A program made the translations under genes and the position numbers. This document shows, one piece after another, positions 1 to 64,000 of a DNA stretch of 64,000 bases. Source of the DNA: an uncultured Holophagales bacterium (GTDB lineage: Bacteria > Acidobacteriota > Thermoanaerobaculia > Multivoradales > UBA5704). Under the pieces are notes generated by a model, which was given only the letters and a program-made list of their open reading frames with translations, searched no databases and was not told where the DNA came from. The stretch spans positions 768,001 to 832,000 of the forward strand of contig CAWJGT010000009.1 in the NCBI GenBank assembly GCA_963842525.1, given 5' to 3'. Within the stretch, counting starts at the first letter, position 1, and each line of letters starts with the position of its first letter.

Positions 1-1144
1 GGGCCACCGCGTACTCGCTGACCCGCCGGAGGTGCCCTTCCGTGTAGGAGTCCTTGGCCTCGACGGCCTGGGTCAGGGCCTGGACGACGTGCAGCAGGTC
101 GCGACGGAGGAGGCGGTTGGCGTCCACCAGCTCGTCGCGCAGCCACGCCTCCTGCTCCCGCGACGCGCCGACGAAAGCCCCCACGAGCGACAGGACCAGG
201 AAATGGCCGGAATGGACCCAGAAGTCGGCTCCCGCTCCCGGCTCGCCGGTCACCGCCGTCATCCCGGCGAGGCCGAGCAGCCAGGCGAGGCCGCTCGCCG
301 ATGCCGTGATCACCCCGCCGCGCAGGCCATAGCTCAGCGACGCCCAGAGGATCGGCACGAGGTAGGCGAGGACGACCCACGGCCGGCTCTCCGGAAGGAG
401 GCCCCCCACCGGCACCGCCGCCGCGGTCACGGCCAGCACCAGGACCCCCGCGATGAGCAGGTCGCGTTTCAGGTTCAGCTTACGGCGAGGCGACGCGACC
501 AGGACCGTCTCGGCGCCGACCGCTTCGACGACCTCGGGGGTCAGGCCGAGCCGCCGCGGCCGGCGGGCTGGCAGCTCGCCGGGGATCGGCACCATCCAGC
601 GGCGCAGCAACCGGTCCGCGGTCAGCAGCATCGGCGGCGCCAGGAGCACGGCGCCGACGAGAGCGGTCGCGGTCCAGGTCCAGAACCCGCGCGGGCCCCG
701 GCCTGCGAGAGCGAAGAGCATCCCGCCGACGAGCCCGCCCAGCGCCACGCTGCCAAGGAGCCAGAGGTGCGAGCGCAGATTGGGGAGCCCCCGGCCGACC
801 TCCGGCACGGAGCGGAAGACGAGGTACGCGGACGCACCGAGGGCCGCCGACGCGAGCGCCGCCACCAGGGCCGCGAGGAGGTCTCCCCGCAACGCCCAGA
901 CCGTGAGGAGATGCGCCACGGCGCAACCGGCCACCGCCGGCCAGCCGAGGAGCAGACCGGCACAGCCGGAGAGGGCCGGCGAGCCCCAGCCGCCCACCAG
1001 CCCGCCGGCGATCCCCGCCGCCGCCCCTGCGCCGAAGCGGATGCCCCGTGCCTCCCCGCGGAGCAGGTCACCAAGCCGCCGCACCGTCAGGGTCAGACCC
1101 GACGTGACGGACGCGGCACGATGCGGCTGGGTGAGGATGCTCAT
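1..1144 (-). CDS. Membrane-bound HD-GYP/HD-domain phosphohydrolase, partial (runs off the left edge)
   Basis: Not in the ORF track. ATG at 1144 after AGGGAC, several hydrophobic helices, then ALTQAVEAKDSYTEGHLRRVSEYAVA, the typical HD-GYP entry motif. Confidence 0.8.
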   Translation of the reverse strand, partial: MSILTQPHRAASVTSGLTLTVRRLGDLLRGEARGIRFGAGAAAGIAGGLVGGWGSPALSGCAGLLLGWPAVAGCAVAHLLTVWALRGDLLAALVAALASAALGASAYLVFRSVPEVGRGLPNLRSHLWLLGSVALGGLVGGMLFALAGRGPRGFWTWTATALVGAVLLAPPMLLTADRLLRRWMVPIPGELPARRPRRLGLTPEVVEAVGAETVLVASPRRKLNLKRDLLIAGVLVLAVTAAAVPVGGLLPESRPWVVLAYLVPILWASLSYGLRGGVITASASGLAWLLGLAGMTAVTGEPGAGADFWVHSGHFLVLSLVGAFVGASREQEAWLRDELVDANRLLRRDLLHVVQALTQAVEAKDSYTEGHLRRVSEYAVA

Positions 1145-1158
1145 GTCCCTCTCGCGGG

Positions 1159-1446
1159 TCAGGGCTTGGCGGGCGTCCCGGCCGCCGCCTCCGGAAGCGG
1201 AGCTGGAGGCGGAGACAGCACCTCCACCGCCGGCTCCCACCAGGGCTCGCCGGGGTCGAAGGCCTCTCCTTCGTGGGCACAGGGGGCCGCGATGTGATCC
1301 CTGCCGTAGATGGGTTTGCCCACGTGCCGGTTGCGGTGGAGCGGATAAATGCTGCCGCAGACGACGCAGAACCGGCCGAGGTCCCGGCCGTGCCGCTCCT
1401 CCGGGAGTTGGCTCTGCGGCGCCGCGTGCGGGGCTCGATAGACCAT
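1159..1446 (-). CDS. Small hypothetical protein, possibly Zn-binding
   Basis: 95 aa fitting tightly between ndk and the HD gene; CVVC plus H-IAAP-C-AH. Confidence 0.6.
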   Translation of the reverse strand: MVYRAPHAAPQSQLPEERHGRDLGRFCVVCGSIYPLHRNRHVGKPIYGRDHIAAPCAHEGEAFDPGEPWWEPAVEVLSPPPAPLPEAAAGTPAKP

Positions 1447-1457
1447 TCGTCGATACC

Positions 1458-1880
1458 CTAGCGGGCCGCCAACAGCTCGGAGGAGGAGAAGAAGAAGGCC
1501 AGCTCGATCGCGGCGTTCTCGGCCGAGTCGCTGCCGTGGATGGCGTTGTGCTCGATCGAGGTCCCGAAGAGCTGCCGGATCGTCCCGGGCGCGGCCTTGG
1601 CGACATCCGTCGCGCCCATCACCTCGCGCAGGTAGGGCACCGCGTTGTCACGCTCCAGCGCGACCGGAATCACCGGTCCGCTGGTCATGAAGTCCACGAG
1701 GCTGCCGTAGAACGGCCGTTCCCTGTGGACCTCATAAAAGGCCTGGGCTTGAGCTTGTGTCAGACGCAACATTTTCAGTCCACGAACGACAAAACCTGCG
1801 TCATACAGTTTAGCAATAATCCTGCCAGCATGCCCAGCCGCGACGGCGTCGGGCTTGATGATCGCGAGAGTCCTGTCCAT
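1458..1880 (-). CDS. ndk: Nucleoside diphosphate kinase
   Basis: RTLAIIKPDAV, FYEVHRERPF, NAIHGSDS. Confidence 0.97.
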   Translation of the reverse strand: MDRTLAIIKPDAVAAGHAGRIIAKLYDAGFVVRGLKMLRLTQAQAQAFYEVHRERPFYGSLVDFMTSGPVIPVALERDNAVPYLREVMGATDVAKAAPGTIRQLFGTSIEHNAIHGSDSAENAAIELAFFFSSSELLAAR

Positions 1881-1945
1881 GTCGAGTCATCTCCTCTTTC
1901 AACAGCAGTAGTTTCTTCGAGTCGTGTAAAAAGGGGTGACGGCGC

Positions 1946-2623
1946 TCAGCCGTTCCCAAGGATTTCCAGGTCTTCATCCGGACCGACCACCCGGAAGGCC
2001 TCGCCGACCACCTCCAGGGCGCCGTCCGGACCGAGCAGCACCGCCGACTCGGCTGGGATGCCCAGCCCCCAGCTCACTCCCTCGATGCCGAGGAGCTTAC
2101 GAAGCCGGCGGTCGTGGCCGGGATCGAAATTCGGCTCGACCACCCCGTCGGGGAGCCAGCCGAATCCGGGGACGGTTCGCCCCGGGGCGATGCTGCGCGC
2201 CACCCGTCCGGCCGCCTGCGCCGCGGCGGCGATCGCCACGACCATGCCGCCATCCCGGAGCTTGCGGGCCAGGGCCTCGGCAGCCGGCGTACCGGCGACG
2301 GCTTCGAGCAGGTGATCGGTCACGCCGCCGCCGAGGTAGACCGCCGGGACGGCGTCGATCCGTTCGGCGTTGCGTCCCCGGCGGCCGTCGCGCGACCGGT
2401 AGATGGGGATGACCTCCAGCTCCCGGTCGAACTGCTCCCGCATGTACTCGGCATAGTGCCGTGGATAGTCGTCCGAGCCGCTGGCCGCCGGGATGAACCC
2501 GACCGGCCCCGGCGCCGTCTTCTCGATCCAGGCGTAGTCCGCATCGACCGTATCGCCGAAGCTGAACTCCCCGCCCCCGAGGAGCGCCAGCCAGCCGCGG
2601 CCCGGGGTGCGGAGGGGGGTCAC
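1946..2623 (-). CDS. Peptidase S51/cyanophycinase-like protein, catalytic residues apparently lost
   Basis: GTG start overlaps the sucD stop; [22 protein letters not shown]; GxSAG reads AIAAA and PH reads PN. Confidence 0.75.
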
Positions 2624-3501
2624 CCCCCCAGCACCTTCGCCATCATCGCCCCCATCTCGGCCGGCGACTCCACCACATGAATCCCGGCGGCGCGCATCGC
2701 CTCCATCTTCTCCTGCGCCGTGCCCTTGCCGCCGGCGACGATGGCGCCGGCATGGCCCATCCGCCGCCCCGGCGGCGCGGTGCGGCCGGCGATGAAGCCC
2801 ACGACCGGATTCTTGTAGTTGGCCGCGATCCATTCGGCGGCCTGCTCCTCGGCGCTGCCGCCGATCTCGCCGATCATGATCACCCCTGCGGTGCCGGGGT
2901 CTTCGGCGAAGGCCTGGAAGACGTCGAGGAAATTCGTCCCGTTGACCGGATCGCCGCCGATGCCGACGCAGGTCGACTGCCCGAGGCCGGCGTTCGAGAG
3001 CTGCCAGACCGCCTCGTAGGTGAGCGTGCCCGAGCGGCTGACCACGCCGATCGTCCCGGGCTTGTGGATGTGGCCCGGCATGATGCCGATCTTGGCCGCG
3101 CCCGGCGAGATGATGCCCGGGCAGTTGGGGCCGATCAATCGGGTGGGGCGCGTCGGATGGTCGCGCAGGAACGCCTTGACCTTGAGCATGTCGTTGACCG
3201 GGATGCCTTCGGTGATGGCGATCACCAGCTCGACACCGGCATCGGCGGCCTCCATGACCGCGTCGGCGGCGAACGGCGGCGGCACGAAGATCAGGGAGGT
3301 ATTGGCACCGGTGGCCTCGCGGGCCTCGGCGACCGAGTCAAAGACCGGGATCCCCTCGACCGACTCGCCGCCCTTGCCGGGAGTGACGCCGGCCACCACC
3401 TGGGTCCCGTAGTCGCGGCAGGCGAGGGCGTGGAAGGTGCCCTCCTTGCCGGTGATGCCCTGCACGAGCAGGCGCGTGTCCTGGTTCGCCCAGATCGCCA
3501 T
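2620..3501 (-). CDS. sucD: Succinyl-CoA synthetase alpha subunit
   Basis: [30 protein letters not shown]. Confidence 0.97.
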
Positions 3502-3504
3502 GGC

Positions 3505-4674
<1,170 letters not shown>

Positions 4675-4867
4675 GACGATCTCCTCCGAGACGTGTCCAA
4701 GAGACGGATTCGGAACGGAATCCCCCCGGCAGGGGGTTTCAGGTGCCCCCGGGACGGCAGGGCCGGGTTGGGAGCATATCAGAGGGGCGGGATCGCGCCA
4801 TCCGGCCCTCAGGAATCCAGCCTTCATGGGGGCAGAATGATCACCTCTCGGTGAATCAGCGCTGGCT

Positions 4868-6045
4868 CTACGGACGGAGGGTGAGCGTCCTACGACGCCC
4901 GTTCGCGGCGATCAGTTCCTCCATCAACCCGGCGAGTCCCCGGAAGCCAACCTCGAGCTCGCCGAAGGTCTTTTCGAAGGGCCGCTCGACATCGATCGCC
5001 AACACCCGGAGGGCGCTGTCCGGATAGAGCTGATGAAAGGCGCGCAGGTTCCGCGGGTCGAAGTCGTTCGCCGATGCCTTGCACTCGATGGCGAGCGGCG
5101 GCCGGCCGCGCCGGGGCACGACCAGATCGACTTCGTGGCCCCGCTTGTTGCGCCAGTAGTGGATACCGGTGCGCGGCAGATGGGTGTGGAGCTCGTTGAG
5201 CACGTAATGCTCCCAGAGCAGCCCGCGATCCTCCGGGCGCAGAGTCAACCAGCCTTTGTGATAGCACACGAACCCGCTGTCGAACCCGTAGACTTTGGGC
5301 GCGGCCACGATCTCGGAGGCGGCTCCGGACTCGCTGAACGGCCGTAAGATGTGGGCCACGTGAGTGGCCTCCAGAACCGCCAGGTAGTTCGTGATGGTGG
5401 TCCGGCTGACCTCGCAGGCGCGCGAAAAGCGGGTGGCTTCGAAGATCCCGCCGCTCTGGGCGAGCAGCAGCTCGAAAAAGCGCTGGAACGAGCTTCGCCG
5501 TTCGAGGCGGAAGAGCTCCAGCACGTCTTTAGCCCAGAAGGCGTCGAGCCACTCCTGGAAGTCGGCCTCCGGCAGCTCTTCGGCGAGGAAAAACGGCGGC
5601 AACCCGCCCCGGAGCAGCCGGTGATCGAGATCGGGACGCCCGAAATCGGCGAGGTCGGCGGCGCTCAGGGGGTGAGCCAGATCTCCTCCTTCCGCCCTGC
5701 CAGGGTGTCGCGAAAGCGGGCTGAGGCGCCGAGCGTCGAGGAGCCGGTCGCCAGAACCTGCGTGGAGGAGAAGTGGTCGGCCGCGATCTTGAGCAGCTCG
5801 GAAGGGTTGCTCAGACGATGGATCTCGTCGAGGACGACCCGCCTGCCTTCGAGACGCTGCAGGAAAGCTTCCGGATCCTCCATCTCTCTGCGGGTGCGCG
5901 GTAGCTCACAGTCGAAGTATTCGACGTCCGGGAGGCTCTGGCAGAGACTGGTCTTGCCCACCCGCCGGACGCCGGTCAACCAGACGACGCTCTTGCGCTC
6001 CCAGGCGCTGAGAAGGCGCTGCTGCCAGAAAGTGCGGGCGTACAT
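4868..6045 (-). CDS. AAA_14/DUF4143-type ATPase, frameshifted near 5668
   Basis: GVRRVGKT, LDEIH and ATGSS in one frame; GGLP, PKVYGFDSG, EVDLV and IECK in the next. One C missing in a C run restores LTPLSAADL. Confidence 0.85.
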
Positions 6046-6146
6046 GCAGCTAGTCTGGCAAATAGTGGCACTCAACGCAAATTGGCTTGCGTTTGGTCCC
6101 GCTCTGTGAAGCCCGGCATCTGAACCCGCGACGCGGGCGCAATGGC

Positions 6147-7295
6147 TCAGACCTTGATGAAGATCCGCCGCCGGTACAGGACGGCCATCAAGCCCAACCA
6201 GATCGCGACGTAGGTCAGAGCCCAGGCGATCGAGGAGACGTAGTCCGGCAGCCAGGCGCCGAACGAGTGGCGATACAGCCAGGCCTGCAGGTTGACGGGC
6301 TCGCCCGTCGGCCCGGTCCAGCGGATCAGCAGGATGATCTTTGCCAGCAACGTGCTGCCGAAAAAGGCGGCGATGGCATTGGTGCCGAAGATCGAGAAGG
6401 GCCGCGCCCAGCCGTCGCGACGCTTCATGTCGACGAGGTAGTAGACCGCGGCGACCAGCAGCAGGGCCATACCGGTGGTCAACACGACGTAGGTGGAGGT
6501 CCAGAGGTTCTTGTTGATCGGAAACCACGGATGGAGGGCGAGCCCGGCGACCGTGGCAGAGCATCCCCAGAGGAGCAGGCCCCGGAGCTTCTCCCGAGGG
6601 GCTCGCTGCGACCGCAGCCAGTCGCCGGCGAACAGACCGGCCAGGGCGGAGGCGATGGCGGGCACGGTGCTCAAGATCCCTTCCGGATCTCCGGGACCTG
6701 GCGCCTTCTTCCAGGTGTGATGGCCGAGAAGGGCATGGTCGACCCAGGCGGCGAAGTTGCCCTGCGGGCTCAAGTCCCCGGTGCCCTGCCCGGGCACCGG
6801 CACCAGCACCATCGCCAGCCAGTAGCCGGCGAGCAGCACGAGCGCCAGGATCGCCCGCGACCGGGGCCCGAGGTGGAGCCAGGCAAGCGCGGCGCAGAGG
6901 TAGACGACGGCGATCCGCTGCAGGACACCGGGGATGCGGGCGGCCGACCAGTCGACCGTGTAGAACGGAAACCAGCTCAGGAACAGGCCGAGAGCGAAGA
7001 GGATGACGCTACGCCGCACGATCTGCCGGTGCAGCGGACCACGATCGCCGCCGGATCGCGCCAGGCGCCCGGCAAAGGCGTACGGGATGGCGACCCCGAC
7101 CGCGAAGAGGAAGAAGGGAAAGATGAGGTCGGTTGGCGTCCAGCCATGCCACTCGGCGTGCAGGAGCGGAGCGTAGGTCTTGTCCCAGTCCCCGGCATTG
7201 TTCACCAGGATCATGGCGGCGATGGTCGCTCCCCGGAAGACGTCGAGGGAGCCCAGGCGGTCCGGGGGCGGGTTGATGTTAATGGATCCTAGCAC
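6147..7295 (-). CDS. HGSNAT-like (DUF5009-type) transmembrane acyltransferase
   Basis: SLDVFRG, LLHAEWHGWTPTDLIFPFF, GVLQRIA, DPEG, PINKNLWT; start uncertain. Confidence 0.88.
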   Translation of the reverse strand: MLGSININPPPDRLGSLDVFRGATIAAMILVNNAGDWDKTYAPLLHAEWHGWTPTDLIFPFFLFAVGVAIPYAFAGRLARSGGDRGPLHRQIVRRSVILFALGLFLSWFPFYTVDWSAARIPGVLQRIAVVYLCAALAWLHLGPRSRAILALVLLAGYWLAMVLVPVPGQGTGDLSPQGNFAAWVDHALLGHHTWKKAPGPGDPEGILSTVPAIASALAGLFAGDWLRSQRAPREKLRGLLLWGCSATVAGLALHPWFPINKNLWTSTYVVLTTGMALLLVAAVYYLVDMKRRDGWARPFSIFGTNAIAAFFGSTLLAKIILLIRWTGPTGEPVNLQAWLYRHSFGAWLPDYVSSIAWALTYVAIWLGLMAVLYRRRIFIKV

Positions 7296-7309
7296 TCGGG
7301 CGGAGCCGT

Positions 7310-7455
7310 TCAGACCATTACGAGATGCTCTGACGTAGCGCCTGGAGCCACCGATAGTGGGATGGAGTGATCGAAGGTAACAAGCCTTCCTCCATGTCGA
7401 CATGGTCTGCATCCAGTAGCGCGAGGAGCACGTCGATGTCGAGGAGTGCTCGCAT
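7310..7455 (-). pseudogene. VapC/PIN toxin remnant with an internal deletion
   Basis: ATG overlaps the antitoxin stop. MRALLDIDVLLALLDADHVD is joined out of frame to HGGRLVTFDHSIPLSVAPGATSEHLVMV*; the middle of the PIN domain is missing. Confidence 0.8.
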
Positions 7456-7697
7456 CAGCCGAGGTCGTCTTCGCGGAGCTTGTCAATCAGCTCGTTGGAA
7501 ACCGGCCTCCCGCGGGGCGGCAATGGCTCGAAGCCATAGAAGCGCTCCGGCTCCTTGGCATCAGCGGCCCCATACCGCTGTTTCAGAGCCTCCCTGGCGA
7601 GCTCGGACAAGAAATCACCGGCACTGCGCTTTTGCCGTCGCGCCCTGTCTTTAACCGCCCGCATGACATCGTCTGCGATGTCGAAAGTCGTACGCAT
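7455..7697 (-). CDS. VapB-like ribbon-helix-helix antitoxin
   Basis: MRTTFDIADDVM...SELAREAL...VSNELIDKLRE, directly upstream of the PIN remnant. Confidence 0.85.
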   Translation of the reverse strand: MRTTFDIADDVMRAVKDRARRQKRSAGDFLSELAREALKQRYGAADAKEPERFYGFEPLPPRGRPVSNELIDKLREDDLG

Positions 7698-7840
7698 ACG
7701 TCAGATGCTAGCACAAGGCAGTCACGGCCGGCCCCCGAATAGGTCCGAATAAACGTTTGGCTCCTCCGCTGGCACCAAACAACTCGCCTGGTCTCCCACC
7801 TTCAAAGAAGGCGGGGCCTTCGGCCCATTGTCTTGATGAT

Positions 7841-7866
7841 GCCGGCGGGACGCCGGCGCTCCCAGG
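7841..7866. repeat. REP-like palindrome
   Basis: GCCGGCG-GGA-CGCCGGC hairpin followed by GCTCCCAGG in an intergenic gap; resembles RAYT-associated REPs (single copy here). Confidence 0.4.
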
Positions 7867-7908
7867 GGTACACGCCGACACCTTTGTGTTCGTTTGAACC
7901 CTGGCACC

Positions 7909-8427
7909 TTAATTCGCGCGCGCTGGGCGCCGCCGGGTTCGCCTGGCACGTCCGAGCAGTGCGCGGAGGGCGCGGACCCAGGGTGTCCACGCCCGCGCGG
8001 CTGGTGGCTGGCCGGTCGCGGCGGCGGCGCGGTTGAACGCGTCCTCAATCAGCGCGTCATGCAGCGGCCGGAACACGACCGGCCAGGTCAGGCGCGCGGG
8101 GCCGACTGTCCGCATCAGGAGCTCGTGCCGGAGGCGTGTTCCAGAATCCCCGTCCGGCTCTACCACGAGGGCGTGCGTCCCGAGAAACCCTGGGGGCCCT
8201 GTGAAGTGGAAGCGGATGAGGCGGCCCGGCTCGTACGCTTCGACCGTATAGCGGATAGGCCCATGCCCGCCGACAGCTCCGACGGCCAGCGGCCGGTCCA
8301 GGCGCATGGCCGGCCAGCGCTGAAAGGGCCAGAGCTGGTCGCCGGGGCTGGCGAGGGTATCCAGGAGCGCTCCGACCTGCGAGGGTGGTACCGGGAGGAG
8401 TCGCTCGTGTATATTGCGGACCGGCAT
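7909..8427 (-). CDS. SRPBCC/polyketide-cyclase-like protein
   Basis: AGGAGG RBS; NIHERLL, GGHGPIRYTVEAYEPGR, PLHDALIED. Confidence 0.75.
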   Translation of the reverse strand: MPVRNIHERLLPVPPSQVGALLDTLASPGDQLWPFQRWPAMRLDRPLAVGAVGGHGPIRYTVEAYEPGRLIRFHFTGPPGFLGTHALVVEPDGDSGTRLRHELLMRTVGPARLTWPVVFRPLHDALIEDAFNRAAAATGQPPAARAWTPWVRALRALLGRARRTRRRPARAN

Positions 8428-8743
8428 GGCACGCCTCCTTGAGCCCAGCGGCAGGAAGAGAGCTCGTGGCGGGCCTAACTGTATCAGCTCACCGGGCCTG
8501 GCGACGAGGAGGAGGCGAGACGCCGTTGGGAGGGGCTTCGGGACGATTCTGAAGCCCTCCAGAAGTTTTTCCAGGGCTTCGGATCGGCCCTCAAGCCTTC
8601 CGGGAAAGATCCGGACGGCTGAAAAAATTTCTGGAAGACAACTCCCTTGGCATCACCGGGCGGAATCTCCGGGGACACCCCGGCCGGCCGTGTCCATCCC
8701 GAGCATAGCGAAGATCTGGGGATGGGGAAGCTCCGAGCCCCGC

Positions 8744-8852
8744 CCAGCCGCCGTAGAGCTCGTCGTTGGCCCCCTCCCGCAGTTGGTCGTGGGTTGACGG
8801 TCAGCCGGCAGGAGTCTTCGATCCGCTCGATCTCCCAGGTGACTCTCGAGGT
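8744..8852 (-). pseudogene. Fragment of an AHSA1/SRPBCC domain (ArsR-SRPBCC type)
   Basis: TSRVTWEIERIEDSCRLTV [+1 nt] THDQLREGANDELYGGW, with no start or full context. Confidence 0.6.
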
Positions 8853-8908
8853 CCTCTCGAGGTCCACTCGCTCTTGACGCGCACGCGCCGTTTGGTCACG
8901 ACGAGGCC

Positions 8909-10744
8909 TCAGCCGGCCGAAACGCGCGCCTGCGCGGCCGGTCTGCGGCGGTCCACGTGCTCGCGGCGCGCGGCGGCGGCTTCCCGGCAACGTCTCCAGC
9001 CATCGACCAGGTCGCGCACGCTCAGCGATTCGGCCATGATCGGGTGCGGCGTCTCCCACTCTTGCATGTTCACCGGTGTCAGGTTGAGGTGGGCGTTCAT
9101 CGCCTGCGGCGACCACAGGGCCCGCACGTTGGCGCCGCCGGTCGTCCACAAGCAGGGGTCGGCGACCGTATAGACGATCAGGGTCTGGCGGCCGAGAGCG
9201 GAGGAGAGGTGGGCCAGGCCGGTGTCGGTCGAGACGACGGTGGCGGCGGTGGAGAGGATGGCGACCATGCCGGGCAGGTCTTCGTGGATCGGCTCGATAC
9301 GCGCGCGTACGTCGTCCGGCAGCCGCGCGATCTCAGGGGCGAAGGAACCCTCCCGATTCGTGTCGCAACTGAAAACGATCCGTTGCGCTTGGCGGGATTC
9401 CCGCTCCGCCGCGGCGCACTCGCGGGCGATCTCGCAGAGGAAGCGCGAGAGCAGGTCCGGAGCGAAAGCCTTGCTGCTCTTCGAGGCCGACTCGATCACG
9501 CAGTGGTAGACCGTGCCGTCGAGCTTGTAGCGGTGGAGCAGCAGCTCGCGGCGGCGCTCGACCGCTGTGCCCAGGGGAAGGCTCATGCAGACCTCGGCGG
9601 GGCGGTCGGTGAGCTTGCAGCCGAGGAGGATCTCGATCAAGCGGTGCAGCTTGGCGGGATAGGAGGTGATATGGCGGCGCGGCGGAACGACCGACTGCCA
9701 GGGCACGATGTCGCGCGAATAGCGGTCGATCAGGAGGTCGACGACCGCGAGCGCCCGTCCGCGGTCTTGCGCCGCTGCCAGAAGCTCCGTCGACACCGCC
9801 GGTGCGGAGCTGACGAGGACGACCGTCCGTTCGTTGTGCCGGCGCAGGTCCTCCGCATAGACCGCGGCCTCCGCCGGGTCCCGCGGCCCGCAGAGGCTGC
9901 GCACGGTGGCGAACGGGTGGCGTTCGGCGATCCCCGCCAGGACCGCCGCGTAAGGGCTGATGATGGTCACCGGACGACGCAGGTGCGGGTGCAGGTCGAA
10001 AAGCTTGCCAAGAGCATCGATGGCGCTCATGCCGAGCAGCGCGTCGCCGAGGGCGTGCGAGGTATAGAACAGGATGCGCTCCGCCTCCACGAACGCCGGC
10101 CGCAGCGAGGCCGCCGCGTCCACGTCGTCGCCGACGCCGGCACAGTCCATCATCAGATTGGCACGGTCGAGGAAGGCCTGGGTGAGCTCGCCGTGCGCCA
10201 GCGCAGGCCGGCGGCCACGGCGGACATCGAGGGCGGCGCACACGGCGCCGAGCTCGATCCGGCCGCGCGGCGAAAGCGTGCCGTGGGTCAGCATGCGGCG
10301 CGCGCGCAAGGCGTCTCCCAGGTCGTCGCCGCCGAGGAAAAGGCGAGCCTCGTGGTTCGACCCGTCGAGCGACAGCGCCTCCTCGAAGAGGGAGCGCGCC
10401 TTCTCGTAGTCGCCGAAGCGCGCCGTCACCTGGCCCAGGAACGACAAGGTCCAGGTGTCGCCGGGGCGTTCCTCGTGCAGGCGCTCGAGCAGGTCCCGGG
10501 ACTCATCCGGCCGGCCGCGCCAGAAGAGGATGCGGGCCAATTCCAGACGGGCGACGTGGGCGTCGTCTTCCGCGAGCCCGGGGAGCCGGGCGGCGAGCAG
10601 GCGCTCGGCACCCGCCAGATCGCCGTTGTTGACCAGCTCGTCCTGCGCCCGGCTCAGCAGAATCGACCCTGCCCGTCCGCGTTGGCGGGCGAACGCTTCG
10701 GCACGCTGCCAGGCGTCGTCGCGCACCACGTTTCCCGCGCTCAC
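8909..10744 (-). CDS. TPR-containing glycosyltransferase family 9 (heptosyltransferase-like)
   Basis: N-terminal TPR-like helices; HALGDALL; VVSTDTGLAHLSSALG. Confidence 0.8.
   Translation of the reverse strand: MSAGNVVRDDAWQRAEAFARQRGRAGSILLSRAQDELVNNGDLAGAERLLAARLPGLAEDDAHVARLELARILFWRGRPDESRDLLERLHEERPGDTWTLSFLGQVTARFGDYEKARSLFEEALSLDGSNHEARLFLGGDDLGDALRARRMLTHGTLSPRGRIELGAVCAALDVRRGRRPALAHGELTQAFLDRANLMMDCAGVGDDVDAAASLRPAFVEAERILFYTSHALGDALLGMSAIDALGKLFDLHPHLRRPVTIISPYAAVLAGIAERHPFATVRSLCGPRDPAEAAVYAEDLRRHNERTVVLVSSAPAVSTELLAAAQDRGRALAVVDLLIDRYSRDIVPWQSVVPPRRHITSYPAKLHRLIEILLGCKLTDRPAEVCMSLPLGTAVERRRELLLHRYKLDGTVYHCVIESASKSSKAFAPDLLSRFLCEIARECAAAERESRQAQRIVFSCDTNREGSFAPEIARLPDDVRARIEPIHEDLPGMVAILSTAATVVSTDTGLAHLSSALGRQTLIVYTVADPCLWTTGGANVRALWSPQAMNAHLNLTPVNMQEWETPHPIMAESLSVRDLVDGWRRCREAAAARREHVDRRRPAAQARVSAG
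10697..10743 (+). repeat. 47-bp direct repeat, copy 1 (5' end of the GT9 gene)
   Basis: TTCGGCACGCTGCCAGGCGTCGTCGCGCACcaCGTTtCCCGCGCTCA; 44/47 identical to 12549-12595. Confidence 0.9.
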
Positions 10745-10751
10745 GTTGGTC

Positions 10752-12497
10752 TCATCGGCTGAGCCCTGATTCTGAGCTCTGGCAGTCCTGACGCCAGACG
10801 GCGGGCAGGCGCTGGAGGATCTCTTCCTTCGACAAGCGACGGGGCTTCACCGCCTGGAGCATCAGCTCGCGCTGCATCAACTGATCGCCGACCAGGATGC
10901 CGTTGGCGTAGAATGTCGCTTCCCCGGCGGCCGCCTCCTCCTCGGTTCCGACGCGCAGGTTGTGCACCGGCACCGCCTTCGGGCTCGGCTGGCGGCCGAC
11001 TTCGACGAGAGCCGCCTCTCCGCTCTCTGTGAGCACGACATCGCCCTGCTTGAGCTGGCTTGCCATGACCGGCCCCCGGGAGGTGACCACCGGGTGCGCC
11101 TCGGTCAGCAGCAAGGTGTGCCCCCGGTCGTCACGGATGCGCACCAGGGGGTGTTCCTCGGAGCCCCAGGTCTTCCCTGTGACCGCGCGCACGTCCGCCT
11201 TGCCCTGTGACCGCACTTTCTCGTCGCCGTAGGCCTGGAACGTCTCGATGGCCCTCTCCGAGCCATCTGCCATGCGGACTTTCACGCCCGCGGGCAGACA
11301 GCCCTGCAGAACGTCGATCTTCGGCACGATCACCGTGTTCGACGTCGCAACCTTCGGCTTCCTGCTGGTGAACGTCGCGCCGATATGGCCGCCCGCCGTC
11401 TGCAGGAACAGTTGGAAGGTGTAGTCGAACAACATGCCGTTCGGCCTCAGGCAGTCCTTGTTCGGAAAGCTGGCGGGATTGAGATTCCAAGTCACGATAC
11501 CCTTGTCCACCTTGATGGCCGAAAGGTCGGTCGTCGCAGTCAGCATGCATCCGCCGCCGGCTGCGTCGGTCAAGGTGATGTCCAGAGACCCCGTCAGAGG
11601 GCTCGTCGGAGCCTTGGCCGGGGTGAAGTTGCCGGCGATGGGAAAGATGATGTTTGGCGGATTGCCGCTGCCCGTGCACCCATAATCGCAGTCGCTGTTG
11701 ACGCGCGGCCCATAGCAGATCTTGATGTTCCCCCGTGTCGGATCGACGCAGGCCGTGGCGGCGTTGGTGTTGCACTGCTGGGTTCCGCCTCCACCGGCGG
11801 GCTTGTAGTTCGGCGAGAGCTGGCAGGCGGCCCTCACGGGCTTCAAATCTGTAAGCAGGATGACGTAGGGCTCTACAAGGTCGTGCTTCTTCTGTTTGAT
11901 CAGGAAGAGCGCGTTGGCTTCGATGTCGCTCTCCGAAACCGGTCTCCCCGCAACCGCGACCTCCAGGTTCGTTTGCGCGCACAAGCTGCCTTCCTTGGAG
12001 CCGATATTGGTGTTTTCCTCGAGGTCGATGAGGGTCAGGATGATCCTCGTGTAATCAGGGACCTGATCGCTCGGGTAGGTCGAGAAGGCGCTGGTGTAGA
12101 AGTCTCCGTCTTCCAGCTGGCCGAACTCGGTGATGTAGTTCACGCCTTCGAGCGTAAGTCCTGCCTTGACGAGGCGCGGCTTGCCCGTTTTGCCGGTTGT
12201 GCGTGCCTTCTCCAGGAGCTTGAATAGATGGGGAGACCTCTCGGCGGAGACGCCGGCCCGGCGGAGTGTGTCGATCACGAAAGCGTACTGCCGCGGGTCG
12301 GCCAGGTTCAGCTTGTAAGGCAGACCGATCGCAACGTTCTGGCGGAGATAGCGGAGATTGGTGACCTCTTTCGCGGAAAGCTTCGTTCCTGTCGGCGCCC
12401 CTCCAGAGCTTTCGGCGCCGAGCAGGGACGAGGCGAGGAATAGCCCGAGCAGAAACATCAAGACGAACGCCGAGTGAAGGGCTTGAGGTTTTCTCAT
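10752..12497 (-). CDS. Secreted Cys-rich protein with a C-terminal Hint autoprocessing domain and tail
   Basis: Signal peptide; G|CLPAGVKVRMADG (block A), LTEAHPV (TxxH), VHNL, TFYANGILVGD (no terminal Asn), then a ~40-aa tail. Confidence 0.85.
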   Translation of the reverse strand: MRKPQALHSAFVLMFLLGLFLASSLLGAESSGGAPTGTKLSAKEVTNLRYLRQNVAIGLPYKLNLADPRQYAFVIDTLRRAGVSAERSPHLFKLLEKARTTGKTGKPRLVKAGLTLEGVNYITEFGQLEDGDFYTSAFSTYPSDQVPDYTRIILTLIDLEENTNIGSKEGSLCAQTNLEVAVAGRPVSESDIEANALFLIKQKKHDLVEPYVILLTDLKPVRAACQLSPNYKPAGGGGTQQCNTNAATACVDPTRGNIKICYGPRVNSDCDYGCTGSGNPPNIIFPIAGNFTPAKAPTSPLTGSLDITLTDAAGGGCMLTATTDLSAIKVDKGIVTWNLNPASFPNKDCLRPNGMLFDYTFQLFLQTAGGHIGATFTSRKPKVATSNTVIVPKIDVLQGCLPAGVKVRMADGSERAIETFQAYGDEKVRSQGKADVRAVTGKTWGSEEHPLVRIRDDRGHTLLLTEAHPVVTSRGPVMASQLKQGDVVLTESGEAALVEVGRQPSPKAVPVHNLRVGTEEEAAAGEATFYANGILVGDQLMQRELMLQAVKPRRLSKEEILQRLPAVWRQDCQSSESGLSR

Positions 12498-12548
12498 GGC
12501 TCCTCTCCGTGAAATGAAAACCGCAGCTCATCAACCGAGCGGCGGAGG

Positions 12549-12595
12549 TTCGGCACGCTGCCAGGCGTCGTCGCGCACTGCGTTCCCCGCGCTCA
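12549..12595 (+). repeat. 47-bp direct repeat, copy 2 (orphan GT9 start overlapping the lectin stop)
   Basis: Minus strand reads TTG-SAGNAVRDDAWQRAE-PPPLG*, against GT9 GTG-SAGNVVRDDAWQRAE. Confidence 0.9.
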
Positions 12596-12982
12596 AGCCG
12601 CGACGGTGATCCTCACCGTGAGCGATCCCTCGTTATCGGTGAAGCCGGCGCCGTAGATGCCGTTCATGTCGTCGTTGATGCTGAGGTGGAGAGGTCCGAT
12701 CAGGCCGTCCGGCACGAAGCCGATGGGGCCGACGGGGAACACCACGGGCGAGCCTCCTGCGACGACGACCTGGCCCACGAGCAGCCCTTCGACCTGCCCC
12801 TCCAGGTTGTATCCCTCCTTGGCGATGAGCCCAGCGTGGCCGTCCGGACCGACCAGGCCGTTGGCCGGGTTGGCGCTCCACTCGCCGTTCGCTGCGATCC
12901 TCACCGTAGCGGTTCCGTCCAACGTCAGCCCGGTGTCCATCCAGAGAGTGGTGGCGTCGACTGTCACGTTGAAGTCTGGCAT
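12593..12982 (-). CDS. LecA/PA-IL-like lectin
   Basis: WMDTG, ANGEW, GPDG, LLVGQV, INDD...DNEGSL (resembles the LecA Ca/sugar loop); AGGAAGG RBS. Confidence 0.75.
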   Translation of the reverse strand: MPDFNVTVDATTLWMDTGLTLDGTATVRIAANGEWSANPANGLVGPDGHAGLIAKEGYNLEGQVEGLLVGQVVVAGGSPVVFPVGPIGFVPDGLIGPLHLSINDDMNGIYGAGFTDNEGSLTVRITVAA

Positions 12983-13015
12983 GGCTCGAACCTTCCTTTC
13001 TCGCGATGTGCCGCT

Positions 13016-15277
13016 CTATTGTCTTCGTCCCGGCGGCGGCGAGCGCCGGAGAGGATCCAGGCCGCTCTTGAGCTGCGTGCCGGTTAGAGCCCTCCGGGCG
13101 ACCGGCGCCTGCTGAGCGACTGACGACACGGCCAGCGCAAAAGGCTGCCTCGAGCCCGGCGCAAGCGTGGCCGCCGTGACGGTGATCGTACATGCGCCCG
13201 CGGGCGTCTGCGCCAGGATCAGCTTTTCGAACGAATTCGCCGTGTCGGCAGGCCCATTGGCGGCCGTCTGGCCGTTCTGCATGCTGGGCACTCCTCCGTG
13301 GTAGACGGTGGTTCCGTCCGCCAGCGTCAGCGTGAGGTCGAGGTCGTTGACCAGCGCTCCCGCCAAACCGGCGTCCGGCGGGTCGTACCAGGTCAGTGTG
13401 ATTGCCAACTGCGTGGCGGCCGAGAACGTCAAGTTGGGGAAGACCACCGACTGTCCCTGTTGGGTGAACACGAAGGCTGCGCCGGGCTCGGTCAGAGAGT
13501 CGAAATACATGATCTGACCGGCGCCGAAACCATCGATCGACTGCCGCAGGTTGATTTCGCCCCAGCCCTGCATGTTGTCGGGCACGTAGTTGTAAAGCGG
13601 CGAAGTGCCGTTGACGAGCAGGGCCTTGACCAGCATCCCCGTCGCGTTGGGCAGGTTCGTCTGGGTGGCGAGGAACTCGCGGAGCAGCACCGCCGAGCCG
13701 GACACCAGCGGCGTCGAGAAGGACGTTCCGGAGGCATAGGCAAAGCCGGGCTGGTTCAGGTACGGCTGGTTGGACGGGCCCGCCCCGGTCGCCGGACAGG
13801 TCGCCGCCATGGACTGGGGACAGCGCATCGCGACCATGGCTCCGGGAGCGCAGACGTCCGGCTTGAGGCGGCCGCCCACCACCGGACCCTGCGAGCTGCT
13901 GTTGGCCATCGCGTTGATCGCCGTGGCCGTGGGATAGGTGAAGGGAGGCCCGGCCGCGCCCGTCGGAGGGGTGCCGTTGCCCGCATTGCCGACCACGAGC
14001 GAATCCTTGGAGCAGCTCAGGGTGCCGATCGAGCCGGCTCCCTGGGCGCCGTAGTTGCCGGCGGAGGTCACTACCAGCATGGTCGGGTTCGTCCCGACGA
14101 ACGTGTCGATGGCGGAGGACCCTTGCAGCGAGTACGTGTTGAGCACAGGAGCGAGAACGGGAAAGGTGCCGGTGGCGGGCACCCAACTGTTGTTGTGCAC
14201 CCGCGCATTCGCGGCGAAGGCGTTGGTCAGAGCGCGATCGATGTTCAGATAGCCTGGTTGCAGCCCGTTCGAATCGGCGTTGAAGGGCCGCATGATGGCG
14301 GTCGCCATAAAGGCTACACCGGTGAGGAGTCCGCCGGCAGAGGTCGCGCCGTTGCCCACGGCCACGTCGGTGACGAAGGTGCCGTGCGACGAGGGGTCGC
14401 CCTTATAGTTGAGGCCGGCCCAGCTTTGCGGGATGGTCGGGGCAGGATTGGTCCAGTTTGCGATGTCGCCGTTGACGCGCCCCTGGAAGTCCGCGAGAAG
14501 GGTTGCGGGATTCCCGGTGTCGAGCCCGGTGTCGTAAATGCCGAGCACCTGGCCGGTTCCGTCGAGGTTGTCGATGTTCGCCCAGGGCGGCGCGGCATTT
14601 GCGCGCACGCCGATCCTCACCGGCGCGATGTCGAGCTCTGGTTGCGGGGTCATGGCCGGCTCGACGTTCCATACGTCCGGCAGCGCCGCGAGCCCGGCCA
14701 GCGCCCTGGTTGGGACCGACACCACCAGCGCTTCCTTGCCGAGGGCGGTCGAGACGACGCGCGCGCTGCCGCCGAGCTTCACGATCTCCTCGGCGGTCGC
14801 CGCCGCTTTTTCAAACACGGTCACGACGACGTCCACCTTGCTCGTCGCGTCCGGGTTCTCGGCGCTCGCCCGCAGCGATGGATCGATCTTGTAGCCCGGA
14901 TGGAAGGCGTCGGCGAAGCGCACGCCCCGGAGCGCCCGGAGCTTCGCCAGGCTCAAATCGCCGACGAGAAGCCCGTGCCGGGCGATGGGGCCATGAATGC
15001 GTCCGCCGGCAGCCCGGATGGCGTCGTAGACCGCGCGTCCTTTCCCGGTCTCGTACTGGACGATCGCAACTCCCGGGTCGCCCTTGGCCAGCAGAGCCGG
15101 CGCCAGCTTCGGCGGCGCAGAGAGCGGATCGAAGGCGAAGTCACGCACGTAGAGCTTCGCGGCATTCGCGGCATCGGGTGAGGGCGGAGGCGGCGCGATC
15201 TGCGCGGCGAGAGCCCAGACCGGCAGGATCCATAGAGCGACGAGCGCGAAGAAGCGGCGTCGAGCGGACGATCTCAT
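13016..15277 (-). CDS. Secreted S8 subtilase, KP-43-like, with a C-terminal beta domain
   Basis: ARRRFF signal; triad DTG/HGT/GTS; SAGN oxyanion; KPDVCAPG; LVNDLDL. Confidence 0.9.
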   Translation of the reverse strand: MRSSARRRFFALVALWILPVWALAAQIAPPPPSPDAANAAKLYVRDFAFDPLSAPPKLAPALLAKGDPGVAIVQYETGKGRAVYDAIRAAGGRIHGPIARHGLLVGDLSLAKLRALRGVRFADAFHPGYKIDPSLRASAENPDATSKVDVVVTVFEKAAATAEEIVKLGGSARVVSTALGKEALVVSVPTRALAGLAALPDVWNVEPAMTPQPELDIAPVRIGVRANAAPPWANIDNLDGTGQVLGIYDTGLDTGNPATLLADFQGRVNGDIANWTNPAPTIPQSWAGLNYKGDPSSHGTFVTDVAVGNGATSAGGLLTGVAFMATAIMRPFNADSNGLQPGYLNIDRALTNAFAANARVHNNSWVPATGTFPVLAPVLNTYSLQGSSAIDTFVGTNPTMLVVTSAGNYGAQGAGSIGTLSCSKDSLVVGNAGNGTPPTGAAGPPFTYPTATAINAMANSSSQGPVVGGRLKPDVCAPGAMVAMRCPQSMAATCPATGAGPSNQPYLNQPGFAYASGTSFSTPLVSGSAVLLREFLATQTNLPNATGMLVKALLVNGTSPLYNYVPDNMQGWGEINLRQSIDGFGAGQIMYFDSLTEPGAAFVFTQQGQSVVFPNLTFSAATQLAITLTWYDPPDAGLAGALVNDLDLTLTLADGTTVYHGGVPSMQNGQTAANGPADTANSFEKLILAQTPAGACTITVTAATLAPGSRQPFALAVSSVAQQAPVARRALTGTQLKSGLDPLRRSPPPGRRQ

Positions 15278-15377
15278 CGGCTGAGCCCTCCAGCGAAGAA
15301 GAGGACATGATACTATCAGACTTGCACGAAGCCTGTCGAAGCTTAGATTCATTGCTCTGTAAGCATTGGAGATTCGG

Positions 15378-16901
15378 GTGAACCCGGAGGAGATCGCACG
15401 CTACCAGGGCCTGGCGCGCGAGGTGATCGCGAATCCTCCGCCCTATCCGAAGGAGCGCTATACCGGACGCGGCGTGGTGGTCTGCGGCGGCGGCGCCAGG
15501 TACTTCACCTGTGCCTACGTCTGTCTCAGCATGCTGCGCCAGACCGGCTGCCGGCTACCGGTCGAGCTGTGGCATCTCGGCCCGCTGGAGATGAACGACG
15601 ACATGCGCGCGCTGGTCGCGCCGCTCGACGTCACCTGCGTGGACGCGAGCGAAATGCGCAAGGAGCAGCCGGTCCTGCGGCTCCATGGCTGGGAGCTCAA
15701 GCCGTACTCGATCCTCCATTCACGGTTCGAGGAGGTGCTGTTTCTCGACGCGGACAACGTGCCTCTGGTGAACCCGGAGGTCTTCTTCACGTGTGCGGAG
15801 TACGAGCGCACCGGGGCGCTCTTCTGGCCGGATTTCAGCCCGCTCGACAGGAAGAACCCGATCTGGGAGCTGGCGGAGGTGGAGTACCGCTATGAGCCGT
15901 CCTTCGAAAGCGGCCAGCTCGTCGTCGACAAGCGGCGCTGCTGGGCGGAGCTGCAGCTCACGATGCACTACAACGAGCACTCGGACTGCTATTACCGGCA
16001 CACGGGGGGAGACAAGGACACGTTCCACATCGCGTGGCGGCGGCTGGGCCGGCCCTATGCGATGATCCCGCATCACGTTCAGGCGCGCGGCGGCGTGGTG
16101 ATGTGCCAGCACGATTTCACCGGTGAGGTGGTCTTCCAGCACCGCAACAATGCGAAATGGACGCTCGATCTCGACGCCAATCCGCGGGTGGCAGGGTTCC
16201 GCCACGAAGGGCGCTGTCTCGAGATCCTGCGCGAGCTCGCCGCGCGCTGGAACGGCGATCCGGCCCGGCTGCGTCCGGATTCGCCACAAGCGCGCCGGCT
16301 GCACGACGAAATCGAAGCGACGGAGAAGTACGTCTATGACCGGGTCGGCCACGACCGCCGGGTGATCCGCCTGCACACCGACCAGAGCATCTCCGGTGCG
16401 GGCAGCCTGGAGACGTCCTGGTTCGTGATGACCCGCGAAGACGGCGAGCCCGTCCTGTGCATTGCCGGCTCGCAGGGGATCACCTGCCTCCTTGCGCCGC
16501 GCGGCGACGGGGCCCTGACCGGCCGCTGGGAGCTCTTCGAGCGCATGCCGATCGACCTCCTTCCTCTGTCTCTGGTCCCGGCGGAGGATCTGCTGCAGAT
16601 CGAGCGCGACGCCCGCCACACGGCCCTGTGCGGGCTGGCGGCCCTGGTGGTCCACGTGCGGCGCGAGCGGAGGCTGGTCCGCTTCGAGCCGGGCGGAGGC
16701 CTTTCGAGCCAGGACGGCTCCCCGGACGGCTGGCGCTGGGGCCTTCGCTGCCGAGCCGGCGAGCTGGCGCTCGAGCTCACCGAGGCGGACGGCAGCCGGC
16801 GCCTCCTGTTCGAGGAGCCCGACGGCGTCTTCCGCGGTGAGGCGTGCTCCGGGCGCGACCGGGTGGAAGTCATTCCGCTGCCGGGACTGAAGCTCCCTTG
16901 A
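15378..16901 (+). CDS. GT71 (Mnn2/Mnn5-like) alpha-mannosyltransferase with two C-terminal ~80-aa beta domains
   Basis: RGVVVCGGG, LPVELW, EEVLFLDADN, ALFWPD, ESGQLVVDK, GDKDTF. Confidence 0.85.
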   Translation: MNPEEIARYQGLAREVIANPPPYPKERYTGRGVVVCGGGARYFTCAYVCLSMLRQTGCRLPVELWHLGPLEMNDDMRALVAPLDVTCVDASEMRKEQPVLRLHGWELKPYSILHSRFEEVLFLDADNVPLVNPEVFFTCAEYERTGALFWPDFSPLDRKNPIWELAEVEYRYEPSFESGQLVVDKRRCWAELQLTMHYNEHSDCYYRHTGGDKDTFHIAWRRLGRPYAMIPHHVQARGGVVMCQHDFTGEVVFQHRNNAKWTLDLDANPRVAGFRHEGRCLEILRELAARWNGDPARLRPDSPQARRLHDEIEATEKYVYDRVGHDRRVIRLHTDQSISGAGSLETSWFVMTREDGEPVLCIAGSQGITCLLAPRGDGALTGRWELFERMPIDLLPLSLVPAEDLLQIERDARHTALCGLAALVVHVRRERRLVRFEPGGGLSSQDGSPDGWRWGLRCRAGELALELTEADGSRRLLFEEPDGVFRGEACSGRDRVEVIPLPGLKLP

Positions 16902-16947
16902 GCTCCTTCTCCAGTGCTTCGACCGCGAGATCGCGCCGCTTCTGGGG

Positions 16948-19455
16948 ATGCGCAGGCCGACATTCCGGCGGCTGTTCGAGCTTCTGGAGGGACGGCGACA
17001 GGACTCCTACACCATCGTCGAGACCGGCGTCGCCCACCTCGCCGCTGCCGACGGAAGGCCCGGCTTCCACGCGGTCCACGGCCAGAGCACGCTCCTGTTC
17101 GACCAGTTCGTCAACGCTCGGGGAGGTGCGGTCTACAGCGTCGACTGCTCGCCCGTGCACTGCCGGCGGGCGCGGAGCTGGGTGAGCGACAGAGTCCGTA
17201 TCTTCTGTCACGACAGCCACACGTTTCTGGCCGGCTTCAGCGCGCCGACGCCCATCGACTGCCTCTATCTCGATTCGCTGGCCGTCGATTGGAGCGATCC
17301 GCATCCGAGCGCGCTGCATCATCTTGAAGAGCTGTGCGCCATTCTGCCGCGCCTGCCGGAGGGTTGCATCGTCGTCGTCGACGACACGCTACGCGGCATC
17401 GGAAAGGGCGGCTACATCGTCGAGGTGATGGAGCGCATCGGCGCCCGGCTCCTCTTCGAGGGCTATCAGGTGGCATGGCAGCTCACGGGTCCTCCGCCGG
17501 CGATCCGGCCCTGGGGGTGCTACGCGCCCGACGAGCTGGCGTTCGTGCTGGCTCGCCCGGCCGCCCTCTCGTACCGCTACGTGCGCGTGGGCTCCGACGA
17601 GCGCATCCTGGAGCTTCTGCCCGACGGCACGATCGGCCATGGGAAGGGGGAGCTGGAAGAGCGGTGGTTCGCCGAGCGCGCTGCCGGCGGAGGCGTCGGG
17701 CTGGTTCTCGCGGGCAGCGGGCGGATCACGGCGCGCCTCTCCCCCGTGCCACCGGAGGACCGTTGGCGCGGGCACTGGCTGGTCCACGATCGCGAGGCGG
17801 TCGAGCTGTGGCCGCTGCCGCCGGACGACGGAGTCATGCCGTCCGGCCGTTACTGGCTGCGCGCGGCCGAGGGCGGGGCACGCCCGCTCGGGTTGCTCGC
17901 TTCGCACGACGTCTGGAACCGTGGCGCCGGAGCCGAGACGTGGCGCATCGAACGCGGCGAGGACGGGCAACCGGTCCTCCTGCTTGCGGCGGCGGGCCGC
18001 GACCGATGGCGTTTCCATCCGGACCGCGAAGGGTGCTGGCAGGGGAGCTCGACCGCCGATCCGCCTGTCGCGGCATCGCTCGAGCTCCTCGGCCAGACCA
18101 GCGACAGCGAGGCCTCCGCGCGCACCGCTCTCGCCGCGCGCCGCCTGTTCCGATATCGCCGGGAAGGCGATGGCGAGTGGCCGATCGAGCTGGTGCCGGA
18201 CGGGACGATCGGCCGGGGCGCCACGCCGACCGAGGCCGCCTGGGACGTCGAGGACACCGGAGACGGCGAGCTCGCGCTCCTCCTCTACGGGCGCGACTCG
18301 ATGGCCGTGCGGCTGGCACAGCAGCCGGACGGCTCGTTCCTGGGCAAGTGGCCGCTGCACGACCGGCGGACGGTAAGGGTCGAGCCGCTCGACCGCGGCT
18401 CGGGCGCCTATCTCCTGCCGATCTTCACCGCGTGCCTGCCGCGCCGGCAGATCCGCCGCATCGTCGAGGTGGGAGGCGGCGACGGAGTCGACGCCGTCGC
18501 GCTGCAGCGCTATTTCGACGCCGACGTCATGGTCTTCGAGTGCAATCCCGACCTGCTCTCTGCCTGTGCCAAGCGTGCCGCTGCGTGTCCCCGCGTCACC
18601 CTGGTCGCCAAGGCCGCCGGCGAGGCCGAAGGGATGATCCCTTTCTATCGCGTGACCAACGGGAATCCGCACGCGTCCTCGTGCTTCGTCGCCAATCCCG
18701 CCTATCCCTACGAGGTCTACGTACAGGAACGCTGCGAGGTGGAGATGATCCGGCTCGACGGCTTCCTGGACGCGCAGGGGCCGGAGACGCCGGAGACCAT
18801 CGGCCTCCTGGCGATCGATGTCCAGGGAGGCTGCCTGGGCGTGCTCCGCGGCCTCGGAGCGCATCTCGACCGCGTGCGCTACGTCATCGCCGAGATCGGC
18901 ACCCGTCCCCTGTACGAAGGAGAGGCGCTGGCGCCCGAGGTCATCGCGTTCCTCGCCGGCCGCGGCTTCCATCTCCTGCGCTGGTTCGACCAGTGGGGAG
19001 TCCTGCCCGACGGAGATCTCGTCGACCCCACCGTCTTCCCGCGGCAGTACGCCGGGGCCGAAAGCTGGTTCGGCGACTACCTCTTCGTGCGCAACACACC
19101 GCGCGAAGCGGCGGCCGCGGCCGCCATCACCGCGCACCGGTTCTTCCGCTACGTGCGCCTGGGCCATGACGAACGGACGCTCGAGCTGCTGGCCGGCGGG
19201 CAGATCGGAGAGGGGCGCGGCGGGTGCGAGCGGAACTGGATCGTGGAGGAGCAGCCCGACGGCGCTGTCGAGCTGCTGCTGCTCGGTCTCGAGCAGGTGA
19301 CCTGCCGCCTCCTGCACGGCCCCGACGGCCGCTGGCGGGGGCGGTGGACGTCCCACGAACGGATGCCCGTCTTCCTGGAGCCGCTCCCGGCGGAGTCTCA
19401 GGCAGGATCCCAGGGAGCCTGCGAGGAGCCGAGCAGGGTTTCGCTGGAGGTGTAG
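16948..19455 (+). CDS. Double SAM methyltransferase (class I plus FkbM-like) with four ~80-aa repeat domains
   Basis: IVETG..LYLDS..VVDD; IVEVGGGDG..FECNP..IDVQG..YVIAE. The true start may be TTG 16898 if one C is missing near 16908. Confidence 0.8.
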   Translation: MRRPTFRRLFELLEGRRQDSYTIVETGVAHLAAADGRPGFHAVHGQSTLLFDQFVNARGGAVYSVDCSPVHCRRARSWVSDRVRIFCHDSHTFLAGFSAPTPIDCLYLDSLAVDWSDPHPSALHHLEELCAILPRLPEGCIVVVDDTLRGIGKGGYIVEVMERIGARLLFEGYQVAWQLTGPPPAIRPWGCYAPDELAFVLARPAALSYRYVRVGSDERILELLPDGTIGHGKGELEERWFAERAAGGGVGLVLAGSGRITARLSPVPPEDRWRGHWLVHDREAVELWPLPPDDGVMPSGRYWLRAAEGGARPLGLLASHDVWNRGAGAETWRIERGEDGQPVLLLAAAGRDRWRFHPDREGCWQGSSTADPPVAASLELLGQTSDSEASARTALAARRLFRYRREGDGEWPIELVPDGTIGRGATPTEAAWDVEDTGDGELALLLYGRDSMAVRLAQQPDGSFLGKWPLHDRRTVRVEPLDRGSGAYLLPIFTACLPRRQIRRIVEVGGGDGVDAVALQRYFDADVMVFECNPDLLSACAKRAAACPRVTLVAKAAGEAEGMIPFYRVTNGNPHASSCFVANPAYPYEVYVQERCEVEMIRLDGFLDAQGPETPETIGLLAIDVQGGCLGVLRGLGAHLDRVRYVIAEIGTRPLYEGEALAPEVIAFLAGRGFHLLRWFDQWGVLPDGDLVDPTVFPRQYAGAESWFGDYLFVRNTPREAAAAAAITAHRFFRYVRLGHDERTLELLAGGQIGEGRGGCERNWIVEEQPDGAVELLLLGLEQVTCRLLHGPDGRWRGRWTSHERMPVFLEPLPAESQAGSQGACEEPSRVSLEV

Positions 19456-20368
19456 CTCCGCTGGAGCGGATCGGGCGGATGTCCGCCGCAGCCATACAGG
19501 GCCGGCCGGTAGATCCGGGAAAGGTCGCCGGCCAGGGGCGCGAGGTCGCGCAGGCGCGCGACGTCCTCCTGGCGCACGAAGAAGGCGTTGACGCCGGCGT
19601 TCTCTGCATAGACCAGGACGTACCCCAGCCTCGCGCCGAGACGCTGGAGAGCGAGCTGGCTGGCGCCAAAGTAGCGCGTCCCGTCCCAGGATTTGTCCGG
19701 TCCCTCGTACGGGACCACGAGGTCCTCGCCGGGACCGTGTGCGCCGTTGTGCTCGACGATCACCACGCGGGGAGAGAGCAGCTCGCCGATCCGCCACCAG
19801 AATCGTAGTAGTCGACGTCGATGCTGAGCACGTCGAGCTGCCTGGGGACCTGGTAGCGCTCGACCAACGCGGGGATGTTGTCGAGCGTGACCAACTCGCG
19901 GTAGAGGCCGCGGGACGGATTGTGAAAGCCCAGGTCCCATTGCAGCACCGTGGCTCCCGCCTCGGCCAACACGCGGGTGTTGCACTCGCTGCCGTCTCCG
20001 ACGCCGAACTCCAGCGCGACCGGCCCGCGCACGCCGAGCTCCTGGAGCAGCGCCAGGAGAACGCCATCCTCGCCGTTCTGCGAACGCAGGCGAGCCTCGG
20101 CGCCGTACAGCGGGCTCTCCTTGTACCAGCTCAGACCGTTGTCCCAGTCGATGCGGTGCGTGCCCGCGAGCCGGGCCTCAGGATGGTCCGGACCGAAGAA
20201 GACGCGGAAGCGCACGGGCGCCTCGATCCATTCGAACCGCAGCCTCGGCAAGCGCAACCGCGGGTCTCCGTCACCGGCGATCCGGATGCGCCAGCCGGGG
20301 TAATACCATGTCCCCAGGAGGTCGGCGGGCGGATCAGATCCGGGAACGACGATCAGCTCCTCGATCAA
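19398..20368 (-). CDS. FkbM-like methyltransferase, frameshifted near 19800
   Basis: SQNGEDG, LEFGVGDGSECNT, LDVLSIDVD | PRVVIVEHN, YFGAS, GVNAFFVR; start uncertain. Confidence 0.75.
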
Positions 20369-20414
20369 GCTGAATCCCCAGTGCTGCGGCCGGAAGCAGA
20401 AGAACGGCGGCGGA

Positions 20415-22511
20415 TCAATCCTGGCCGGTGCGGAGCCACCAGTAAGAGCCCTGGCTCGGCTTGCGCCGGACGTTGGTGGCACAATGGATTTCGCCGTGAT
20501 CCATGTGGTATGCCCAAGTGTCGACGCTGGTCCCTGTAAAGCCGTAGCGCCCCAACACGCTGAGAGTGTAGGCTTCAAAGACGTCCGCATTCGCCTCGAC
20601 CGTGAAAGGTTCCGTGATGGGTATCTGAATCGGGCCCGGCGTGACGGGCCCGTAGGGTTTGGGGAAAAGACAGCGATTGGAAAGCACGAGCATGTTGACG
20701 ATATCGGCGGTCAAGGCTTCGAGCTTCATCATCGCTTGAAAGAACAGGACGGGGACCTCCTCGATCACGACTTGCGATTCCGGAAACTCGTCACGAATGC
20801 GCTGGATCACTCCCAAAAGCTTTGCCTGTGCAGATTTAGAGTCGAACTCTCCCTCTCCTTGCTGTGTGCTCGTGAGCACGGACTCATACCTCGCTCTGGG
20901 GTCCTCCGACTCCTCGAGCTCGAAATCCACTCCGAGGTTGATGAAATCCGCCCCGGGGGCTATCGGAGCCGCCAAGAAATCCACGAGCGACTGCCCGGCC
21001 TGGCGCGTTCCGTCGGCCAGTTTTATCTCCCGGTCAGTGAGAATCGTCGCGCCGGGGTGCTGGAGCAAAGTTTCGTAGATCAGGCGATAGGCGAGCCGCG
21101 GGCTCGGGACCAGCGCCAGGGCGCGGCGGTCGGGCAGCGGCAGGAAGCACACGACTTCGTCCGCGTGCCCGACTCGGAGCCAGGAGGCATCCAACGAAAA
21201 TGGCCGCTGAACCCTCTGCGCCCTGAGGAAATCTTTGAGATCCTCACGCGAGGGCTCGGAAAAATAGACTCTGCCGAGGATGTCGTCGCCGAGGGGCGGA
21301 GTAACCTCCAGATTCCCGAAGGCGAGGGTTGTGTTGGTGTTTGGCACTTGTTCGCCAACCTGGAACACGCTCATACCAAGCTTTTCTTCGGTCACGCGCC
21401 CCTGCCATCTTTCGACGGGCGAGCGGAGCGCGACCATCACTGCGCGTTCCGCGGTGGCGCGCGTATGGCCGATTTCGAAGCCGTCCTGCATGAATAGCCT
21501 TTCGGCCGCAGACTCGGTAGTGATCTGCTCACGCTGAAGCCCGCACTCTTGAAGGGCCTCCACGGTCGTTGTATACCGGTGCTGTTCATTAGGCGGAGAA
21601 GGCCCTCCTCCCGGGGAGAGCTTCAGCGCCACGTAACCGTGCTCCACCTCTTCTCCGTGATGCATCATGACCCAGGGCGCGATCCGCAAGCGGGCGTACT
21701 GCGGCTCGCCGGCGATCCCGTTGATGAGCGGTGTGAAGGTCACGACCACGCATGGGTCCGCCGCCAGGTCGCGCAGGTACTGGGTTGCTTCCGCGAAGAA
21801 CCGCACGACACCGTCGCCCTCGGCGGGGAATGCGAACTGGTGGACCCCTCGATCCAGAACGATGGCGCCGCCTTCGGCCGTAAAAAACCGAACTCTCTCG
21901 GGAGCGCTGACCGCGATGATGCCCTCTACCATGGGACGCGGTGATGCGCCGAGCACTGACTCCGTCAGTCGAAATTCGAAAGGCGCCCAAGCTTCGCGAT
22001 TCGGTTCAGGGTTCTCGTTCGCAATCAGGATCGCACCGCGCCCCTCGGGCCCGAAGGTCCACTGGTCGATCCCTTCGGAAACCAGCACGCCGTTGCGTGC
22101 GGCGTCCACGAACATGCGTGCGGCCGGCGCCGGCGGCGCCTTGAGTACAACGACGATCTCGACCTCCAGAGAGCCTTGGTTGTCCGCCAAGCCATCCCCG
22201 TGCTGCGCGTTGAGGTCGTCGTTGATTCCCAAAAACAACTGTCCGCGACCCATCGCGGAAACGTTCGCGCCCCGCCCCCCCACCCAGAAAACGGCTTCGC
22301 CGATCTTCCCCACCAAGCCGCCTTCCGGTTGGCCCGGAACCGCATAGCCGTCCGTGGCGGTGTGCTTGGAATCCCCTTCCGGGCCGTATCGGCCCGAGTC
22401 CGGATTGCACGTCCACTCTCCGCCCTTGCAGAGGACGTACACGTCGTGACCCTCGTCAACGACGACTCCCGTCGCCGTCCAACGAACGTTGGCAAGCACC
22501 TGGACTTTCAT
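20415..22511 (-). CDS. LecA-like lectin fused to a protein-arginine deiminase (PAD)
   Basis: N-terminus is paralogous to the free lectin; PAD motifs IAPW, FMQD, GNLEVTPP, WLRVGHADE, PKPYGP, GEIHCATN. Confidence 0.85.
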   Translation of the reverse strand: MKVQVLANVRWTATGVVVDEGHDVYVLCKGGEWTCNPDSGRYGPEGDSKHTATDGYAVPGQPEGGLVGKIGEAVFWVGGRGANVSAMGRGQLFLGINDDLNAQHGDGLADNQGSLEVEIVVVLKAPPAPAARMFVDAARNGVLVSEGIDQWTFGPEGRGAILIANENPEPNREAWAPFEFRLTESVLGASPRPMVEGIIAVSAPERVRFFTAEGGAIVLDRGVHQFAFPAEGDGVVRFFAEATQYLRDLAADPCVVVTFTPLINGIAGEPQYARLRIAPWVMMHHGEEVEHGYVALKLSPGGGPSPPNEQHRYTTTVEALQECGLQREQITTESAAERLFMQDGFEIGHTRATAERAVMVALRSPVERWQGRVTEEKLGMSVFQVGEQVPNTNTTLAFGNLEVTPPLGDDILGRVYFSEPSREDLKDFLRAQRVQRPFSLDASWLRVGHADEVVCFLPLPDRRALALVPSPRLAYRLIYETLLQHPGATILTDREIKLADGTRQAGQSLVDFLAAPIAPGADFINLGVDFELEESEDPRARYESVLTSTQQGEGEFDSKSAQAKLLGVIQRIRDEFPESQVVIEEVPVLFFQAMMKLEALTADIVNMLVLSNRCLFPKPYGPVTPGPIQIPITEPFTVEANADVFEAYTLSVLGRYGFTGTSVDTWAYHMDHGEIHCATNVRRKPSQGSYWWLRTGQD

Positions 22512-22663
22512 GGAAGCCCTCCCGCAGGAGCCCGGGTAACGCAGATCAGCAAGAGGCGGCGAGCGCACGGGCGAATCGGCGCCGACGCGCGCACGCGCCG
22601 CCAGCCCATCTCGGCTACATCTGGAATCTTCTAAAGATTACCGCAGAGCTGACTTCTTGTCCA

Positions 22664-22707
22664 GCGGCTCCCGCCTCGTGCGCCTCGTGAAGCGCGCTCC
22701 GGGAGCC
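22664..22707 (-). terminator. GC-rich hairpin after the deacetylase gene
   Basis: CGGCTCCCG...CGGGAGCCG inverted repeat just downstream of the stop at 22714; no clear U-tract. Confidence 0.35.
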
Positions 22708-22713
22708 GGGGGC

Positions 22714-23673
22714 CTACTCGGGCTCCCCCTCCCGGTCCAGCAGGAAGCTGACGGGGACGAACTCGTACCCGTCGGCTTTGGCCTTGGGCACCTCTTCCTG
22801 GAGGGCGGCCAGGGTTTCGGGATGGGGGTGGCCGATGGCCACGGCGGCGCCGCGGGTCCTGGCGAGGGTTAGGAGGCGCTGGAACTGCTCGCGGATCGCC
22901 TCCGGCTGCGGGTCGCGATCGAGGAAGACCTTGCGCTCGGCGGCGGGGATGCCCATGGACAGGGCCGTCCGGTAGGCGACGCTGTCGGCGCTGGTGCGCG
23001 AGTCGAGGAAGAAGAGGCCGCGCCCGGCGAGGACCTGCAGGATGGCATGCATGGACGGCGCGTCGGCCGACAGCCCGGAGCCCATGTGGTTGTTCACCCC
23101 CACGGCCCCGGGGACCGCCTGGAGGGCCGCGGTCGTGCCGTCGCGGAGCTCCTCGGGGGTCATGCCGAGCCGCAGCGCACCGGGACCCGGATCCTCGCCG
23201 TTCTTGGGCTCCATGGGCAGGTGCAGGAGGATCTCTTTGCCCTGTTTGCGCAGCTCCGAGACGACCGCGGGGGTCTGGTCTGCGTATGGCAGGACGGCAT
23301 AGGTGATCGGGACGCCGAGGTCCTGCAGGGGACGGAGCTCGTCCACATTGTCCCCCAGGTCGTCGATCACCAGGGCGATCCGGCCCGGCCGGTCTCCTCC
23401 CCCGGTCGATACCGTGGTGCCGGAAGGGACCTCGTCGTCGGGCGCGTCGGTGGGGATGGAGGGCACAGCGGCCCGTACGGCCGTCTCCTCCCCGCGTGCG
23501 GGCGCGGCAGGGGATGCCGCGGAGGGTTTCTCACTCCCTTGCCCGGCAGGCGGAGACGGCGTCCTGTCCTGGAAGACGAGCCAGAGGGTTCCGGCACCGA
23601 TCACGATGCCGAACAGGAAGAGCCAGAAGCTCCCGAGGCCGGAGCGCTGGGAGCGGACGCGTCGGCGGGCCAT
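22714..23673 (-). CDS. Divergent polysaccharide deacetylase (YibQ family)
   Basis: IALVIDDLG, LHLPMEP, GVNNHMGS, FFLDSRT, IGHP. Confidence 0.93.
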   Translation of the reverse strand: MARRRVRSQRSGLGSFWLFLFGIVIGAGTLWLVFQDRTPSPPAGQGSEKPSAASPAAPARGEETAVRAAVPSIPTDAPDDEVPSGTTVSTGGGDRPGRIALVIDDLGDNVDELRPLQDLGVPITYAVLPYADQTPAVVSELRKQGKEILLHLPMEPKNGEDPGPGALRLGMTPEELRDGTTAALQAVPGAVGVNNHMGSGLSADAPSMHAILQVLAGRGLFFLDSRTSADSVAYRTALSMGIPAAERKVFLDRDPQPEAIREQFQRLLTLARTRGAAVAIGHPHPETLAALQEEVPKAKADGYEFVPVSFLLDREGEPE

Positions 23674-23697
23674 GGACGATCGGCCGTCAGGAGCCGA

Positions 23698-24883
23698 TCA
23701 GGCGGCGGCCTTCTGGGTCTCCACGTCGTCGCCGAGGAGCCGGTGGACACCCCGCCGCAGGATCAGCTCGCCGAGGGGCACGTCCTTTTCGAGATAGGTG
23801 CGGGCGCGCTCGTCCACCAGCAGGTCGGGGCGCAACGCCTCGTTGATCGGCTTCTTGTCCGGGCCGGTGTAGAAGGCTTCGGTGAAGAGCAGCCGTCCGC
23901 CGGTGGACAGCTCGGCCATGCCCTGGCGGCCGGCGTAGCCGAAGGTCCGTTCGCCGACCAGCTCGGCCTTGACCTTCTGGCGCAGGACCGTGGCGAGGAC
24001 CTCGGCGGCGCCGAGCGTGCCGCGGTCGACGAGGACCACCATCCGGCCTTGCCAGGTGGGCTTGGTGTCGCCGCCGAAGGCCTGGACCTGCTCGGCGCGC
24101 CGCTGCAGCGCGCCGAGGTCGCCGGTGGCGAACAGGCGGGCGGTGGCATAGGCGGCCTCCGGATCGCCGGAGGAGACGCCGCGCAGGTCGATCGCGATGC
24201 CGCGGCGCGTCCGCTCGGTGCCGTTTTCGAGGAGCTTGCGGACCTGCTCGGCGGTCTGCGCGTCGAAGGTCGGGATGCGCAGCACCGCCACGCCCTCGAC
24301 CTCTTCCATCGACGAGGCCGGCGCCGCGAAGGGCGCCAGCGTGAACGAGACCTGGACGGGCTCGCCGAGGCGGATGCAGCTCCAGGCCCACCTTGGTGCC
24401 CGGCTTGGCGGCCAGGGTCTCCTGCATCTCCCAGAGCGGCATGGTGCGGGTAGTGCGGTCCTGGACCTCGGCCACGATGTCGCCGGGCTTGATCCCCGCC
24501 TCGCCGGCCGGGCTCCCTTTCTCCACCGCCACCACGTAGGCGAAGCCGTTCTCCTTGAGCAGGGTCAGGCCGCTCTGCCGCCAGCCGAGGTTGCGCACCG
24601 ACAGGTAGGTCTCCACCTGCGCGGCCGGGATGTAGAGCGAGAACGGATCGAGCGCGTCGGTCGTGCCGTCGAGGGCGCCGGCCATCAACGACTCCATGTC
24701 GGGCGCATCGACATAGCTCTGGCGGACCAGGCCCAGCACCTCGGTGAAGACGGAGAGGTACTTGTAGAGGGAATCCTCGTCCTGCGGCGCCTGCCGGTCC
24801 GCGGCGCGCAGCAGCGCGTCGGTCAGGAAGGGGAAGGTCAGGAGGAAGGAGACGAGAAAGAAAGCGGTGCGACTGCGGCTCAT
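23698..24883 (-). CDS. S41/CtpA-like PDZ protease homologue, frameshifted near 24376, active site degenerate
   Basis: LDPFSLY, GSPAGEAGIKPGD (PDZ), IDLRG, GTLGAAE, TFGYAGRQ. Confidence 0.82.
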
Positions 24884-26013
24884 GGTGCTCCCCGTAACCA
24901 GCTCAAGGGGTCTTCGGGACGGTTCTCGACGCGGATCTCGAAATACAGCCGATCCGAGGCGAGCCCGACGACACCGCCTAAAGATACCACATTCTGGGGA
25001 ATCACCCGGAGCTCGGAGAGGCCGGCGTAGAGGGTGAAGACGCGGCCCGCGTGGTGGACCACCGCGGTGTTGCCGTAGCCTTGGAACGGCGCGGCGAAGA
25101 TCACCCGGCCGGGGAAGACCGCCCGCACCTCGCCGGCCGGCACGGTGGCCAGGTCGATGCCGTTGTGCGGCACCCGCGTGCGGTAGCGCGGATCGAGCCG
25201 CGGGCCGAAGCCGAGGGTCACCCGGCCTGGCGCCGGCCAGTCGAGCACGCCGCGGAACTGCTGGATGGGCGTGCCGGCAAGGGCGTCGGCGTTGCGGCCG
25301 TAGAGGAGGTCGAGGAGCGCGGCCATCTTGCGCTCCCGGTCCTCCAGGGTGCGGGTGCGGGCAGTCAGCGATTCCTCCTCCTTCTCGACGCGGGCGAGCA
25401 GCACGGCCCGGCGGTCGCGCACGGCGAAGAGCTCGCGGCGGCGCGCGGCCTGGCGGGCCGTCCATTGCTCCTTCTCCTCGCGCTCGGCGAGCAGGCGGTC
25501 GCGCTCGCGGCCGAGGCGCTCGCGGGCCTCCCGGTGGCGGTCGAAGGCCTGGCGGTCGCGCCGGGCCAGGTATCGCATCAGGCGCAGGGATGGGAGGAGC
25601 GGCCGGTCCGGGTCGAGCGACAGGAAGAGCCGGAAATAGCCGTGGCGGCCGAGCCTGTAGAGCGCGGCGAGCCGGCGCCCCAGCTCGCGGCGGGTCGCCT
25701 CGGCCGCTGCTCCAAGCCGCGCCACCTCGGCCTCGCTCGCCTCGATCCGCCGGACGGCCAGGTCGCGGGCGGCCAGCGACTCGGCGAGCCGGACCTCCTG
25801 GAGCCGCAGCTCGAGGTCGGCCGCCGCGAGATCGTCGCGCAAGCCGCGGCTGCGTTGCCGCGCTCCCGAGAGCTGGCCTTCCAGGCGGCCGATCTCCGCC
25901 CGCAACGCGGTCAGCTCCTGCTCGCGGGTTGAATGCGGCTGGGGAAGGGCGGGAACGGCCAGGGCTGCGATGAGACAGAGGCAGGCGCTCCGGCGCAGCC
26001 CCGGCGCGCTCAC
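24880..26013 (-). CDS. EnvC-like murein hydrolase activator (coiled coil plus M23)
   Basis: Signal peptide, long coiled coil, LDWPAPG, HNGID, LYFEIR; lies beside the S41 and YibQ genes. Confidence 0.87.
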   Translation of the reverse strand: MSAPGLRRSACLCLIAALAVPALPQPHSTREQELTALRAEIGRLEGQLSGARQRSRGLRDDLAAADLELRLQEVRLAESLAARDLAVRRIEASEAEVARLGAAAEATRRELGRRLAALYRLGRHGYFRLFLSLDPDRPLLPSLRLMRYLARRDRQAFDRHREARERLGRERDRLLAEREEKEQWTARQAARRRELFAVRDRRAVLLARVEKEEESLTARTRTLEDRERKMAALLDLLYGRNADALAGTPIQQFRGVLDWPAPGRVTLGFGPRLDPRYRTRVPHNGIDLATVPAGEVRAVFPGRVIFAAPFQGYGNTAVVHHAGRVFTLYAGLSELRVIPQNVVSLGGVVGLASDRLYFEIRVENRPEDPLSWLRGAP

Positions 26014-28103
26014 TCCGCGGTCAGCTCCGACCAGAGGAAGCTCAGCTCGTCGGCGGCCTCCTCGATCTGCTTCGACATCGGCTTGCCGCTGCCGTGCCCG
26101 GCGCGCGTCTCGACCCGGATCAGCACCGGCGCCGGGCCCGCCTGCGCGTGCTGCAGGGCGGCGGCGAACTTGTAGCTGTGCACCGGCACCACGCGGTCGT
26201 CATGATCGGCCGTCACGATCAGCACGGCCGGGTACTCCACCCCGGGCCGCGCGTTGTGGTACGGCGAATAGGAATGGAGCACCCGCAGCTCTTCCGGGTC
26301 CTCGGGCGATCCGTAGTCCGAGACCCACCCCCAGCCGATCGTGAACTTGTGGAAGCGCAGCATGTCGAGCACCCCGACCCCCACCAGGGCCGCCCGGAAG
26401 AGGTCCGGACGCTGGATCAGCGTGGCGGCGGCCACCAGCCCTCCGTTGCTGTGGCCGCCGATCGCCAGGTGCTGCCGCGAGGTGTAGCCGTTGGCGATCA
26501 GCCACTCGGCGGCGGCAATCATGTCGTCGAATGTGTTTTGCTTGCGCACCCGGGTGCCCGCCTGGTGCCAGTCCTCCCCGTACTCGCCGCCGCCCCGCAG
26601 GTTGGCCACGGCATAGATCCCGCCGCGCTCCATCCAGACCAGGCTGGGCACCGAAAAGGCGGGGGTCATGGGGGTGTTGAACCCGCCGTAGCCGTAGAGG
26701 TAGACCGGTGTGTCGGCGGCGGGCTCGAGCCCCCTTTTGAAGGTGAGGAACATCGGCACCCGGGTGCCGTCCCGGCTCTCGAAGAAGACCTGGCGGGTCT
26801 CGAAGCCCGATGGATCGAACGCCACCTGCGGACGGCCGAAGACGGCGATCTCGCCGCGGTCGAGGTCGTAGCGGTAGACGGTGTCCGGCGCGGTGTAGCT
26901 GGCGAAGGAGAAGAAGGTCTCGCGGTCCCCGTGCTTGCCGGCGAAGCCGGCCACGGTGCCGAGCCCCGGCAGGTCGAGCTCGCCCAGGGGCTGGCCGTCG
27001 AGGCCATAGAGGCGGACCTGGGCGGAGGCGTCCCGCAGGTAGTGGGCGATGAAGCGGTCGCCCACGCAGGTCACGGCCTGCAGCGCCTCCTCCGTCTCCG
27101 GGATCAGCTCCTGCCAGCGCTCGGGGGCCGGATCGCGCAGGTCCACGGCCAGGAGGCGGCTGCACGGCGCCGCGAGGTCGGTCAACAGCCAGACGACGGA
27201 CCCGCGGCTGCCCACGAACATGTACGACGCCTCGAAAGCGCCGGGCAGCTCGATCACCGGCAAGCCCGGCTGCCCGAGATCGCGGTAAAGGATCGAGTTC
27301 TCGTCCTTGGTCCCCTTCCAGGCGTGGATGATCAGATACCGGCCGTCCTCGGTGATGTAGGGGACGAACCCCATCTCCTTGTCGTCGGGGCGATGGTAGA
27401 CGAGCTCGTCTTCGGACTGCGGCGTGCCGAGCCGGTGGTAGTACATCCTCTGCCAGAAGTTCGCCTCGTCGAGACGGCGCCCGTCCTGCGGCTCGTCATA
27501 GCGGCAATAGAAGAAGCCGGCGCCGTCATGGGTCCAGGCCGACTGGGAGAACTTGACCCAGCGCAGGACATCGGGCAGGTCCTCGCCGGTTTCGACGTCG
27601 CGGACCCGCCACTCCTGCCAGTCGGAGCCGGCGTGCGCCAGGCCGTAGGCGACCCGCCGGCCGTCCTCGCTGGGGTTGAACAGGGCGAGAGCGACCGTGC
27701 CGTCGTGCGAGAGCTCGTTGGGGTCGATCAGGACGCGCGGCTCGCCGTCCAGGCGGTCCAACATGCAGAGGACGCTCTGGTCCTGGAGCCCGTCGTTCTT
27801 GGTGAAGAAATAGCGTCCCCCCTGGCGGACCGGGATGCCGTAGCGCTCGAAGCTCCAGAGGTCGGTCAGGCGCTGGCGGATCTCCGCCCGCTCGGGGATG
27901 TCCTGCAGGTAGCAGGCGGTGACCCGGTTCTGGGCCATCACCCAGGACCGGGTCAGCTCCGAATCCAGGTCCTCCAGCCAGCGATAGGGATCGGGCACGG
28001 CGATGCCGTGGTGGACGTCGACGTGGTCGACGCGGGGCGTATCGGGGTACGCGAGCCGTCTCGCCAGCGGCGGCCCGACAGGGATCTGCATCTCGGCGCT
28101 CAT
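26010..28103 (-). CDS. Prolyl oligopeptidase (S9A)
   Basis: DPYRWLED, YGYGGF, GHSNGG, DHDDRV, AGHG. Confidence 0.95.
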   Translation of the reverse strand: MSAEMQIPVGPPLARRLAYPDTPRVDHVDVHHGIAVPDPYRWLEDLDSELTRSWVMAQNRVTACYLQDIPERAEIRQRLTDLWSFERYGIPVRQGGRYFFTKNDGLQDQSVLCMLDRLDGEPRVLIDPNELSHDGTVALALFNPSEDGRRVAYGLAHAGSDWQEWRVRDVETGEDLPDVLRWVKFSQSAWTHDGAGFFYCRYDEPQDGRRLDEANFWQRMYYHRLGTPQSEDELVYHRPDDKEMGFVPYITEDGRYLIIHAWKGTKDENSILYRDLGQPGLPVIELPGAFEASYMFVGSRGSVVWLLTDLAAPCSRLLAVDLRDPAPERWQELIPETEEALQAVTCVGDRFIAHYLRDASAQVRLYGLDGQPLGELDLPGLGTVAGFAGKHGDRETFFSFASYTAPDTVYRYDLDRGEIAVFGRPQVAFDPSGFETRQVFFESRDGTRVPMFLTFKRGLEPAADTPVYLYGYGGFNTPMTPAFSVPSLVWMERGGIYAVANLRGGGEYGEDWHQAGTRVRKQNTFDDMIAAAEWLIANGYTSRQHLAIGGHSNGGLVAAATLIQRPDLFRAALVGVGVLDMLRFHKFTIGWGWVSDYGSPEDPEELRVLHSYSPYHNARPGVEYPAVLIVTADHDDRVVPVHSYKFAAALQHAQAGPAPVLIRVETRAGHGSGKPMSKQIEEAADELSFLWSELTAE

Positions 28104-28161
28104 CAGTCCAAAAACATCCGGGGTCTGGGACGCACCAGACACCCGCCATAAAGATAGGTGC

Positions 28162-30012
28162 TCAAAGATACCCCAGTGAGCGCAGGCTCTCCAGATATTC
28201 CTTCCCTTCCGGCGTACGAGAGGGCGCCGATCCCCTCTCGCCATAGCCGGCGACGACCACCGGCGGCGCGGGCCAGACGCACTCCGGCGGCGGCGGCGGC
28301 AGCTCTTCGCTCTGCGGCAGGCCCACGGCGCGCAGCAGGGCCGCGGCGACCGCTTCGGGCGTGGTGGAAGGCCGCGGCAACGACGGGTTGTGCCCGCACC
28401 CCTGCCCTCGACGCCAGAGGAGGACCCGTCCCTCTCCTCCGATCCGGCGCCGGCCCGGATCGAGCACCACGGCCACGGTGCCGATCCCCGCGGGCACGGT
28501 CCTCCGGAGGAGCAGGTCCGCGGCCCGCAGCTCGGACCGCATCAGGTCGGCGAAGGCGACGTCCCCGCCGGCCCAGCGGTCGGCGGCGATGTCGAGCGCC
28601 GGCAGGTAGAGGGCGGCGGCGCGCGGCGCGGCGGCGATCCGGTCCTCGAGGACCTGCCGGTAGAAGCGATCGGGGAGCACGGCCCGCTCCAGGACCGATG
28701 CAGCCGCATCGGCAGGCAAGGCGGCCCGCAGCCGGCCTTCCAGGCCGTCGCCCACCGGCCGGGCGGCCTCACGGGCGAGCTGACGCAGCGGCCCTGAGTC
28801 CGGTTCGGGAGCGACCGCCCCCTGCGCACCTTCGTGCAGGAGCTGGTAGGCGCCATGGGCCACCACCAAGCCGGGGAGCTGGCCGGCCGGGAAGGTGGCC
28901 CACCAGTTCACAGCGACGACGGGAGCGCCGCTCCGCGACGCGAGCTCCCAGAGCGTGAAAGCACTGCGCCGGTTGGCGAGCACCGGCCGGTATTCGGCGA
29001 GCCCCAGGGGCACCTCGACACCGCTCCACCAGGTGCGCAGCGGCCCGGTGCGCGCGAGCGGCGTGGCGACCCCGAGCGGCCGGAAGCTGTCGAGCGCCGT
29101 GACGCCATGGTCCGGGCCGGGCAGGCCGGTGGCGACGGACGTCCAGAACGAGGCCGGCGGCTCGTCCCGCCGCGGATAGCTCCAGATCCGCCCTCCGGCG
29201 TGGGACAGAGCGGCGAGGGTCGGCAGATCGCCCACGGCCAGCAGGTAATCCACCTCCTCCGGCAGCACGCCGTCGATCCCGACGAGGAGCACCCGCTCGC
29301 CCGCGGCCATGGGGAGCCCGGACGGCAGCGGAGGGGTCTCCTCCCGGCGGGCCGAGAGGACCACCGGCAGGGTGAGGAGGAACGCCGCGCCGAGGATCGC
29401 CAGCCCCAGCCAGCGCCGCGAGAACAGCCGTCCGGCCGGCGCCGCGTCGGTGAAGCGGATGGCCAGGGCGAGCAGGCCGTCGTAGACGAGCTTGACCAGG
29501 GCATAGACCGCGATGGGGGCCGCGAGGCCGAGCACGGCGGCCAGCGGCGCGTTGCCTTCGGCGAGCAGCGTCCGCGCTCCACGCAGGGCGAGGGCCAGCG
29601 CCCCACCTCCCGCGAGCAGGGCGGCGACGAGCGCCAGGGTCTCGATGCGCCGCACGTGGTAGAGCCGCAGGACGAGCAAAAGCACACCGCAGAGCGCCAG
29701 GAAGCCGAGGGCGATGACGGCCGAGATCGGCGGGAACAGATGGAGGAAGAGAGCCAGGGTGTCGAGGACGAGGTCGAGCACCCGGGTACCGGGCAAGGCG
29801 TTGGCGATCACCAGCGCCAGGGCGAGGGCCAGGGCCGTCACCACCCCGGCGAGGAGGCCGACCTTGAGCGTGAGCAACGCCAGGGTGCGCCCCGGCCGGC
29901 GGGGGCGGAGGGCGTCCTGCAGCAGGAAGCGCTCGAAGCCGTGGTTGAGATATCCCAGCCGCCGCAGCTCCGAGCGCACCCGTTCGAGATCGTGGTCGGC
30001 CGTCTCCTCCAT
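28162..30012 (-). CDS. Membrane protein with an alkaline-phosphatase/phosphodiesterase-superfamily domain
   Basis: About 6 N-terminal TM helices; LVGIDG, WTSVATG, VNWWATFP; C-terminal LRSLGYL. Confidence 0.75.
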   Translation of the reverse strand: MEETADHDLERVRSELRRLGYLNHGFERFLLQDALRPRRPGRTLALLTLKVGLLAGVVTALALALALVIANALPGTRVLDLVLDTLALFLHLFPPISAVIALGFLALCGVLLLVLRLYHVRRIETLALVAALLAGGGALALALRGARTLLAEGNAPLAAVLGLAAPIAVYALVKLVYDGLLALAIRFTDAAPAGRLFSRRWLGLAILGAAFLLTLPVVLSARREETPPLPSGLPMAAGERVLLVGIDGVLPEEVDYLLAVGDLPTLAALSHAGGRIWSYPRRDEPPASFWTSVATGLPGPDHGVTALDSFRPLGVATPLARTGPLRTWWSGVEVPLGLAEYRPVLANRRSAFTLWELASRSGAPVVAVNWWATFPAGQLPGLVVAHGAYQLLHEGAQGAVAPEPDSGPLRQLAREAARPVGDGLEGRLRAALPADAAASVLERAVLPDRFYRQVLEDRIAAAPRAAALYLPALDIAADRWAGGDVAFADLMRSELRAADLLLRRTVPAGIGTVAVVLDPGRRRIGGEGRVLLWRRGQGCGHNPSLPRPSTTPEAVAAALLRAVGLPQSEELPPPPPECVWPAPPVVVAGYGERGSAPSRTPEGKEYLESLRSLGYL

Positions 30013-30042
30013 GGGGGGTAGTGTAACCTCACCCCCTGGCCG

Positions 30043-30750
30043 TCACCCCGCCACCGCTTCGATCCTGCCGTCCTCCAGCTCGCGGAAGAAGTCCACCAGC
30101 TCGGAGGACGAGCTCGCCATCTCCATGGTCAGACGATCGATCCGCTGCGTCAGGTAGTTGAACATCCACGCGGCCGGGATGGCGACCACCAGGCCCAGGG
30201 CGGTGGTCACCAGCGCCTCGGAAATCCCCTGCGAGACGGTGGCGGACCCGCCACCACCCCCCTGTCGGGCGATGCTGTCGAAGGCGTGGATGATGCCGAT
30301 CACCGTGCCGAACAGGCCGATGAACGGCGCGGTCGTGGCGATCGTGGCCAGGGTACCGATGCCGCGCCGGAGGTCGGCCGTGGTCTGCCAGGCGGATCGT
30401 TCGAGGGCCCGCTCCGCGGCCTCGATGATTTCGGCGGACGGGGCCGAGCCCCGGGCCTTTTTGCGCTGGAACGTGGCGAGCCCGGCCGAGACCACCCGGG
30501 CGAGGTGACTGTGCGGGAACTTCTCGGCCGCCTCGAGCGCCGACTGCAGCCAGTTCTCCTCGCGGCTCGAGGACAGCACCTGGGCGAAGCGCACCGACTG
30601 CCGCCGTGCGCGGGCGAAGACGATCAACCGTTCGATGGAGACCGCCAGCGACCAGACCGAAAGAAGGGCCAGGATCGCAATGACCACCAGACCCGTATTG
30701 CTCATCTGGTCCAGACGCAGAGCGGAGATGACGTCCGCGGCACTGTGCAT
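30043..30750 (-). CDS. MotA/TolQ/ExbB proton channel protein
   Basis: LATIATTAPFIGLFGTVIGI; GISEALVTTALGLVVAIPA. Confidence 0.93.
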   Translation of the reverse strand: MHSAADVISALRLDQMSNTGLVVIAILALLSVWSLAVSIERLIVFARARRQSVRFAQVLSSSREENWLQSALEAAEKFPHSHLARVVSAGLATFQRKKARGSAPSAEIIEAAERALERSAWQTTADLRRGIGTLATIATTAPFIGLFGTVIGIIHAFDSIARQGGGGGSATVSQGISEALVTTALGLVVAIPAAWMFNYLTQRIDRLTMEMASSSSELVDFFRELEDGRIEAVAG

Positions 30751-30880
30751 GAAAAGCTCCTTTCCGCCCGCGCAAATCGCGGGACGACGTGCCTCCAAGG
30801 CAAACAGTTCCGGGAGCGCTCCCTCGTTCGAATTGGACGGGGGAAAGCGGGATTTGGTTCCGGGGTCAGGGAGACGGGAT

Positions 30881-31792
30881 CTACTTCGATCTTTGGCTGA
30901 CGAACTGCACCAGCTCGCGCAGCGGGTCGGCCTTGCGGCCCAGGGGCTCGAGGGAGTCCACGGCGAAGCCGAGCAGCTCGCGCGCCAGGGCCTGGGCGCC
31001 GGGCACTCCGAGGAGCTTGACGAAGGTCACCTTGCCGGCGTCCTTGCCGGTGTCCTTGCCCGTCTCCTCCGGCGTGGCAAGCACGTCCAGCACGTCGTCC
31101 GCGATCTGGAAGGCGAGCCCCAGGTTCTTGGCGAAGCGGCTCACGGTCTCCAGGTCGCGACGGCGGGCGTCCGCGGCGATCGCGCCCAGCTCGGCGGCGG
31201 CCATGAACAGCGCGCCGGTCTTGTGGCTGTGGATGTATTCGAGGAGGCTCAGGTCCATCGCCTCCGGCTGCGACAGGAGGTCGAGCGCCTGGCCGCCGAT
31301 CAGGCCGCCGCTGCCGATCGCGGCGGCCAGGTGGTGGACCATGTCCTCCGGGGTGTAGCGCCGCAGCGAGAGCCGGTGCGCGCACTCGGCCACCAGGGCA
31401 TAGGACCGGTTGAGCAGCGCCAGGGCGGCGAGGAGGGCCACCGACTCGCCGAAGGCGCGGTGGACGGTGGGCCGGCCCCGCCGCAGGTTGGCGTCGTCCA
31501 TCGACGGCAGGTCGTCGAGCACCAGCGAGCAGGCGTGCACCATCTCGACCGCGCACGCCAAGTCGAGCACCGGGGCCGACCGCTGGCCGAAGAGCTCGGC
31601 CACCATGAGGGTGAGGACCGGCCGTACACGCTTGCCAGGGCCGGTCAGGGCATAGGCCATGGCCTGGTGGACGGTCTCCGGCCGCTGCTCCGCCGGCGGC
31701 AGGAGCTGCGGAAGACGGCGGTCCACCCTCTCCGCCAGGGCGGCCAGGCCGCCGGCCAGAGCGCGCGGGTGGGCAGCGGTCGTCGAGGTCAA
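30881..31792 (-). CDS. Polyprenyl (farnesyl/geranylgeranyl) diphosphate synthase
   Basis: GKRVRP, LDDLPSMDD, KTGALF, FQIADDVLD. Confidence 0.93.
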   Translation of the reverse strand: MTSTTAAHPRALAGGLAALAERVDRRLPQLLPPAEQRPETVHQAMAYALTGPGKRVRPVLTLMVAELFGQRSAPVLDLACAVEMVHACSLVLDDLPSMDDANLRRGRPTVHRAFGESVALLAALALLNRSYALVAECAHRLSLRRYTPEDMVHHLAAAIGSGGLIGGQALDLLSQPEAMDLSLLEYIHSHKTGALFMAAAELGAIAADARRRDLETVSRFAKNLGLAFQIADDVLDVLATPEETGKDTGKDAGKVTFVKLLGVPGAQALARELLGFAVDSLEPLGRKADPLRELVQFVSQRSK

Positions 31793-31796
31793 CGGA

Positions 31797-32132
31797 CTAG
31801 AAGCCCGCGCAGGCCTGGTCCTCGGTATCGTCGATGTCGAAGACCTGGGCGAGCTGTGTGATCTGCAGGACGAACTGGACCTTGTCCGGGAGGCATGCGA
31901 GACGGAGCTTCGCCCCCCGATTGGTTGTCGACGTATAGGCGCCCACCAGCTCGCCGATCGCTGTCGAGTCGATCGTCGTGACGTCCTTCATGTTGATGAC
32001 GATCTTCTTCGCTCCGCTGTCCAGAGCATCGTGGACCGCCTCGCGCAAGGCGAGATCGCTCTGCCCGATGGTGAGCTTCCCCTTGAGGTCCAGAATCGTC
32101 ACGTCATCCCGTTGCCGCACGTTCACTGCCAT
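31797..32132 (-). CDS. STAS anti-sigma-factor antagonist (RsbV-like)
   Basis: VTILDLKGKL; IDSTAIG phospho-Ser motif. Confidence 0.9.
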   Translation of the reverse strand: MAVNVRQRDDVTILDLKGKLTIGQSDLALREAVHDALDSGAKKIVINMKDVTTIDSTAIGELVGAYTSTTNRGAKLRLACLPDKVQFVLQITQLAQVFDIDDTEDQACAGF

Positions 32133-32134
32133 GT

Positions 32135-32596
32135 TCAAAACCCTCCTGGTTCGCTCGCCGCGGACTTCTCCTGCGGACCGCCGAGACGTTTGCGCAACGT
32201 CACCACCGTTCCGCCCCCTGGCCGAGCACCGTACTGAATCTGGTCCATGAAGCTCTTCATATAGAAAATGCCACGGCCGCTGGGCCGCAGCAGGTTCTCC
32301 GGAGCGAGCGGATCCTCCAGGTTCGTGGGGTCGAACCCCGCGCCTTCGTCCGCGACCCGCACGACGAGGTCGTTCCCTTCGAGGAACAGGTCGATGTGGA
32401 CCTGCTTCCCCGGGTCCTGGACGTTGCCGTGCTTGATGGCATTGGCGAGCGCCTCGCGCACCGCGAGGTCGACCCAATGGCGGCCGTCCTCGTCCACGCC
32501 GAGCCGCTCCAGAGCGTCCCGGAGGACCACCTGGACCAGCTCGATGTTCTCGAAACGGCTGCCGACGTCCAGATGGAAGCGGTGATCTTCGGACAT
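32135..32596 (-). CDS. Anti-sigma factor Ser/Thr kinase (RsbW-like)
   Basis: EALANAIKHGN, DEGAGF, SGRGIFYM. Confidence 0.9.
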   Translation of the reverse strand: MSEDHRFHLDVGSRFENIELVQVVLRDALERLGVDEDGRHWVDLAVREALANAIKHGNVQDPGKQVHIDLFLEGNDLVVRVADEGAGFDPTNLEDPLAPENLLRPSGRGIFYMKSFMDQIQYGARPGGGTVVTLRKRLGGPQEKSAASEPGGF

Positions 32597-32634
32597 GCCT
32601 TGCGGGCGCTCCAGTTCCTCGGGTGCGGAGTCTA

Positions 32635-33696
32635 TCAGAACCCCAGGAAGGCCGTGACCTTCGACCCCTGGGTTTCGAGGAGCTTCAGGACTCCGGGAAT
32701 GATGACCAGGAGCTGCACGCCGTCGAACAGCACATGGGCCGCGATGGCCGGCCAGATGTTCTGCCGCCATTTCACCACGAAGGCGTAGATCAGCGACAGG
32801 ATCGTGATGCCGATCAGCATGAAGGGCTGGCCGTAGGAGAAATGGGCGAGCACGAAGAAGCCGGTGGACAGCAGGATGCCCACCCGGGGCTGCAGGAAAC
32901 CGCGGAAGAACCACTCCTCGACGAAGCCGGCCGAGAGGCTGATCAGCAGGCGCGCCACGATCGGCAGGCCGGCGATCCAGGGGACCAGGGCCGGCGGCTG
33001 CTTCGGCAGGGCCTTCTCCCCGCCCAGGGCAAGGATGAGCAGGCCGATCAGGATCACCCCGACGAACACGGCCGCCCAGGCCCCGATCCCCAGCACCAGC
33101 CCGAGCCCGATCTCCCGCGGCGCGCTCGGCGCCACGAAACCGAACTGGAGCGCGAACTGGCGGGCCAGAGAGGCGGGCGGCGGCGGGGGAACAGAGGCGG
33201 AGACGGGAGCCGCGAGCTCGGCCGGAGCCTCGGAGCCCCTCACCCCCGACCCCTCTCCCATCTCCCTCCCTTCCCCCGGGAGAGGGGAGAAAAACTGTCC
33301 ATCCTCCCTGCTGTCTCTCGTGTCGTCTTCCCCCCTCTCCCGGTCGGTGGGAGGGAGATGGGAGAGGGGCCGGGGGTGAGGGGCCCCCGCAAACCCGAGG
33401 GCGAACCAGATCAGGGTCACCACCACCATCACGGCATGGAGAAGGAAGAGCTGCGGCACCGTGAGCTGCGCGACGTCGATCTCCACCTCGCGCCCGATCA
33501 TGCCCAGGGGGCCGGTGATCCCCACCCAGAACATGACGGTCATCAGCAGGAAGGCGGTCATCCGCCGCCAGGGCTGGCGGAATCCGGGAGGGGTCAGCCC
33601 CTTGGCCTCGGTCATCCGGTCCAGCGCATAGGCCGCCAGGAGCGCGAGGATGCCGGGAACGCCGAACCGGAGGGAATCTTCGAGGACGGGGGACAT
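32635..33696 (-). CDS. CPBP (CAAX/Abi) intramembrane metalloprotease with an in-frame palindromic insertion
   Basis: EEWFFRG, FVLAH, AHVLFD. Confidence 0.9.
   Translation of the reverse strand: MSPVLEDSLRFGVPGILALLAAYALDRMTEAKGLTPPGFRQPWRRMTAFLLMTVMFWVGITGPLGMIGREVEIDVAQLTVPQLFLLHAVMVVVTLIWFALGFAGAPHPRPLSHLPPTDRERGEDDTRDSREDGQFFSPLPGEGREMGEGSGVRGSEAPAELAAPVSASVPPPPPASLARQFALQFGFVAPSAPREIGLGLVLGIGAWAAVFVGVILIGLLILALGGEKALPKQPPALVPWIAGLPIVARLLISLSAGFVEEWFFRGFLQPRVGILLSTGFFVLAHFSYGQPFMLIGITILSLIYAFVVKWRQNIWPAIAAHVLFDGVQLLVIIPGVLKLLETQGSKVTAFLGF
33235..33384. repeat. 150-bp REP-doublet palindromic element inside the CPBP gene
   Basis: Arms GCCCCTCACCCCCG(A/G)CCCCTCTCCCATCTCCCTCCC are 35/36 inverted; length is 50 codons. 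Confidence 0.85.
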
Positions 33697-33962
33697 CAGA
33701 TCCTCTGCTTCGACCGGAAGTTGCGCAGCACGACACCCGCCTGGTTGAGGCGCTGCATGCGCCGCTGCCGGAGCTGGATGCCCGGCTGGTCGTCGAGGCT
33801 CGGCTGGTCGCCCCGCAGCTCGCGCATATGGCGGTCCATCTCGAAGGTGAGCTGGTCGAGGTCGGCCTTGGTCAGGGTGCGGAAGGTCCGCTCGGTGACG
33901 AGCGAATAGCCCTCCGCGATGTCCCGCGCCATGGCCCAGGCACTGCCGCCGGGAAACGCCAT
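33696..33962 (-). CDS. Small helical hypothetical protein (88 aa)
   Basis: MAFPGGSAWAMARDIAEG...; stop overlaps the CPBP start; host-like codon usage. Confidence 0.7.
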   Translation of the reverse strand: MAFPGGSAWAMARDIAEGYSLVTERTFRTLTKADLDQLTFEMDRHMRELRGDQPSLDDQPGIQLRQRRMQRLNQAGVVLRNFRSKQRI

Positions 33963-34124
33963 GGCGGGGATCATACCGTGGAGAAGGACAGCCCCGCGAG
34001 GGGCCAGGTGCACGATGTTACCTCGTGCTATTATTTCCCCCGCGGTTCCCCGACCGCTAAAATTCTGCCCGCAAACGATCCCTCGGATCGTTCCGAGCCC
34101 ATAGAAGAGAAGGAGGAGTCCCTC

Positions 34125-35366
34125 TTGAGCCGCTTCCCAGGCGTCGATCTCATGGATCTCGACGCGCTCCTCACGGAAGAGGAGCGGCTGGTGCGCGATA
34201 CGGTGCGCGCCTTCGTCGACGACAAAGTCAAGCCGATCATCGAGGAGTGCCACCGCGACGCGCGCACCCCTCTCGAGCTGGTCCCCGACATGGGCGCCTT
34301 GAACCTGTTCGGCGCCAGTCTTTCTGAATATGGCCTCCCCGGCCTGGGCGGCGTCGCCTACGGCCTCATCATGCAGGAGCTCGAGCGCGGCGACTCCGGC
34401 CTGCGCAGCTTCGTGTCGGTCCAGAGCTCGCTCGTCATGTATCCGATCCACGCCTTCGGTTCCCAGGAGCAGAAGGACCGTTGGATCCCGGCCCTGGCCA
34501 GCGGCGAGGCCATCGGCTGCTTCGGCCTCACCGAGCCGGACTTCGGCTCCAACCCCGGCGGCATGCGCACCACCGCCCGCAAGGCCGGCAACGAGTGGGT
34601 CCTCAACGGCTCCAAGCAGTGGATCACCAACGGCACCCTGGCCGACGTCGCCGTGGTGTGGGCCAAGACCGAGGACGGCGTACGAGGCTTCGTCGTCGAG
34701 AAGGGGACCCCCGGCTTCACCTCCTCCGACCAGCACGGCAAGTTCTCGCTCCGCGCCTCGACCACCTCCGAGCTGGGCTTCCACGACTGCCGCATCCCGG
34801 CCGACAACCTGCTGCCGAAGACCACCGGGCTCAAGAACGCCCTGATGTGCCTCAACCAGGCGCGCTACGGCATCGCCTGGGGCGGCATCGGCTCGGCCAT
34901 GGAGACCTTCCACACCGCCCTGGAGTACTCCAAGCAGCGGATCCAGTTCAACGGCCAGCCCATCGCCTGCCACCAGCTCGTCCAGGAGAAGCTCGCCTGG
35001 ATGGCGACCGAGATCACCAAGGGCCAGCTCCTCAGCTACCAGCTCGGCCGCTTGAAGGACAACGGCAAGCTCAAGCACTGGCAGATCTCCATGGGCAAGC
35101 GCAACAACGTCTGGGTCGCCCGCGAATGCGCCAAGCTCGCCCGTGAGATCCTCGGCGCCAACGGTATCGTCGACGACTACCCGGTGATCCGCCACATGCT
35201 CAACATCGAGTCGGTCTACACCTATGAAGGGACCCACGACATCCACGCCCTGATCCTCGGCGAGGCGCTGACCGGCATCCCGGCCTACAACGCGCCCGAA
35301 CGGCCGGAGCGGGCGCCGCAGCATCAGGAGCAGCCGGAAACCGCGTCGGCAGGAGGCGCCCGGTAA
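34125..35366 (+). CDS. gcdH: Glutaryl-CoA dehydrogenase-like acyl-CoA dehydrogenase
   Basis: AGGAGG then TTG; [27 protein letters not shown]. Confidence 0.88.
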
Positions 35367-36367
35367 TGGCCCTCGACCACCTCCTCGAGCAGGACTTCAT
35401 CCGCGTGACGGAGCAGGCGGCCATCGCGGCCGCCCGCACCATGGGGCTCGGCGACCGCCGCCACTCCGACCAGGTGGCGGTCGAGGCCATGCGCCGCGAG
35501 ATGGAGACCCTCCCCATGGATGGCCGCGTGGTCATCGGCGAGGGCGAGCGCGACAAGGCGCCCATGCTCTACGTCGGCGAGGAGCTGGGCTCGCTGCGCG
35601 GCAAGGACGGCGCCGCCGCGGTCGACATCGCGGTCGACCCTCTGGAAGGGACCAACCTCTGCGCCACCGGCTCGCCCGACGCCATCGCCGTGCTCGCCGC
35701 CTCCGAGCGGGGCGGCCTGCTCCACGCCCCGGATGTCTACATGGACAAGATCGTCGTCGGTCCCACGGCCCGCGGCCACATCCATATCGACGCCCCGGTG
35801 GCCGAGAATCTGCGCAATATCGCCTCCGCCTTCGCGCGCAAGGTGACCGACCTGACGGTCGTCGTGCTCGACCGTCCCCGGCATGCCCAGCTCATCGCCG
35901 ACATCCGCACGGCGGGAGCACGCATCCGGCTCATCTCGGACGGCGACCTCTCGGCCGGCGTCTCGGCGGCGGTGCGCGGCACGGGCGTCCACGCGGTCAT
36001 GGGGACCGGCGGCGCCCCGGAAGGAGTGATCACCGCCGCCGCCATGCGCTGCCTGGGCGGCGAGATCCAGGCGCGGTTCAGCCCGGAGGACGCTGGCGAC
36101 GACAAGCGGGAAGAGCAGGTCGAGCGCCTGAAGAAGCTCGGCTTCACCGACCTCAACAAGATCTACCGGACGGAAGAGCTGGCGCCGGGCGATGAGATCC
36201 TGTTCAGCTCGACCGGGGTGACCGACGGCGAGCTGCTGCGCGGCGTCCGCTTCTTCGGCGGCGGCTCGCGCACCACGACGCTGTTCATGTCGCTCTCGCG
36301 CAAGATCATCCGGTTCGTCGACACCATCCATCGCGAGCAGGTGACGACGCCGGTCCGATTCATTTGA
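35366..36367 (+). CDS. glpX: Fructose-1,6-bisphosphatase class II
   Basis: [31 protein letters not shown]. Confidence 0.95.
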
Positions 36368-36374
36368 TCCCGTT

Positions 36375-36420
36375 CCCTCACCCCCCGGCCCCCTCTCCCG
36401 TGCCGGGAGAGGGGGAGAAA
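36375..36420 (+). repeat. REP-like hairpin, same family as 33235-33384
   Basis: CCCTCACCCCCCGGCCCCCTCTCCCG-TGC-CGGGAGAGGGGG. Confidence 0.75.
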
Positions 36421-36445
36421 AGCAGGAGAGGCAGGAGAGACGCGT

Positions 36446-36934
36446 ATGATCAAGCCGGACCGCTGGATCCGCGAATGGGCCAGGAACGGCGGGGTGACGC
36501 CGTTCGAGGAGAGCCAGGTCAACGCCGCCAGCTACGACGTGCGGGTGAGCGACCACTGGATCTGCCCCACCCGCGACCCCGAGGAGCTCTGGGCCCCCCG
36601 CATCAAGCTCTTCCCCGGCGAGGTCGTCCTCGCCTCCACCATGGAGCACGTGCGCATCCCGCGCGACGTGGCCTGCGACCTCAAGCTCAAGTCGACCCTC
36701 GGCCGGGTCTGGATCAACCACTCCCTGGCCGGCTGGTGCGACCCCGGGTTCGAGGGCAACATCACCCTGGAGCTCCAGAACCTCGGTCCGCAGCCGTTCG
36801 TCCTCGAAGCGGGCAGGCGGATTGCACAACTGATCTTCATCGCGATGGAGTCCGAGCCCGAGGTCGCCTACGGCGAGCCCGGCTCGAGCAGCCACTACCA
36901 GGGCCAGAGAGGGACGACACCGGCCCGCGACTGA
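36446..36934 (+). CDS. dcd: dCTP deaminase
   Basis: ASYDVR, KSTLGR, DPGFEGNITLE, YQGQ. Confidence 0.9.
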   Translation: MIKPDRWIREWARNGGVTPFEESQVNAASYDVRVSDHWICPTRDPEELWAPRIKLFPGEVVLASTMEHVRIPRDVACDLKLKSTLGRVWINHSLAGWCDPGFEGNITLELQNLGPQPFVLEAGRRIAQLIFIAMESEPEVAYGEPGSSSHYQGQRGTTPARD

Positions 36935-37033
36935 AGCGCCTGAGATTGCTCCATGGTCATTGCAACCGTCGGCAGGACTTCCCCACCAGTCCCACCAGAT
37001 CATTCACGAAGCCCTATAATTCCTCGGACCATT

Positions 37034-38176
37034 ATGGGGATCGTCGGGAACCTGCGAACGATGCAGCTCGAAGAGCTGCTGCAATGGCTCTCTCTGAGCA
37101 AGAAGAGCGGCACGCTGGAGGTCAATGCCGAGAAGGTGGCCAAGAAGGTCTACTTCAAGGACGGCCTGATCGTCGCCTCCTCCTCCAGCCGCCCCGAGGA
37201 GCACCTGGGGCACTTCCTGGTCAGCCACGGCCTGATCAACGAGGGCACCCTCTCGAAAGCCATCGAGCTCCAGGAGGCCTCCGGGATGCTCCTGGGCAAG
37301 ATCCTGGTCACCCGCGGCTGGCTGACCGAGAAGGACCTGCACGAGATGCTCCGCCTCAAGACCGAGGAGAGCATCTACGACATCTTCGCCTGGGAAGAGG
37401 GGGACTTCCAGTTCCTCGACGACGTGCTGCCCGATGGCGCGATGGTGCCGATGGCGCTCGACGTCACCGGCATCGTCATGGAGGGGGTGCAGCGGGTCGA
37501 CGAGCTGCGGCGGATCCGCAAGCTGATCCCCAACGAGAACGTGATCCCGGTGCAGATCGCCGAATTCATCACCAAGGGGCTGGACGCGGGCGAACGGCAG
37601 ATCCTCGACCTCGTCAACGACGAACGGACAGTCGAGGAGATCCGGCTGCAGACCCACTCGGCCGAGTTCCACGTCTGCCGCGTGCTCCACCGCCAGTGGC
37701 AGGAGGGGCGGCTCAAGGTCGTCAAGCCGCGCTGGCGGCAGGAGACCGGGGCCCATCCGGTGGCTGTCGTGGCGGCGGGCCCCCTGACCGCCGACACACT
37801 GGTCGAGGCCGGCCGCAAGTACATGGAGCAGGGGGACTTCGAGCCCGCCCTGCGCCACATGCGGGCCGCCCGCAGCCTCGAGCCGGACAACCACGATGTC
37901 CAGGACGCACTGGCCCAGGCCGAGAAGGCGATCCGCAACGAGATCGAGAAGTCAGGCGTCAGCTTGGCCGCGGTGCCCCAGCTCGCCGTCGCCGTCGAGC
38001 AGCTCACCGGCTCGAAGCTCTCCCCGCAGGAAGGCTTCCTGCTCACGCGCATCAACGGCAGCTACGACATCCAGTCGCTGCTCAAGATCACCCCCATTCC
38101 CCAGCTCGACGCCCTCCTCTCCTTCTGGAAGCTCACCCGCCAGGGGTTCATCCAGCTCAAAGCGGGGAAGAAGTAG
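37034..38176 (+). CDS. DUF4388 (PatA_N-like) domain protein with TPR
   Basis: GNLRTMQLEELLQWL..KSGTL..YFKDG..FAWEEGDFQF. Confidence 0.85.
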   Translation: MGIVGNLRTMQLEELLQWLSLSKKSGTLEVNAEKVAKKVYFKDGLIVASSSSRPEEHLGHFLVSHGLINEGTLSKAIELQEASGMLLGKILVTRGWLTEKDLHEMLRLKTEESIYDIFAWEEGDFQFLDDVLPDGAMVPMALDVTGIVMEGVQRVDELRRIRKLIPNENVIPVQIAEFITKGLDAGERQILDLVNDERTVEEIRLQTHSAEFHVCRVLHRQWQEGRLKVVKPRWRQETGAHPVAVVAAGPLTADTLVEAGRKYMEQGDFEPALRHMRAARSLEPDNHDVQDALAQAEKAIRNEIEKSGVSLAAVPQLAVAVEQLTGSKLSPQEGFLLTRINGSYDIQSLLKITPIPQLDALLSFWKLTRQGFIQLKAGKK

Positions 38177-38243
38177 GGGGCGGACCGGCGGCCCATCAAC
38201 TGGGACGAGCGCCGGCCCGGGTTCGGATAAAATTGCGCAATAG

Positions 38244-39440
38244 CTATTGACAGAGATCGCCGCGGAGATTCTCGAAGCGGAATCTTTCGGAGGGAATCAG
38301 ACGGACCTGCTCCAACTCGTTTCGGAAGTCTCTCACAGCCGCTTTCACAAGCACAGCCCAATGGTCGGGGCCAGGTACGATCGTCAGATCGTTCGCCCGG
38401 GTCATCAAGACCGCTGTACCGACGACCCGCTCCTGCCCCGGCTTAGGATCGATCCTGCTGATCATCCAGCGGGACCCTTCACGCTCCGGAACTCGGAAGA
38501 CAAGATACAGATAACCGTCCCAGCCGAAGAGGCCGGCCGGCATCAGCGACTTCTCGATAGCCTGCATTACGACAGGTACATCCGCGCGGCTGAGCAGGTC
38601 CGGCAGGAGCGGCGCCGGCCTGCCCGCGAGTTCTTTCGGAAAGGCCTTTAACGGCTCGGCAGGCTGACCGGCCGAGGCGAAGCGGTAGATGCCCATCCCT
38701 TTGTCCACTGTCACAGCATAGGCAGTCTCGCCTACGGCAGCGATCATGGGATAGCCGAGTCGGTAGAAGATCCGCTCTGGAGCGCGCAACTTCCTCTGCG
38801 AGAGTATCTGAACCTCGGAGGGAATTCCCGGCGAAGAGCTTACGGGGAAACGCATGAACCCGCTGCTCCAGTTCGTCAGCTCGTCTTTGTTACCTCTGTA
38901 GAAATCGCCATACGCGACCACAAAGTCGCCTGCCATCTGCCAATCGAAGATACCCCCGACGTGAACCCACCCCCCCTTCACCGGCAGATCGACCGCACCC
39001 GCGCCTTCAACCATCTTCATCTGCCTCCGTTGGTCGACGGTCGCGAAGCGGTTCATGTCCATCTCGATGACCAGCGCTCGCTCCGGAGAGCCGCCGGCCT
39101 GAATCCGCCTTGGAAAGGAGTTGGTGAGTCCTACGGAAAACACCCGCGGAATCGCGACCTCGGCGCCAGGTTTCATCCTATAGTCGAGAATCTTGCGCTG
39201 AAAGGAGTCGGAGAGGAGCAGGTTTTCTGGGCCGTCCCACGCTCCGGAGACAACCCACTGAGGTGGGTTCTTCAGCTGGATCGACCGGCACGACCGCGCT
39301 GGCGCGCCCGCAGAAGTCCTCCCTTGCGCCAAAAGGGAGGGAGTCTCCGATCCAGAGCAACACCAAACACAGCAGCACGGCTAATGCTGCATAAGACCGC
39401 AATCGTTCACGGGAGCCGCCTCGCAGGCCGGTGGAAACCA
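38244..39440 (-). CDS. Hypothetical secreted protein (beta-rich); signal peptide probably separated by a frameshift near 39335
   Basis: 362-aa ORF 38244-39332; the adjacent frame gives YAALAVLLCLVLLWIG ending at a T run. Confidence 0.55.
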
Positions 39441-40356
39441 CATGCTGACGGTTCCCCTCGAACCCGCCGTACAGAGGCGGATCTCTTCGCCGACGACCTG
39501 GGCCCTCCTCGTGACGATGCAGGGGCTCGAAGCCTCGCTGGGAAACATACCGATCAGGGAAACGAAAATGATGCCCCCCCCCGTTTTCTTCATCCTCTGC
39601 GAACAAAGCTTCATTCTCTCTCCTCCCTTCAGAGCGCATAGGTTTGCCTCCTGTTTCGGGACAGGTAGACCCCATCTCCGGTGGATTTGTTTAGATCGGG
39701 ATCGATTCTGGTCTGTGGGGAGGAGATTGAGAACAAGCCTCACGGCCGAAGAGGAGAGCACCACAGCAGCGGAGACAGCAAGCGAGGAGGCTTTCTGCTC
39801 GGCTTCACCGTTCGGAGCATACACGGTTCGGCTTCCTTTCCGATCCACACGCATGATCGCCGCCATCTACCCGACCGTCGCGTCGGCGGAGAGCCGTCTA
39901 TAGGCATCTGCTCCGATTCGCGAAGTACCTACCTCCTGACGAGCTCCCAGAACTGGGTCGACGACGACATCACTCTAAAGCTTAAAGGAGCAGGGCAATT
40001 TTAGTCAATGGCCCCTTTCAAGTCAAGAGCGCTCCTCCGGCGCTCCAACACAACGGAACAAGCGGTGGGCGGAGGGGATACTCGGGGCTAAATAAAGCCG
40101 TGACAGTAACTTACGCGCATAGTGGCAAGAGACAAATCACCTTAACGCGAGAGAGTTTAGTGAGCTACGGATGCGCATTTCTGCATCCAGGTTCAAGTCC
40201 AGTTCAAGCGCCGAGGCTCTAGGCGTTCTCGATGTCTAGCTCCTACACTCTTCGGAGAGTGCTATCCTAGCAGGCTGAAGTATAGCCCATGGGGCCGCCA
40301 GTGCCGCGAGAACCGGCGCCGGCTGCTCTTTTTTGAACGCCCCAGGAGGTCACCGC

Positions 40357-41877
40357 GTGTCGACCGAGCGAAGCGCAGCATGTTCCATAGCTGCTCTCAT
40401 GGTCTTTGGGGTCTTCCTGCTCCTCAGCTCATGCAAACCCAGCGCGGACGAATTACTTAGCTGGTCGCTGCCCACCGACCTGCCTGAGCACCAGACCCAT
40501 CTCAAGTTCCTCTACCTGCCGTCTGGGGTGAAGCGCCTCGACTGGCTGGCCCCAAACCTCGAGCACCTTGTCGCCCGGGGGGCTACCGCCGAAGGCCTCG
40601 CGGGCCTGCCCGAGGGACTCATCAGCCTCGATGTCGCTTATAGCCAAGTCCGGCAAATCGGGGCCCTTCCTCCCTCTTTGAGAAGGCTGGACCTCCGGTT
40701 CTCCGACGTCACAGACCTGCACGGCCTCCCAGTTGGAATCCAGTGGCTCGCTCTAGGAGGACCTCGCATCAAGTCTTTGGCAGGGGTCTCATCGTCAGTA
40801 CGCGAGCTGGTCTTGGAGGAGGCGCCCGCCTTACGGGGCCTCGAGAACCTTCCCCGCTCCCTCGAGGCCCTAACCCTGATCGGAGCGAGCTTCAACGATA
40901 TGATCGGAGCGCGCTTCAACGACCTCGGCGGCCTCCCGCCATCTCTGCGTAACCTTGAGCTTGATGGGACCCGCATTACGGAGCTCGCCGCCCTCCCGAA
41001 CTCTCTGCATCGTCTTGTGCTCAGAAACAACAGCCAGCTCCGTGGCGGCTCTGTATTACCTCGGTTTTTGACCAGCTTGACCGTTGACAATTACAGCGTC
41101 GGCAATCTTGCCAGCCTGCTTTATCTCACCGAGCTGGAGGTCAGCGGCAGGCCACTAGAGGAACAGCCGCTGCCGCCCTCCCTTCGCTCGCTCCGCCTCC
41201 ATAGGGTGCCTCTACCGCAAGACTTGCAAGAGCTTCGATCGCTCCGCAGCCTCGCGGTGGTTTGGCGCGGGGTGGACGATTTCGCCTCTCTGCCCCCCGC
41301 GCTCGAAACCCTGGAGCTGGAGTGGTCGAGCCTGCCCGAGCTCTCGGAATGCCCAGAGACGTGGAAACGTTTGAAGCATCTGAATCTCAGCTCCTCCGTT
41401 TTGAAGAGTCTCCCTCCGCTCCCTCTGGGGCTGGAGAGCCTTGACCTCAGCGCGACCGGCATTGCACAACTCGACGCCTTGAACGTAACGAAAATCAAGA
41501 ACCTCCGTTTCCGACAGGCGCCCTTCTCCATGCTACCCGAATTGCCAGAGACTCTTGAGTCTCTTGATCTGGCATATTCGCCAGACCTGCAGCAGGTCGC
41601 AAAGTGGCCGAATCGATTGGAAACACTGAACATCAGTTATACCAGAATCACCAGCCTGCAGGGTCTGCCATCATCGCTCAAGGTCCTCGACATCCGAGGA
41701 ACTCCGATTCACTCCCTTGCGGAGCTGCCTCAAGATCTCGGACTCGAGCGACTCATCCTGAGTCCGGGACAGTTTACGAAGCTCGATGGGCTGCCGGAGT
41801 CCGTCACCGCTCTCTGCTTTTTCGATCCTATTGGCACGGAGGAGGAGCAGTCGGAACCCGATTGCGGCCGGGAATGA
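40357..41877 (+). CDS. Leucine-rich-repeat lipoprotein
   Basis: AGGAGG then GTG; lipobox-like LLLSSC; many LPxxLxxLxL repeats. Confidence 0.85.
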   Translation: MSTERSAACSIAALMVFGVFLLLSSCKPSADELLSWSLPTDLPEHQTHLKFLYLPSGVKRLDWLAPNLEHLVARGATAEGLAGLPEGLISLDVAYSQVRQIGALPPSLRRLDLRFSDVTDLHGLPVGIQWLALGGPRIKSLAGVSSSVRELVLEEAPALRGLENLPRSLEALTLIGASFNDMIGARFNDLGGLPPSLRNLELDGTRITELAALPNSLHRLVLRNNSQLRGGSVLPRFLTSLTVDNYSVGNLASLLYLTELEVSGRPLEEQPLPPSLRSLRLHRVPLPQDLQELRSLRSLAVVWRGVDDFASLPPALETLELEWSSLPELSECPETWKRLKHLNLSSSVLKSLPPLPLGLESLDLSATGIAQLDALNVTKIKNLRFRQAPFSMLPELPETLESLDLAYSPDLQQVAKWPNRLETLNISYTRITSLQGLPSSLKVLDIRGTPIHSLAELPQDLGLERLILSPGQFTKLDGLPESVTALCFFDPIGTEEEQSEPDCGRE

Positions 41878-41884
41878 TACCCTG

Positions 41885-43904
41885 ATGAGCGACTTGGACA
41901 AGACGACTGAGGAGCTGATCCCCTCGATCAACGACTCAGCCAAGCACGTCACCAACATCACCATCACGTTTCTAGCGACCTGTATCTACATCGCGATCGC
42001 AGTGGCCTCGACTCGTAACGAGATGCTGTTGCTGGGGAGCGACATCACGCTGCCTCTGCTCAATGTCAAGGTGCCGCTCCTGCAGTTCTACTGGCTGGCT
42101 CCGTTCCTAATCGCGCTCCTGCACCTGCATCTTCGCCTGCAGGAGTACTTTCTCTTCTGCAAGCTCGAGCCGCTCGAGCTACTTGAACCTTCCTCGATCC
42201 GAAAGGTCGCTCTGCATCTCTTCCCGGCCCTGCCGGTGAACAGCTATCTCGGATACGCGGCCAAGACCTATCGTTCGAGCGTGCGGATCATTCTACGCAT
42301 TCTCCGATATCTGGTCCAGCAAGTCTTGCCTCTCGCCCTCCTCTGTGGAATCCAACTGCGGTTCCTCCCCTATCACTCAACCGCGACAACCGCCGTTCAC
42401 CAGATGCTGGTGATCGCGGATGTCTTGCTGATCTCCTACTATGCACGCAAGCTCTCGCTGCTCCGCAAGGTCCATCCCCCGGCGGATGGACGCATGCTGT
42501 CGCACCTGCGAAACTGGGTGCGACGGATCTTTCTCTCCACAGTTTCGGTGTTCTCGCTCCTCTTAGCCGTCGTCCCGGGGACTTCGATCGAATCGCTGCT
42601 TGGACGACCGCTGCCCTTGGCTCACCGGCTTCCACGCAACCTCTCCCTCTCCGAGAGCCGGTTTCCTGAAGGGATCAACCTAAGAGGGCGTGACCTTCGG
42701 GGCGCTGATTTCACGGAGGCCTACTTGGTCGGAGCCGACCTGCGGGGGGCCGATTTGCGGGATGCCATCCTCGTCCATGCCGATGTGCGTGGGGCAAAGC
42801 TCATGCCTGCTGGCCTTTCGTCGAGCGACAGGAGCCTTCTATCGATCAAAGAAGCTGCCCAAGATATGGAAAGCCACACCCGACTCGACGGTGCCCAACT
42901 CCGTGAGGCCGATCTACGTGGAGCGAATCTGATCCTGGCCAATCTGTCGCACGCTCAGTTTGACGACGCCAACCTCGCTGAGGCCGTGATGATCGGCGCC
43001 ATGATGTCCAATGCCTTGCTTCGCCGCACTGACTTGCGCGGTGCAGAGCCTCTCCCGCAGCCAGCTCGATTTCGCCCAACTCATGGGGGCTGATATGGCC
43101 GGAGCCAGTCTTCCCTTCGCCTCGCTTGTGGGAGCCAATTTGAGAGATGCACGTCTAGAGGGTGCCGATCTGCGCAACGCATTCCTTCAGGGTACGAATT
43201 TTGCGCGCGCCCATTTGGAGGCGGCTTTGTTCGAGACACCCAACAACGAAGCGGCCGATCCTGGGGGGCCGAAGACCACGGGAGCGGATTTCCGTGATGC
43301 TTGGCTTCAGGGGGCTTCAGGGTTGTCTCTGAACGGTTCCAGCCTACGCTTCGCCAGACTCGCCGGCATCGACTTCTGCAAGCCCGCGGTCCTGCTGGCA
43401 CTCACCGACTTGCGGGGGGTCAATTTCGAAGCGCCGGCTAATTGGGACACTATTTGGAAGAGGGTGCCTGCCGGCCCAGCGCTCCAGCGAATCCGGAGAG
43501 CACGCCAACACTTCCAGAAAGAGGGAGCTGCACCCTGCCTGCCGTCGGAGGTTGCTCACCGGCGCCTGCTCTATGACGAGAAGCCTCGTCCCGACCCGAT
43601 AAAAGATTGGCCTCCCTTAAGCGAGGCGGGGGTCGGGGATACCTCTATACCCTGGAATGAAGACACATTCTTCTCCCAACTGGCCGAGTTGCTGACGAAG
43701 GAAGCGTGCACCAACCAAGGCCTTGCCCTAGCGATGGCCCTTCGCGCAATCGAAGGCTACGATCCTGCCGACGATCTCCTCAATTGGTACTTGGCAAAGG
43801 AGCTTCAACAGAACGCAACGAACCCGAGCTGCAAAGCAGTCGCTGAGCTGCCGGAGCTTCACAAGGAGCGGATCGCCGAGAAGGCGGCAGAGACAAGACC
43901 TTAA
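41885..43904 (+). CDS. Membrane protein with pentapeptide repeats, frameshifted near 43048
   Basis: N-terminal TM block; A(D/N)LxG repeats continue across the two ORFs once one extra C is removed. Confidence 0.82.
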
Positions 43905-43957
43905 TTCATATCAGGCCTGGGGCAGTTCGTCATATGCCTTGAGGCGAAAGACCGACC

Positions 43958-44206
43958 TTCAAGTGGACCGCCAGCGGCTTCACCGCCAGAACATGGTTGC
44001 AGAACGCCCGGGAGGCTTTCTCAAGCTCCGCGTTGGTACCCTCCGATCCAGAGTGGGGCACGGCCGGCCTCGGCCGAGATCTGCTCGAGATCCTTGTGGG
44101 TCACGGTCTAAACGGCGAGGCTCGCGATTCGGATCCTCCCTTCGTCCTAGAACTCGTCGAGCCAGTTCAGATCGGCCCGCCTCCCGAACAACTCGCTCCC
44201 GGTGGC
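43958..44206 (-). pseudogene. Decayed remnant of a STAND (NB-ARC-like) NTPase gene
   Basis: Broken peptides ATGSELFGRRADLNWLDEF*DEGRIRIASL, DLEQISAEAGRA, GTNAELEKASRAFCNHVLAV resemble pre-P-loop and HD1 segments. Confidence 0.5.
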
Positions 44207-44452
44207 CCGCGCCCATTGCGGCCCTTGACCCAGGGGCTGGCACGGATCTGGTATACGCCTTCCCTCCGGAGGTAGAATTCGCTTCTCACTCCTGAGTGTG
44301 GCCGGCTCAAGGTTGGGGGGAATTTGAGTCTCGGGGACTCGGTTTTCTTTCGCGCAGGACCAACAAGCCACTTGGCGTCCCAGGGTCCGGCACCGTGGCG
44401 GATCGGCGCGTGCCGCTCCCTCCCGGAAGTCCAGAGGGACAGGAGAACTGAA

Positions 44453-47035
<2,583 letters not shown>

Positions 47036-47061
47036 TCGGGCAGAGCTACTCCAGACACACC

Positions 47062-47094
47062 AACGGCCGGCGCCTCACAGCGCCGGCCGTTTTT
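47062..47094 (+). terminator. Rho-independent terminator of lon
   Basis: AACGGCCGGCGC-loop-GCGCCGGCCGTT followed by a T run. Confidence 0.85.
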
Positions 47095-47135
47095 GTATGG
47101 AACGTGGGCTCTCACCACGGAAGCTTGCTCTTGCG

Positions 47136-47190
47136 TTCCCCCTCTCCCGGTCGGGGGGAGAGCGATGGGAGAGGGGGCCAGGGGGTGAGG
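47136..47190 (-). repeat. REP-like element, same family as 33235-33384
   Basis: CCCCCTCTCCC..GGGAGAGGGGGCCAGGGGGTGAGG. Confidence 0.75.
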
Positions 47191-47191
47191 T

Positions 47192-47920
47192 TTACATGTT
47201 CCAGGAGATCCCGAACGCGTACTCCCGGCCCGACAGGTCGATCTCCCCCCCGAAGCTCTCGAAGTCGCCGCTCAAATCATCCTTGGCTGTCGTCCAGCGC
47301 CCCTCCGCATAGAGCGACACCCGATCCGTGATCGGCGCCTCCAGGCCGGCCATCCAGTAGTGGCCGAAAGCGACTCCGTCCGACTCCAGACGGGCCGAGA
47401 AGACCTCGTCCGGATTGGGACCGAAGTCGATGAAGTCGCCGTCCTCCTCCAGAGTCCAGAAGTAAGCGCCACCGCCGAATCCCAGATACGGATTGATCAC
47501 CCCGTCCGGGGAGAACTGGAAGACCACGCCGACAGTCGCCGAGGCGATGCCGAACGTGGTGTCGTGCTGGATGCGGTCGCCGAAGTTGTCGAGGAAGCCC
47601 CGGTAGGACTGGGTGTTGTCCCCCTCGTAGACGCTGCCCGAGAAGAGCAGGCCGGTACGGCGGTTGAGGCTCAGCAGGTAGTCGGCGCCGAAGGAGACGT
47701 TCTCGAAATCGTCGACGTCACCGGTGAAGTCGAGCTCCTTGTCGAACCAATACTCCGAATCCCCTTCCGGCAGGAACGATCCCAGCCGCAGGCGGAAAGC
47801 CGCGTCGCGGTCGCCGACCCCGCGGCTGCGGTACGACTGTCCCCAGGCCGGCGCTACAGCAGCAAGCAGGCCCATCAATACGATCGTCATGCGTAGAGTT
47901 CTTGCCGTTCTCATTGTCAT
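47192..47920 (-). CDS. Outer-membrane beta-barrel protein (OmpA/OmpW-like)
   Basis: Signal peptide; PYLGFGGG; amphipathic C-terminal strand YAFGISWNM. Confidence 0.8.
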   Translation of the reverse strand: MTMRTARTLRMTIVLMGLLAAVAPAWGQSYRSRGVGDRDAAFRLRLGSFLPEGDSEYWFDKELDFTGDVDDFENVSFGADYLLSLNRRTGLLFSGSVYEGDNTQSYRGFLDNFGDRIQHDTTFGIASATVGVVFQFSPDGVINPYLGFGGGAYFWTLEEDGDFIDFGPNPDEVFSARLESDGVAFGHYWMAGLEAPITDRVSLYAEGRWTTAKDDLSGDFESFGGEIDLSGREYAFGISWNM

Positions 47921-48111
47921 CTCCTCTAAGAGCCCAATGCTCTACATGGCGCTTTGAGCAACGAGGATGCCAGGACCGGGAATAATTCCGGCTGAGCTGC
48001 CAAGTATCTTTTTTTTCAGAAGGATGGACCGAAGGGCTGGCGCCGGTGACCCGAGGGAGGAGTCGCGAAGTGACCTCTCCAGAGGACGGCGTCCTCCTCG
48101 ATTCGCACAGC

Positions 48112-49695
48112 CTACGGGCGGTTCGGGGCCAGCACGGCGTGACGGCCGTTCCTGGTGCTCAGCGCACTCAACAGCGAGCCTGCCAGCGTCAAAACGACGC
48201 CCCAGAGCACGGCGCTTTCCAAACCCAGCCCCATCCTGGAAACGACGATCGCAAGAGCACCGGCGCCGGCCAGATAAAACCCGCTCATTCGACGCGTCGA
48301 GCGCCCTCGGAGCCAGACGCTGGCAAGGTTGATCAGTAGCACGGCGACGAGCACCGGCTGCAGCCACGGAGAGTACGGAATCTGCTCCAGGCCTGCGATG
48401 CCGAACATGCTCAGATATGCGGCCCAACAGATCGGGCACTTCGGGAAGAACGCCACGCCGAGGGACGCGAGCGTGCCGAGCAACGGCGAGGCTGCCTTGG
48501 GGCGGGCCGGAGGGTCTGCTCGCTCCGGAGCACTTTTCTCCTTCAGCACCTCGATGGCGCGATCCACAAGCTGCTGCTCATCCCAGTGGATGCGTTCGAA
48601 GGATGCAGCGATCCGGCCCTCGGCATCAAGGATGTAGGCCTCGATGCGGTGCCGGTTCACCAGCGACTCGATGAAGTTGACTCCGAGCTTGAAGTGGCTG
48701 CGCAGTGCGCCGATACCATCGGTCGCTCTCAGTATTCGATGACAGGCGTCCATGTGGACGCCACGGCCCTGCCCATAGCGGCGAAGACGTTCGGGGAGGT
48801 CGTACGTGGGATCGTAGGTGATCGCCGCTGTGTGGATCTGGTCGGCCAGCCCCTGTTCCTCCAATAGCTTCTGGACCCGTGCCAGCTTCGTGACCGTGAG
48901 CGAGCACTTCAGCGGGTTGTCACAGCGGGTGTAGAAAAAGACGACGATGGAAGGATGCCCTCGGAAGAAATCCTTGAAGATGATCGACGCACCCTCGTGA
49001 TCCTCGAAAACGGTCGCCTCGATCGGCTCACAGCCGCGGCGGGAGCCGAGCGCCCATGAAAACGTATTGCTGAGACCGCCCGGCAGCGTACAGCACGAGC
49101 CGGCGCCGAGCTCATCCACTTGATCGCCGCCGCGGATTGCCTCCACGGCCCGGTCTACATCCACCAGCAGCTTCCTGGAGAGCCCTCCAGGTTGTGCGCG
49201 CAGCGACTGGACCTCAGGCAAGACTTCCCGTGCGTGCGGACCGAGCCATGCCAGCGTCGCGAGCAATTCACGAACAGGGCTCGTGCCGGTGGACGAGACG
49301 GCGTATTCACCATACGTCTCGAAGGCCACCGGCTCGTCGTGATAGCGGATGTTGTTGAGCGCGCGCATCACGAAGGGAGCGAACGCCACGGCAGGATTTG
49401 GATAGGACCGCAATGCGCGCGCGGCTGCGGCGACAAGATACGCATCAACTCCGGCGTCGAGCTCTTCGAGCACGAAGAGGAGAGCGGCGTCCGAGAGCCC
49501 GGCGCGCGCCAGGGCGAGCAGGACCCAGCCGCGCATTCGGACGGTCGTTGCTGTGCCGCGCTGGTCGTAGAGCGGATGATCTTCGCGCAACAGGTCTGTC
49601 AGTTGCTCGCGTCGATCCGGATCCGCGGCGAGCGCGTCAACCAGTGCCGCAAACTGCGCCTCTGACTGCGCGCCCGTCGCTGCTACGTCCTTCAT
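48112..49695 (-). CDS. SCO-family copper chaperone with N-terminal HEAT-like and C-terminal TM (CPxC) regions
   Basis: FFYTRCDNPLKC, ITYDPTYD, NRHR; FFPKCPICW followed by TM helices. Confidence 0.8.
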   Translation of the reverse strand: MKDVAATGAQSEAQFAALVDALAADPDRREQLTDLLREDHPLYDQRGTATTVRMRGWVLLALARAGLSDAALLFVLEELDAGVDAYLVAAAARALRSYPNPAVAFAPFVMRALNNIRYHDEPVAFETYGEYAVSSTGTSPVRELLATLAWLGPHAREVLPEVQSLRAQPGGLSRKLLVDVDRAVEAIRGGDQVDELGAGSCCTLPGGLSNTFSWALGSRRGCEPIEATVFEDHEGASIIFKDFFRGHPSIVVFFYTRCDNPLKCSLTVTKLARVQKLLEEQGLADQIHTAAITYDPTYDLPERLRRYGQGRGVHMDACHRILRATDGIGALRSHFKLGVNFIESLVNRHRIEAYILDAEGRIAASFERIHWDEQQLVDRAIEVLKEKSAPERADPPARPKAASPLLGTLASLGVAFFPKCPICWAAYLSMFGIAGLEQIPYSPWLQPVLVAVLLINLASVWLRGRSTRRMSGFYLAGAGALAIVVSRMGLGLESAVLWGVVLTLAGSLLSALSTRNGRHAVLAPNRP

Positions 49696-49706
49696 GGATC
49701 GCCAGC

Positions 49707-50552
49707 TTACCGGCCGTACTTGCTGAGGAACCGGCGAGCGCCCTGTTTGACCTTCGTCGAAGCTTCGCCCTTCAGGCGATCGACGCGCTTCAGCAACGCC
49801 TCGTCCTTGGCAACCGCTTCGTCGTCGCCGAACTGTGTGAGCGCTGTCAGGCTCATCGCTTGAACCTCGTCCTGCTCCGACGTGTCGAGCAGGATTTCGC
49901 GCGCATGCGCCTGAAGCTTCTCCGGCTTGAGAGCATGCAGCGCGGAGGCCGAGATCTGCCGGATCTCGGGCGATTCGTCTTTGTCGAGCAAGATCTTCTC
50001 GAACATCGGCGCGGCGGTGGCGTCCGCCGCGAGCAATCGCAAGGCCTCTCGCCTGGCGGTGGCGTTGGGTGGCTTGCTGACGATCTCACGCGCGACCGGA
50101 TAGGCGTCCGCGTGGATGTCATAGCTGAGGAGCTGCAGTGCCTTCTCGGGCGGGACCAACGCTTTTTCCGGGTTCTGCAGCCCCTCGAGGAGTTTCTTCT
50201 GCGCGAAGCCGTCGTTCTCCCGGGCGAGGATGCCGAGCACGCGCTGACGCAGTTCCGGATCCGGGTCTTTCACGATCTCTCGTAAGGTCGCGATGTAGTC
50301 GCCGCGGCACGATTCGAACACAAGGACGCTGAAGCTCGCCGCCTGGAGCGCTTGCAACGCCGCAAGCCGCACCTCCACGGGCTCGTCCTGATTGCGCAGG
50401 ACACCCAGTGTCGCCTGGAGGTTCTCGTCGTTCTCACACACGGCCAGGGGCGCTTCCACCATGGCCGCGACTCGTTCCTTGACAGACCTCCCTGCACTTG
50501 TCGGCTTGCGTGCCGGTTTCGAGCTCTTTACAGCTTTACGTTTCGTGGCCAT
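49707..50552 (-). CDS. HEAT-repeat protein
   Basis: EVRLAALQAL, DPELRQRVLGILA, EIRQISASAL. Confidence 0.75.
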   Translation of the reverse strand: MATKRKAVKSSKPARKPTSAGRSVKERVAAMVEAPLAVCENDENLQATLGVLRNQDEPVEVRLAALQALQAASFSVLVFESCRGDYIATLREIVKDPDPELRQRVLGILARENDGFAQKKLLEGLQNPEKALVPPEKALQLLSYDIHADAYPVAREIVSKPPNATARREALRLLAADATAAPMFEKILLDKDESPEIRQISASALHALKPEKLQAHAREILLDTSEQDEVQAMSLTALTQFGDDEAVAKDEALLKRVDRLKGEASTKVKQGARRFLSKYGR

Positions 50553-50578
50553 GGTGCAATCTCCTCGTGCAAGGCACG

Positions 50579-51811
50579 TCAGGCAAATGCCACATCATCG
50601 TAGTCGAATCCCAGGCGGGAGACGGCGCTCACGGAGCCTTGGAAATCCAGGCAGTCCCGCACTCGCGGTTGTGGCCCCGGCGCAGTGGCGCCTGGCGACG
50701 CGGCCATCGCGCCGCCGGGGGCCGTCGGAGGACGTGTGCCTCCGGTCAGACCGTTCCATGGCCACATCGTGTCGGGCAGGTTGTGTCCGAGCCGGCTTGG
50801 GGGGGTGGTGCTGTCGTAGGAGGCCGCCAGCGCCGGATTGAAGCGGCCATTCTGTCGCTGCCACTTCGCCCAGAGCCGATCGACGTTGCAGTGAAGCAGG
50901 AAGAACAGCGGATCTCGCGCGGCGGTCGGAATACTGGAGATGGAGCCGCCGAAGCTGACGTGTGCTGATCCGTGCGGGTTGCCTTCCAGGGTCCGGAACA
51001 ATCTGTATTGAGTGCCGAGAGCCAGCGTCTGCGCCTCGGTCCGGAGGCCGGGCGGTGCCACGGTGGTGCTGAAGAAGGGCCGGCGGTTGATCCCCTGAAC
51101 GCCGTCGGTCCGCCAGAACTGCAGCGGGTTGGTGGCGCTGAACTGGACGGTGCCGATCGAATCGGAGACGCCGAGGAACTCGCGCCTGAAGATATTTGGC
51201 GCGGCCTGGTCGAAGCGCCAGTAAGGCAGCGACACGCTCGGGTCGATCGCTTGCAACTCGCGCTCGAGGTCGAGCAGATAGGCGCGGTGCCAGGGCAGAA
51301 ACCCCGGCGCGCCATGGGCCTGCGGCGAGCTCACGGACGTATGCATCTCGCGGAAGTCCACGAAACGACCCAGACCCTGGTTGTTGAGCTGCGCCAACGC
51401 CGCCACGAAGCGGTCGCGCTCTCCGGGCGTCAGTGCGTTGGCGTTCTTCCGGACGCGCACCATCACCTGGACCGAGCCGACCAGGGTGGTTCCAACGCGG
51501 GCTTCGATTCTCACGTCTCCGTTGTTGACGCTGGGACGCCCGAACCTGCCGGCACCGAAGAACGGAACGGAGGCGCCGGTAATTGGGATCGGCACTGTCA
51601 CATTATTGGAAAACGATCCCGTCGCGGTCCTGCGGAACACGACCGCGCCAGCGCTCGCCGCCGAGACCCCGGTGATCTGCACGTTGACAACAGGCGAGGT
51701 GGCGCCGGACGGGTTGGTCATGCGGATCCGGCATGGAGACGGAGCCCACGAGACGAAGCGCGCTGCGGGGCTCGTGCTGTTGTTGATCTGCAACTCGACA
51801 TTCATGATCAT
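50579..51811 (-). CDS. Tyrosinase-family binuclear copper protein
   Basis: CuA MH..AHGAPGFLPWHR; LPYW; CuB PHGSAH..DPLFFLLHCNVDRLW. Confidence 0.92.
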   Translation of the reverse strand: MIMNVELQINNSTSPAARFVSWAPSPCRIRMTNPSGATSPVVNVQITGVSAASAGAVVFRRTATGSFSNNVTVPIPITGASVPFFGAGRFGRPSVNNGDVRIEARVGTTLVGSVQVMVRVRKNANALTPGERDRFVAALAQLNNQGLGRFVDFREMHTSVSSPQAHGAPGFLPWHRAYLLDLERELQAIDPSVSLPYWRFDQAAPNIFRREFLGVSDSIGTVQFSATNPLQFWRTDGVQGINRRPFFSTTVAPPGLRTEAQTLALGTQYRLFRTLEGNPHGSAHVSFGGSISSIPTAARDPLFFLLHCNVDRLWAKWQRQNGRFNPALAASYDSTTPPSRLGHNLPDTMWPWNGLTGGTRPPTAPGGAMAASPGATAPGPQPRVRDCLDFQGSVSAVSRLGFDYDDVAFA

Positions 51812-52065
51812 GCCCTCCTATCCGCTGTTGCTGTAAGGGGATCCGCGTCGGCGCGAGCGGCGAAATCTACCTCAGCAGGCCTCAGCAGGCCCTGTCCAGT
51901 GAGACCAAACCTTTGCTATACGGGTCGATATGTGCATGTTGGCTTTGTGTTTTAGGCTATACAAATACTAGCAGGCCAGGAAAGAAGAGGTCAAGCTCTT
52001 GGGGACGCGACTGATACTGAAGCGCCCTGGCCCCTCTGGCTGTTGTTCGGAGGTATGATCGACGC

Positions 52066-53397
52066 ATGGGCTGCCGCGCCTTCCTGCCCGGCCTCGTCGC
52101 ATTGGGCCTGACCCTGGTTTCGGCTGGTGGTTCCGTCGAGGCCAAGGGTCCCTCGGAGGACCGGCGGGTGGACTGGTTGCGCAACGAGGCCATCGCGCTG
52201 CGTTCGATCGAGCCCGGCGACGAAAACTTCTCGGACCTCGAGCCGCTACGCTCCCTGCTCGCCAACAAGCGGGTCGTCGTCCTGGGGGAAGCCACCCACG
52301 GCGACGGTGCCACGTTCCTTGCCAAGAGCCGCCTCATCCGCTTCCTGCACCGGGAGCTGGGTTTCGACGTGCTCGCCTTCGAGAGCGGCTTCTACGATTG
52401 CTGGAAGGCCTGGCAGCGGATCGAGGCCGGAGATGACCCGGCGGCGGCGTTCCGTCAGTCCGTCTTCCCGATCTGGACGCGGAGCGCTCAGGTGCAACCC
52501 CTGATCGCCTATTTCGCGGCGACGGCCCGCTCGCAGCGGCCCCTGGAGCTGGCCGGAATCGACTCCCAGTTCACCGGCGAGATGTCCCACCGTTTCCTGC
52601 TCAGCGACCTGGTGCGGGTCGCCGAGGCCGCGGGACTGCCGGGGGACAAGTGGGCTGCACGGGTCTCCGAGCCCCTGGCCAATCTCGTCGAGGGTCGCTA
52701 CGAGAACGGCGAGATCCCGCCGCCGGCGGCCCGCGCCGAGCTTCTCCAGGCGCTCGACGAGCTCGCCCGGCGCCTGCGCGAGAGCGGAGGCGGCATTCCC
52801 GACCAGGGCTTCTGGCTGCGCTTCCTCGAGAACACCCGCCAGCTCGCCACGACGTCGTGGTCCTTCGACTGGAAACGGCCGGTGCTGGAAAATCCGGAAA
52901 ACCACGCGGTCCGGGATCGCCTCATGGGAGAGACCCTGGCGTGGCTGGCCCGGCACCGCTTCGCCGGCCGCAAGATCGTGGTCTGGGCAGCGAGCGGCCA
53001 TGCCGCCCGGGAGGTCGCCGGGATCGATGTCCCGTCGGCGGTCCACACCCGGCTTTACCGCACCTTGCAACCGATGGGCGCCGTGGCCCGAGGCGAGTTG
53101 GGGGAGGATCTGTACACCGTCGCGGTTCTCGCCTACCAGGGCAGGTACGGCTCGGTCCCCCAGCGCCAGCCTATCGAGCTCCTGCAACCGAGCGCCGGCT
53201 CCCTGGAGGATCTCTTCCACCGCACCGGCCTGCCGTACGCCTTTCTCGATCTCAGCCGGACCCGCCGCCTGCCCGGATGGCTTCGGGAACCTCTGATCGC
53301 CCGCCCGATCGGGTACAAGGAGATGAAGGCCCGATGGGGACGGGTGTTTGACGCCATCCTCTTTCTCGACCGGATGGCGGTGAGCGAGCGGCCGTAG
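52066..53397 (+). CDS. Erythromycin esterase family protein (secreted)
   Basis: Signal peptide; VVLGEATHG, LAFES, RDRLM, KIVVWAASGH, FDAILF. Confidence 0.9.
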   Translation: MGCRAFLPGLVALGLTLVSAGGSVEAKGPSEDRRVDWLRNEAIALRSIEPGDENFSDLEPLRSLLANKRVVVLGEATHGDGATFLAKSRLIRFLHRELGFDVLAFESGFYDCWKAWQRIEAGDDPAAAFRQSVFPIWTRSAQVQPLIAYFAATARSQRPLELAGIDSQFTGEMSHRFLLSDLVRVAEAAGLPGDKWAARVSEPLANLVEGRYENGEIPPPAARAELLQALDELARRLRESGGGIPDQGFWLRFLENTRQLATTSWSFDWKRPVLENPENHAVRDRLMGETLAWLARHRFAGRKIVVWAASGHAAREVAGIDVPSAVHTRLYRTLQPMGAVARGELGEDLYTVAVLAYQGRYGSVPQRQPIELLQPSAGSLEDLFHRTGLPYAFLDLSRTRRLPGWLREPLIARPIGYKEMKARWGRVFDAILFLDRMAVSERP

Positions 53398-53446
53398 CCT
53401 GGATTCATCACGGCTGCTCTTTTCGGCTGGACGGGGACGATATGAT

Positions 53447-53933
53447 GTGTGGATGTCCTATCTGCGCCCATCCGCCGGTCAGGGGACCAAGCTCGCGATC
53501 TGCGTCCAGGGGATTCAGTGGGGATCAGCCATCGAGGTCTATTTCAAGACCGGCGACGTGGAGGAACAACCGGAATGGGCTGCCGAGCTCGATCGAATGC
53601 GGGCAGCACTTTCCAGAGATGAGAACCAGCCTGGCGAGACGCCAGCCATGGTGAGAAAGAGGCTCGACGAGCTGCGCTTGCGCGTTGAGCTCCCGGCACA
53701 CTGGCTCTTCGATCAGCGACTCCCTGGATGGCGCTCGCGTAGCACCGGGCAGGGCCAACTTGCCGAGATCCATGACTACGCTGAGATGTTGCGGAGCTGC
53801 GCCGGCGATCTGCTGAGTGGTGACTTGAGCGCATTGCCAGGCCTGTTCGCCGGCTATGCCCAACATCGTCGCCAACAGGACATCCGCGATCGCCAGGAGT
53901 TTTCGGATCGGTTAGCCCAGGACATTGACCGGG
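53447..53933 (+). pseudogene. Gene fragment truncated by the IS21 element
   Basis: The ORF stop (53948-53950) lies inside the IS21 left end; no convincing start. Confidence 0.4.
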
Positions 53934-54096
53934 TGTCCGGCGTCAACTAGATTTGAGGGTCGGCGACAATTAGAACTGCGGGATCCTCCTCCAGTTCGTG
54001 TCAACACTCCTACGGGGGGCGGGGGGGCTTCTTTTAGGGGGCCAGGTGGGGGCTGGTCGGCTTTTGACCTCCTTCCGGGGGCAGGGACTTAGCAGG

Positions 54097-54126
54097 GAAG
54101 GATGCCCGCAGCTGCGGGCATCCTTC
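54097..54126. repeat. Perfect 30-bp palindrome downstream of istB
   Basis: GAAGGATGCCCGCAGCTGCGGGCATCCTTC equals its own reverse complement. Confidence 0.85.
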
Positions 54127-54174
54127 AGCGATTGCAATTATGCGCCGTAACATGGCCTATCCAAGCTCCGGAGC

Positions 54175-54951
54175 TCATGCCCCGCGGGCCCCCTTGGCTC
54201 CTGCAGCTCTCTCCTTGGCCGCCTGCGCCCGGTAGCTCTCGATGCTCAGCTCCAGGATCACCGAATGATGGACGATCCGATCCACCGCGGCCGCCGTCGT
54301 CATCGGGTCCTTGAAGATCTGCTCCCACTTGCTGAACACCAGGTTGCTGGTGATCAGCACCGAGCGCCTCTCGTACCGCTCGGCGATCAGGGTAAACAGA
54401 ACCTCCATCTCCTCGCGGCTTTGCTCGACGTAGCCGAGGTCGTCCAGGATCAGGGCTTCGAATCGGTCCAGCCGCTTCAGCTCGGCCGCCAGACGCAGAT
54501 CCCGCTTCGCGGCCAGAAGCCGCTGGACGATCTGATACGTCGGGGAAAACAGCACCGTCCGGCCCCCGCGCACCAGCTCCTGGCCCAGACCGCAGACCAG
54601 GTGCGACTTGCCCGTCCCAGGGTTGCCAAACACGATCAGATTGGTGGCTTGGTCCAGAAACGAGCCGTCCTGAAGAGCGGCCAGGGCCGCCCTGGCCTTG
54701 GGCGGAAGCCGGCCTACCTCGAAGCCCGCCAGGCTCTTTTCCCGCGGCAGCCTGGACTCCTGAAGCAGTCTCTCGACCCGGCGCTCGCACCGTTCGCTGG
54801 CCTCTTGCTCGGCAAGGGCCAGAAGATACCCCTCGTGGGTGAGCCCCCCACGCACCGCCTGAGCGGCCACCGTCGCGTACTCCCGGGCGAAGGTCGGCAG
54901 GCACAACGACTTCAGCAGCAGCGGCAACCCCGCCTCGCTGGCCGGCTTCAC
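54175..54951 (-). CDS. istB: IS21 helper ATPase
   Basis: GNPGTGKSHL, LILDDLGY, ITSN, DRIVHH; GTG overlaps the istA stop. Confidence 0.95.
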   Translation of the reverse strand: MKPASEAGLPLLLKSLCLPTFAREYATVAAQAVRGGLTHEGYLLALAEQEASERCERRVERLLQESRLPREKSLAGFEVGRLPPKARAALAALQDGSFLDQATNLIVFGNPGTGKSHLVCGLGQELVRGGRTVLFSPTYQIVQRLLAAKRDLRLAAELKRLDRFEALILDDLGYVEQSREEMEVLFTLIAERYERRSVLITSNLVFSKWEQIFKDPMTTAAAVDRIVHHSVILELSIESYRAQAAKERAAGAKGARGA

Positions 54952-56423
54952 AGGCCACCTCCTGCCGCGGCGATGCACTCGTCGTAGACCCGCAGGTCCG
55001 GAGGATCGATCCGGCACACCGGCGGCTCCAGGCGCACCGGCCGAAGGGCCGTCTGTACCTGCGCGAAGTCCCGCAGCTCGCCGCCCTCCAACAGGGCCGA
55101 AAGCGCACCCTCCACCGCGCTTTCTCCCGTGCTCGCCGCCAGGTGCAGAATCCGCACATACTCCACGTCCGCCCGCGCTCCGTGACGCCCCTCCAGCGCA
55201 TCATAGGTCTGCCGGAAAACCAAGCTCGGAAACAGCGCCTCCCGGTACCGGTAGCGCGCGAACGCTCCCGGCTTGCGGATCAACGACCAGATCAGGTGGC
55301 GATAGTCGATGGCGGCGTGACCGCGGCCCCGCAGGCGCTCCATCTCGGCCACCCGCTCACCGGCAAAGTGCACCTCGATCCGCTCCGCATACAGCCGAAT
55401 GTCCACCCACTCGCCGATCAGCCGCGAGGCCACCGAGTAGACGTTGTTGGCCACCCGCAGGGTCGAAAACACGCTGACCCGCACCCGCTCCCGCCGGAAG
55501 TCGTCCAGGCGCGACAGCGGCAGATCCCTCATCCGCTCCAGCTCCTCGCGCAGCTTGACGGCTCGGCCACGGTTGCGCCCCGAAAAGATCTCACCCAAAA
55601 ACACCTCGTACGCGGCGCGGCTCGAAAACTCCCGGCCCCCCCGCAGCAGAAGCGCCTGCTGGACAGCCCGCTTGAAGCGGTGGTGCGCCTGCTCCACATC
55701 GCCGTTTTCGTGGCCACGCCCAGGGGTGTTGCAGTCGGGCTGGACCTGGTAGTGCGCCAGCGCACCCAGGTAGCGCTCGTTGAACGTCCGGCCCCCCTCG
55801 CCCAGCTCGTGGGTGGCCGCCGAAAGGTTGTCCGTCCGGTGTAGCTTCGGCACCTTGCCCAACTCCCAGACGGCGGCCTGGAAACCCCCGATGAGAGCCT
55901 CGAAACTCTCCGAAAAGCAGATCCCGCCCGTCTCCCAGTTCGAATACGGCAACACGAAGTGGAACATCAGGTGGTCGAACGGCTCGCCCCCGAGGCAAAT
56001 CCCCAGCTCCGTCATGCTCGTGAAGTCGCTCTGGGCGTACTCCCCCGGCCGGTGTTCCTGCGCGAACATGACCTCCCGCTCGGGACCCTGCGACGCCCGC
56101 CAACGGCGGATCCGCCGCTGCAATGTACGCAGCTGACCGTCCGAAAAGCTCAGCTCCGGCCGCCCCCTCAGCAGCTCGAAGATCGTCACCGCCTCCAGGC
56201 CGGGCGCCTGCTTGAGCATCCCTTCGATCTCCGGCCACACCCCGGCAAACGGGTCCGGCCGGGTCCGATACTGCCGCATGACCTTGCGCTGGCCCGGAAG
56301 CGCACCCTCGCGATACCGCCGTGCCGTGTTCTCACTCATCCCAGAGCGCAGAGCTGCGCTCGACAGCGACTCTCCCTTGCCAAGTTCCATCCTCAACCTC
56401 CTTACCTGCTTATCCGTCAACAT
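54948..56423 (-). CDS. istA: IS21 transposase
   Basis: HTH, QSDF, RTDN, HENGDVE, YSV. Confidence 0.95.
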   Translation of the reverse strand: MLTDKQVRRLRMELGKGESLSSAALRSGMSENTARRYREGALPGQRKVMRQYRTRPDPFAGVWPEIEGMLKQAPGLEAVTIFELLRGRPELSFSDGQLRTLQRRIRRWRASQGPEREVMFAQEHRPGEYAQSDFTSMTELGICLGGEPFDHLMFHFVLPYSNWETGGICFSESFEALIGGFQAAVWELGKVPKLHRTDNLSAATHELGEGGRTFNERYLGALAHYQVQPDCNTPGRGHENGDVEQAHHRFKRAVQQALLLRGGREFSSRAAYEVFLGEIFSGRNRGRAVKLREELERMRDLPLSRLDDFRRERVRVSVFSTLRVANNVYSVASRLIGEWVDIRLYAERIEVHFAGERVAEMERLRGRGHAAIDYRHLIWSLIRKPGAFARYRYREALFPSLVFRQTYDALEGRHGARADVEYVRILHLAASTGESAVEGALSALLEGGELRDFAQVQTALRPVRLEPPVCRIDPPDLRVYDECIAAAGGGL

Positions 56424-56534
56424 CAGCCCCCCAATTCATGAGGGGCAAGAGCCTACGGGACAAGCGTTTACGAGGACTGGAACCCCGCAATTCTAATTGT
56501 CGTCACCCCGCAGTTCTAATTGTCGCCGAACAAC

Positions 56535-56758
56535 CTGCGGACGATCTCGAACAAGCTGTCTCGTGCCGCGTTCTACATCCTGCGCGACCAGGTGCCGTTC
56601 CGGTCGGCGCAAGCTTTCGGTTGATTCAGGTGGGGACAGGGAGCCTGCAATAGGTGCTGGGCGAAAGAACCCTCCGTGGCTGATTGGCCCTTGTCCCCCA
56701 CCGTTTTTGGCTCTTTTATTGGGGATGCGCCCAGGTCGTGAGCCCGAATGTGCTGGCA
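56535..56758 (+). mobile_element. IS110-family remnant: recombinase C-terminus plus structured non-coding end (may resume after 62177)
   Basis: LRTISNKLSRAAFYILRDQVPFRSAQAFG* (56535-56624), then stem GGTGGGGACAGGG / CCCTTGTCCCCCACC enclosing GAGCC..TGATTGG. Confidence 0.65.
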
Positions 56759-57533
56759 GTGCGACACGAAGGGAGGTCTGATGTGAGCTGATTTGCCGAT
56801 TACAGAGAGACCTCCTGGGTCTCGAAGGCCAGCGGGTGGAAGTCCCGCCCGGGGAATTGTCGGTTCGCCCGGTAGCCACTGGAGCAGCCGAGCTCGAGCA
56901 ATCGTCCGGCTGAAGCCTCCGGGGAAGTCCTCGGTGCAACCGAGGTGCAAATGCGCAGGCCGAAAAGCACGTGAACCCTGAGCAGGCCTCGATAGTTTCT
57001 CGCTGGAGCCGACCCTCCTGCCATAAGGGGAAGGCCGTCGGGGGGTGGGGGAGCAACCGACCGAAGAACCCGTCCTCTCCAGCCGGGGTAGTGGGGTCAG
57101 CATGCGCAGACAAGGTCTTTGAGGCAACGTGTGAGATCCACATAGGTGGTGGGTCGCGGCCACCAACCGAGGTGATCTGAAATGGTCAGCCTCGGGCCGT
57201 GTGGAAGTCGGAGGGGCCCATGGTACCGAGGAAGCCGGGTAATGCCGGTGGAGGGACGGAGCCCTGGTTCGGGCATGCTTCTCAACGAGAAGGAGACCGG
57301 GAATTGACGATGAGTCTAGAACCCGATCAAGTCGAGTGTAGACGCCCGCCTTATTTCGTGACCGCCGCCTGAGTTTTTCCCAGTTTTCAGCGTGGTCAGG
57401 TAGATTCGTCGGCGCAGGAGTGCGGGACGATTTTGCCTGTGGAGAGGTCGGGCAAGGCAAGCGAAGCCCGCCGGGCTCTCCTTGTGTCTTTTGGCGGACC
57501 GGGGATGACCCGACGGGCTTCCGAGAGGAGGCC

Positions 57534-58097
57534 ATGTTAAGTCTGAAGGGCGTGGGCTGCAAGCAGTATCGAGAGCAGATGGACGGCGGGGCGGTTCCCG
57601 AGCTGAGCTGCCCGGATCCGGATTGTCAGAGGACCCGTCTGCGGGGCCACGGCTCCTACAAGCGCTTCCTCGCAGGAGTGCTTCAGGCCTTGCGGCGGGT
57701 GCGGTGCCCGCGTTGCAGGGTCAGCCATGCGGTGTTGCCGGAGGACGTGTGCGCCTATCGCGATTTGACCTTGGCGGCCGTGGAGGCGGGTCTGGCTGCG
57801 GGGAGTCCGAGCGAAGGCGCCGAGGTTTCAGGGCAGTGCGGCAGTTCGGGGGTGCGGCGGGTGCGGGGTTGGCTGCGCAGCGCGCACGAGCCCTTTGCCG
57901 CCAAGCTGCAGGCGCTGCTGGGGCCAGTGCCGGCTCCGTGGTGGCGGGGGGCGCAGGAGGTGGTGGGCCAGGCGGCGGGTTGGTTGACGCGGCTGCGGCA
58001 CTTTCTGTGGTCGTCCTGGGGCTGCTTTTTCGGCGGAGTGAGCGGACTGTTCCGCCACGGCCGGCCGTCCTGGCGGTCAGGGGAGGCCTCTCCATAG
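57534..58097 (+). CDS. Zn-finger transposon protein (DUF6431-like)
   Basis: GAGGAGG RBS; CPDPDC..GHGSY.R..RVRCPRC..HAVLP. Confidence 0.75.
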   Translation: MLSLKGVGCKQYREQMDGGAVPELSCPDPDCQRTRLRGHGSYKRFLAGVLQALRRVRCPRCRVSHAVLPEDVCAYRDLTLAAVEAGLAAGSPSEGAEVSGQCGSSGVRRVRGWLRSAHEPFAAKLQALLGPVPAPWWRGAQEVVGQAAGWLTRLRHFLWSSWGCFFGGVSGLFRHGRPSWRSGEASP

Positions 58098-58188
58098 GTT
58101 GGTAACTACCCATCGCAGGGTTCTGCCACGAAGCTACTGGCGGGGGCTGTGGGATGGTCCCAGAGCCCGATTGCGGAGACTTCGTGCG

Positions 58189-59517
58189 ATGGATGAGAGC
58201 CAAAGAGAGCAGATTGCGTTGTTTCGCCACAGCGTCATTGCCGAGCTGATCAGCCGGCCGTTGGCGCCACGCGAAAAAGAGAAGCTGTTGTGTGCGATCG
58301 CGGAAAAGACGTGGACGATCCCGGGCAGCGCGCGCAGCCACGTCGGCCGTTCGACGGTGCGAGATTGGCTCGAGCTGTACCAGATCCATGGGTTTGAGGG
58401 GCTCAAGCCGGGCCCGCGTACCGATGCCGGGCGCTCGCGGGCGATCCCGGAGGAGGTGCAGGATCTGCTGCTGGCGCTGCGGGCCGAGCGGCCCGGTGCT
58501 TCGCTCGACAGCCTGATCCGCGCCGTGCATCTGTGCGGCCGCTTTGCGCCCAATCTGCGGCTGTCGCGCAGCAGCGTGCACCGCTTCTTCGCCGCCCAGG
58601 CGGTGCCGGCCCGCCAAGGGTCCAGCGCCGAGCCGGACGCTTTGGCTTTCACCTTTCCGCATGTCAACGACCTGTGGACCTCCGACCTGATGCACGGGCC
58701 CCGCCTGCTGGTGCCGGGGCGCAAGGACGGCGGCAAGACCTACCTCTACGCCTTCCTCGATGACGCCTCGCGCATGGTGCCGTTTGCCGCCTTCTACCTG
58801 GCCGAAAACGCCGCCTGCTTCCAGGACGCTCTGAAGCAGGCTCTGCTGCGCCGCGGCCTGCCGCGACGGCTCTACTGCGACAACGGCGCCACCTTCCGCA
58901 CCCACCACCTGCAGGTCATCTGCGCCACGCTGAACATCTCCCTGGTCCACTCCCGGCCCCACAAGCCGCGCGGTCGCGGCAAGATCGAGCGCTTCTTCCG
59001 CCACGTCCGCACCGCCTTTGTCCCCCACCTCACCAGCGAGGTCCTCGCCGATCTGGCCCAGCTCAACCGCGTCTTCTGGGCCTGGCTGGAGGGCGAGTAT
59101 CACCAGACTGCCCACGGCGGCCTGGACGGGCAAACGCCTCTGGACCGCTTTCTGAAGGACCAGGCCCTGATCCGCCCGGCCCCCGAGCACCTGGAGGCCT
59201 GGCTGCGCATGAAGGTCACCCGCCGGGTCGGCCGCGACCGCACCGTCCACCTCGACGGCCGTCTCTATGAGGCTCCCGATGGCTATGCCGGTGAGACCGT
59301 CGACGTCCTCTACGATCCCTATGACCCCGCCCGGCCCGTCCACTTTTGCCGCAAAGGCCAGAGCGCCGAGCTGCCTCTGCGCCGGCTCGACCTCGCCACC
59401 AACGCCACCCTGCGCCGACTCGAAAGAAACAGCGAGCCGGCCAGAGAAGCGCCCACCACCGGCATCAGCTACCTCGAGCTCATCGCCAAGAAGTTCTATC
59501 AGGGGGAGCCCCAGTGA
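58189..59517 (+). CDS. DDE integrase/transposase (rve, Mu-like C-terminus)
   Basis: IALFRH, WTSD, LDDASR, YCDNG, GKIERFF. Confidence 0.93.
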   Translation: MDESQREQIALFRHSVIAELISRPLAPREKEKLLCAIAEKTWTIPGSARSHVGRSTVRDWLELYQIHGFEGLKPGPRTDAGRSRAIPEEVQDLLLALRAERPGASLDSLIRAVHLCGRFAPNLRLSRSSVHRFFAAQAVPARQGSSAEPDALAFTFPHVNDLWTSDLMHGPRLLVPGRKDGGKTYLYAFLDDASRMVPFAAFYLAENAACFQDALKQALLRRGLPRRLYCDNGATFRTHHLQVICATLNISLVHSRPHKPRGRGKIERFFRHVRTAFVPHLTSEVLADLAQLNRVFWAWLEGEYHQTAHGGLDGQTPLDRFLKDQALIRPAPEHLEAWLRMKVTRRVGRDRTVHLDGRLYEAPDGYAGETVDVLYDPYDPARPVHFCRKGQSAELPLRRLDLATNATLRRLERNSEPAREAPTTGISYLELIAKKFYQGEPQ

Positions 59518-60320
59518 ACCTCTATACCACCGCCTTCGGCTTCACCCGGCCGCCCTTCCACGGCCCCCTCACCGCCGACTCTCTGTTTCGGCCTCAGGGG
59601 CTCGAAGAGCTCCACAGCCGTCTGCGCTACCTGGTCGACTCCAGGGCCATCGGCCTGCTCACCGGCGAGCCGGGCAGCGGCAAAACCACCGCCCTGAGGC
59701 GACTGCGCGACGATCTCCACCCCGACCAGGTGCGCGCTGTGTACCTGCACGACACCCTGGTCAACCCCGCCGACTTCTGCCGCCAACTCGCCCTTGCACT
59801 CGGCCTCCAGCCCGAATGGTCTCGCGCCATGACCTTCCGCCTCGTCCAGCAAGAGATCCAACGCCTCGTCAAAGACCGCCACATAACCGTCCTGCTCATC
59901 GTCGACGAAGCCCACAACCTCAGGCCCGACGTCCTCGCCCTCTTCCCCCTGCTCGCCAACTTTGAATGGGACGCAGAAGGACGGCTTGCCTTTCTCCTGG
60001 CCGGTCAATCCGGATTGCGACAGATCCTGCGCCTGTCGCATCTGGAGGCCCTCGCTCAGCGCATCACCATCCGCTTCACCCTGCGCGGCTTCGACCGAGA
60101 CACCACCTGCTGCTACCTCGAACATCGCCTCAAGATCGCCGGCCTGGATCGACCCCTCTTCACCGCCCCCGCCCAGGAAGCCCTCTTTGAAGCCTCCCAG
60201 GGCATCATGCGCAGAATCGACACCCTGGCCCACCACGCCCTGGCCGCCGCAGCCACTTCCAGAGCCAAGCTCGTCGAGCCCGAGCACGTCCTGCAAGCCG
60301 CCGAGGAGATGCGCTCATGA
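59514..60320 (+). CDS. ExeA/AAA_22 transposition ATPase
   Basis: GEPGSGKTT, IVDEAHNL, LAGQ, ALAQRI; GTGA overlap with the transposase. Confidence 0.92.
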   Translation: MNLYTTAFGFTRPPFHGPLTADSLFRPQGLEELHSRLRYLVDSRAIGLLTGEPGSGKTTALRRLRDDLHPDQVRAVYLHDTLVNPADFCRQLALALGLQPEWSRAMTFRLVQQEIQRLVKDRHITVLLIVDEAHNLRPDVLALFPLLANFEWDAEGRLAFLLAGQSGLRQILRLSHLEALAQRITIRFTLRGFDRDTTCCYLEHRLKIAGLDRPLFTAPAQEALFEASQGIMRRIDTLAHHALAAAATSRAKLVEPEHVLQAAEEMRS

Positions 60321-60559
60321 ACACACCCGAACCCATCCTCGACTACCTGCAAAACCAGGTCCCCGAGTACCCGTTCGATCGCAAGCTCGACGAAGAGTTT
60401 GTCGACGAGCTGATCGCAGACTTCCAGGATCTCAACATTCTCGAGGAGACCAAGACCTTCAGGTGGTATCACAACAACCGGCCGGCCGCCCGTTTCAAGA
60501 ACGTCCGTGTCGGCCTGCGGCGCTGGATTGCCAACTCCTGGGCGCGAAGACCAGAATGA
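60317..60559 (+). CDS. Small transposon-encoded protein (80 aa)
   Basis: ATGA overlap with the ATPase; GAGGAG RBS; lies inside the IRs. Confidence 0.75.
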   Translation: MNTPEPILDYLQNQVPEYPFDRKLDEEFVDELIADFQDLNILEETKTFRWYHNNRPAARFKNVRVGLRRWIANSWARRPE

Positions 60560-62335
60560 ATCAAAGCAACTGCTGAAAACTCGGCCCCTTCGGTCAAAAA
60601 CAGTCCCGGATTCCACCGCCACCCGGCCCAATCCGGGACTGCTCTCTTCCCCCTTCTGTCCGCCACGAAATATTTCGAAAAGGTGGCCACGGAATTACGC
60701 GGGACTCGACATCGAGCGACTCCGGAAGAAGCTGTATGAGAAGGCCAAGCGGGAGCCAGACTTTCGGTTCTACACGCTGTACGACAAGGTGTGCTGGGCG
60801 GAAACCCTGGAGAGGGCCTACCGACAGGCGAAAGCCAACGACGGAGCGCCCGGAGTCGACGGGGTCCGGTTTGAGGACATTGAGGCGTACGGTGTAGAGC
60901 GGTGGCTGGCCGAGCTTCGGCAGGAACTGGTGGAAGAGACCTACCGCCCCCAACCGGTGCGGCGGGTGATGATCCCGAAGCCCGGCGGAGGCGAGCGTCC
61001 CCTCGGAATCCCGACCATCAGGGATCGGGTGGTGCAGACCGCCGTCGTGCTGATCCTTGAGCCGATCTTCGAAGCTGATTTCGAGGACAACGTCTATGCC
61101 TACCGGCCGGAGCGCAGTGCGCACGGCGCACTGGCCGAGGTGCAGGGGCGGTTGTATGGAGGCCAGCAGCACGTCGTAGATGCCGACGTGACGAAGTACT
61201 TCGACACCATCCCCCACGCCGAGCTGTTGCAGAGCGTGGCCCGGCGGGTGGCCGACGGGAAGATCCTGCATCTGCTCAAGCTGTGGCTGAAATCCCCGGC
61301 GGAAGAGAGGGATGAGAGGGGAAACCGGCGGATAACAGGCGGCAAGAAGAGCAAGCGGGGGACTCCTCAAGGCGGAGTTGTTTCACCTCTGATGGCTAAC
61401 ATCTACATCAACCGTCTTCTGCGCCACTGGAGGAAGACCGGGGCGACGCAACGGTTGGGACAGATCGTCTCCTATGCCGATGACTTCGTGATTGTCTGCG
61501 CAAGCCGCCGCCAGGCCGAAGAAAGTCTGGCGCTGGTATCGCGCTGGTTGGCGAAGCTCGGGCTGACGCTTCATCCCACCAAAACGCGCCTCTGTCACGC
61601 CCGAGAAGAGCCGTTTGACTTCCTGGGCTACACCTTCGGGCCGGTGCGGCACTGGCTGAGCGGGAAGAGATTCATCTCGGCTCGGCCATCCAAGAAGGCC
61701 CAGAAGAGGCTCAAGGAGAAGATCAACATCCGGCTACGCCGGGGAAACCCAACCCCTTGGCCCAAGCTGCGAGACCGGCTCAACCGACTCCTGTCGGGGT
61801 GGGCCGAGTACTTCAGCTTCGGTTTTACGGGCCAAGCTGACACAGCCATCAGCTGGCACGTGCGGGCACGGGTTCGGCGATTCCTCTGCCGGCGGCATAA
61901 GCTGCGCGTCAGCGGAACCAGCCGATTCAGCTACTCTGAGATCCATGGCAAGGCGGGAGTGATCGACATCCGCCAGAGGCGTCTGCAAGGAAGTCCCGTG
62001 CATGCCCTCTCGTGAAGCCCGTCCGAGAGCCGGATGCGGGAGATCCGCAAGTCCGGTTCGATGAGCGGCGGTGGGAAACGGAGACACGGCCGAGACTGAG
62101 GCACCGGCGAGTGGCGAAAGCCGCCGGAAACAGCTACTCCCTCGACCTACAGACACCGCGCCCGCCGCCGACTCTACCCTCTGAAGCGGGCACTTATTCG
62201 GCTCAACCAAAATCCGCCCGAGCGTGTCTATTCATGTAAAGGCAAGGAGGGACTCAGTGGATCACGGGTCGGGATCGATGTGTGACGATTGCACGCAAGA
62301 GCTTCTCTACAGATCGATGACCGAGAGGAGCGAAG

Positions 62336-63118
62336 ATGGCAAGCGATGACCCTAAGACCGGGAAGCCTGCCCCGGGCTCCGGTCAGAACGTGGTTCGTGG
62401 GGACAACTTCGGCTTGATCAACGTGGGTGGCAGCATCGGCGGCAGTGCCACCGTGGTTCATGCGCAGTCTCCGCCTCGGGTAGAGACCGCGCTCCCGTCC
62501 GGGGCGGCAGGGAGCAACTCCGTCATGCGCATTCTGTTCTTGGGAGCCAATCCGGAGGGCGCGCCATCCCTGCGCCTCGATCACGAGGTCCGGGAGATCG
62601 ACCTCGCGTTGCGCCAAGCCGACTTCCGGGATCGCTGCGACCTGCGCCAACAGAATGCCTTGCGGGTGACCGACCTGCAGAACGCGCTGCTGCGCCACCG
62701 GCCGCAGATCGTCCACTTCAGCGGCCATGGAGTTGCGGACGGGCTCTACCTGGAGGATGAAGCGGGGATGGTCCGCAAGGTCGAGGGGAGCGTCATAGCC
62801 AGGATTCTCGCCGTGTTCAAGAAACAGATCCGCTGCGTAGTGCTGAACGCCTGCTATTCCCGGGACCAGGCCGAGGCGATAGCCAGCGACATCGATTGCG
62901 TCATCGGCATGTCCACGGACATCGGAGACTTGGCGGCGGTCCGTTTCTCTACGGCCTTCTATGGAGCTCTCGCTTTTGGAAGCAGTGTCGCGACGGCCTT
63001 CGATTTGGGCTGCTCGCGGATCGATCTCGACGGCTTGGGGGAGGGAAACACTCCGCAACTGATCGCGTTCCGGCAGAAACCTGAAGAGGTCGTCTTCATC
63101 AAGGAGGAACTGAGATGA
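62336..63118 (+). CDS. CHAT-domain (caspase-like) protein
   Basis: ILFLGANP, LRLDHEVREI, VHFSGHG, VVLNACYS. Confidence 0.9.
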   Translation: MASDDPKTGKPAPGSGQNVVRGDNFGLINVGGSIGGSATVVHAQSPPRVETALPSGAAGSNSVMRILFLGANPEGAPSLRLDHEVREIDLALRQADFRDRCDLRQQNALRVTDLQNALLRHRPQIVHFSGHGVADGLYLEDEAGMVRKVEGSVIARILAVFKKQIRCVVLNACYSRDQAEAIASDIDCVIGMSTDIGDLAAVRFSTAFYGALAFGSSVATAFDLGCSRIDLDGLGEGNTPQLIAFRQKPEEVVFIKEELR

Positions 63119-64000
63119 ACAGCCGAATGTCCGGACGACGTGCCTTTATCCTTGCGGTCTCGGTCCCCCTCCTCTCGCTCTCCTGCCAGCAGGTGCGGAT
63201 GATCGATCTCACCGGCGGTACCTATCTGAAGATCCAGTACAACGAGACAAGGCCGACCATGGCTCTCTTGACCACATCGGATCAGCCGTCCCTCAAGCAG
63301 GAGCGAATCGTCTCGGCCATCAGTACCTATCTCAGCCGCTGGTCCGAAAGCGAGAGCATCGAAGCACATGGCAGTATCATCGAGTTCTCGACCGTCTCCC
63401 AAGACAGGCGTCTCTCCCAGGCCTTCTCCGAAGAAGACATCCTGCAGTTTGTCATTGTTCCAGCGGCTCCAGGACCCGCCGCACCACCACCCATCGCTGA
63501 CCCTATCCTCGTTCCCTCCGATACGTGCACGTATGCTCTCGATGATGAGTGCGACGAACCGCGCCTCTGCTCTGCGGGTACCGACGCAACAGATTGTGGC
63601 AGCATTCAATCTTACACCGAGCAGATTGATGACAGTTGCACCTATGCAAACGATAGTGTCTGTGACGAACCAGCCCCCTGCCAGGTGGGAACCGATTCCA
63701 CAGATTGCAGAGAGACCATCCGTACGTCAGTCTCCCTTCCGACCTTCGAAATAGTGGTCATCCCGTTCTCTTGGATTCACAGCGTCAGAACCTCCGGGAA
63801 AGGCGATCTGACGCTCACCATCGAGGATGAGTTGAGGGAAAAGCTCGAGACAATCCTGAATGTGGATCCCGAAGCAGTTTTGCAGGTCCATCAGGACGGC
63901 ACCATTCTGGCCAGTGGACTTCTCAGAAACTACTACCAGCGCGGCTCTTTGCGTCTCCCGGCCGACGATCTGGACCTGCTGCCGTTCGTTGGAGAAGCGA
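63115..64000 (+). CDS. Lipoprotein with two Cys-rich repeats, partial (runs off the right edge)
   Basis: Not in the ORF track. ATGA overlap with CHAT; LLSLSC lipobox-like; DTCTYALDDECDEPRLCSAGTDATDC and DSCTYANDSVCDEPAPCQVGTDSTDC. Confidence 0.8.
   Translation, partial: MNSRMSGRRAFILAVSVPLLSLSCQQVRMIDLTGGTYLKIQYNETRPTMALLTTSDQPSLKQERIVSAISTYLSRWSESESIEAHGSIIEFSTVSQDRRLSQAFSEEDILQFVIVPAAPGPAAPPPIADPILVPSDTCTYALDDECDEPRLCSAGTDATDCGSIQSYTEQIDDSCTYANDSVCDEPAPCQVGTDSTDCRETIRTSVSLPTFEIVVIPFSWIHSVRTSGKGDLTLTIEDELREKLETILNVDPEAVLQVHQDGTILASGLLRNYYQRGSLRLPADDLDLLPFVGEA

Follow-up and report, generated by a model that had tools for sequence, protein, structure and literature searches.

The mycobacterial methylmannose-polysaccharide (MMP) cluster combines a soluble mannosyltransferase with several SAM methyltransferases and yields a cytoplasmic polymethylated glycan. 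TPR-containing flagellin or OGT-type protein glycosyltransferases are a model for protein glycosylation. In yeast mannan synthesis, GT62/Anp1 is described as the partner family of GT71 (PMC5225481). The LecA-like domain of EclA (EclA-N) is described as holding its Ca through Asp114, Asp121 and Asn122, and EclA itself as the first case of a LecA domain joined to a further one (PMC11875179). According to Cummings et al. 2021 (PMC8826395), bacterial PADs outside the cyanobacteria combine PAD_C with a divergent PAD_M and lack PAD_N; the main text has 0 occurrences of the word "Lectin".

Here we analyse a locus in a 64 kb window (the whole stretch of DNA analysed), which we read, with a probability of about 0.6, as a composite of a transferable glycan-building module and lineage-specific add-ons rather than as one eight-gene machine. 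Its core, as part of that same reading, would be a horizontally shared module consisting of the GT71-like enzyme, the Methyltransf_24/FkbM methyltransferase, a third methyltransferase, the TPR-GT9 enzyme and the free lectin, with a secreted S8 subtilase alongside. The domain identities, folds, repeats, conserved neighbourhoods, fusions and composition that form the basis of this reading are observed. A predicted gene set for building and methylating a sugar polymer, and probably for binding it, recurs in other soil bacteria.

Layout of the locus

The island spans positions 8909-22568 and its eight genes were called as GC3-supported ORFs together with Pfam (Table 1). They are packed tightly between two housekeeping blocks, one containing sucCD and ndk and the other yibQ-like, ctpA-like and M23 genes. 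The earlier note had described eight accessory genes in this setting, a lectin domain used twice and an ~80-aa domain used six times, and all of this was seen again, with one gene frameshifted; its domain calls also hold, those of Hint and GT9 on weak or partial matches. A six-frame scan of the whole window places the six barrel repeats and both lectin copies inside the island and detects no further copy of either. Composition is uneven, with GC3 of 0.86-0.88 in the lectin, GT71, methyltransferase and GT9 genes, 0.82 in the Hint gene and 0.75 in the PAD gene. Sugar-nucleotide, flippase, polymerase, export and lipid-carrier genes are absent from the island, which counts against reading it as a glycan module.

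Table 1. Genes, domains and repeats of the island
Feature	Position	Strand	Residues	Basis
TPR-GT9-like glycosyltransferase	8909-10744	-		Pfam TPR; C-terminal half of Glyco_transf_9
Secreted Hint-like protein	10752-12497	-		Signal peptide, ~395-aa N-domain, Hint-like domain from Gly399-Cys400, short C-tail
Free LecA/PA-IL-fold lectin, 129 aa	12593-12982	-		AF2/Foldseek; no Pfam match
Secreted S8 subtilase	13016-15352	-		Peptidase_S8, 101.5 bits over the full-length profile
GT71-like glycosyltransferase	15366-16901	+		Mannosyl_trans3/GT71, 132 bits; two barrel repeats
Barrel repeats in GT71	16326-16571, 16638-16883	+	321-402, 425-506	
Multi-domain methyltransferase	16948-19455	+		Methyltransf_24, FkbM, four barrel repeats
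Barrel repeats 1-3 in methyltransferase	17569-17820, 17848-18093, 18145-18393	+	208-291, 301-382, 400-482	
Barrel repeat 4 in methyltransferase	19138-19389	+	731-814	
Third methyltransferase-like gene, frame-broken	19398-~20329	-		Two overlapping frames; L002 homologue
Lectin-PAD	20415-22568	-		PAD, 150.3 bits
PAD catalytic domain of lectin-PAD	~20436-21692	-		
LecA-fold domain of lectin-PAD	22143-22511	-		

The GT71-like enzyme, the methyltransferases and the barrel repeat

The GT71-like enzyme is of the Mnn type (GT-A), soluble and free of a membrane anchor, with a DxD motif whose D124 and D126 are invariant in an alignment of 29 sequences. Relatives are numerous (1117 among 8000 candidates scored), and the 120 of them that were listed include fusions to FkbM (4), GT9 (3), class-I methyltransferases (2), GT8 (2), Methyltransf_24 (1) and, once each, Stealth and other transferase domains. 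A GT71 alignment scan of genome contigs gave 239 confirmed loci, of which the best 80 were examined. The three closest loci found represent two phyla: L001 and L002 are Myxococcota MAGs and L003 is a Pyrinomonadaceae MAG.

The methyltransferase gene next to GT71 matches Pfam Methyltransf_24 (34.9 bits) and Methyltransf_21 (44.1 bits), and its FkbM part scores 57.7 bits against a cutoff of 37.7 for NCBIfam fkbM_fam. Its order is Methyltransf_24, three barrel repeats, FkbM and the fourth repeat. In L001 and L002 the Methyltransf_24-plus-repeat part is a gene of its own after GT71, and L002 also has the repeat-FkbM-repeat part as a gene by itself. The third methyltransferase-like ORF is split over two frames by a frame change near 19800; neither half has a Pfam or NCBIfam match, and an intact homologue follows GT71-Methyltransf_24 in L002 (tblastn E 1.7e-5).

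The ~83-aa beta-barrel domain, present in two copies in GT71 and four in the methyltransferase, has no Pfam model. Pairwise BLAST between the copies gives E values of 4e-14 to 4e-5, all six are recovered by an HMM trained on those same six, and the repeat is found in 56 of the best 80 of the 239 GT71 loci. Its AF2 model has a pLDDT of 94.1, and a Trp, a Tyr, an Arg and a Glu are conserved across 77 copies. The closest structures are protease-inhibitor barrels (Inh/LupI, Omp19); these hits are weak (E 0.025-0.06) and nothing reaches E <= 0.001. It is a new lipocalin-like beta-barrel domain, common within the island to GT71 and the methyltransferase only. This likeness was weighed against the composite reading.

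The free lectin, the subtilase and the TPR-GT9-like enzyme

The free lectin shares 40% identity (E 2e-21) with residues 22-140 of the PAD protein. Foldseek matches its AF2 model (pLDDT 93.8) to LecA/PA-IL, PllA and EclA-N at TM 0.68-0.79, with LecA as the best (TMq 0.77-0.79, E 2.5e-6), and a profile search of PDB with the free lectin finds LecA (E 0.054); neither island copy matches Pfam PA-IL. Residues D104, D105, D116 and N117, invariant in 23/23 sequences, align with the Ca ligands and form a putative Ca site. The free lectin has no signal peptide. LecA-like proteins are rare (3111 of 1.84 billion representatives), and among 102 scanned relatives we found fusions to PI-PLC, PS decarboxylase, S10 peptidase, tyrosinase, TIR, cytidine/adenosine deaminases, GH64, GH72, LamG, PKD and PAD.

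The S8 subtilase has the DTG, HGT and GTSxxxP motifs. Translation likely begins at Met 15277, which precedes the signal peptide, and the promoter-like site at 15339-15310 is a consensus match only. The TPR-GT9 protein matches TPR_14, TPR_19 and other Pfam TPR models in its N-domain and has no signal peptide. The Glyco_transf_9 match (37.5 bits, cutoff 22) is partial, covering profile positions 139-231 of 247, and NCBIfam RfaC and heptosyltransferase I lie far below cutoff; we accordingly speak of a putative GT-B-type, GT9-like enzyme on a partial profile match.

Conservation of the neighbourhood

The GT71 enzymes of the three closest loci are 49-58% identical to that of the island, and each has lectin and Methyltransf_24 genes nearby. 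Free-lectin homologues (43-59% identity) number two in L001, two in L002 and one in L003, the second of L001 being fused to a 370-aa domain of no known identity. L001 and L002 also have TPR-GT9 with a lectin gene directly upstream, and the TPR-GT9 homologues (54-60% identity in L001, 60% and 44% in L002) each adjoin a lectin gene. In L003 the order S8-lectin-GT71-methyltransferase is kept in a row at 58, 59, 49 and 45% identity, with S8 directly upstream of the lectin, an arrangement seen in one of the three closest loci. The conserved pairing of a lectin without a signal peptide with an S8 protein that has one was counted against the module reading. Two further lectin-GT71 co-locations are suggested by same-source contigs of equal length, 12053 (lectin P0135, GT71 P0009) and 3079 (P0131, P0026). 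Within the best 80 of the 239 loci a lectin was seen in only three. All three belong to the closest relatives, and the synteny could therefore stem from common ancestry or from one transfer. Two loci with a two-repeat GT71 (L011 and L016, 42% identity) have no lectin in the flanking DNA examined.

We also sampled 24 other loci, chosen for long flanks and taxonomic spread, in which 184 of 188 heuristically selected ORFs were scanned. A glycosyl- or methyltransferase lies within 5 kb of GT71 or is fused to it in 12 of the 24 (methyltransferase 7/24, GT9 4/24, GT62/Anp1 4/24), and the other 12 lack any glycan gene around GT71. Members of the broader GT71-like family often adjoin methyltransferase, GT9 or GT62 domains or are fused to them.

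The half of the sample without glycan neighbours, the uneven composition and the frameshifted gene would suit pure accretion, in which only the two genes of the GT71-methyltransferase operon work together, with lectin, S8, GT9, Hint and PAD as unrelated passengers. This is very improbable in our view, because it is weakened by the closest neighbourhoods: lectin and Methyltransf_24 recur with GT71 in 3/3, GT9 in L001 and L002, and S8-lectin in the same order in another phylum; fusions of GT9 and methyltransferases to GT71 also exist.

In the composite reading that we prefer, the core enzymes have no signal peptide and are thus presumably cytoplasmic. The GT71 enzyme would extend a mannose-type chain, the GT9-like enzyme may add another sugar and the methyltransferases may O-methylate the chain, while the barrel repeats could hold the glycan or acceptor and so keep GT71 and methyltransferase together on one chain as it grows. 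The LecA-like protein would then bind the finished glycan via its conserved Ca site, and the module would thus make and read a methylated, probably mannose-based glycan. We infer the type of sugar, its methylation, what barrel and lectin do, and any connection with PAD, Hint or S8.

The same enzymes could act on a protein instead of making a free polymer, the TPR part recruiting the acceptor and GT71 and the methyltransferases elaborating a methylated O-glycan. The fusion of TPR to a GT-B domain in the island, L001 and L002 is in line with this, as are the solubility of all enzymes, the lack of lipid-carrier, flippase and export genes, and the lectin gene that immediately precedes TPR-GT9 in L001 and L002. 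Protein glycosylation nevertheless appears unlikely: no acceptor was found, genes characteristic of polymer synthesis (GT62, GT2 and GT4) neighbour GT71 relatives elsewhere, and tandem barrel repeats suit a polymeric ligand better.

The lectin-PAD and the Hint-like protein

The lectin-PAD, placed at 20415-22511 within its ORF, consists of the LecA-fold domain, a weak PAD_M (23.7 bits against a cutoff of 24.8) and the PAD catalytic domain, and alignment with human PAD4 finds the active-site Asp, His-x-Asp and Cys (HGEIHC) kept. Four relatives of the same architecture (46-48% identity) lie on contigs too short for context, and identity to the non-lectin PADs found is 25-29%. As judged from sequence, it is a member of a rare arginine deiminase family with a LecA-fold domain in place of PAD_N, and probably directs citrullination to a glycan-bearing target. 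Its lectin domain is not a copy of the neighbouring one: when 211 lectin domains are placed in a tree, it falls with those of other lectin-PADs, and by distance to the free lectin it takes rank 49 among 210.

Four Hint-clan models (PT-HINT, Vint, Hint and Hint_2) match residues 398-520 of the Hint-like protein with E values between 6e-4 and 0.056. None of them reaches its cutoff (for PT-HINT, 20.5 bits where 27.7 are required), and NCBIfam intein-containing RtcB matches at E 1.6e-4. Its look-alikes in the Atlas are Hint-domain proteins (scores 0.91-0.92), and GC|LPAG and TEAH motifs are read in the sequence with no terminal His-Asn; the ~395-aa N-domain matched no known family. On these weak matches we assign a predicted autoprocessing domain. 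The protein may be a secreted self-cleaving add-on whose gene was placed between those of the lectin and GT9.

The earlier note had proposed that all eight genes form one system in which a methylated glycan is written, two lectins read it, and PAD, S8 and Hint process a glycan-bearing protein or surface. The tight packing, the confinement of both lectins and six repeats to the island and the lectin-fused protein paired with the module in L001 speak for it, and two members of the rare LecA-like family 8 kb apart are unlikely by chance, which also argues against the PAD as a mere add-on. However, while the core of GT71, methyltransferase, lectin and TPR-GT9 recurs, neither the PAD catalytic domain nor the Hint protein occurs in any of the best 80 of the 239 loci, including the three that keep the core, so the co-location that the note had asked for extends to the core and leaves out PAD and Hint. 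The note's interpretation is supported in part, also by the fusions of GT71-like proteins to FkbM, GT9 and Methyltransf_24. The codon composition of PAD differs (GC3 0.75 versus 0.86-0.88), the PAD lectin comes from another subclade, the lectin-PAD architecture evolves independently, and the Hint gene separates lectin from GT9, which are direct neighbours in L001 and L002. We therefore consider the eight-gene system quite unlikely. The lectin of L001 fused to the 370-aa domain beside the module also speaks against the PAD as a mere add-on.

Doubtful, but a stronger candidate than that system, is a stand-alone lectin-PAD effector, glycan-targeted against prey or competitors and unrelated to the module, in a variable spot of the chromosome. 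The LecA-like domain behaves as a promiscuous targeting module in its many fusions, and the distinct composition and lectin subclade of the PAD and its absence from the related loci (best 80 of 239) agree with this; the lectin-PAD, however, lacks a signal peptide and any other secretion signal that could be recognised, its gene adjoins the third methyltransferase gene of the module, and the contigs of its four relatives are too short to give a neighbourhood. In the composite reading, the lectin-PAD would be a lineage-specific add-on of different composition. Its coupling to the glycan module is possible, at odds clearly below even, and coupling of the glycan to citrullination or Hint processing is conjecture.

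Comparison with known systems

Like LecA (Pseudomonas aeruginosa), PllA (Photorhabdus) and EclA-N (Enterobacter), the island free lectin is modelled as a jelly-roll beta-sandwich and has about 120-130 aa and no signal peptide. It differs from them in sequence (about 22% identity), in a 4-residue insertion in the Ca loop and in the placement of its gene inside a glycan-synthesis module, and the many LecA-like fusions among the 102 relatives contrast with the statement that EclA was the first. The Hint-like protein resembles Hedgehog-type and BIL Hint proteins in its order of N-domain, Gly-Cys junction and Hint fold, its TxxH motif and its lack of a terminal His-Asn, whereas its matches are all below Pfam cutoffs, its N-domain is outside known families and cleavage is predicted only. 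The lectin-PAD agrees with the PADI family (Cummings et al. 2021) in a PAD_C far above cutoff, the catalytic residues and a weak PAD_M, and departs from it in its LecA-fold N-terminus.

With the fungal GT71 enzymes (Mnn1, Mnn2, Mnn5, Mnt2) the island enzyme shares the Mannosyl_trans3 match and the conserved DxD, and bacterial GT71-like genes are co-located with GT62/Anp1-like genes in four loci; the island type is bacterial, has no N-terminal membrane anchor, has C-terminal barrel repeats, and has methyltransferases and GT9 as neighbours or fusion partners. The MMP cluster serves as a working analogy, in that a putative soluble mannosyltransferase is again found with several SAM methyltransferases, although the island has no hydrolase counterpart and has a lectin, GT9, S8 and barrel repeats in addition.

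Gene content of the island

The best-supported picture of the island is a core module with add-ons, the core comprising a GT71-like glycosyltransferase, methyltransferases, a TPR-GT9-like transferase and a free lectin with an adjoining S8 subtilase, and the add-ons being a Hint protein and a lectin-PAD. Since the window has about 67% G+C, genes were called from third-position GC (GC3) and Pfam matches, and the inventory in the earlier note, eight genes between housekeeping flanks, proved correct. According to Pfam and NCBIfam, one flank contains sucCD, ndk and a NagX-like acetyltransferase gene, and the other yibQ-like, ctpA-like and M23 genes.

Features of the island and of the rest of the window
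Feature	Position	Strand	Remarks
TPR and GT9-like transferase	8909-10744	minus	
Hint protein	10752-12497	minus	signal peptide; weak Hint-like domain
Free lectin	12593-12982	minus	129 aa; no Pfam match
S8 subtilase	13016-15352	minus	signal peptide
GT71/Mannosyl_trans3 protein	15366-16901	plus	
Methyltransferase protein	16948-19455	plus	835 aa; Methyltransf_24 and FkbM domains
Third methyltransferase-like gene	19398-~20329	minus	two frames, break near 19800
Frame switch in this gene	19760-19830	minus	between '...DVDYYD' and 'FWWRIGE...'
Lectin-PAD	20415-22568	minus	start most likely Met20
ctpA-like gene	23690-24870	minus	CtpB_N-like and PDZ in one frame (to ~24380), Peptidase_S41 in another (from ~24291)
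Stretch of lower G+C	38000-44000		G+C 0.59-0.60; LRR/FNIP-repeat and pentapeptide-repeat proteins
Tyrosinase-domain gene beside erythromycin-esterase-family gene	50582-53394		
Further rve/Mu-type transposase	54951-56435		
Group II intron	56830-62177	plus	
Intron D1-D4	56830-56970		
Transposase, rve/Mu C-terminal	58042-59514		
AAA_22 ATPase	59346-60320		
Intron reverse-transcriptase/maturase ORF	60507-62015		
Intron D5/D6 model	62025-62177		

The frame switch in the third methyltransferase-like gene lies outside any long homopolymer and could reflect a pseudogene or an assembly error; the counterpart in L002, a related locus, is unbroken in its translation. The ctpA-like gene of the flank also seems frame-broken, and two frame breaks per 64 kb may point to assembly indel errors. 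Scans with Rfam and for tRNAs, promoters and terminators left the island empty save for one promoter-like consensus match. The NCBIfam search of the island proteins gave nothing specific, and the PADLOC defence-protein models gave only weak matches of S8 to IetS (E = 5e-7) and one methyltransferase match (E = 3e-4), so that an anti-phage defence system was dropped as a candidate. Elsewhere in the window, the group II intron appears to carry an inserted transposase and an AAA_22 ATPase, and the stretch of lower G+C is probably another acquired segment.

Recurrence of the core in related loci

A profile scan of genome contigs with the GT71 alignment A1 (29 sequences) confirmed 239 loci; the 80 best of these were analysed, each with flanks of up to 10 kb, and the genome of the window itself is not among them. 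The loci L001 to L003 are close relatives of the window, and the MAG loci themselves carry frame breaks. The nearest GT71, GT9 and lectin relatives would suggest Myxococcota as the origin of the window; exact searches with NDK and SucD returned clusters with a single member each. In L001, from a Deltaproteobacteria MAG, the GT71 gene (58% identity) is followed by a Methyltransf_24 gene with one barrel repeat (58%), and a free lectin (50%) lies directly upstream of a frame-broken TPR-GT9 gene (54-60%). A second LecA-like lectin domain in this locus, 55% identical to the free lectin of the window, forms the last ~125 residues of a 503-aa protein (4396-5904, minus strand), the first ~370 residues of which matched no Pfam family. 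L002, from a Myxococcaceae MAG, has the GT71 gene, then Methyltransf_24 with one repeat, then the homologue of the third methyltransferase, together with a repeat-FkbM-repeat protein (35%), two TPR-GT9 genes (60% and 44%) and two lectins (59% and 43%). L003 comes from another phylum (Pyrinomonadaceae MAG, 56% G+C), where S8 (58%), lectin (59%), GT71 (49%) and Methyltransf_24 (45%) genes are consecutive.

Among the 80 loci, the lectin occurs in three, and TPR-GT9, S8 and Methyltransf_24 in two, one and five, respectively, as counted with direct and iterated HMMs (GT9, FkbM, Methyltransf_24, S8) that reached the closest loci only, the wider family needing Pfam scans. Two more lectin-GT71 co-locations are suggested by a shared source, with longest contigs agreeing at 12053 and at 3079. 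The lectin association is limited to the subfamily of GT71 proteins with two barrel repeats, and even in two loci of this subfamily, L011 and L016, the lectin is absent from the DNA covered.

The earlier note had proposed that the eight genes may form a single modification system. In the neighbourhood check this stood for the core, which recurs in L001 to L003, and failed for the add-ons, as neither the PAD catalytic domain nor Hint was found in any of the 80 loci. A full eight-gene system that writes, reads and modifies is unlikely.

The core enzymes and the barrel repeat

The GT71 protein matches PF11051 with 132 bits (cutoff 22), and both aspartates of its DxD motif, D124 and D126, are invariant across the 29 sequences. 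Unlike the fungal Golgi GT71 enzymes, which carry a type II membrane anchor, the window protein has none, as a hydrophobic N-terminal segment is absent from its sequence. At least 1117 relatives were found among 8000 candidates scored; in the 120 that were listed, the fusion partners are FkbM (four proteins), GT9 (three), class-I methyltransferases (two) and GT8 (two), with single fusions to Methyltransf_24, Stealth and other transferase domains. One GT71-like protein, P0032, carries at its C-terminus an Acb2/Tad1 hairpin domain (66.8 bits), which is known from phage anti-defence sponges. No GT71 match was obtained in the plasmid collection.

The GT9-like gene matches PF01075 with 37.5 bits (cutoff 22), but only over profile positions 139-231 of 247, and reaches 35 bits against the NCBIfam RfaC models, with cutoffs of 185-437. 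The FkbM domain is above cutoff in both PF05050 (44.1 bits, cutoff 22.7) and TIGR01444 (57.7 bits, cutoff 37.7).

Two copies of the ~83-aa barrel repeat are found in the GT71 protein and four in the methyltransferase; scanning the entire window in all six frames places them only inside the island, which bears out the earlier description of a domain of ~80 aa used six times. The repeat has no Pfam match. Its model, built with 77 aligned copies, is a seven-strand barrel (pLDDT 94.1), for which a structure search returned nothing at E <= 0.001, the best neighbours being the Inh/LupI and Omp19 protease-inhibitor barrels with weak scores (E 0.025-0.06, TM 0.57-0.70). The ESM Atlas leads, all below 0.9, were to lipocalin-like domains (GH43_C and Atu4866 among them), and a PDB search with the repeat profile yielded nothing beyond weak WD40-like noise. 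One Trp is invariant in the 77 copies, and a Tyr, two Arg, a Glu and two further Trp are nearly so; such residues are of a kind common in sugar-binding modules, which may suggest a similar role here. The repeat is present in 56 of the 80 related loci.

Our main reading, to which we give a probability of about 60%, is that soluble core enzymes would build and O-methylate a glycan, probably of mannose type, that the shared barrel repeats would hold transferase and methyltransferase on one chain, and that the LecA-like protein would bind the product.

The wider GT71 family

A further 24 loci were chosen for long flanks and taxonomic spread, and 184 of 188 heuristically picked ORFs were scanned, four of more than 1250 aa being left out. 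Another glycosyl- or methyltransferase is fused to GT71 or lies within 5 kb of it in 12 of the 24 loci, the other 12 having no glycan-related neighbours. Methyltransferases are near or fused to GT71 in seven loci, GT9 in four and GT62/Anp1 in four, and PAD, S8, Hint or PA-IL in none. These counts indicate that the GT71-methyltransferase-GT9 association is general.

The GT62/Anp1-like genes adjoin bacterial GT71-like genes in L034, L041, L046 and L079. According to PMC5225481, yeast mannan is built by enzymes of two families, GT71 and GT62, and of the eukaryote groups surveyed there, fungi alone have PF03452. The four loci hint that bacteria have counterparts to the fungal machinery for mannan. 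In another locus, L012 (6626-11748), a GT71-like gene lies between genes for an HldE-like kinase/cytidylyltransferase and a GmhB-like phosphatase, neighbours that hint at heptose supply for that locus. Bacterial GT71-like enzymes are numerous and carry an undescribed ~83-aa barrel domain; a literature search on them gave only fungal or plant GT71 and unrelated items.

The LecA-fold lectins

In Pseudomonas, the LecA fold serves as a drug target. The free lectin is 40% identical to residues 22-140 of the PAD protein (E = 2e-21), and when all 64 kb of the window are scanned in six frames, lectin copies turn up only inside the island, in agreement with the earlier claim of a lectin domain used twice. 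Neither copy matches Pfam PA-IL (PF07828) at E <= 10, a family matched by 10 of the 102 proteins retrieved with the same lectin profile. The free lectin has no match in PDB sequences at E <= 1; the family profile places LecA at the top, but with an E-value of only 0.054. The AlphaFold model of the free lectin (pLDDT 93.8, alignment of 23 relatives) has the LecA jelly-roll β-sandwich fold: Foldseek aligned it to LecA chains with probability 1.00 and TMq 0.77-0.79, and all 11 matches at E <= 0.001 are LecA/PA-IL, EclA-N or PllA chains (TM 0.68-0.79). Residues D104/D105, D116 and N117, invariant in 23 of 23 sequences, align with the LecA calcium loop and are putative calcium-coordinating residues at the sugar site; PMC11875179 gives Asp114, Asp121 and Asn122 as the calcium ligands of EclA-N. 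Complex prediction of TPR-GT9 with the free lectin scored 0.00 and carries no weight either way.

The lectin profile retrieved 3111 representative proteins among 1.84 billion. Among proteins P0140-P0287, LecA-like domains are fused to TIR, cytidine and adenosine deaminases, PI-PLC, PS decarboxylase, S10 peptidase, tyrosinase, GH64, GH72, LamG and PKD domains. The tyrosinase fusion is P0178, from outside the window; the tyrosinase-domain gene of the window is listed in the table. A 2024 paper presents EclA as the first instance of a LecA domain joined to a second one (PMC11875179); the LecA fold appears here as a targeting module on many enzyme types including PAD, more widespread than that paper suggests. 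A lectin encoded within a module that may make its ligand would also offer a direct route to that ligand.

The Hint protein and the lectin-PAD

Residues 398-520 of the Hint protein are Hint-like, with all scores below cutoff (PT-HINT 20.5 of 27.7 bits, Vint 18 of 27, Hint 14.6 of 29.7, Hint_2 14.3 of 28.4). By reading the sequence we located Gly399-Cys400, TEAH at 465-468, and 'GD' at the place of the intein His-Asn, which we take to be the nucleophilic Cys at the domain start, the TxxH block and the missing terminal Asn of Hedgehog or B-type BIL domains. The ESM Atlas look-alikes are bacterial Hint-domain proteins of 500-660 aa (0.91-0.92), and no PDB sequence matched at E <= 1. The Hint gene separates the lectin gene from the GT9 gene, two genes that are direct neighbours in L001 and L002.

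The catalytic domain of the PAD protein is intact as judged from sequence: PAD_C (PF03068) scores 150.3 bits (cutoff 25), and QDxxEIG, VGHxDE and HGEIHC, with the active-site Asp, His-x-Asp and Cys, are kept in the alignment to human PAD4. PAD_M reaches 19.2-23.7 bits (cutoff 24.8) over ~40 residues only, and the cupredoxin-like PAD_N domain of animal PADIs has no Pfam match, the N-terminus being a LecA-fold domain instead. The lectin-PAD_M-PAD_C architecture recurs in four other proteins on 2.4-3.3 kb contigs (46-48% identity), the next PADs being 25-29% identical and without lectin; the family is a new architecture among a small set of bacterial PADs. In the plasmid collection, PAD has five distant matches, which lie on replicons of Streptomyces, Embleya and Bacillus (27-28% identity).

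Whether PAD is coupled to the glycan module has to be weighed from both sides. The gene adjoins the module, a spacing of 8 kb between two representatives of a rare domain family would seldom arise by chance, and a lectin-fused protein also occurs in L001; however, PAD is missing from the related loci and differs in composition, with a GC3 of 0.75 against 0.86-0.88 for the free lectin, GT71, methyltransferase and GT9 genes (Hint, 0.82). Its lectin is also from a separate subclade: a tree of 211 lectin domains groups it with other lectin-PADs and the free lectin with other free lectins, and its distance from the free lectin places it 49th of 210, so that it is not a local duplicate. We therefore regard coupling as possible but doubtful. 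Improbable, in our judgement, is the fuller scheme of glycan-guided citrullination, in which the barrel-held GT71/GT9/methyltransferase module would put a methylated mannose-type glycan on a protein or surface, LecA-fold domains would read this mark, one of them bringing PAD to deiminate nearby arginines, and the secreted S8 and Hint proteins would work on the same coat. If true, the scheme would be the first case in bacteria of a protein-modifying writer that is directed by a lectin and tied to its own glycan mark.

Comparison with known systems

In the literature searched, no description was found of a soluble bacterial GT71 family with the barrel repeat, of the pairing of bacterial GT71 with a LecA-fold lectin, or of the lectin-PAD architecture, the word 'lectin' being absent from the main text of the bacterial-PAD paper PMC8826395. 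The search likewise turned up no paper on myxobacterial PADs or on FkbM-mannose systems of the core's kind. LecA-type lectins, bacterial PADs, GT71, FkbM, S8 and Hint domains are all of known kinds. For the core module, the closest working analogy is presumably the mycobacterial methylmannose-polysaccharide cluster.

Follow-up and report, generated by a model that had tools for sequence, protein, structure and literature searches.

Gene and genomic setting

The window, that is the whole 64,000-nt stretch of DNA under analysis, holds on its reverse strand a gene for a precursor composed of a leader, a long N-terminal domain (hereafter cargo), a Hint domain and a short C-terminal tail (Table 1). 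The open reading frame, the leader, the Cys-rich region of ~370 residues, the Gly-Cys junction, the TEAH and GILVGD motifs and the tail had all been listed in a first-pass annotation of the sequence, and each of them was recovered in place. The GC3 of the frame is 0.82, matching the neighbour genes, and the motif context reads VLQG/CLPAG around Gly399/Cys400, LLLTEAHPV around T465 to H468, and FYANGILVGD up to D538, after which the tail QLMQREL...SGLSR (residues 539-581) completes the protein.

Table 1. Features of the Hint-family gene and its flanks, in window coordinates.
Feature	Positions	Strand	Remark
47-nt direct repeat, downstream copy	10697..10743		reference copy; follows at once on the GTG start codon (10744) of the TPR-GT9 ORF, covering the first codons of that ORF
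ORF of Hint-family precursor (P0001)	10752..12497	-	ATG start, 581 aa plus stop; full-length homologues exist
Tail ("strap"), residues 539-581	10755..10883	-	43 aa; conservation and AF2 helices
Hint domain, residues 400-538	10884..11300	-	139 aa, mini-intein size; PDB profile and Foldseek matches
Block G-like ANGILVGD, residues 531-538	10884..10907	-	Gly537-Asp538 replacing His-Asn; alignment counts
Asn513 at intein block-F Asp position (F:4)	10959..10961	-	HMMER alignment to PhoCDC21-1 intein
Block B T465-E-A-H468	11094..11105	-	184-member alignment
Glu447 (Hint position 48)	11157..11159	-	conserved acidic/His, candidate general base; alignment counts
Cys400 (Hint Cys1)	11298..11300	-	putative scissile bond Gly399/Cys400; alignment of 184 members
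Cargo (N-domain), residues 29-399	11301..12413	-	AF2 models
Leader, residues 1-28	12414..12497	-	Sec-like: MRKPQ, then hydrophobic core
Shine-Dalgarno-like GGAGAGGAG	12500..12508	-	2 nt 5' of the ATG; from sequence reading
47-nt direct repeat, upstream copy	12549..12595		94% identical (~44/47); contains the stop codon of a 129-aa ORF, 12593-12982

The gene is bracketed by the two copies of a 47-nt duplication, as read from the sequence, and thereby looks like an inserted stand-alone cassette rather than a member of the surrounding glycosyltransferase/methyltransferase (GT/MTase) cluster, a practical point for annotation of the window. Flanking repeats were absent around the gene at five related loci, and no tRNA was found in the 64,000 nt. 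It had been proposed at first that products of the neighbouring GT/MTase genes take part in the reaction. As partners these genes were rejected: when 14 neighbours from the window were compared by BLASTP with the four genes on either side at 28 related loci, none found a match (0/14), and next to the closest relatives Pfam instead identifies a sigma-54 activator, a Ser/Thr kinase, and GINT1_N-like and Lon-like proteins, all of unrelated functions.

Leader and cargo

The leader, as read from the sequence, spans residues 1-27/28 with a basic start and a hydrophobic core of 20 residues, and is probably cleaved near LLG/AE, congruent with the initial description of a secreted-type precursor that ends in a Hint domain. 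The cargo comprises 371 residues with nine Cys, at positions 173, 225, 242, 250, 261, 270, 274, 317 and 349. In the AF2 model it begins with a three-helix head (42-101) bearing an SPxLF patch (P89), continues through a first beta-sandwich (119-228) and a Cys-rich stretch (229-286), and ends with a second beta-sandwich (287-397); the pLDDT amounts to 89.2 for the whole protein (pTM 0.84) and 93.2 for the cargo modelled alone. Foldseek searches of the cargo in PDB and BFVD returned only generic tandem Ig/Fn3-like beta-sandwich matches (TMq ~0.2), no Pfam or NCBIfam family and no usable ESM Atlas entry matched it, and the whole protein recovered only ESM Atlas clusters named 'hypothetical' or 'Hint domain-containing'. 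The cargo lacks any enzyme signature; its appearance is that of a structural or binding protein. A search with the cargo profile returned 21 proteins, including P0169, which stops just short of the Cys1 position, and P0018, the first cargo copy of which is without Hint and without tail; within the limited sensitivity of this search, a direct join of cargo and tail without Hint was seen in 0/21.

Assignment of the Hint domain

The best Pfam match of the 581-residue protein is PT-HINT (PF07591), at 20.5 bits versus a cut-off of 27.7 (E 6e-4), and every Pfam or NCBIfam Hint or intein match falls below its curated cut-off. Since these direct matches are sub-threshold, the Hint assignment was drawn from the family profile and the predicted fold. 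Against PDB, the profile identifies the PhoCDC21-1 intein as best match (E 2.1e-11) and the C. thermocellum BIL 2lwy at E 4.5e-10, the inteins and a BIL together covering E 2e-11 to 5e-10, whereas Hedgehog chains are reached only at E 0.11-0.24. HMMER pairs the family 'VyNL' with 'VYDL' of the PhoCDC21-1 intein, and 'FYANGILV' with its block G 'FIANGIFV'. In Foldseek, BIL2 (6y75) is the best match of the predicted Hint domain (E 2.3e-9, TMt 0.74, 22% identity), and the TMt is 0.81 for 2lwy and 0.86 for the gp41-1 intein. The domain is, judged from sequence and model, a member of the Hint superfamily, with the predicted fold, Cys1 and the block B TxxH all present, and it is closest in both sequence and predicted fold to mini-inteins and BIL domains.

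The label 'Hedgehog-type Hint' of the first-pass annotation hence stands for Hint, and falls for the Hedgehog-specific part: the Pfam Hedgehog Hint model (PF01079) attains 14.6 bits versus a cut-off of 29.7, and the Hint region has no second conserved Cys, Cys1 being the sole Cys among its low-entropy columns. Among 33 members, PT-HINT matched 16, PF01079 matched 7 (at E<=0.01), and Hint_2, which we take to correspond to type B BIL, matched 4.

In polymorphic toxins, PT-HINT precedes a C-terminal toxin domain that varies, and an immunity gene lies downstream. PT-HINT is the nearest Pfam model, and NCBI names some relatives 'polymorphic toxin-type HINT domain-containing protein'; nevertheless, a pre-toxin Hint that releases a C-terminal toxin is hardly tenable here and is refuted as to architecture, as the 43 residues after Hint form a short tail that is conserved rather than polymorphic, with no variable toxin domain, the PT-HINT score stays below its cut-off, and no conserved downstream gene, immunity-like included, is present at the related loci.

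Family and active site conservation

At E<=1e-30 the family comprises 954 representatives (sequence clusters) from many phyla, and the 150 best of these matches all share the architecture with Hint before a conserved tail (150/150). Thirteen full-length or partial homologues, of 31-59% identity, retain every motif, and 184 members from several phyla, with identity down to ~16%, were aligned; since both sets retain the Hint and tail features, these represent more than chance. PADLOC and PHROGs, consulted for defence and phage origin, gave no match for the family. A new BIL type was reportedly described by Dori-Bachash in 2009. Our literature search, which included MXAN_6253, plu1731 and STIAU_1829, found no study of the family; older BIL papers or the supplements of PMC2362128 might describe it. 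It is a large, widespread and unnamed bacterial family, for which no bench study was found.

Within the alignment, Cys1, residue 465 (T 140, S 44) and His468 are each invariant (184/184), confirming that the residues expected for an N-S acyl shift are in place. This invariance makes chemistry at the N-junction hard to deny. A catalytically dead Hint that persists as a structural module only would agree with the absence of His-Asn and of the block-F Asp, but is very unlikely when the three residues are kept over several phyla at such low identity. Cys1 is preceded by G (124 members), S (31) or H (28). As had been pointed out from the single sequence, the terminal His-Asn is missing, with G537 in 181/184 and D538 in 180/184 instead, and the block-F Asp position is occupied by Asn in 174/184. 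At +1 the residue differs from member to member (A 30, N 29, G 23, S 20, L 20, Q 16; n=184). It had been argued that loss of the Asn alone would prevent completion of splicing, a view that does not hold, cyclisation being described for inteins with a terminal Asp, Gln or Glu (PMC4031507); canonical splicing is excluded instead because the +1 nucleophile is not conserved among the 184 members. BILs without a +1 nucleophile are described as yielding mainly cleavage products (PMC7664689, PMC4031507).

The strap and its predicted docking

The tail of ~40 residues that had been proposed is real, as assessed by both conservation and structure prediction. It carries Q542 (+4 from D538), L564-P565, W568, D571 and C572, out of which Q542, P565, W568 and D571 are kept by 172, 146, 153 and 169 of the 184 members, respectively, and its conservation compares with that of the cargo head (2.67 versus 2.72 bits). 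AF2 predicts three helices, 539-550, 557-563 and 566-580; over 531-580 the block means of the pLDDT lie at 82-96. The length across the family has a median of 42 residues, and the variants L025, L027 and L028 have just nine residues after the Asp, with G-D-x-x-x-Q still kept. Since these short variants keep the motif, Gly-Asp and Gln probably serve the N-junction reaction and not merely removal of a C-extein. The tail is hydrophilic (mean hydropathy -0.75 in the 581-residue protein, family median -1.09) and is predicted to dock on its own cargo; it does not resemble the amphipathic Hedgehog SRR, and its initial interpretation as a possible adduct-recognition element is not supported.

In the predicted docking, strap helix 1 contacts the active-site face of Hint rather than the cargo, and the LPxxW..D motif lies on the near-invariant SPxLF patch, with cargo contacts at residues 87-91, 148-149, 170-177 and 201; the tail is in other words predicted to act as a strap between Hint and cargo. 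This docking, a model of pieces of one chain (three chains cut from one protein), scored 0.72, against 0.14 for the best of three controls with a replaced cargo chain. In the calibration, 116 of 157 solved complexes attained this mark, as did 2 of 215 mismatched pairs; these counts serve only as a rough guide because our own alignment was used and the job is unlike those of the calibration. At least 84% of contacts are common to the runs, and the partner pLDDT is no lower than 67. Besides W568 and D571, the contact residue P89 is conserved (169/184), and the contact pair 173/572 is Y/Y in 52, F/Y in 22 and Y/F in 17 members, being Cys/Cys in the 581-residue protein alone. For neither cargo nor tail is there a solved structure, the best PDB matches listed falling within profile positions 397-532. 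Covariation was not counted as evidence on tail placement, since the top pairs from both MI-APC (81 rows after gap filtering) and mean-field DCA (186 Hint and tail segments) were gap/indel artefacts or noise.

The strap also bears on a rather unlikely alternative, namely an excision like that of type-A BILs or Asp-ending inteins, in which Cys400 would form the thioester and Asp538 would cyclise and cut the Asp538-Gln539 bond, so that Hint is released and the strap stays on the cargo. The strap would then either be ligated via its new alpha-amine on the thioester or persist as a separate chain attached through the docking interface, in the 581-residue protein maybe also through a Cys173-Cys572 disulfide. 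Such excision would agree with the conserved Asp at the intein Asn position (G:7), with a tail about as conserved as the cargo head, with the aromatic pair that is Cys/Cys in the 581-residue protein alone, and with the distal strap being placed on the cargo by the roughly calibrated docking; furthermore, termini of Asp, Gln and Glu can cyclise and type-A BILs ligate by a free amine, according to the account in PMC4031507. It is at variance with Gly in place of the penultimate His (G:6), with Asn for the block-F Asp and with strap helix 1 being predicted on Hint rather than cargo. Moreover, the cargo-profile search, limited in sensitivity as it is, gave no Hint-less cargo-tail homologue among its 21 matches, and G-D-x-x-x-Q is preserved in the nine-residue-tail variants, yet removal of nine residues would be of little use.

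Proposed processing at the N-junction

From the architecture, the conservation, the predicted fold and the docking we infer a reaction path and its products. Our best explanation, held tentatively and with somewhat less than even confidence, is a single-turnover autoprocessing via a Gly399-Cys400 thioester, by which the cargo is cut from the Hint-strap, the latter representing a self-cleaving pro-region. The precursor would be exported with its three parts, cargo, intein-like Hint and C-terminal strap, and prior to cleavage strap helix 1 with Gln542 would cover the Hint active-site face, while LPxxW..D clamps the SPxLF patch of the cargo. Following export and folding, Cys400 would attack the Gly399 carbonyl, assisted by Thr465 and His468, and generate the thioester through an N-S shift, as the invariant residues suggest. 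Next, the thioester would be resolved once, with water as the most probable nucleophile and with Asp538, located at the intein terminal-Asn position next to Cys1, and/or Glu447 as acid/base, and finally a cargo ending at Gly399 and a Hint-strap piece would result. As the strap is predicted to clamp both the cargo and the Hint face, the Hint-strap would hold or mask the cargo until processing, in the sense of a C-terminal pro-region.

We count in favour of single cleavage that no cargo-tail join occurs in the 21 cargo-profile matches and that the cargo is confidently predicted to fold alone. The block-F Asp of inteins helps to activate the N-junction, and its replacement by Asn in this family counts against it. 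So does the virtually invariant Asp at the site of the cyclising Asn, a trait of Asp-ending inteins as these are described in PMC4031507. The strong conservation of the predicted cargo-strap interface and the Cys173/Cys572 pair further suggest that the strap stays with the cargo, a better match with double cleavage or ligation than with a pro-region that is discarded; if the Cys173-Cys572 disulfide formed, N-junction cleavage alone would leave the cargo unfreed.

Resolution of the same thioester by transfer, as in Hedgehog or BUBL, which was the idea of the first-pass annotation, appears unlikely. Here the Gly399 thioester would be caught by a lipid, a glycan, an envelope amine or a protein lysine, and the cargo thereby anchored or conjugated, with Glu447 or Asp538 activating the nucleophile and the strap gating or recruiting it. 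Hint position 48 carries an acidic residue or His in 176/184 members (147 E, 8 D, 21 H), and Hedgehog Hint is described as transferring its cargo to cholesterol by means of the general base D46/D303, where His works too (PMC9163320); a single-sequence PDB search with P0022, aimed at aligning Glu447 to Hedgehog D46, gave no match. Analogously, the best Foldseek match, Tetrahymena BIL2, is described as making isopeptide bonds to lysines (PMC8616854), and tandem beta-sandwiches are a kind of cargo known in adhesins and matrix proteins, generic as the present matches are. By a hydropathy rule, 110 of 169 complete family members have a hydrophobic leader, and the lipobox-like leader in 37 of the 169 points to an envelope location; however, 59 have no leader, so that an envelope nucleophile would not be general. 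Transfer is also disfavoured by the absence of Hedgehog-specific sequence similarity, by a hydrophilic tail predicted on its own cargo, unlike the amphipathic SRR described in PMC7242414, and by the lack of a conserved neighbour gene to supply the substrate. It is improbable, too, that the family as a whole is a widespread bacterial counterpart of Hedgehog/BUBL, with a Gly-Asp end and an Asn/Asp-swapped site, whose thioester ligates the C-terminal Gly of the cargo to a defined nucleophile. In that event candidates for the nucleophile are lipids and glycans of the envelope, a partner lysine and the own amine of the strap, which may gate the reaction by clamping the cargo, and in sub-branches of the family the acceptor could be an fn3 protein, encoded downstream (for instance in operons of Tistrella and Pedobacter) or fused in frame.

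Significance

To our knowledge, no protein module other than the Hint domain converts a peptide bond of the backbone to a thioester in a cofactor-free manner. Its natural uses known to date, splicing, cholesterol ligation and E1-free ubiquitin-like conjugation, each became a biological paradigm as well as a protein-engineering tool. On sequence and model, the active site of the present family is different from that of every described class, combining Asn for the block-F Asp, Gly-Asp for His-Asn, a conserved +4 Gln and a predicted cargo-docking strap. Once the use of the thioester were established, be it plain release, two-chain excision or ligation, protein maturation in bacteria would gain a new mechanistic class, and the same knowledge might yield a new cleavage or ligation tag.

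Comparison with known systems

With class 1 inteins that have a C-terminal Asp or Gln, the family shares alignable blocks A, B, F and G and a terminal Asp that in principle can cyclise, as described in PMC4031507, while the +1 Cys/Ser/Thr, the penultimate His and the block-F Asp are missing. The Hint domain is moreover fixed in the family, rather than occurring sporadically in conserved housekeeping proteins, and an intein-less allele was seen in none of the 21 matches of the cargo-profile search, which is of limited sensitivity.

Type A BIL, as represented by the C. thermocellum domain (2lwy), is likewise a bacterial Hint about as large as a mini-intein; it has Cys1 and TxxH, its block G strand resembles that of inteins and a +1 nucleophile is missing, a likeness from which cleavage products are expected. 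It however ends in His-Asn according to PMC4031507 and PMC7765530, whereas the present family has Gly-Asp, together with Asn for the block-F Asp, so that one half of the type A definition, the missing +1 nucleophile, is found and the other, His-Asn, is not. BILs furthermore reside in variable regions of non-conserved proteins, in contrast to the fixed architecture before a conserved tail seen here. Type B BILs have the motifs of inteins apart from the C-terminal one and are without similarity to intein block G, while block G of the present family aligns to an intein, and the family thus falls outside this type.

The best structural match, BIL2 of the BUBL1 locus of Tetrahymena thermophila (6y75, 6tmm), is a Hint domain by which its host makes the C-terminus of the upstream domain reactive. 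It is eukaryotic, lies between ubiquitin-like domains and has a terminal Asn, replaced in the mutant that was crystallised (N143A), and its formation of isopeptide bonds is described in PMC8616854.

Hedgehog Hog displays the same layout, with a signal peptide, a cargo, a Gly-Cys junction, Hint and a helical C-terminal extension, and is not spliced; the conserved acidic or His residue at Hint position 48 of the present family may correspond to the one near position 46 in Hedgehog. The sequence similarity is nonetheless at superfamily level only, and the second catalytic Cys (C143/C400 of Drosophila Hh), described in PMC9163320 as unique to Hh Hint, is missing here. Similarly, the Hedgehog SRR is described in PMC7242414 as an amphipathic, membrane- and sterol-binding region of ~97 residues (V366-S462 of human SHH), as opposed to a hydrophilic tail of 43.

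Finally, Burglin 2008 (PMC2362128), with credit to earlier work of Dassa and Pietrokovski, delineates a group of bacterial proteins, left without a name, whose C-terminal domain is Hint-like yet distinct from inteins, Hog and BILs, with weakly similar N-regions, some signal peptides and two conserved upstream Cys. Serratia and myxobacteria are among its taxa, and the paper offers no function or mechanism. Compared by description, this group fits the present family, which likewise has members in Serratia and Myxococcota and possesses the Cys261/Cys270 pair.

Family membership and conservation

The 581-aa protein encoded by the ORF in the window belongs to a large, uncharacterised and mechanistically atypical bacterial Hint family. 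Each sequence feature listed in the first-pass annotation (leader, Cys-rich N-region, Gly-Cys junction, TEAH, GILVGD and a tail of ~40 aa) was recovered in this ORF, whose GC3 of 0.82 is similar to that of the adjoining genes (see the table). A word-indexed search retrieved 13 relatives (31-59% identity, mostly 576-616 aa), and scanning a single genome for each species located 28 related loci in Acidobacteriota, Nitrospirota, Bacteroidota, Myxococcota, Alpha-, Beta- and Gammaproteobacteria and Bacillota, the closest being acidobacterial (47-58% identical). A family profile built on 33 members matched 29,174 of 1.84 billion cluster representatives at E <= 1e-3, mainly other Hint proteins; a threshold of 1e-10 left 5,753 matches and one of 1e-30 left 954. 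Among the best 150 (E <= 1.5e-90) the architecture was identical in 150/150. Members are named in databases solely as 'hypothetical protein', 'Hint domain-containing protein' or 'polymorphic toxin-type HINT domain-containing protein'.

Conservation was assessed on 184 aligned sequences, comprising 161 proteins and 23 locus ORFs (loci L001-L005 were left out as duplicates of proteins already included). Judged by mean alignment entropy, the tail is conserved to the same degree as the head of the N-terminal region, hereafter the cargo (2.67 and 2.72 bits, respectively, with 2.29 for the Hint domain). The median tail length is 42 aa in the 108 members matching the strict motif.

Features of the Hint protein, its surroundings and related loci (conservation among 184 members)
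Feature	Reference	Position	Strand	Detail
Hint-protein ORF	window	10752-12497	-	ATG start, 581 aa
Shine-Dalgarno GGAGAGGAG	window	ends 2 nt upstream of ATG	-	read from sequence
Leader	protein	1-27/28		basic, then hydrophobic
Cargo region	protein	29-399		371 aa, nine Cys
N-junction	protein	399-400		VLQG, then C400
Block B	protein	465-468		T465-E-A-H468
Block G-like end	protein	to 538		FYANGILVGD538
Tail	protein	539-581		43 aa after D538
Residue -1 to Cys400	protein	399		G 124, S 31, H 28
Cys400	protein	400		C 184/184
Thr465	protein	465		T 140, S 44
His468	protein	468		H 184/184
Asn513	protein	513		N 174/184
Ala531	protein	531		A 182/184
Gly537	protein	537		G 181/184
Asp538	protein	538		D 180/184
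Residue +1 after Asp538	protein	539		variable
Gln542	protein	542		Q 172/184
Pro565	protein	565		P 146/184
Trp568	protein	568		W 153/184
Asp571	protein	571		D 169/184
Cys173	window	11979-11981
Cys572	window	10782-10784
Upstream neighbour, 129-aa ORF	window	12593-12982	-	GC3 0.86; no Pfam or PHROGs match
Downstream neighbour, TPR-GT9-like ORF	window	8909-10744	-
47-nt direct repeat	window	10697-10743 and 12549-12595		94% identical (~44/47), spacing 1852 nt
717-aa ORF	window	20415-22568	-	PF03068
DUF4143 and AAA_14 ORFs	window	4868-5602 and 5665-6564	-	adjoining
Three-gene module	L016	9317-18691
Three-gene module	L019	2735-11088
Three-gene module	L022	6243-13139
Three-gene module	L029 (Tistrella pTM1)	6407-15116
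Fusion to fn3 partner	L006	9926-15946
Short-tail variant	L027	9311-12410		enterobacterial
Short-tail variant	L028	334-8207		enterobacterial
Hint gene, fn3 partner, RHS-repeat gene	L007	14400-19226		Blastocatellia MAG

Class of the Hint domain

Library models matched the Hint domain weakly, and all matches fell short of their curated cut-offs: in Pfam, PT-HINT scored 20.5 bits (cut-off 27.7), Vint 18.0 (27) and Hedgehog Hint 14.6 (29.7), and NCBIfam intein models gave E-values of 1.6e-4 to 0.18. Compared with the PDB, the family profile retrieved the PhoCDC21-1 intein (E 2.1e-11) and a C. thermocellum BIL (2lwy, 4.5e-10), while Hedgehog chains came no better than 0.11-0.24. In the intein alignment the family motifs VyNL and FYANGILV lie opposite VYDL of block F and FIANGIFV of block G, and since these blocks pair, Asn513 takes the position of Asp F:4 and Gly537-Asp538 those of His G:6 and Asn G:7. 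The AF2 model (pLDDT 89.2, pTM 0.84) matched Tetrahymena BIL2 (6y75; E 2.3e-9, TMt 0.74), 2lwy (TMt 0.81) and the gp41-1 mini-intein (TMt 0.86), and Pfam assignments across the 33 profile members were spread over PT-HINT (16), Vint (11), Hom_end_hint (11), Hedgehog Hint (7), Intein_splicing (5) and Hint_2 (4). Profile, fold and Pfam spread therefore identify a generic intein/BIL-like Hint domain, and the label 'Hedgehog-type', initially assigned to it, is to be dropped.

Cargo and leader

Modelled alone (pLDDT 93.2, pTM 0.91), the cargo is predicted to fold into a three-helix head and two beta-sandwiches. Foldseek returned solely generic tandem Ig/Fn3-like proteins at a TMq of ~0.2, e.g. C5a-peptidase Fn domains, CfaB pilin, RbmA and transglutaminase barrels, and no enzyme signature was found in the cargo. 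By a hydropathy rule, a hydrophobic leader is present in 110 of 169 complete members and absent in 59, with a lipobox-like motif in 37 of the 110. The Cys261/Cys270 pair occurs in 110/110 leader-bearing versus 27/59 leaderless members, a sequence pattern to be expected if exported forms contain disulfides. In a FastTree tree of 175 rows the leader label requires at least 15 changes, well-supported branches forcing at least 10; the window protein is one of 12 rows that form a well-supported set, of which 11 are leader-bearing and one is unclassified.

The tail as a predicted strap

The tail is hydrophilic (hydropathy -0.75; family median -1.09), and searching the PDB with the family profile gave no solved structure for cargo or tail. 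Co-folding the protein in three pieces (cargo, 38-399; Hint, 400-538; tail, 539-581) gave the tail a score of 0.72, against 0.14 for the best of three controls. In the calibration, 116 of 157 solved complexes attained the former value, as did 2 of 215 mismatched pairs; the comparison is approximate, as our job used its own alignment and was unlike the calibration. As the 0.14 control was that in which the cargo had been replaced, confident placement of the tail depends on the cargo. Runs shared at least 84% of contacts, with a partner pLDDT of at least 67. In this model, built from fragments of a single chain, the tail is predicted to form a strap across both domains: helix 1 (539-547) would contact the Hint domain at 400, 441-443, 467-469, 476-478, 513-519, 522-528 and 537-538, and the distal motif (560-575) the cargo at 87-91, 148-149, 170-177 and 201. 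The distal contact is conserved on both sides (Pro89 in 169/184, along with Trp568 and Asp571). At the predicted contact 173-572, members carry Y/Y (52), F/Y (22), Y/F (17) or F/F (7), and the window protein alone among the 184 has Cys/Cys; at the alignment level, this pairing provides an independent check on the modelled tail-cargo contact and suggests a possible Cys173-Cys572 disulfide staple.

Gene neighbourhood

The 129-aa ORF next to the Hint gene shows good coding statistics. An S8 subtilase gene lies upstream of the 129-aa ORF, and beyond it, on the plus strand, are a mannosyltransferase-like and an FkbM-type methyltransferase gene. The first-pass annotation had tentatively tied the Hint protein to products of such GT/MTase neighbours. 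Relatives of the 14 window neighbours are absent from the four genes on either side at the 28 related loci, and the neighbour genes of the closest relatives are heterogeneous. Moreover, the 47-nt repeat copies flank the Hint gene plus its 5' leader region exactly: the stop codon that ends the 129-aa ORF lies in the upstream copy, and the downstream copy starts right after the GTG of the TPR-GT9 ORF and spans its first codons. Five related loci lack flanking repeats. The repeats are most simply explained if insertion of the Hint gene duplicated a junction that had once been coupled, which argues against a functional tie, and we abandon the link.

Elsewhere in the window, the 717-aa ORF strongly matches eukaryote-type protein-arginine deiminase (E 1e-43), a family uncommon in bacteria. 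DUF4143 and AAA_14 are as a rule parts of a single ATPase, and the gene found here as two ORFs may therefore be split or frameshifted.

Related loci and variant architectures

A three-gene module recurs in distant phyla, in which the Hint gene is followed by genes for a protein of 750-1300 aa, which in L016 and L019 carries an fn3 domain, and for another of 1000-1250 aa lacking any Pfam match; homologues of these two partners are absent from the window. At L006, and likewise in protein P0095 (1429 aa) and protein P0113 (1863 aa), the Hint protein, tail included, is fused in-frame to the fn3-repeat partner, which at other loci has its own gene downstream; for the sub-branch concerned, these fusions are a Rosetta-stone link. 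In L007 the Hint gene and fn3 partner precede a 1608-aa RHS-repeat/DUF6531 protein, and P0018 (882 aa) carries a tandem duplicate of the cargo with Hint and tail after the second copy only. The enterobacterial variants L027 and L028 have just 9 residues after Gly-Asp; an adenosine-deaminase-domain protein follows (PADLOC CARF_ADA-like, E 1e-23 to 1e-24), and in L028 also a type III restriction-modification pair, so that these genes may sit in a defence island.

Possible fates of the thioester

Judging from its conserved residues, the Gly399-Cys400 junction is almost certainly competent for an N-S acyl shift. A catalytically dead domain is accordingly hard to credit, and toxin release by the Hint domain, in a family with no toxin domain after it, harder still; both are unlikely. 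The earlier interpretation, in which an autoprocessing protein may pass its N-domain to a nucleophile, is partly supported, its Hedgehog and neighbour-gene elements having fallen away.

Our first-ranked, still tentative reading is hydrolytic cleavage at the N-junction. Cys400 would attack at Gly399 to form a thioester, which would be hydrolysed with Asp538 and/or Glu447 as catalytic residue, the Hint domain and strap together acting as a self-cleaving clamp. It is favoured because BILs without a +1 nucleophile mostly cleave, according to the parts of PMC7664689 and PMC4031507 drawn upon, because the 9-residue-tail variants retain G-D-x-x-x-Q, and because no Hint-less cargo joined to a tail was found among the 21 matches of a cargo-profile search. 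That last result speaks against excision with the strap retained on the cargo, which we consider rather unlikely, although the conservation of the cargo-strap interface and the pairing of Cys173 with Cys572 fit it and count against hydrolytic cleavage. Ranked after it, and likewise doubtful, is transfer of the thioester to a nucleophile, for which an acidic residue or His at Hint position 48 in 176/184 members speaks, as do the Hedgehog and BUBL precedents in the portions used of PMC9163320 and PMC8616854.

Comparison with known systems

Set against the class definitions in the sections of PMC4031507 and PMC7765530 used here, the family differs from class 1 inteins in being without His-Asn, the +1 nucleophile and the block-F Asp, from type A BILs in being without His-Asn, from type B BILs in its intein-like block G, and from PT-HINT proteins in having no toxin domain after the Hint domain. 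It fits, by description only, a bacterial group outlined in the consulted part of Burglin 2008 (PMC2362128), whose members have a Hint-like domain at the C-terminus, N-regions of weak similarity, two conserved upstream Cys and, in some cases, signal peptides, and whose taxa include Serratia and Myxococcus.

Follow-up and report, generated by a model that had tools for sequence, protein, structure and literature searches.

A LecA-fold domain fused to a PADI-family deiminase: a new domain architecture on an Acidobacteriota contig

In this work we describe a gene on the minus strand of a 64,000-nucleotide stretch of a contig from Acidobacteriota, class Thermoanaerobaculia (the window), that encodes a PADI-family deiminase with a LecA-fold domain at its N-terminus. 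The coding sequence (20415..22511; 698 amino acids and a stop codon at 20415–20417) specifies, in order, a LecA-like domain, a linker, a PAD_M-like domain and a PAD catalytic domain, and we call the product LecA-PAD. Within a known enzyme family, the combination of a LecA fold with PAD is a new arrangement of domains. We put at about even the chance that the protein acts as a leaderless three-domain PADI deiminase in which the LecA-fold module anchors the enzyme to surfaces or substrates that bear glycans, and perhaps dimerises it.

The C-terminal part of the protein (amino acids 274–692; 20436..21692, minus strand) matches the PAD catalytic domain family PF03068 at E 8.9e-44 (150.5 bits for a cut-off of 25, profile positions 8–394 of 395). 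Human PAD4 is matched at E 1.8e-31 in a phmmer search of the PDB, and the best Foldseek matches are all PAD4, PAD3, PAD1 and PAD2, with E values of about 1e-26. The four catalytic motifs that a first-pass annotation had read in the sequence (QD, GH, ADE and HC) are indeed present: Q342-D343, G448-H449-A450-D451-E452 and H676-C677 align with PAD4 and are invariant in the 12 aligned homologues (12/12). The catalytic residues of PAD4 given in the available text of Harris et al. are Cys645, Asp350, His471 and Asp473. Their counterparts in LecA-PAD, placed by alignment and invariance and checked at the codon level, are the predicted nucleophile Cys677 (20481..20483), Asp343 (21483..21485) and, within the His449-Ala450-Asp451 codons (21159..21167), His449 and Asp451, all minus strand; all four are invariant in five of five members of the LecA-PAD clade. 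Arg368, in the motif SPRNRG, aligns with the substrate-backbone Arg of PAD4 and is also invariant across this clade. That the catalytic residues and the substrate Arg are invariant despite clade identities of 46–53% argues for selection on catalysis, and from these residues the deiminase part looks able to work; it would convert arginine side chains of peptides or proteins to citrulline by the usual Cys-thiouronium route, via Cys677, His449, Asp343 and Asp451. The full-length structural model is of poor quality (mean pLDDT 66), with values below 50 for residues 290–399 and 671–698, which cover Asp343 and Cys677.

Porphyromonas-type PAD (PPAD, PF04371) carries out the same chemistry, the deimination of guanidino groups. 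The Pfam search gave no match to PF04371 (Porphyromonas-type PAD and agmatine deiminase) at E ≤ 1 and, judged by its sequence, LecA-PAD is a PADI-family (PF03068) enzyme and not one of the Porphyromonas type, a distinction that the first-pass annotation had drawn correctly. The two types are described, in the available text of Harris et al., as not alignable beyond short active-site motifs.

The middle domain (amino acids 130–273; 21693..22124, minus strand) is PAD_M-like and of the immunoglobulin type. Comparison by hhalign of the LecA-PAD clade with PAD_M-bearing bacterial PADs gave a probability of 100% and an E value of 1.9e-74, starting at residue 130; the Pfam PAD_M profile alone remains below threshold (19.2 bits for a cut-off of 24.8), and the domain is all-beta in the full-length model. 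The acidic calcium-binding loop of PAD_M is deleted, and a gap of 16–24 columns marks its place in the alignments. Gly344 and Arg363 are aligned to the Glu of QDEME and the Asp of FDSPRNRG in PAD4, two positions (Glu351 and Asp369) that we take to be ligands of calcium site 2. LecA-PAD also has a Ser at the Asp of PAD4 GPDFG, an Asp that is kept in the four relatives of LecA-PAD described below, and two histidines after APW, versus TPN in PAD4; this two-histidine motif resembles the histidine motif of the fungal and actinobacterial PADI type (Cummings et al., available text).

These features bear on the kind of PADI enzyme that LecA-PAD represents. In the same text, the animal and late-cyanobacterial PADIs (Clade Ai) have a cupredoxin-like PAD_N and calcium sites 2 and 4, fungal and actinobacterial PADIs lack both of these sites, and enzymes of the non-animal type typically have neither PAD_N nor sites 2 and 4. 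LecA-PAD has no Pfam match to PAD_N, residues 1–123 being the LecA-fold domain instead, and it also appears to lack two further marks of the animal and late-cyanobacterial type, namely the calcium switch in the middle domain and calcium sites 2 and 4, so that its sequence features match the non-animal bacterial/fungal PADI type of Cummings et al. The label 'animal-type' given by the first-pass annotation therefore holds at the level of the family (PF03068) and breaks down below it, since the protein has no PAD_N and no acidic loop, and Gly and Arg occupy the site-2 positions. Because the calcium loop is missing and other residues occupy the site-2 ligand positions, LecA-PAD probably does without the calcium switch that animal PADs use; it would retain at most site-1-like calcium ligands, and its activity could be altered or weak.

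Human PAD4 and PAD1–3 are the best matches of known structure in sequence and in fold; the QD, GHxDE and HC motifs align, as does the SPRNRG Arg; identity in the fold alignments is about 20%, and LecA-PAD lacks PAD_N and the middle-domain calcium loop. The bacterial PADI deiminases Cyanothece cyanoPADI and Streptomyces albulus citrulassin PAD have in common with LecA-PAD the Pfam family, the catalytic tetrad and a PAD_M-like domain, and LecA-PAD differs from them by its N-terminal LecA fold and by the deletion of the acidic calcium loop. Both are described, in the literature text available, as PF03068 enzymes active on peptides and proteins, and the same sources describe the PADI family as patchy, with a presence in <1% of bacterial species.

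The N-terminal domain (amino acids 1–123; 22143..22511, minus strand) is a leaderless beta-sandwich of the LecA/PA-IL fold. It is modelled by AF2 at a pLDDT of 96.8, and its top Foldseek matches are LecA (TM 0.80–0.85, E 1e-6), then PllA and EclA-N; the ten best fold matches in the PDB are all LecA, PllA or EclA-N (TM 0.68–0.85), and the next match has an E value of 0.06. At the sequence level, the family profile matches LecA (E 8.5e-5) and PllA (E 3.4e-4) in the PDB, and a search with the single sequence of the domain reaches LecA at E 0.55, no better. The Pfam PA-IL profile (PF07828) is matched at E ≤ 1 neither by this domain nor by a free 129-amino acid paralogue encoded in the window (12593..12982, minus strand); it is matched at E ≤ 0.001 by 23 of 135 scanned homologues (19 at or above the gathering score) and by two of four longer homologues.

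The first-pass annotation had proposed a lectin domain of the LecA fold, related to the free lectin of the window and not preceded by a signal peptide, and had looked to profile searches for a PAD plus PA-IL architecture. The fold is well supported by the model and its LecA matches, and the refuting case that the annotation had named for it, an N-domain that would not model as LecA, did not arise. The resemblance to the free paralogue is far beyond chance, with 41% identity over 125 columns (BLASTP of residues 1–123, E 4e-20). Residues 2–6 form the first beta-strand of the domain (pLDDT 98) and a crude hydrophobicity heuristic classes the N-terminus as non-signal-like, which leaves no leader peptide. 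The profile architecture stood for its PAD half and failed for PA-IL. A Pro/Ala-rich linker (amino acids 124–129; 22125..22142, minus strand), defined by the end of the domain envelope and the start of the hhalign match, joins the LecA-like domain to the PAD part, and one of the eight columns of the region 124–131 is invariant.

LecA (Pseudomonas aeruginosa), PllA (Photorhabdus) and EclA-N (Enterobacter cloacae) share with this domain the jelly-roll sandwich and the ND...DN.G pattern of the calcium loop, and they are leaderless like the window proteins; the window domain differs from them by an identity of 22–26% and by a calcium loop four residues longer. In EclA the LecA-like domain is fused to a second lectin, whereas in LecA-PAD the partner is an enzyme. 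The putative calcium-site loop of LecA-PAD (22179..22220, minus strand) contains Asp98 (22218–22220) and Asp110-Asn111 (22179–22184), whose codons were checked; all three residues are the same in each of the 33 family members compared, standalone and C-terminal copies included, and profile alignment places them at the ND...DN positions of EclA-N and PllA. His50 of LecA-PAD aligns with His50 of LecA, which, together with Gln53, is presumably a galactose-contact residue; this column is variable across the family, and the positions aligned to the galactose contacts of LecA are not conserved in it. The side-chain calcium ligands of EclA-N given in the available part of the EclA paper are Asp114, Asp121 and Asn122, and the same source describes a LecA-like domain that binds calcium and for which two glycan arrays yielded no ligand, so that the fold and the calcium site are no proof of sugar binding. 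For the same reasons, and because the domain falls short of Pfam PA-IL, the citrullination of glycosylated targets proposed by the first-pass annotation is a conjecture.

The module belongs to a family that counts 1039 cluster representatives and is fused to a wide range of partners; most of its scanned members have no Pfam match. Glycoside hydrolases, CBM25, Laminin_G_3 and PKD domains are among the partners, which is consistent with a carbohydrate or surface-binding role. From its modelled fold and its calcium triad, we infer that LecA-PAD's N-terminal domain is a calcium-dependent ligand-binding module, the ligand being most likely a glycan. The LecA/PA-IL sandwich would thus stand in place of the cupredoxin-like PAD_N with its calcium site (Asp98, Asp110 and Asn111) kept; it would tether the deiminase to surfaces or substrates that carry glycans. 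As with LecA-family domains, it may in addition bring two enzyme molecules together as a dimer. The lack of a leader peptide counts against glycan targeting, signal-like N-termini occurring in just 32 of 154 family members according to the crude heuristic, and the small number of sequences with this architecture counts against the reading as a whole.

Constraint is alike on the two ends of the protein: 50 of 123 columns are invariant in the N-terminal domain and 170 of 419 in the catalytic domain, and identity to the four relatives is 48–53% and 50–51%, respectively. Animal PADs form head-to-tail dimers, and the LecA-like domain might be mainly an assembly scaffold that di- or tetramerises the enzyme, in the role of the N-terminal domain of animal PADs. 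Its conservation, equal to that of the catalytic domain, and its location in the exact place of PAD_N would both fit such a role, as would the properties of its structural relatives, since LecA and PllA form homotetramers and the LecA-like domain of EclA is what makes that lectin a dimer, EclA-N being also a precedent for this fold with no sugar ligand (published descriptions, in their available parts). However, the calcium triad would be superfluous for a scaffold alone, yet it is invariant in all 33 family members, and we regard a mainly structural role as rather unlikely.

The fusion is rare. It was found in at least five sequences, the window protein and four metagenomic proteins (P0003–P0006), which are 46–48% identical to it over their full length (99–100% coverage); a second homologue search, run with the alignment of 12 sequences, yielded the same proteins and in addition a 358-amino acid fragment identical to the window protein. 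Its word pre-filter was saturated at 8000 candidates, which makes the number five a lower bound. In a PAD tree of 14 rows the five LecA-PAD proteins form one clade (support 100/100), and because it is common to this clade the fusion is old. The nearest PADs that lack the lectin domain are 25–29% identical. A search of genome contigs with the clade alignment gave 163 pattern matches, which reduced to two confirmed loci, both encoding distant PADs (24–26% identity) with no lectin domain, and a plasmid collection gave five weak PAD matches (Streptomyces, Embleya and Bacillus), none with a lectin domain. For the N-terminal domains themselves, a tree built under a better model from 64 rows (19 of them chosen, the other 45 a random draw out of 154 proteins) places the window domain next to the modules of P0003–P0006, and an AU test does not reject a single clade of the five PAD N-domains (P 0.47, for a short domain of low resolution). 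A FastTree analysis of 208 domain copies had set the window domain apart from P0003–P0006, a placement that we regard as an artefact. No fusion of LecA or PA-IL to PAD was found reported in the literature, supplementary PAD lists aside, of which that of the Harris et al. preprint contains 837 bacterial PADs according to its available text; the texts of Cummings et al. and Harris et al., in their available parts, report no N-terminal LecA-fold domain on a PAD and do not name Acidobacteriota, and the word 'lectin' is absent from that of Cummings et al.

The base composition of the gene sets it apart from its surroundings. Its GC3 is 0.75 versus a window mean of 0.859 (standard deviation 0.059), the second lowest of 35 genes, a GC dip extends across it, and GC3 is uniform over the three domains (0.77, 0.76 and 0.74); this foreign-looking and even composition suggests that the gene entered the genome as one unit. 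Translation probably starts at the ATG at 22511, favoured over a GTG at 22568 because a Shine–Dalgarno-like GGGAGGG (22517..22523, minus strand) lies 5 nucleotides upstream of it; the GTG would add 19 non-hydrophobic residues. The promoter scan found no sigma-70-like promoter near the gene (0 for 0.3 expected), and four terminator-like sites, a number within expectation, all lie inside the gene.

As the product of a foreign-looking gene, LecA-PAD could belong to a set of leaderless effectors, in which a shuffled N-terminal LecA-like cassette directs varied warheads, among them deiminases and nucleotide deaminases, to the surface of other cells or to an export route. In two proteins, P0021 (319 amino acids) and P0031 (510 amino acids), the N-terminal module shows 80% and 72% identity, respectively, to LecA-PAD modules, and the C-terminus is unrelated and has no Pfam match; in P0083 an N-terminal module precedes a MafB19-like/cytidine deaminase, and P0024 is a fusion of a TIR domain with a module. 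On the other hand, the metagenome assemblies behind P0021 and P0031 are short and either protein may be a chimera or a fragment, and N-terminal placement is the minority arrangement in the family (12 of 154 proteins). The genes adjoining that of LecA-PAD include none evidently for a secretion system, immunity or the delivery of toxins, and PADLOC returned no match for LecA-PAD, the free paralogue, P0021, P0031 or P0083. We consider membership of such a set unlikely, and hold to be just as doubtful the broader proposal that the module is a portable address label, which one uncultured lineage has shuffled onto several unrelated leaderless enzymes (an arginine deiminase, a nucleotide deaminase and two or more unknown domains) to create a new class of lectin-guided effectors that modify proteins or nucleic acids, the PAD being aimed at glycan-coated targets on or in other cells; if true, this would be the first case in bacteria of a PADI-family enzyme used for targeted attack or for editing surfaces.

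Bacterial PAD neighbourhoods are diverse and uninformative on substrate, and the sole non-cyanobacterial bacterial PF03068 enzyme with an assigned substrate modifies a distantly encoded lasso peptide (Harris et al., available text). By analogy with the actinobacterial PAD that forms the citrulline of citrulassin, LecA-PAD might tailor a distantly encoded ribosomal peptide, its N-terminal domain recognising the peptide and not a sugar. This is decidedly unlikely: no lasso-peptide or other RiPP genes are found in a Pfam scan of 39 window ORFs, citrulassin-type PADs are actinobacterial and the Streptomyces plasmid matches are 27–28% identical to LecA-PAD over 41–52% of the query, and the LecA fold is no known peptide-recognition element.

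The free paralogue is the sole other copy of the module in the window by BLASTP and by profile, the domain profile run on the six-frame translation finding exactly two copies in the 64 kb, with an E value of 6e-42 for the free one. Homology of the two domains, the homo-oligomers that this fold forms, and an AU test that does not reject a sister relation between them (P 0.48, again for a short domain of low resolution) leave room for the suggestion of the first-pass annotation that the paralogue co-assembles with the deiminase, competes with it or chaperones it through lectin–lectin contacts. However, the two genes lie 7.4 kb apart with two plus-strand genes in between, and the free gene starts 33 nucleotides past the stop of an S8 subtilase gene (13016–15352) and precedes the gene of a Hint-domain secreted protein. 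In the unconstrained tree the paralogue is nearest to P0034, P0030 and P0026 (56% identity), whereas the PAD N-domain is nearest to the modules of the other LecA-PAD proteins (53%), and the module family numbers >1000 clusters. In the Protein Atlas, the paralogue falls in clusters named 'hypothetical protein', one of which has PA-IL on 17% of its members. A functional link between the two proteins is very unlikely. Slightly less probable still is a deiminase domain dead or much weakened through loss of calcium-dependent active-site ordering, which the deleted acidic loop, Gly344 and Arg363 at the presumed site-2 positions and the absolute calcium requirement described in the available literature text for human and cyanobacterial enzymes might suggest, but which fits poorly with catalytic residues and a substrate-backbone Arg kept invariant in so divergent a clade, and with the fungal and actinobacterial PADIs that also lack sites 2 and 4 (Cummings et al., available text), an actinobacterial PAD being active in vivo.

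The reading that we prefer, a deiminase held by its LecA-fold module on a glycan-bearing surface or substrate, bears on both families. The LecA lectin family has been studied almost solely as a virulence factor in a few pathogens, and the large, mostly unannotated branch found here behaves as a promiscuous fusion module and widens that family; if the domain of LecA-PAD proved blind to sugars, it would be, after EclA-N, a second LecA fold with an unknown ligand. Bacterial PADI enzymes are rare, and just two of them have any assigned activity. A lectin fold that replaces the regulatory or dimerising first domain of such an enzyme would be a natural experiment in aimed citrullination, and in whether a PAD can do its work with no calcium switch.

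The gene at 20415–22511 on the minus strand (698 codons plus stop) encodes a LecA-like N-terminal domain followed by a PAD_M-like and a PAD catalytic domain. An alternative longer frame begins at GTG 22568; we take ATG 22511 as the start, because GGGAGGG lies 5 nt ahead of it and the four full-length metagenomic relatives begin at equivalent positions in the alignment. The protein covers nearly the full Pfam PAD model (PF03068; E = 8.9e-44, 150.5 bits for a cut-off of 25) and has no match to the Porphyromonas-type family (PPAD) in the Pfam scan, which upholds the claim of the first-pass annotation that the enzyme is distinct from PPAD. A search of all PDB sequences returned 27 distinct matches, every one a vertebrate PAD, with PAD4 the best (E = 1.8e-31). 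As annotated, there is no sign of a signal peptide, the N-terminus not being signal-like by a crude hydrophobicity rule.

LecA-like domains are rarely fused to PAD. Searching 5.8 billion clusters yielded at least four full-length proteins of the same layout, at 46–48% identity, and at least eight PADs that are more distant and lack this layout; when the alignment served as query, the sole addition was a fragment of the window protein, and the LecA–PAD count is a lower bound because the pre-filter saturated in both searches. In 185,579 species genomes we found no LecA–PAD protein and two distant PADs. The available text of two surveys counts bacterial PF03068 enzymes in 295 species (Cummings et al.) and 837 bacterial PADs (Harris et al.); in the literature searched, no paper joins LecA/PA-IL to a PAD. 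In the PAD tree the window protein branches first inside the five-member LecA–PAD clade, whose sister is a Leptolyngbya PAD–ubiquitin-hydrolase fusion (support 92/92). Within this clade the N-domain is conserved equally with the catalytic domain (41% invariant columns in each; identity of the window protein to the other four 48–53% vs 50–51%). In the domain tree the window module sits beside the other LecA–PAD modules, a position with which an earlier FastTree placement disagreed, and the AU test rejects neither the grouping of the LecA–PAD N-domains (p = 0.47) nor the N-domain and the free paralogue as sisters (p = 0.48). At 0.75, the GC3 of the gene is the second lowest among 35 genes (mean 0.859, sd 0.059), with little difference between the three domains; together with the GC dip over the gene, this is consistent with acquisition as one unit. 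The nearest named relatives of the GlpX encoded in the window, at 83–87% identity, come from Thermoanaerobaculia MAGs, which makes an uncultured member of the Acidobacteriota the probable host.

Residues 2–121 are 41% identical (E = 4e-20) to the free paralogue, a standalone 129-aa lectin-like ORF at 12593–12982 (minus strand), which bears out the resemblance noted by eye; by domain profile the window has no further copy. In the Pfam scan both proteins fall short of PA-IL, and a single-sequence PDB search with the N-domain finds LecA only at E = 0.55. A family profile built from 33 short members finds LecA (E = 8.5e-5) and PllA (3.4e-4) in the PDB. The N-domain also models as a LecA fold, as predicted: the AlphaFold model based on the 33-member alignment has a mean pLDDT of 96.8, and the top ten PDB matches of this model are to LecA, PllA and EclA-N, the LecA-like domain of EclA (TM 0.68–0.85), after which E-values jump to 0.06. 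Asp98, Asp110 and Asn111 are invariant in 33/33 family members and correspond in the alignment to an Asp and an Asp-Asn pair in both PllA and EclA-N; the available text of the EclA paper gives Asp114, Asp121 and Asn122 as the calcium ligands of EclA. The PDB fold matches and these invariant, EclA-aligned residues make a LecA fold with a putative metal site well supported. Sugar binding by the N-domain is not well supported; the family columns aligned to certain LecA residues, which we take to be galactose contacts, vary. EclA-N itself yielded no ligand despite two arrays, according to the same available text (EclA paper). We consider it unlikely that the role of the module is purely assembly.

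The module is widespread. Searched exhaustively against 1.84 billion cluster representatives, residues 1–125 match 1039 proteins (E <= 0.001), of which 214 reach E <= 1e-10. Pfam was run on 135 of the 150 homologues listed of these 1039, excluding 13 longer than 900 aa and two already known; PA-IL is matched by 23 of the 135 at E <= 0.001 (19 at or above the gathering score) and by two of four longer homologues. In 154 proteins (208 copies) the module is C-terminal in 65, standalone in 35, repeated in 34, N-terminal in 12 and internal in eight. Its partners include glycoside hydrolases, CBM25, Laminin_G_3, PKD, tyrosinase, S10 and M60-like peptidases, phosphatidylserine decarboxylase, a TIR domain and a cytidine/MafB19-like deaminase. 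By the hydrophobicity rule, N-termini are signal-like in 32 of the 154 and in none of the six window and LecA–PAD proteins. The available text of its description (EclA paper, 2024) presents EclA as the first case of a LecA domain joined to a second one; by contrast, such fusions number in the hundreds by the present searches. The tyrosinase fusion is protein P0084; the window has its own tyrosinase gene (50579–51811, minus strand), without the module by profile search, adjoining HEAT-repeat and SCO1/SenC-like genes. Two proteins from short metagenome contigs, P0021 (319 aa) and P0031 (510 aa), carry N-terminal modules that share 80% and 72% identity with those of the LecA–PAD proteins P0005 and P0003, respectively, and C-terminal parts unrelated to PAD and without Pfam match; either the module was shuffled recently in these cases or the two are chimeras of the assembly. 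P0021, P0031 and two other module-bearing proteins, P0083 and P0024, suggest that the module could be an address label shuffled among a set of effectors, a reading we hold to be decidedly unlikely.

Upstream of the PAD gene, at a distance of 202 nt, is a group on the same strand comprising an M23 peptidase, an S41 peptidase and a divergent polysaccharide deacetylase. A 276-aa ORF without Pfam match (19760–20590, minus strand) overlaps the 3' end of the PAD gene by about 175 nt, and a real gene there, if any, must start further downstream; 19456–20414 holds no confidently called gene. The Pfam scan of ORFs recognised no RiPP, secretion or defence genes in the window, PADLOC matched neither the PAD nor the free paralogue, and a role in tailoring a peptide natural product, for which the available text on citrulassin gives a PAD precedent (Harris et al.), appears improbable. 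An S8 subtilase gene ends 33 nt before the free paralogue, which is followed by genes for a secreted Hint-domain protein and a TPR-glycosyltransferase; two plus-strand genes, one mannosyltransferase-like and one encoding a double methyltransferase, lie between the paralogue and the PAD gene. Directly downstream of the paralogue, 10752–12497 (minus strand) encodes a 581-aa protein whose N-terminus is signal-like and whose match to pretoxin-Hint is weak (E = 6e-4, below cut-off); GC falls to 0.61–0.63 over this stretch. Between and beside the two lectin-like genes, 8909–19455 contains glycan-building genes, for a TPR plus GT9 heptosyltransferase-like protein, a Mannosyl_trans3 glycosyltransferase and an 835-aa protein with FkbM-type and other methyltransferase domains, and one might guess that the lectin-like domains recognise their product. 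Co-assembly of the N-domain with the free paralogue seems very improbable. Elsewhere, 54948–62177 is a mobile-element patch with Mu-like transposase/integrase genes (54948–56423, 58099–59517), group II intron RNA domains (56830–56970, 62025–62177) and a reverse transcriptase-maturase (60507–62015), and the roughly 5 kb of 39333–44323 have a single small called ORF (41671–41967) and neither tRNA nor Rfam match.

In the middle domain, Pfam PAD_M scores 19.2 bits, below the 24.8 threshold; from residue 130 onwards, up to the C-terminus, the clade profile nevertheless aligns with one made from seven bacterial PADs carrying Pfam PAD_M (probability 100%, E = 1.9e-74). The acidic loop of those seven proteins is absent, leaving a gap of 16 columns in this alignment and of 24 in the 12-sequence one. 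In the PAD4 alignment the Glu of QDEME and the Asp of FDSPRNRG, which we take to be calcium-site-2 ligands, become Gly344 and Arg363, and Gln342, Glu346 and Glu402 keep the PAD4 Gln, Glu and GNLEV Glu, presumably calcium site 1. Outside the animal/late-cyanobacterial clade, PADIs of bacteria and fungi are described, in the available text, as being without PAD_N, with a divergent PAD_M, missing calcium sites 2 and 4, and with a histidine motif after the APW strand (Cummings et al.), a position at which the window protein has two histidines. Because its features match these non-animal enzymes, the earlier label 'animal-type' is right only as 'PF03068, not PPAD'. A PAD homologue in an uncultured Microscilla sp. 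(Bacteroidota MAG; locus L001, NZ_CANLRP010000121.1, 9089–11206) has motifs (APW strand, QD, SPRNRG-like and GNLEV sites) that look much nearer human PAD4 than those of the window protein, and may be of animal/cyanobacterial type outside cyanobacteria.

In the PDB sequence alignment Q342-D343, H449-A-D451-E and H676-C677 coincide with PAD4 motifs, and Arg368 aligns with the second Arg of SPRNRG, which we take to be the backbone-binding Arg374. The catalytic residues of PAD4 are Asp350, His471, Asp473 and Cys645 in the available text of Harris et al. Since they align with these motifs and are invariant both in a 12-sequence alignment with bacterial relatives and in the five-sequence clade, the four catalytic positions first read by eye are real; the full-length model (mean pLDDT 66) is poor around the active site and supports the family assignment only. 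That the deiminase is a dead enzyme is the least probable alternative of all. The best reading of the sequence is that the protein would be an active peptidyl-arginine deiminase with a calcium-binding module of LecA fold in place of PAD_N; the module would serve for ligand binding, a glycan being the likeliest ligand, and would perhaps pair the enzyme, and the animal-type calcium switch would be largely gone.

Follow-up and report, generated by a model that had tools for sequence, protein, structure and literature searches.

A group II intron at positions 56759–62177 (+) of the window, the whole 64,000-nucleotide stretch of DNA from an uncultured Holophagales bacterium that we analysed, interrupts an insertion sequence (IS) of the IS110 family. 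The intron flanks are the 3′ non-coding region of an IS1111-type element, and it is probable (roughly 0.8) that the intron inserted there opportunistically at a short site match, ATGTGC-TGGCA followed by CCTC, and that the host IS decayed. A sequence-only reading had already placed a group II intron in the non-coding end of an IS110-family element, and this was borne out by Rfam, by Pfam and by intron-free copies of the IS. Its wider interpretation, in which the intron targets a guide-RNA scaffold and hitchhikes on the IS, was as a whole partly supported.

The genome also contains four copies of the IS without the intron, each of about 1,552 bp, from which the type of the host could be read. 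These run uninterrupted through the insertion site, with the junction reading TGCTGGCA directly followed by CCTCTGAA in all four, which confirmed that the two exons are contiguous in intact copies. Their transposase of 338 aa matched PF01548 (2.2e-14) and PF02371 (7e-18), and a length of 330–350 aa is given for IS1111-type transposases in two studies (Siddiquee et al. 2024, PMC11187229; Durrant et al. 2024, PMC11208160). The left end (LE) comprises about 89 nt before the start codon, as against 443 nt of non-coding sequence after the stop codon, and the subterminal inverted repeats CTAGAAGGCTC (near LE) and GAGCCTTCTAA (near the right end, RE) are complementary at 10 of 11 positions (criterion, 7–17 bp) and conserved in relatives. 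The element shares with the IS1111 group the 338-aa DEDD transposase, the subterminal inverted repeats, the combination of a short LE with a long RE, and a long non-coding region that lies downstream of its transposase gene. A TTGACA box is also present at the RE, which would fit the IS1111 junction promoter mentioned for seekRNA elements (Siddiquee et al. 2024, PMC11187229). A resemblance of TGGCAC-N5 at the RE to a sigma-54 promoter was dismissed, as the −12 element misfits the consensus.

The 3′ non-coding region of this IS behaves like a seekRNA or bridge RNA, and we consider it a candidate guide RNA because it has a covarying structure and segments that match the element's own ends and flanks; the guide-RNA-like character assigned to this end in the sequence-only reading was thereby corroborated. 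Over 18 elements and 56 pairs, 92.4% of the cells were paired, compared with 80.0 ± 0.7% after shuffling, and 28 of the 56 pairs changed on both sides, compared with 19.9 ± 2.0 after shuffling, while none of 500 shuffles reached either the observed paired fraction or the double-change count. Slid controls gave 39–50% paired cells, relative to which the observed value is inflated, since the tested RNA structure was predicted from the same alignment. The region comprises three repeated modules, each containing a conserved G(T/C)GCTGG motif. In the window (+ strand), the outer stem of module 1 (56629–56641/56688–56702) encloses AGCC, GGTGCTGG and CTGATTGG, and the 5′ half of module 2 consists of GAGCC (56740–56744), a variable segment (56745–56749) and GTGCTGG (56750–56756), directly followed by CA and then by the GTGCG of the intron. 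The stem-loop and the second GAGCC...CTGG unit cut by the intron, both noted previously, can indeed be read directly in the sequence. The module 2 hairpin forms in all 18 elements, whose stem sequences differ; this module was folded sequence by sequence because MAFFT misaligns variable hairpins (the A2 alignment has 449 columns). A search of two intact IS copies against Rfam 15, with E up to 1, matched no family.

The variable segments of two modules correspond to the surroundings or ends of their own element. The 5′ segment of module 1 corresponds, as reverse complement, to the right flank of its own element: the longest exact match averages 7.17 nt versus 5.41 nt with other elements, matches of at least 8 nt were found in 9 of 18 own but only 17 of 306 cross comparisons, and a same-sense control gave 4.78 (own) and 4.72 (cross). 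The 3′ segment of module 1 copies the element's own LE junction (6.39 own versus 4.91 for other elements; reverse-complement control, 4.44 versus 4.63), and ATGxGTGG in module 3 mirrors the RE terminus in 16 of 16 elements, with three states of x. For the variable segments of module 2, no partner was found in the own flanks or ends (own 5.11 versus cross 5.04). As in IS1111-type seekRNAs, where a segment complementary to the top strand is placed 5′ of a segment that matches the top strand and pairs with the bottom strand, according to the two studies (PMC11187229, PMC11208160), the top-strand-complementary segment precedes the top-strand-matching one. However, the seekRNAs characterised to date measure 82–96 nt, with a long form of 154 nt (PMC11187229, PMC11208160), and are shorter than the conserved covarying region described here, which exceeds 300 nt and has modules built of a variable segment, GCTGG, a hairpin and a second variable segment.

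The intron spans 5,419 bp including a nested transposon. Its domains D1–D4 matched RF02003 at 56830–56970 (+; 89.8 bits, E 4.2e-19, model positions 1–138 of 138), and D5/D6 matched RF00029 at 62025–62177 (+), where the match ends at the 3′ splice site. A long insertion in the D6 region keeps the latter score at 40.9 bits, just over the gathering score of 40; since the intact intron copies have the insertion too, it is no defect of the window copy. The full-length RF02003 match, the D5/D6 match up to the splice site and the start GTGCG at 56759, which fits the conserved GUGYG, are all features of these families. An ORF at 60507–62015 encodes RVT_1 (1.3e-43) and GIIM (2.3e-10), and Pfam detected no endonuclease domain in this reverse transcriptase/maturase. 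The IEP gene is broken after codon 9 in the window (codons 1–9 at 57311–57336, remainder at 60717–62015; +) and intact in the copy on contig C3. The break is due to the transposon (57337–60711, +; 3,375 bp), whose boundaries were set by comparison with uninterrupted intron copies and which is flanked by the duplication TCGAG at 57332–57336 and 60712–60716. By Pfam, it encodes a DUF6431 protein, an rve/Mu-type transposase and an AAA_22 ATPase, besides an ORF of 80 aa; the genome holds six full-length copies at 99.9–100% identity, the window copy included. Three further copies of the intron are present in the genome, with 94.5–98.4% identity to the window intron in the 5′ part and 95.1–99.9% in the 3′ part.

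The pairing of the intron with the last 11 nt of its 5′ exon proved to be as the sequence-only reading had stated: EBS1 (TGCCA, 57019–57023, +) is complementary to TGGCA (IBS1, 56754–56758, +), and the candidate EBS2 (GCACGT, 56967–56972, +) to ATGTGC (IBS2, 56748–56753, +) with one G-U pair. TGGCA forms the 3′ end of all 37 visible 5′ exons of the intron family and, being invariant, provides no covariation for EBS1; of the 16 metagenome introns in which the pattern located the EBS1 region, 14 retain CTGCCA. The EBS2 sequence GCACGT also pairs with GTGC(C) in 8 metagenome exons, and for introns with other EBS2-region sequences no clear exon pairing was seen. At the window site, the candidate EBS2 pairs at 6 of 6 positions (one G-U), versus 1, 3 and 2 of 6 at the other genome copies. 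The 3′ exon begins with CCTC in most copies of the family, and no palindromic natural target was seen in 7 complete copies. The exon–exon join 56758–62178 was not found in four public runs (Logan contigs), a result that we do not count against splicing, and RNA contigs X15–X17 match only parts of the intron at 90–99% identity and are uninformative on splicing or expression of the locus.

Within the IS, the intron lies on the sense strand, 134 nt past the transposase stop codon and 2 nt beyond the conserved GCTGG motif. It splits the covarying module 2 hairpin in the 5′ stem strand, between the two variable segments of the module. Upstream of it, little of the element is left: the first 134 nt of the non-coding region, delimited by sequence, alignments and covariation, form the 5′ exon (56625–56758, +), and these are preceded by the last 29 codons and the stop codon of the transposase gene (56535–56624, +; TGA at 56622–56624). 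The DNA of this gene end is 93–96% identical to the four full IS copies, and the 29-aa peptide, which alone matched no Pfam family, is 96.6% identical to residues 310–338 of their transposase. The rest of the gene was cut off by an IS21-family element (53934–56533, −; istA 54948–56423, istB 54175–55017) with Pfam matches to IstB_IS21 (1.4e-55), rve and Mu-transpos_C_2. Its ends and 5-bp target duplications were derived from four IS21 copies, and the duplications are exchanged between the window copy and the copy on contig C3, which has IS110 positions 6–1020 on its other side.

Downstream of the intron, the IS continues for only 8 nt (CCTCTGAA, 62178–62185, +), the same in 4 of 4 intron-free copies; the first 5 nt of these are common to other 3′ exons of the intron, and GAA alone is IS-specific. 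About 300 nt of the IS, including the right end, are missing. Since positions 62178–62330 as a query found no other match in the genome, 62186–62300 is not IS sequence, and of the 3′ exon assumed previously only the first 8 nt belong to the element. A clean deletion between the short homologies CCTCTGAA and CCTTCTAAT would explain the lost tail only imperfectly, as the residual GCGG differs from the RE terminal GGTG. The non-IS flank carries, at 62186–62204 (+), the motif GCGG followed by GCACTTATTCGGCTC, the 3′ arm of a stem that had been proposed for the joined exons. The complementarity is real (in silico fold, −23.0 kcal/mol versus −12.97 ± 2.81 with the 3′ part shuffled; 2 of 500 shuffles as low), but the stem is not the native fold, the intact copies forming a local hairpin instead. 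Eight of nine nt of the motif are the reverse complement of the 5′ variable segment of module 1, the motif also has complementarity to the 5′ strand of module 2, and similar motifs stand beside other IS copies; this 3′ arm thus looks like a right-flank or target sequence of the window IS. With about 300 nt including the right end absent, splicing could not restore the RNA here, contrary to what had been suggested. The host IS copy is dead, and what the locus shows is four mobile elements piled on one another instead of a functioning IS–intron partnership.

We propose that the intron, a mobile group II element, entered the DNA that encodes the putative 3′ guide-RNA region by reverse splicing. 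The choice of site would have followed ordinary intron rules (EBS1 with TGGCA, the candidate EBS2 with ATGTGC, CCTC in the 3′ exon), the guide-RNA nature of the target being irrelevant. The IS would offer such a site because each module carries G(T/C)GCTGG and module 2 here continues with CA/CCTC. Since the intron lies on the sense strand and between variable segments, splicing could in principle restore the RNA of an intact element, and the 99.9%-identical copies on contigs C3 and C23 could supply maturase in trans. The host IS would have lost its transposase gene through IS21 insertion and exchange; both this order of events and the splicing competence of the intron are inferred. As a counterpoint, the window site has the best candidate-EBS2 match of the four genome copies, so that this lineage could have its cognate home, and no ectopic landing, at the IS site. 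For an intron that homes actively, it is odd that the genome still contains four identical empty sites.

A specialised relationship, in which the intron lineage targets the guide-RNA scaffold of the IS, is spliced from the precursor and spreads by riding the element, appears quite unlikely. It would account for the sense orientation, for the position precisely inside a conserved scaffold motif and for the superior EBS2/IBS2 match. Moreover, module 2 of several related elements contains GTGCTGGCA then CC, which would make the site reusable; the commonest 5′ exon ending of the intron family, GTGCCTGGCA (8 of 28 metagenome exons), shares the IS module layout of a variable segment and GTGC(C)TGG; and the right end of a related IS is disrupted by another group II intron, unrelated to this one, albeit in antisense orientation. 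However, only 1 of the 37 visible 5′ exons, that of the window copy, lies in an IS110 element, and the related introns occupy unrelated targets throughout, in all 3 other copies of this genome, all 5 from other genomes and all 28 metagenome copies whose 5′ exon is visible, which contradicts targeting of the scaffold. Hitchhiking fared no better: the intron is absent from the site in all four intact genome copies, no IEP match lies inside the non-coding region at any of 80 related IS loci (at four, one lies beyond the right end), an exact-pattern scan, which would miss diverged cases, found no metagenome contig with the intron behind GTGCTGGNN, and the sole intron-bearing copy is a dead fragment. 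Conceivably, the intron and IS lineages read the same short sequence: the commonest homing site of the intron family (variable bases, GTGC(C), then TGGCA/CCTC) is laid out like the IS RNA modules and would also be the antisense of the IS right-flank/target motif (GCAC plus about 9 nt). The intron would then recurrently invade IS guide-RNA genes and repeat arrays left or targeted by the IS, with the intron-bearing IS mobile after splicing, but we find this very unlikely.

Whether the flanks themselves are original also has to be weighed. The 3′ flank may be foreign, acquired without internal deletion of the IS when recombination between intron copies, or a path swap by the assembler, joined the 3′ exon of another site via the 99.9%-identical 3′ half of the intron; we regard this as possible, if rather unlikely. 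Three copies of the intron agree at 99.93% over the 3′ 1,466 nt, the reciprocal exchange of duplications between the IS21 copies of the window and C3 is a similar swap, and IS identity after the intron amounts to just 8 nt, of which 5 are common to any site of the intron. Against such a swap, no intron copy in the assembly adjoins the missing IS segment, the GAA that follows CCTCT is that of the IS, an agreement with a chance probability of about 1 in 64, and the 5-bp duplication of the transposon is intact, so both intron halves belong together. The flank motif that resembles the IS right flank or target and is complementary to the 5′ strand of module 2 (2 of 500 shuffles as stable) would, furthermore, be expected if the IS truly sat there. 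Very improbable, in our view, is an assembly artefact by which the 224-nt IS fragment was mis-joined between the multi-copy repeats IS21 and intron. Both neighbours are indeed repeats with four copies each, the best public run (X1) contains about 0.60 of the sampled words of 56535–57100, which equals the share of the intron, and an X1 contig across the intron 5′ end carries a different 5′ flank. Yet with 93–96% identity to each of the four other IS copies, the fragment marks a distinct locus; the break lies exactly where 11 of 11 nt pair with EBS1 and the candidate EBS2, and the IS resumes for 8 nt after the intron, which a random mis-join would not produce; and contigs of up to 2 Mb suggest that repeats of such size were resolved. 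X1 seemingly lacks the IS/intron junction, which was not counted as evidence against it.

Opportunistic insertion thus remains our preferred reading, and the locus yields two by-products. One is a well-supported three-module structured RNA at the 3′ end of an IS1111 subgroup of soil Acidobacteriota, a good natural data set for the layout of IS1111-type guide RNAs because the variable segments of one module track the left end and right flank and another module mirrors the right end; the other is that the IS supplies four identical empty intron sites. If an intron can be spliced from a seekRNA or bridge-RNA gene, a self-splicing insert in the guide could be tolerated by RNA-guided recombinases or serve to regulate them, and a spliceable guide insert has some engineering appeal, although the window locus does not show such use. 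A literature search on group II introns, bridge RNA and IS110 led to one paper, the consulted passages of which describe no such nesting. Bacterial group II introns do sit nested in other mobile elements, as is known from the literature on their insertion sites, which Dai and Zimmerly reportedly treated in 2002. Like those nested introns, the window intron has an RT/maturase ORF in domain IV, inserted into a mobile element by EBS/IBS pairing, received further insertions and occurs in several copies per genome at sites that share short motifs only; in contrast to them, its host is a candidate guide-RNA gene instead of a transposase gene or an intergenic spacer.

The window derives from a genome of 9.95 Mb in 34 contigs. 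We read positions 55000-64000 directly, together with open reading frames (ORFs) and matches to Rfam and Pfam, and this revealed four nested mobile elements at 53934-62177. The first is an IS21-family element at 53934-56533 whose istA/istB genes lie on the minus strand. Next comes a piece of an IS110-family element, 224 nt in length (56535-56758), which comprises the last 29 transposase codons, the stop codon (56622-56624) and 134 nt of non-coding sequence. This piece is interrupted by a group II intron (56759-62177; RF02003, 89.8 bits; RF00029, 40.9 bits), the intron-encoded reverse transcriptase/maturase (IEP) of which has RVT_1 and GIIM domains and is split after codon 9 by a 3,375-bp transposon (57337-60711) flanked by a 5-bp duplication, TCGAG. 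On the 3′ side of the intron, 8 nt of the IS remain before unrelated sequence begins, and the first gene past the nest encodes a CHAT-domain protein (62336-63118; PF12770, 4.9e-9). The transposon carries imperfect terminal repeats beginning TGT and four ORFs (DUF6431, a rve/Mu-type transposase, an AAA_22 ATPase and an 80-aa ORF). With six full copies in the genome, including that in the window (99.9-100%), and further partial copies, it looks recently active.

A previous sequence-only reading had placed the intron in the 3′ non-coding region of an IS110-family element, and intact copies of this element proved the placement real. When the 5′ exon was compared with the source genome by BLAST, four more copies were found, all on the contig of the window (C9), one at 96.0% and three at 93.4%. 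Each belongs to a complete IS of ~1,552 bp encoding a 338-aa transposase with PF01548 and PF02371, and all four read through the intron site without interruption (...GAATGTGCTGGCA|CCTCTGAACC...). Direct reading also located EBS1 (57019-57023) and the candidate EBS2 (56967-56972) at the coordinates proposed, complementary to the final 11 nt of the 5′ exon. The IS has subterminal inverted repeats (CTAGAAGGCTC / GAGCCTTCTAA) and a left end (LE) of ~89 nt versus 443 nt after the transposase stop. These features and the 338-aa transposase agree with the description of the IS1111 group in PMC11187229 and PMC11208160, and fit an assignment to this type. In both papers, the seekRNA or bridge RNA of this group is located in the long 3′ end. 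The closest IS relatives were found in MAGs of Acidobacteriota, Thermoanaerobaculia, Holophagales.

Since no Rfam family matched the 3′ region of the intact copies, the question of a guide RNA was tested by comparison. Of 61 relatives, 6 other genomes supplied homologous 3′ regions; further ones came from 80 contig loci, which were the best of 545 relatives (protein identity 49-84%). The alignments showed three repeated modules, each consisting of a variable segment, G(T/C)GCTGG, a hairpin and a second variable segment. RNAalifold predicted 56 pairs for 18 elements, 28 of them with compensatory changes. In the predicted structure 92.4% of cells pair, compared to 80.0 ± 0.7 in shuffled alignments and 39-50% with the partners slid; the observed pairing values were reached by none of 500 shuffles, with the caveat that the structure had been predicted from this very alignment, whose rows are mutually related. 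The module 2 hairpin was misaligned by MAFFT and was therefore folded element by element, upon which it formed in 18 of 18 elements with quite different stem sequences. It is the 5′ strand of this stem that the intron occupies, in sense orientation and 2 nt past the module 2 GCTGG.

The variable segments of module 1 track the ends of the IS. Its 5′ segment is reverse-complementary to the DNA immediately beyond the element's own right end (in the source genome, AATAGGTGC pairs with GCACCTATT), and its 3′ segment is a copy of the element's own left junction. Matches to the own element exceeded those to other elements for both the 5′ segment (7.17 vs 5.41 nt) and the 3′ segment (6.39 vs 4.91 nt), and the strand controls were flat. 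In module 3, ATGxGTGG (x = G, A or T) follows the right end (RE) terminus in 16/16 elements, and for the variable segments of module 2 no partner was found when own flanks and ends were compared with those of other elements. A related IS provided a clean natural target: its five copies in one MAG (L032, L033, L034, L043 and L097) are all inserted at one position of a palindromic REP-like repeat, the two halves of which are matched by the module 1 segments. On the basis of the module structure, the covariation and the variable segments that match the IS ends, we regard it as very probable that the 3′ region is a guide RNA.

Two further features of this region were observed. Upstream of module 2, the conserved GATGCGCCC has two possible partners, namely a downstream GGGCGCGCA (8 close relatives; alignments A1 and A2) or the 5′ strand of the module 3 hairpin (18 elements, some compensatory changes), and these pairings may represent an alternative fold or a pseudoknot. 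In addition, 2-4 direct repeats of 'GCAC plus about 9 nt' often lie immediately to the right of the RE (G000:C9:~1078330-1078380 in the source genome, and relatives L044, L051, L045, L056, L073, L037 and L059). This unit is the sequence paired by the module 1 5′ segment, and its repeats may be targets present in several copies, or else footprints left by the IS.

The sequence-only reading had further proposed that the joined exons form a stem. They do fold as proposed, and the complementarity is thus not due to chance; however, the intact copies lack such a partner, and the 3′ arm (62190-62204) does not belong to the IS. Read with the four nt in front of it, the arm looks like a target or right flank of this very IS: 8/9 nt agree with the reverse complement of the module 1 5′ segment, and similar motifs lie beside other copies. 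We read the arm as DNA that the guide would recognise, at the expected place of the IS right flank. In the four intact copies the exons are contiguous, but only for 8 nt of the 3′ side; beyond this point the window diverges completely, and positions 62178-62330 had no other match in the source genome. The intact IS runs ~300 nt further, to the right end ...GAGCCTTCTAATGGGTG. The missing tail adjoins no other intron copy in the assembly, and the only RE fragments outside the intact copies are two solo ones on contig C3. The tail between the intron and the flank motif may have been lost by deletion, through exchange between two introns or in an assembly path swap. Between the IS21 copy of the window and that of C3 (~1636199-1639817) the 5-bp duplications have been swapped, the left CCGGG of the window being found on the right in C3 and the left CCTGC of C3 on the right in the window, which reflects either reciprocal recombination (inversion) between the copies or an assembly path swap. 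Positions 6-1020 of the split IS, its other part, likewise lie on C3, and such exchanges, real or assembly-made, therefore do occur here. Two other rearranged copies were noted. One intact copy (G000:C9:242873-243506; L001/L006) has its last 318 bp tandemly duplicated, the repeat unit beginning 10 nt upstream of the module 2 intron site. At G000:C1:~628220-628260, the first LE bases are fused to the last RE bases (GCTGATGA|ATGGGTG) between inverted copies of the GCACCTAT motif; this remnant is possibly an internally deleted IS.

It had been suggested that the intron targets the guide-RNA scaffold and hitchhikes on the IS. A catalogue of the insertion sites of intron homologues gave unrelated flanks with only a short common motif. 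The other three copies in the source genome (on C3, on C23 and, ORF-less, on C34) have just TGGCA|CCT(C/A)T in common. The 5′ part of the intron is present in 37 of 401 genomes of the class, and in these 401 genomes none of the five copies outside the source genome that include the first intron base is preceded by IS sequence. An exact-pattern scan of metagenome contigs found no intron behind GTGCTGGNN; a looser pattern yielded 29 loci, some of them mutual duplicates, with at least 16 nt of 5′ exon in 28. All 5′ exons end in TGGCA, 8 of the 28 metagenome exons in GTGCCTGGCA, and the 3′ exons mostly begin with CCTC. The IS site agrees with this short consensus of the intron family. Two points leave scaffold targeting a low probability. 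One is that, of the four copies in the source genome, the copy in the IS has the site that best fits the candidate EBS2. The other is that the family consensus is similar both to the layout of the modules and to the IS flank motif read in antisense; in a contig of soil-metagenome run X1, an intron 5′ end that differs from window 56753-57146 at 1 of 394 nt lies behind a different flank with two tandem 13-14-nt units, which are antisense copies of that motif. Tandem repeats just before TGGCA were also seen in another genome (G019) and at intron locus L161.

Nevertheless, no transposase or RNA region was found near any of 59 intron loci (L112-L170) except the window itself, and 16 upstream ORFs from 9 intron loci contained no IS110 domains. 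The homologous copies in unrelated flanks, with no IS sequence at other sites, argue against specialisation on the scaffold, and we give the targeting model low odds. Hitchhiking is not favoured either, since 0/80 related IS loci carry this intron in the RNA region and the host copy is a remnant; IEP matches occurred in 4/80, all outside this region. Separately, a different group II intron (RF00029, 65.1 bits; IEP ~32% identical) lies at L097:2932-3010 (minus strand) in the right subterminal repeat of a related IS (transposase 82% identity), antisense to the transposase gene. At L039:2943-3368 a related IS adjoins a 3′ IEP-gene fragment 88.7% identical (142 aa) to that of the present intron, and the two lineages are therefore also nested the other way round.

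Taken together, the retroelement inside a putative guide-RNA gene is a real observation and a neat example, and the evidence favours an opportunistic insertion, guided by a short matching site, into what is now a remnant IS. A retroelement that is specialised for the IS, or that hitchhikes on it, is not favoured. A limited literature search retrieved no published case of a group II intron within an IS110 bridge RNA. According to PMC11187229, IS1111-type seekRNAs carry the top-strand complement 5′ of the bottom-strand complement. The order of segments in the present region agrees with theirs, whereas the RNAs characterised so far measure 82-154 nt and the present region is larger and more modular.
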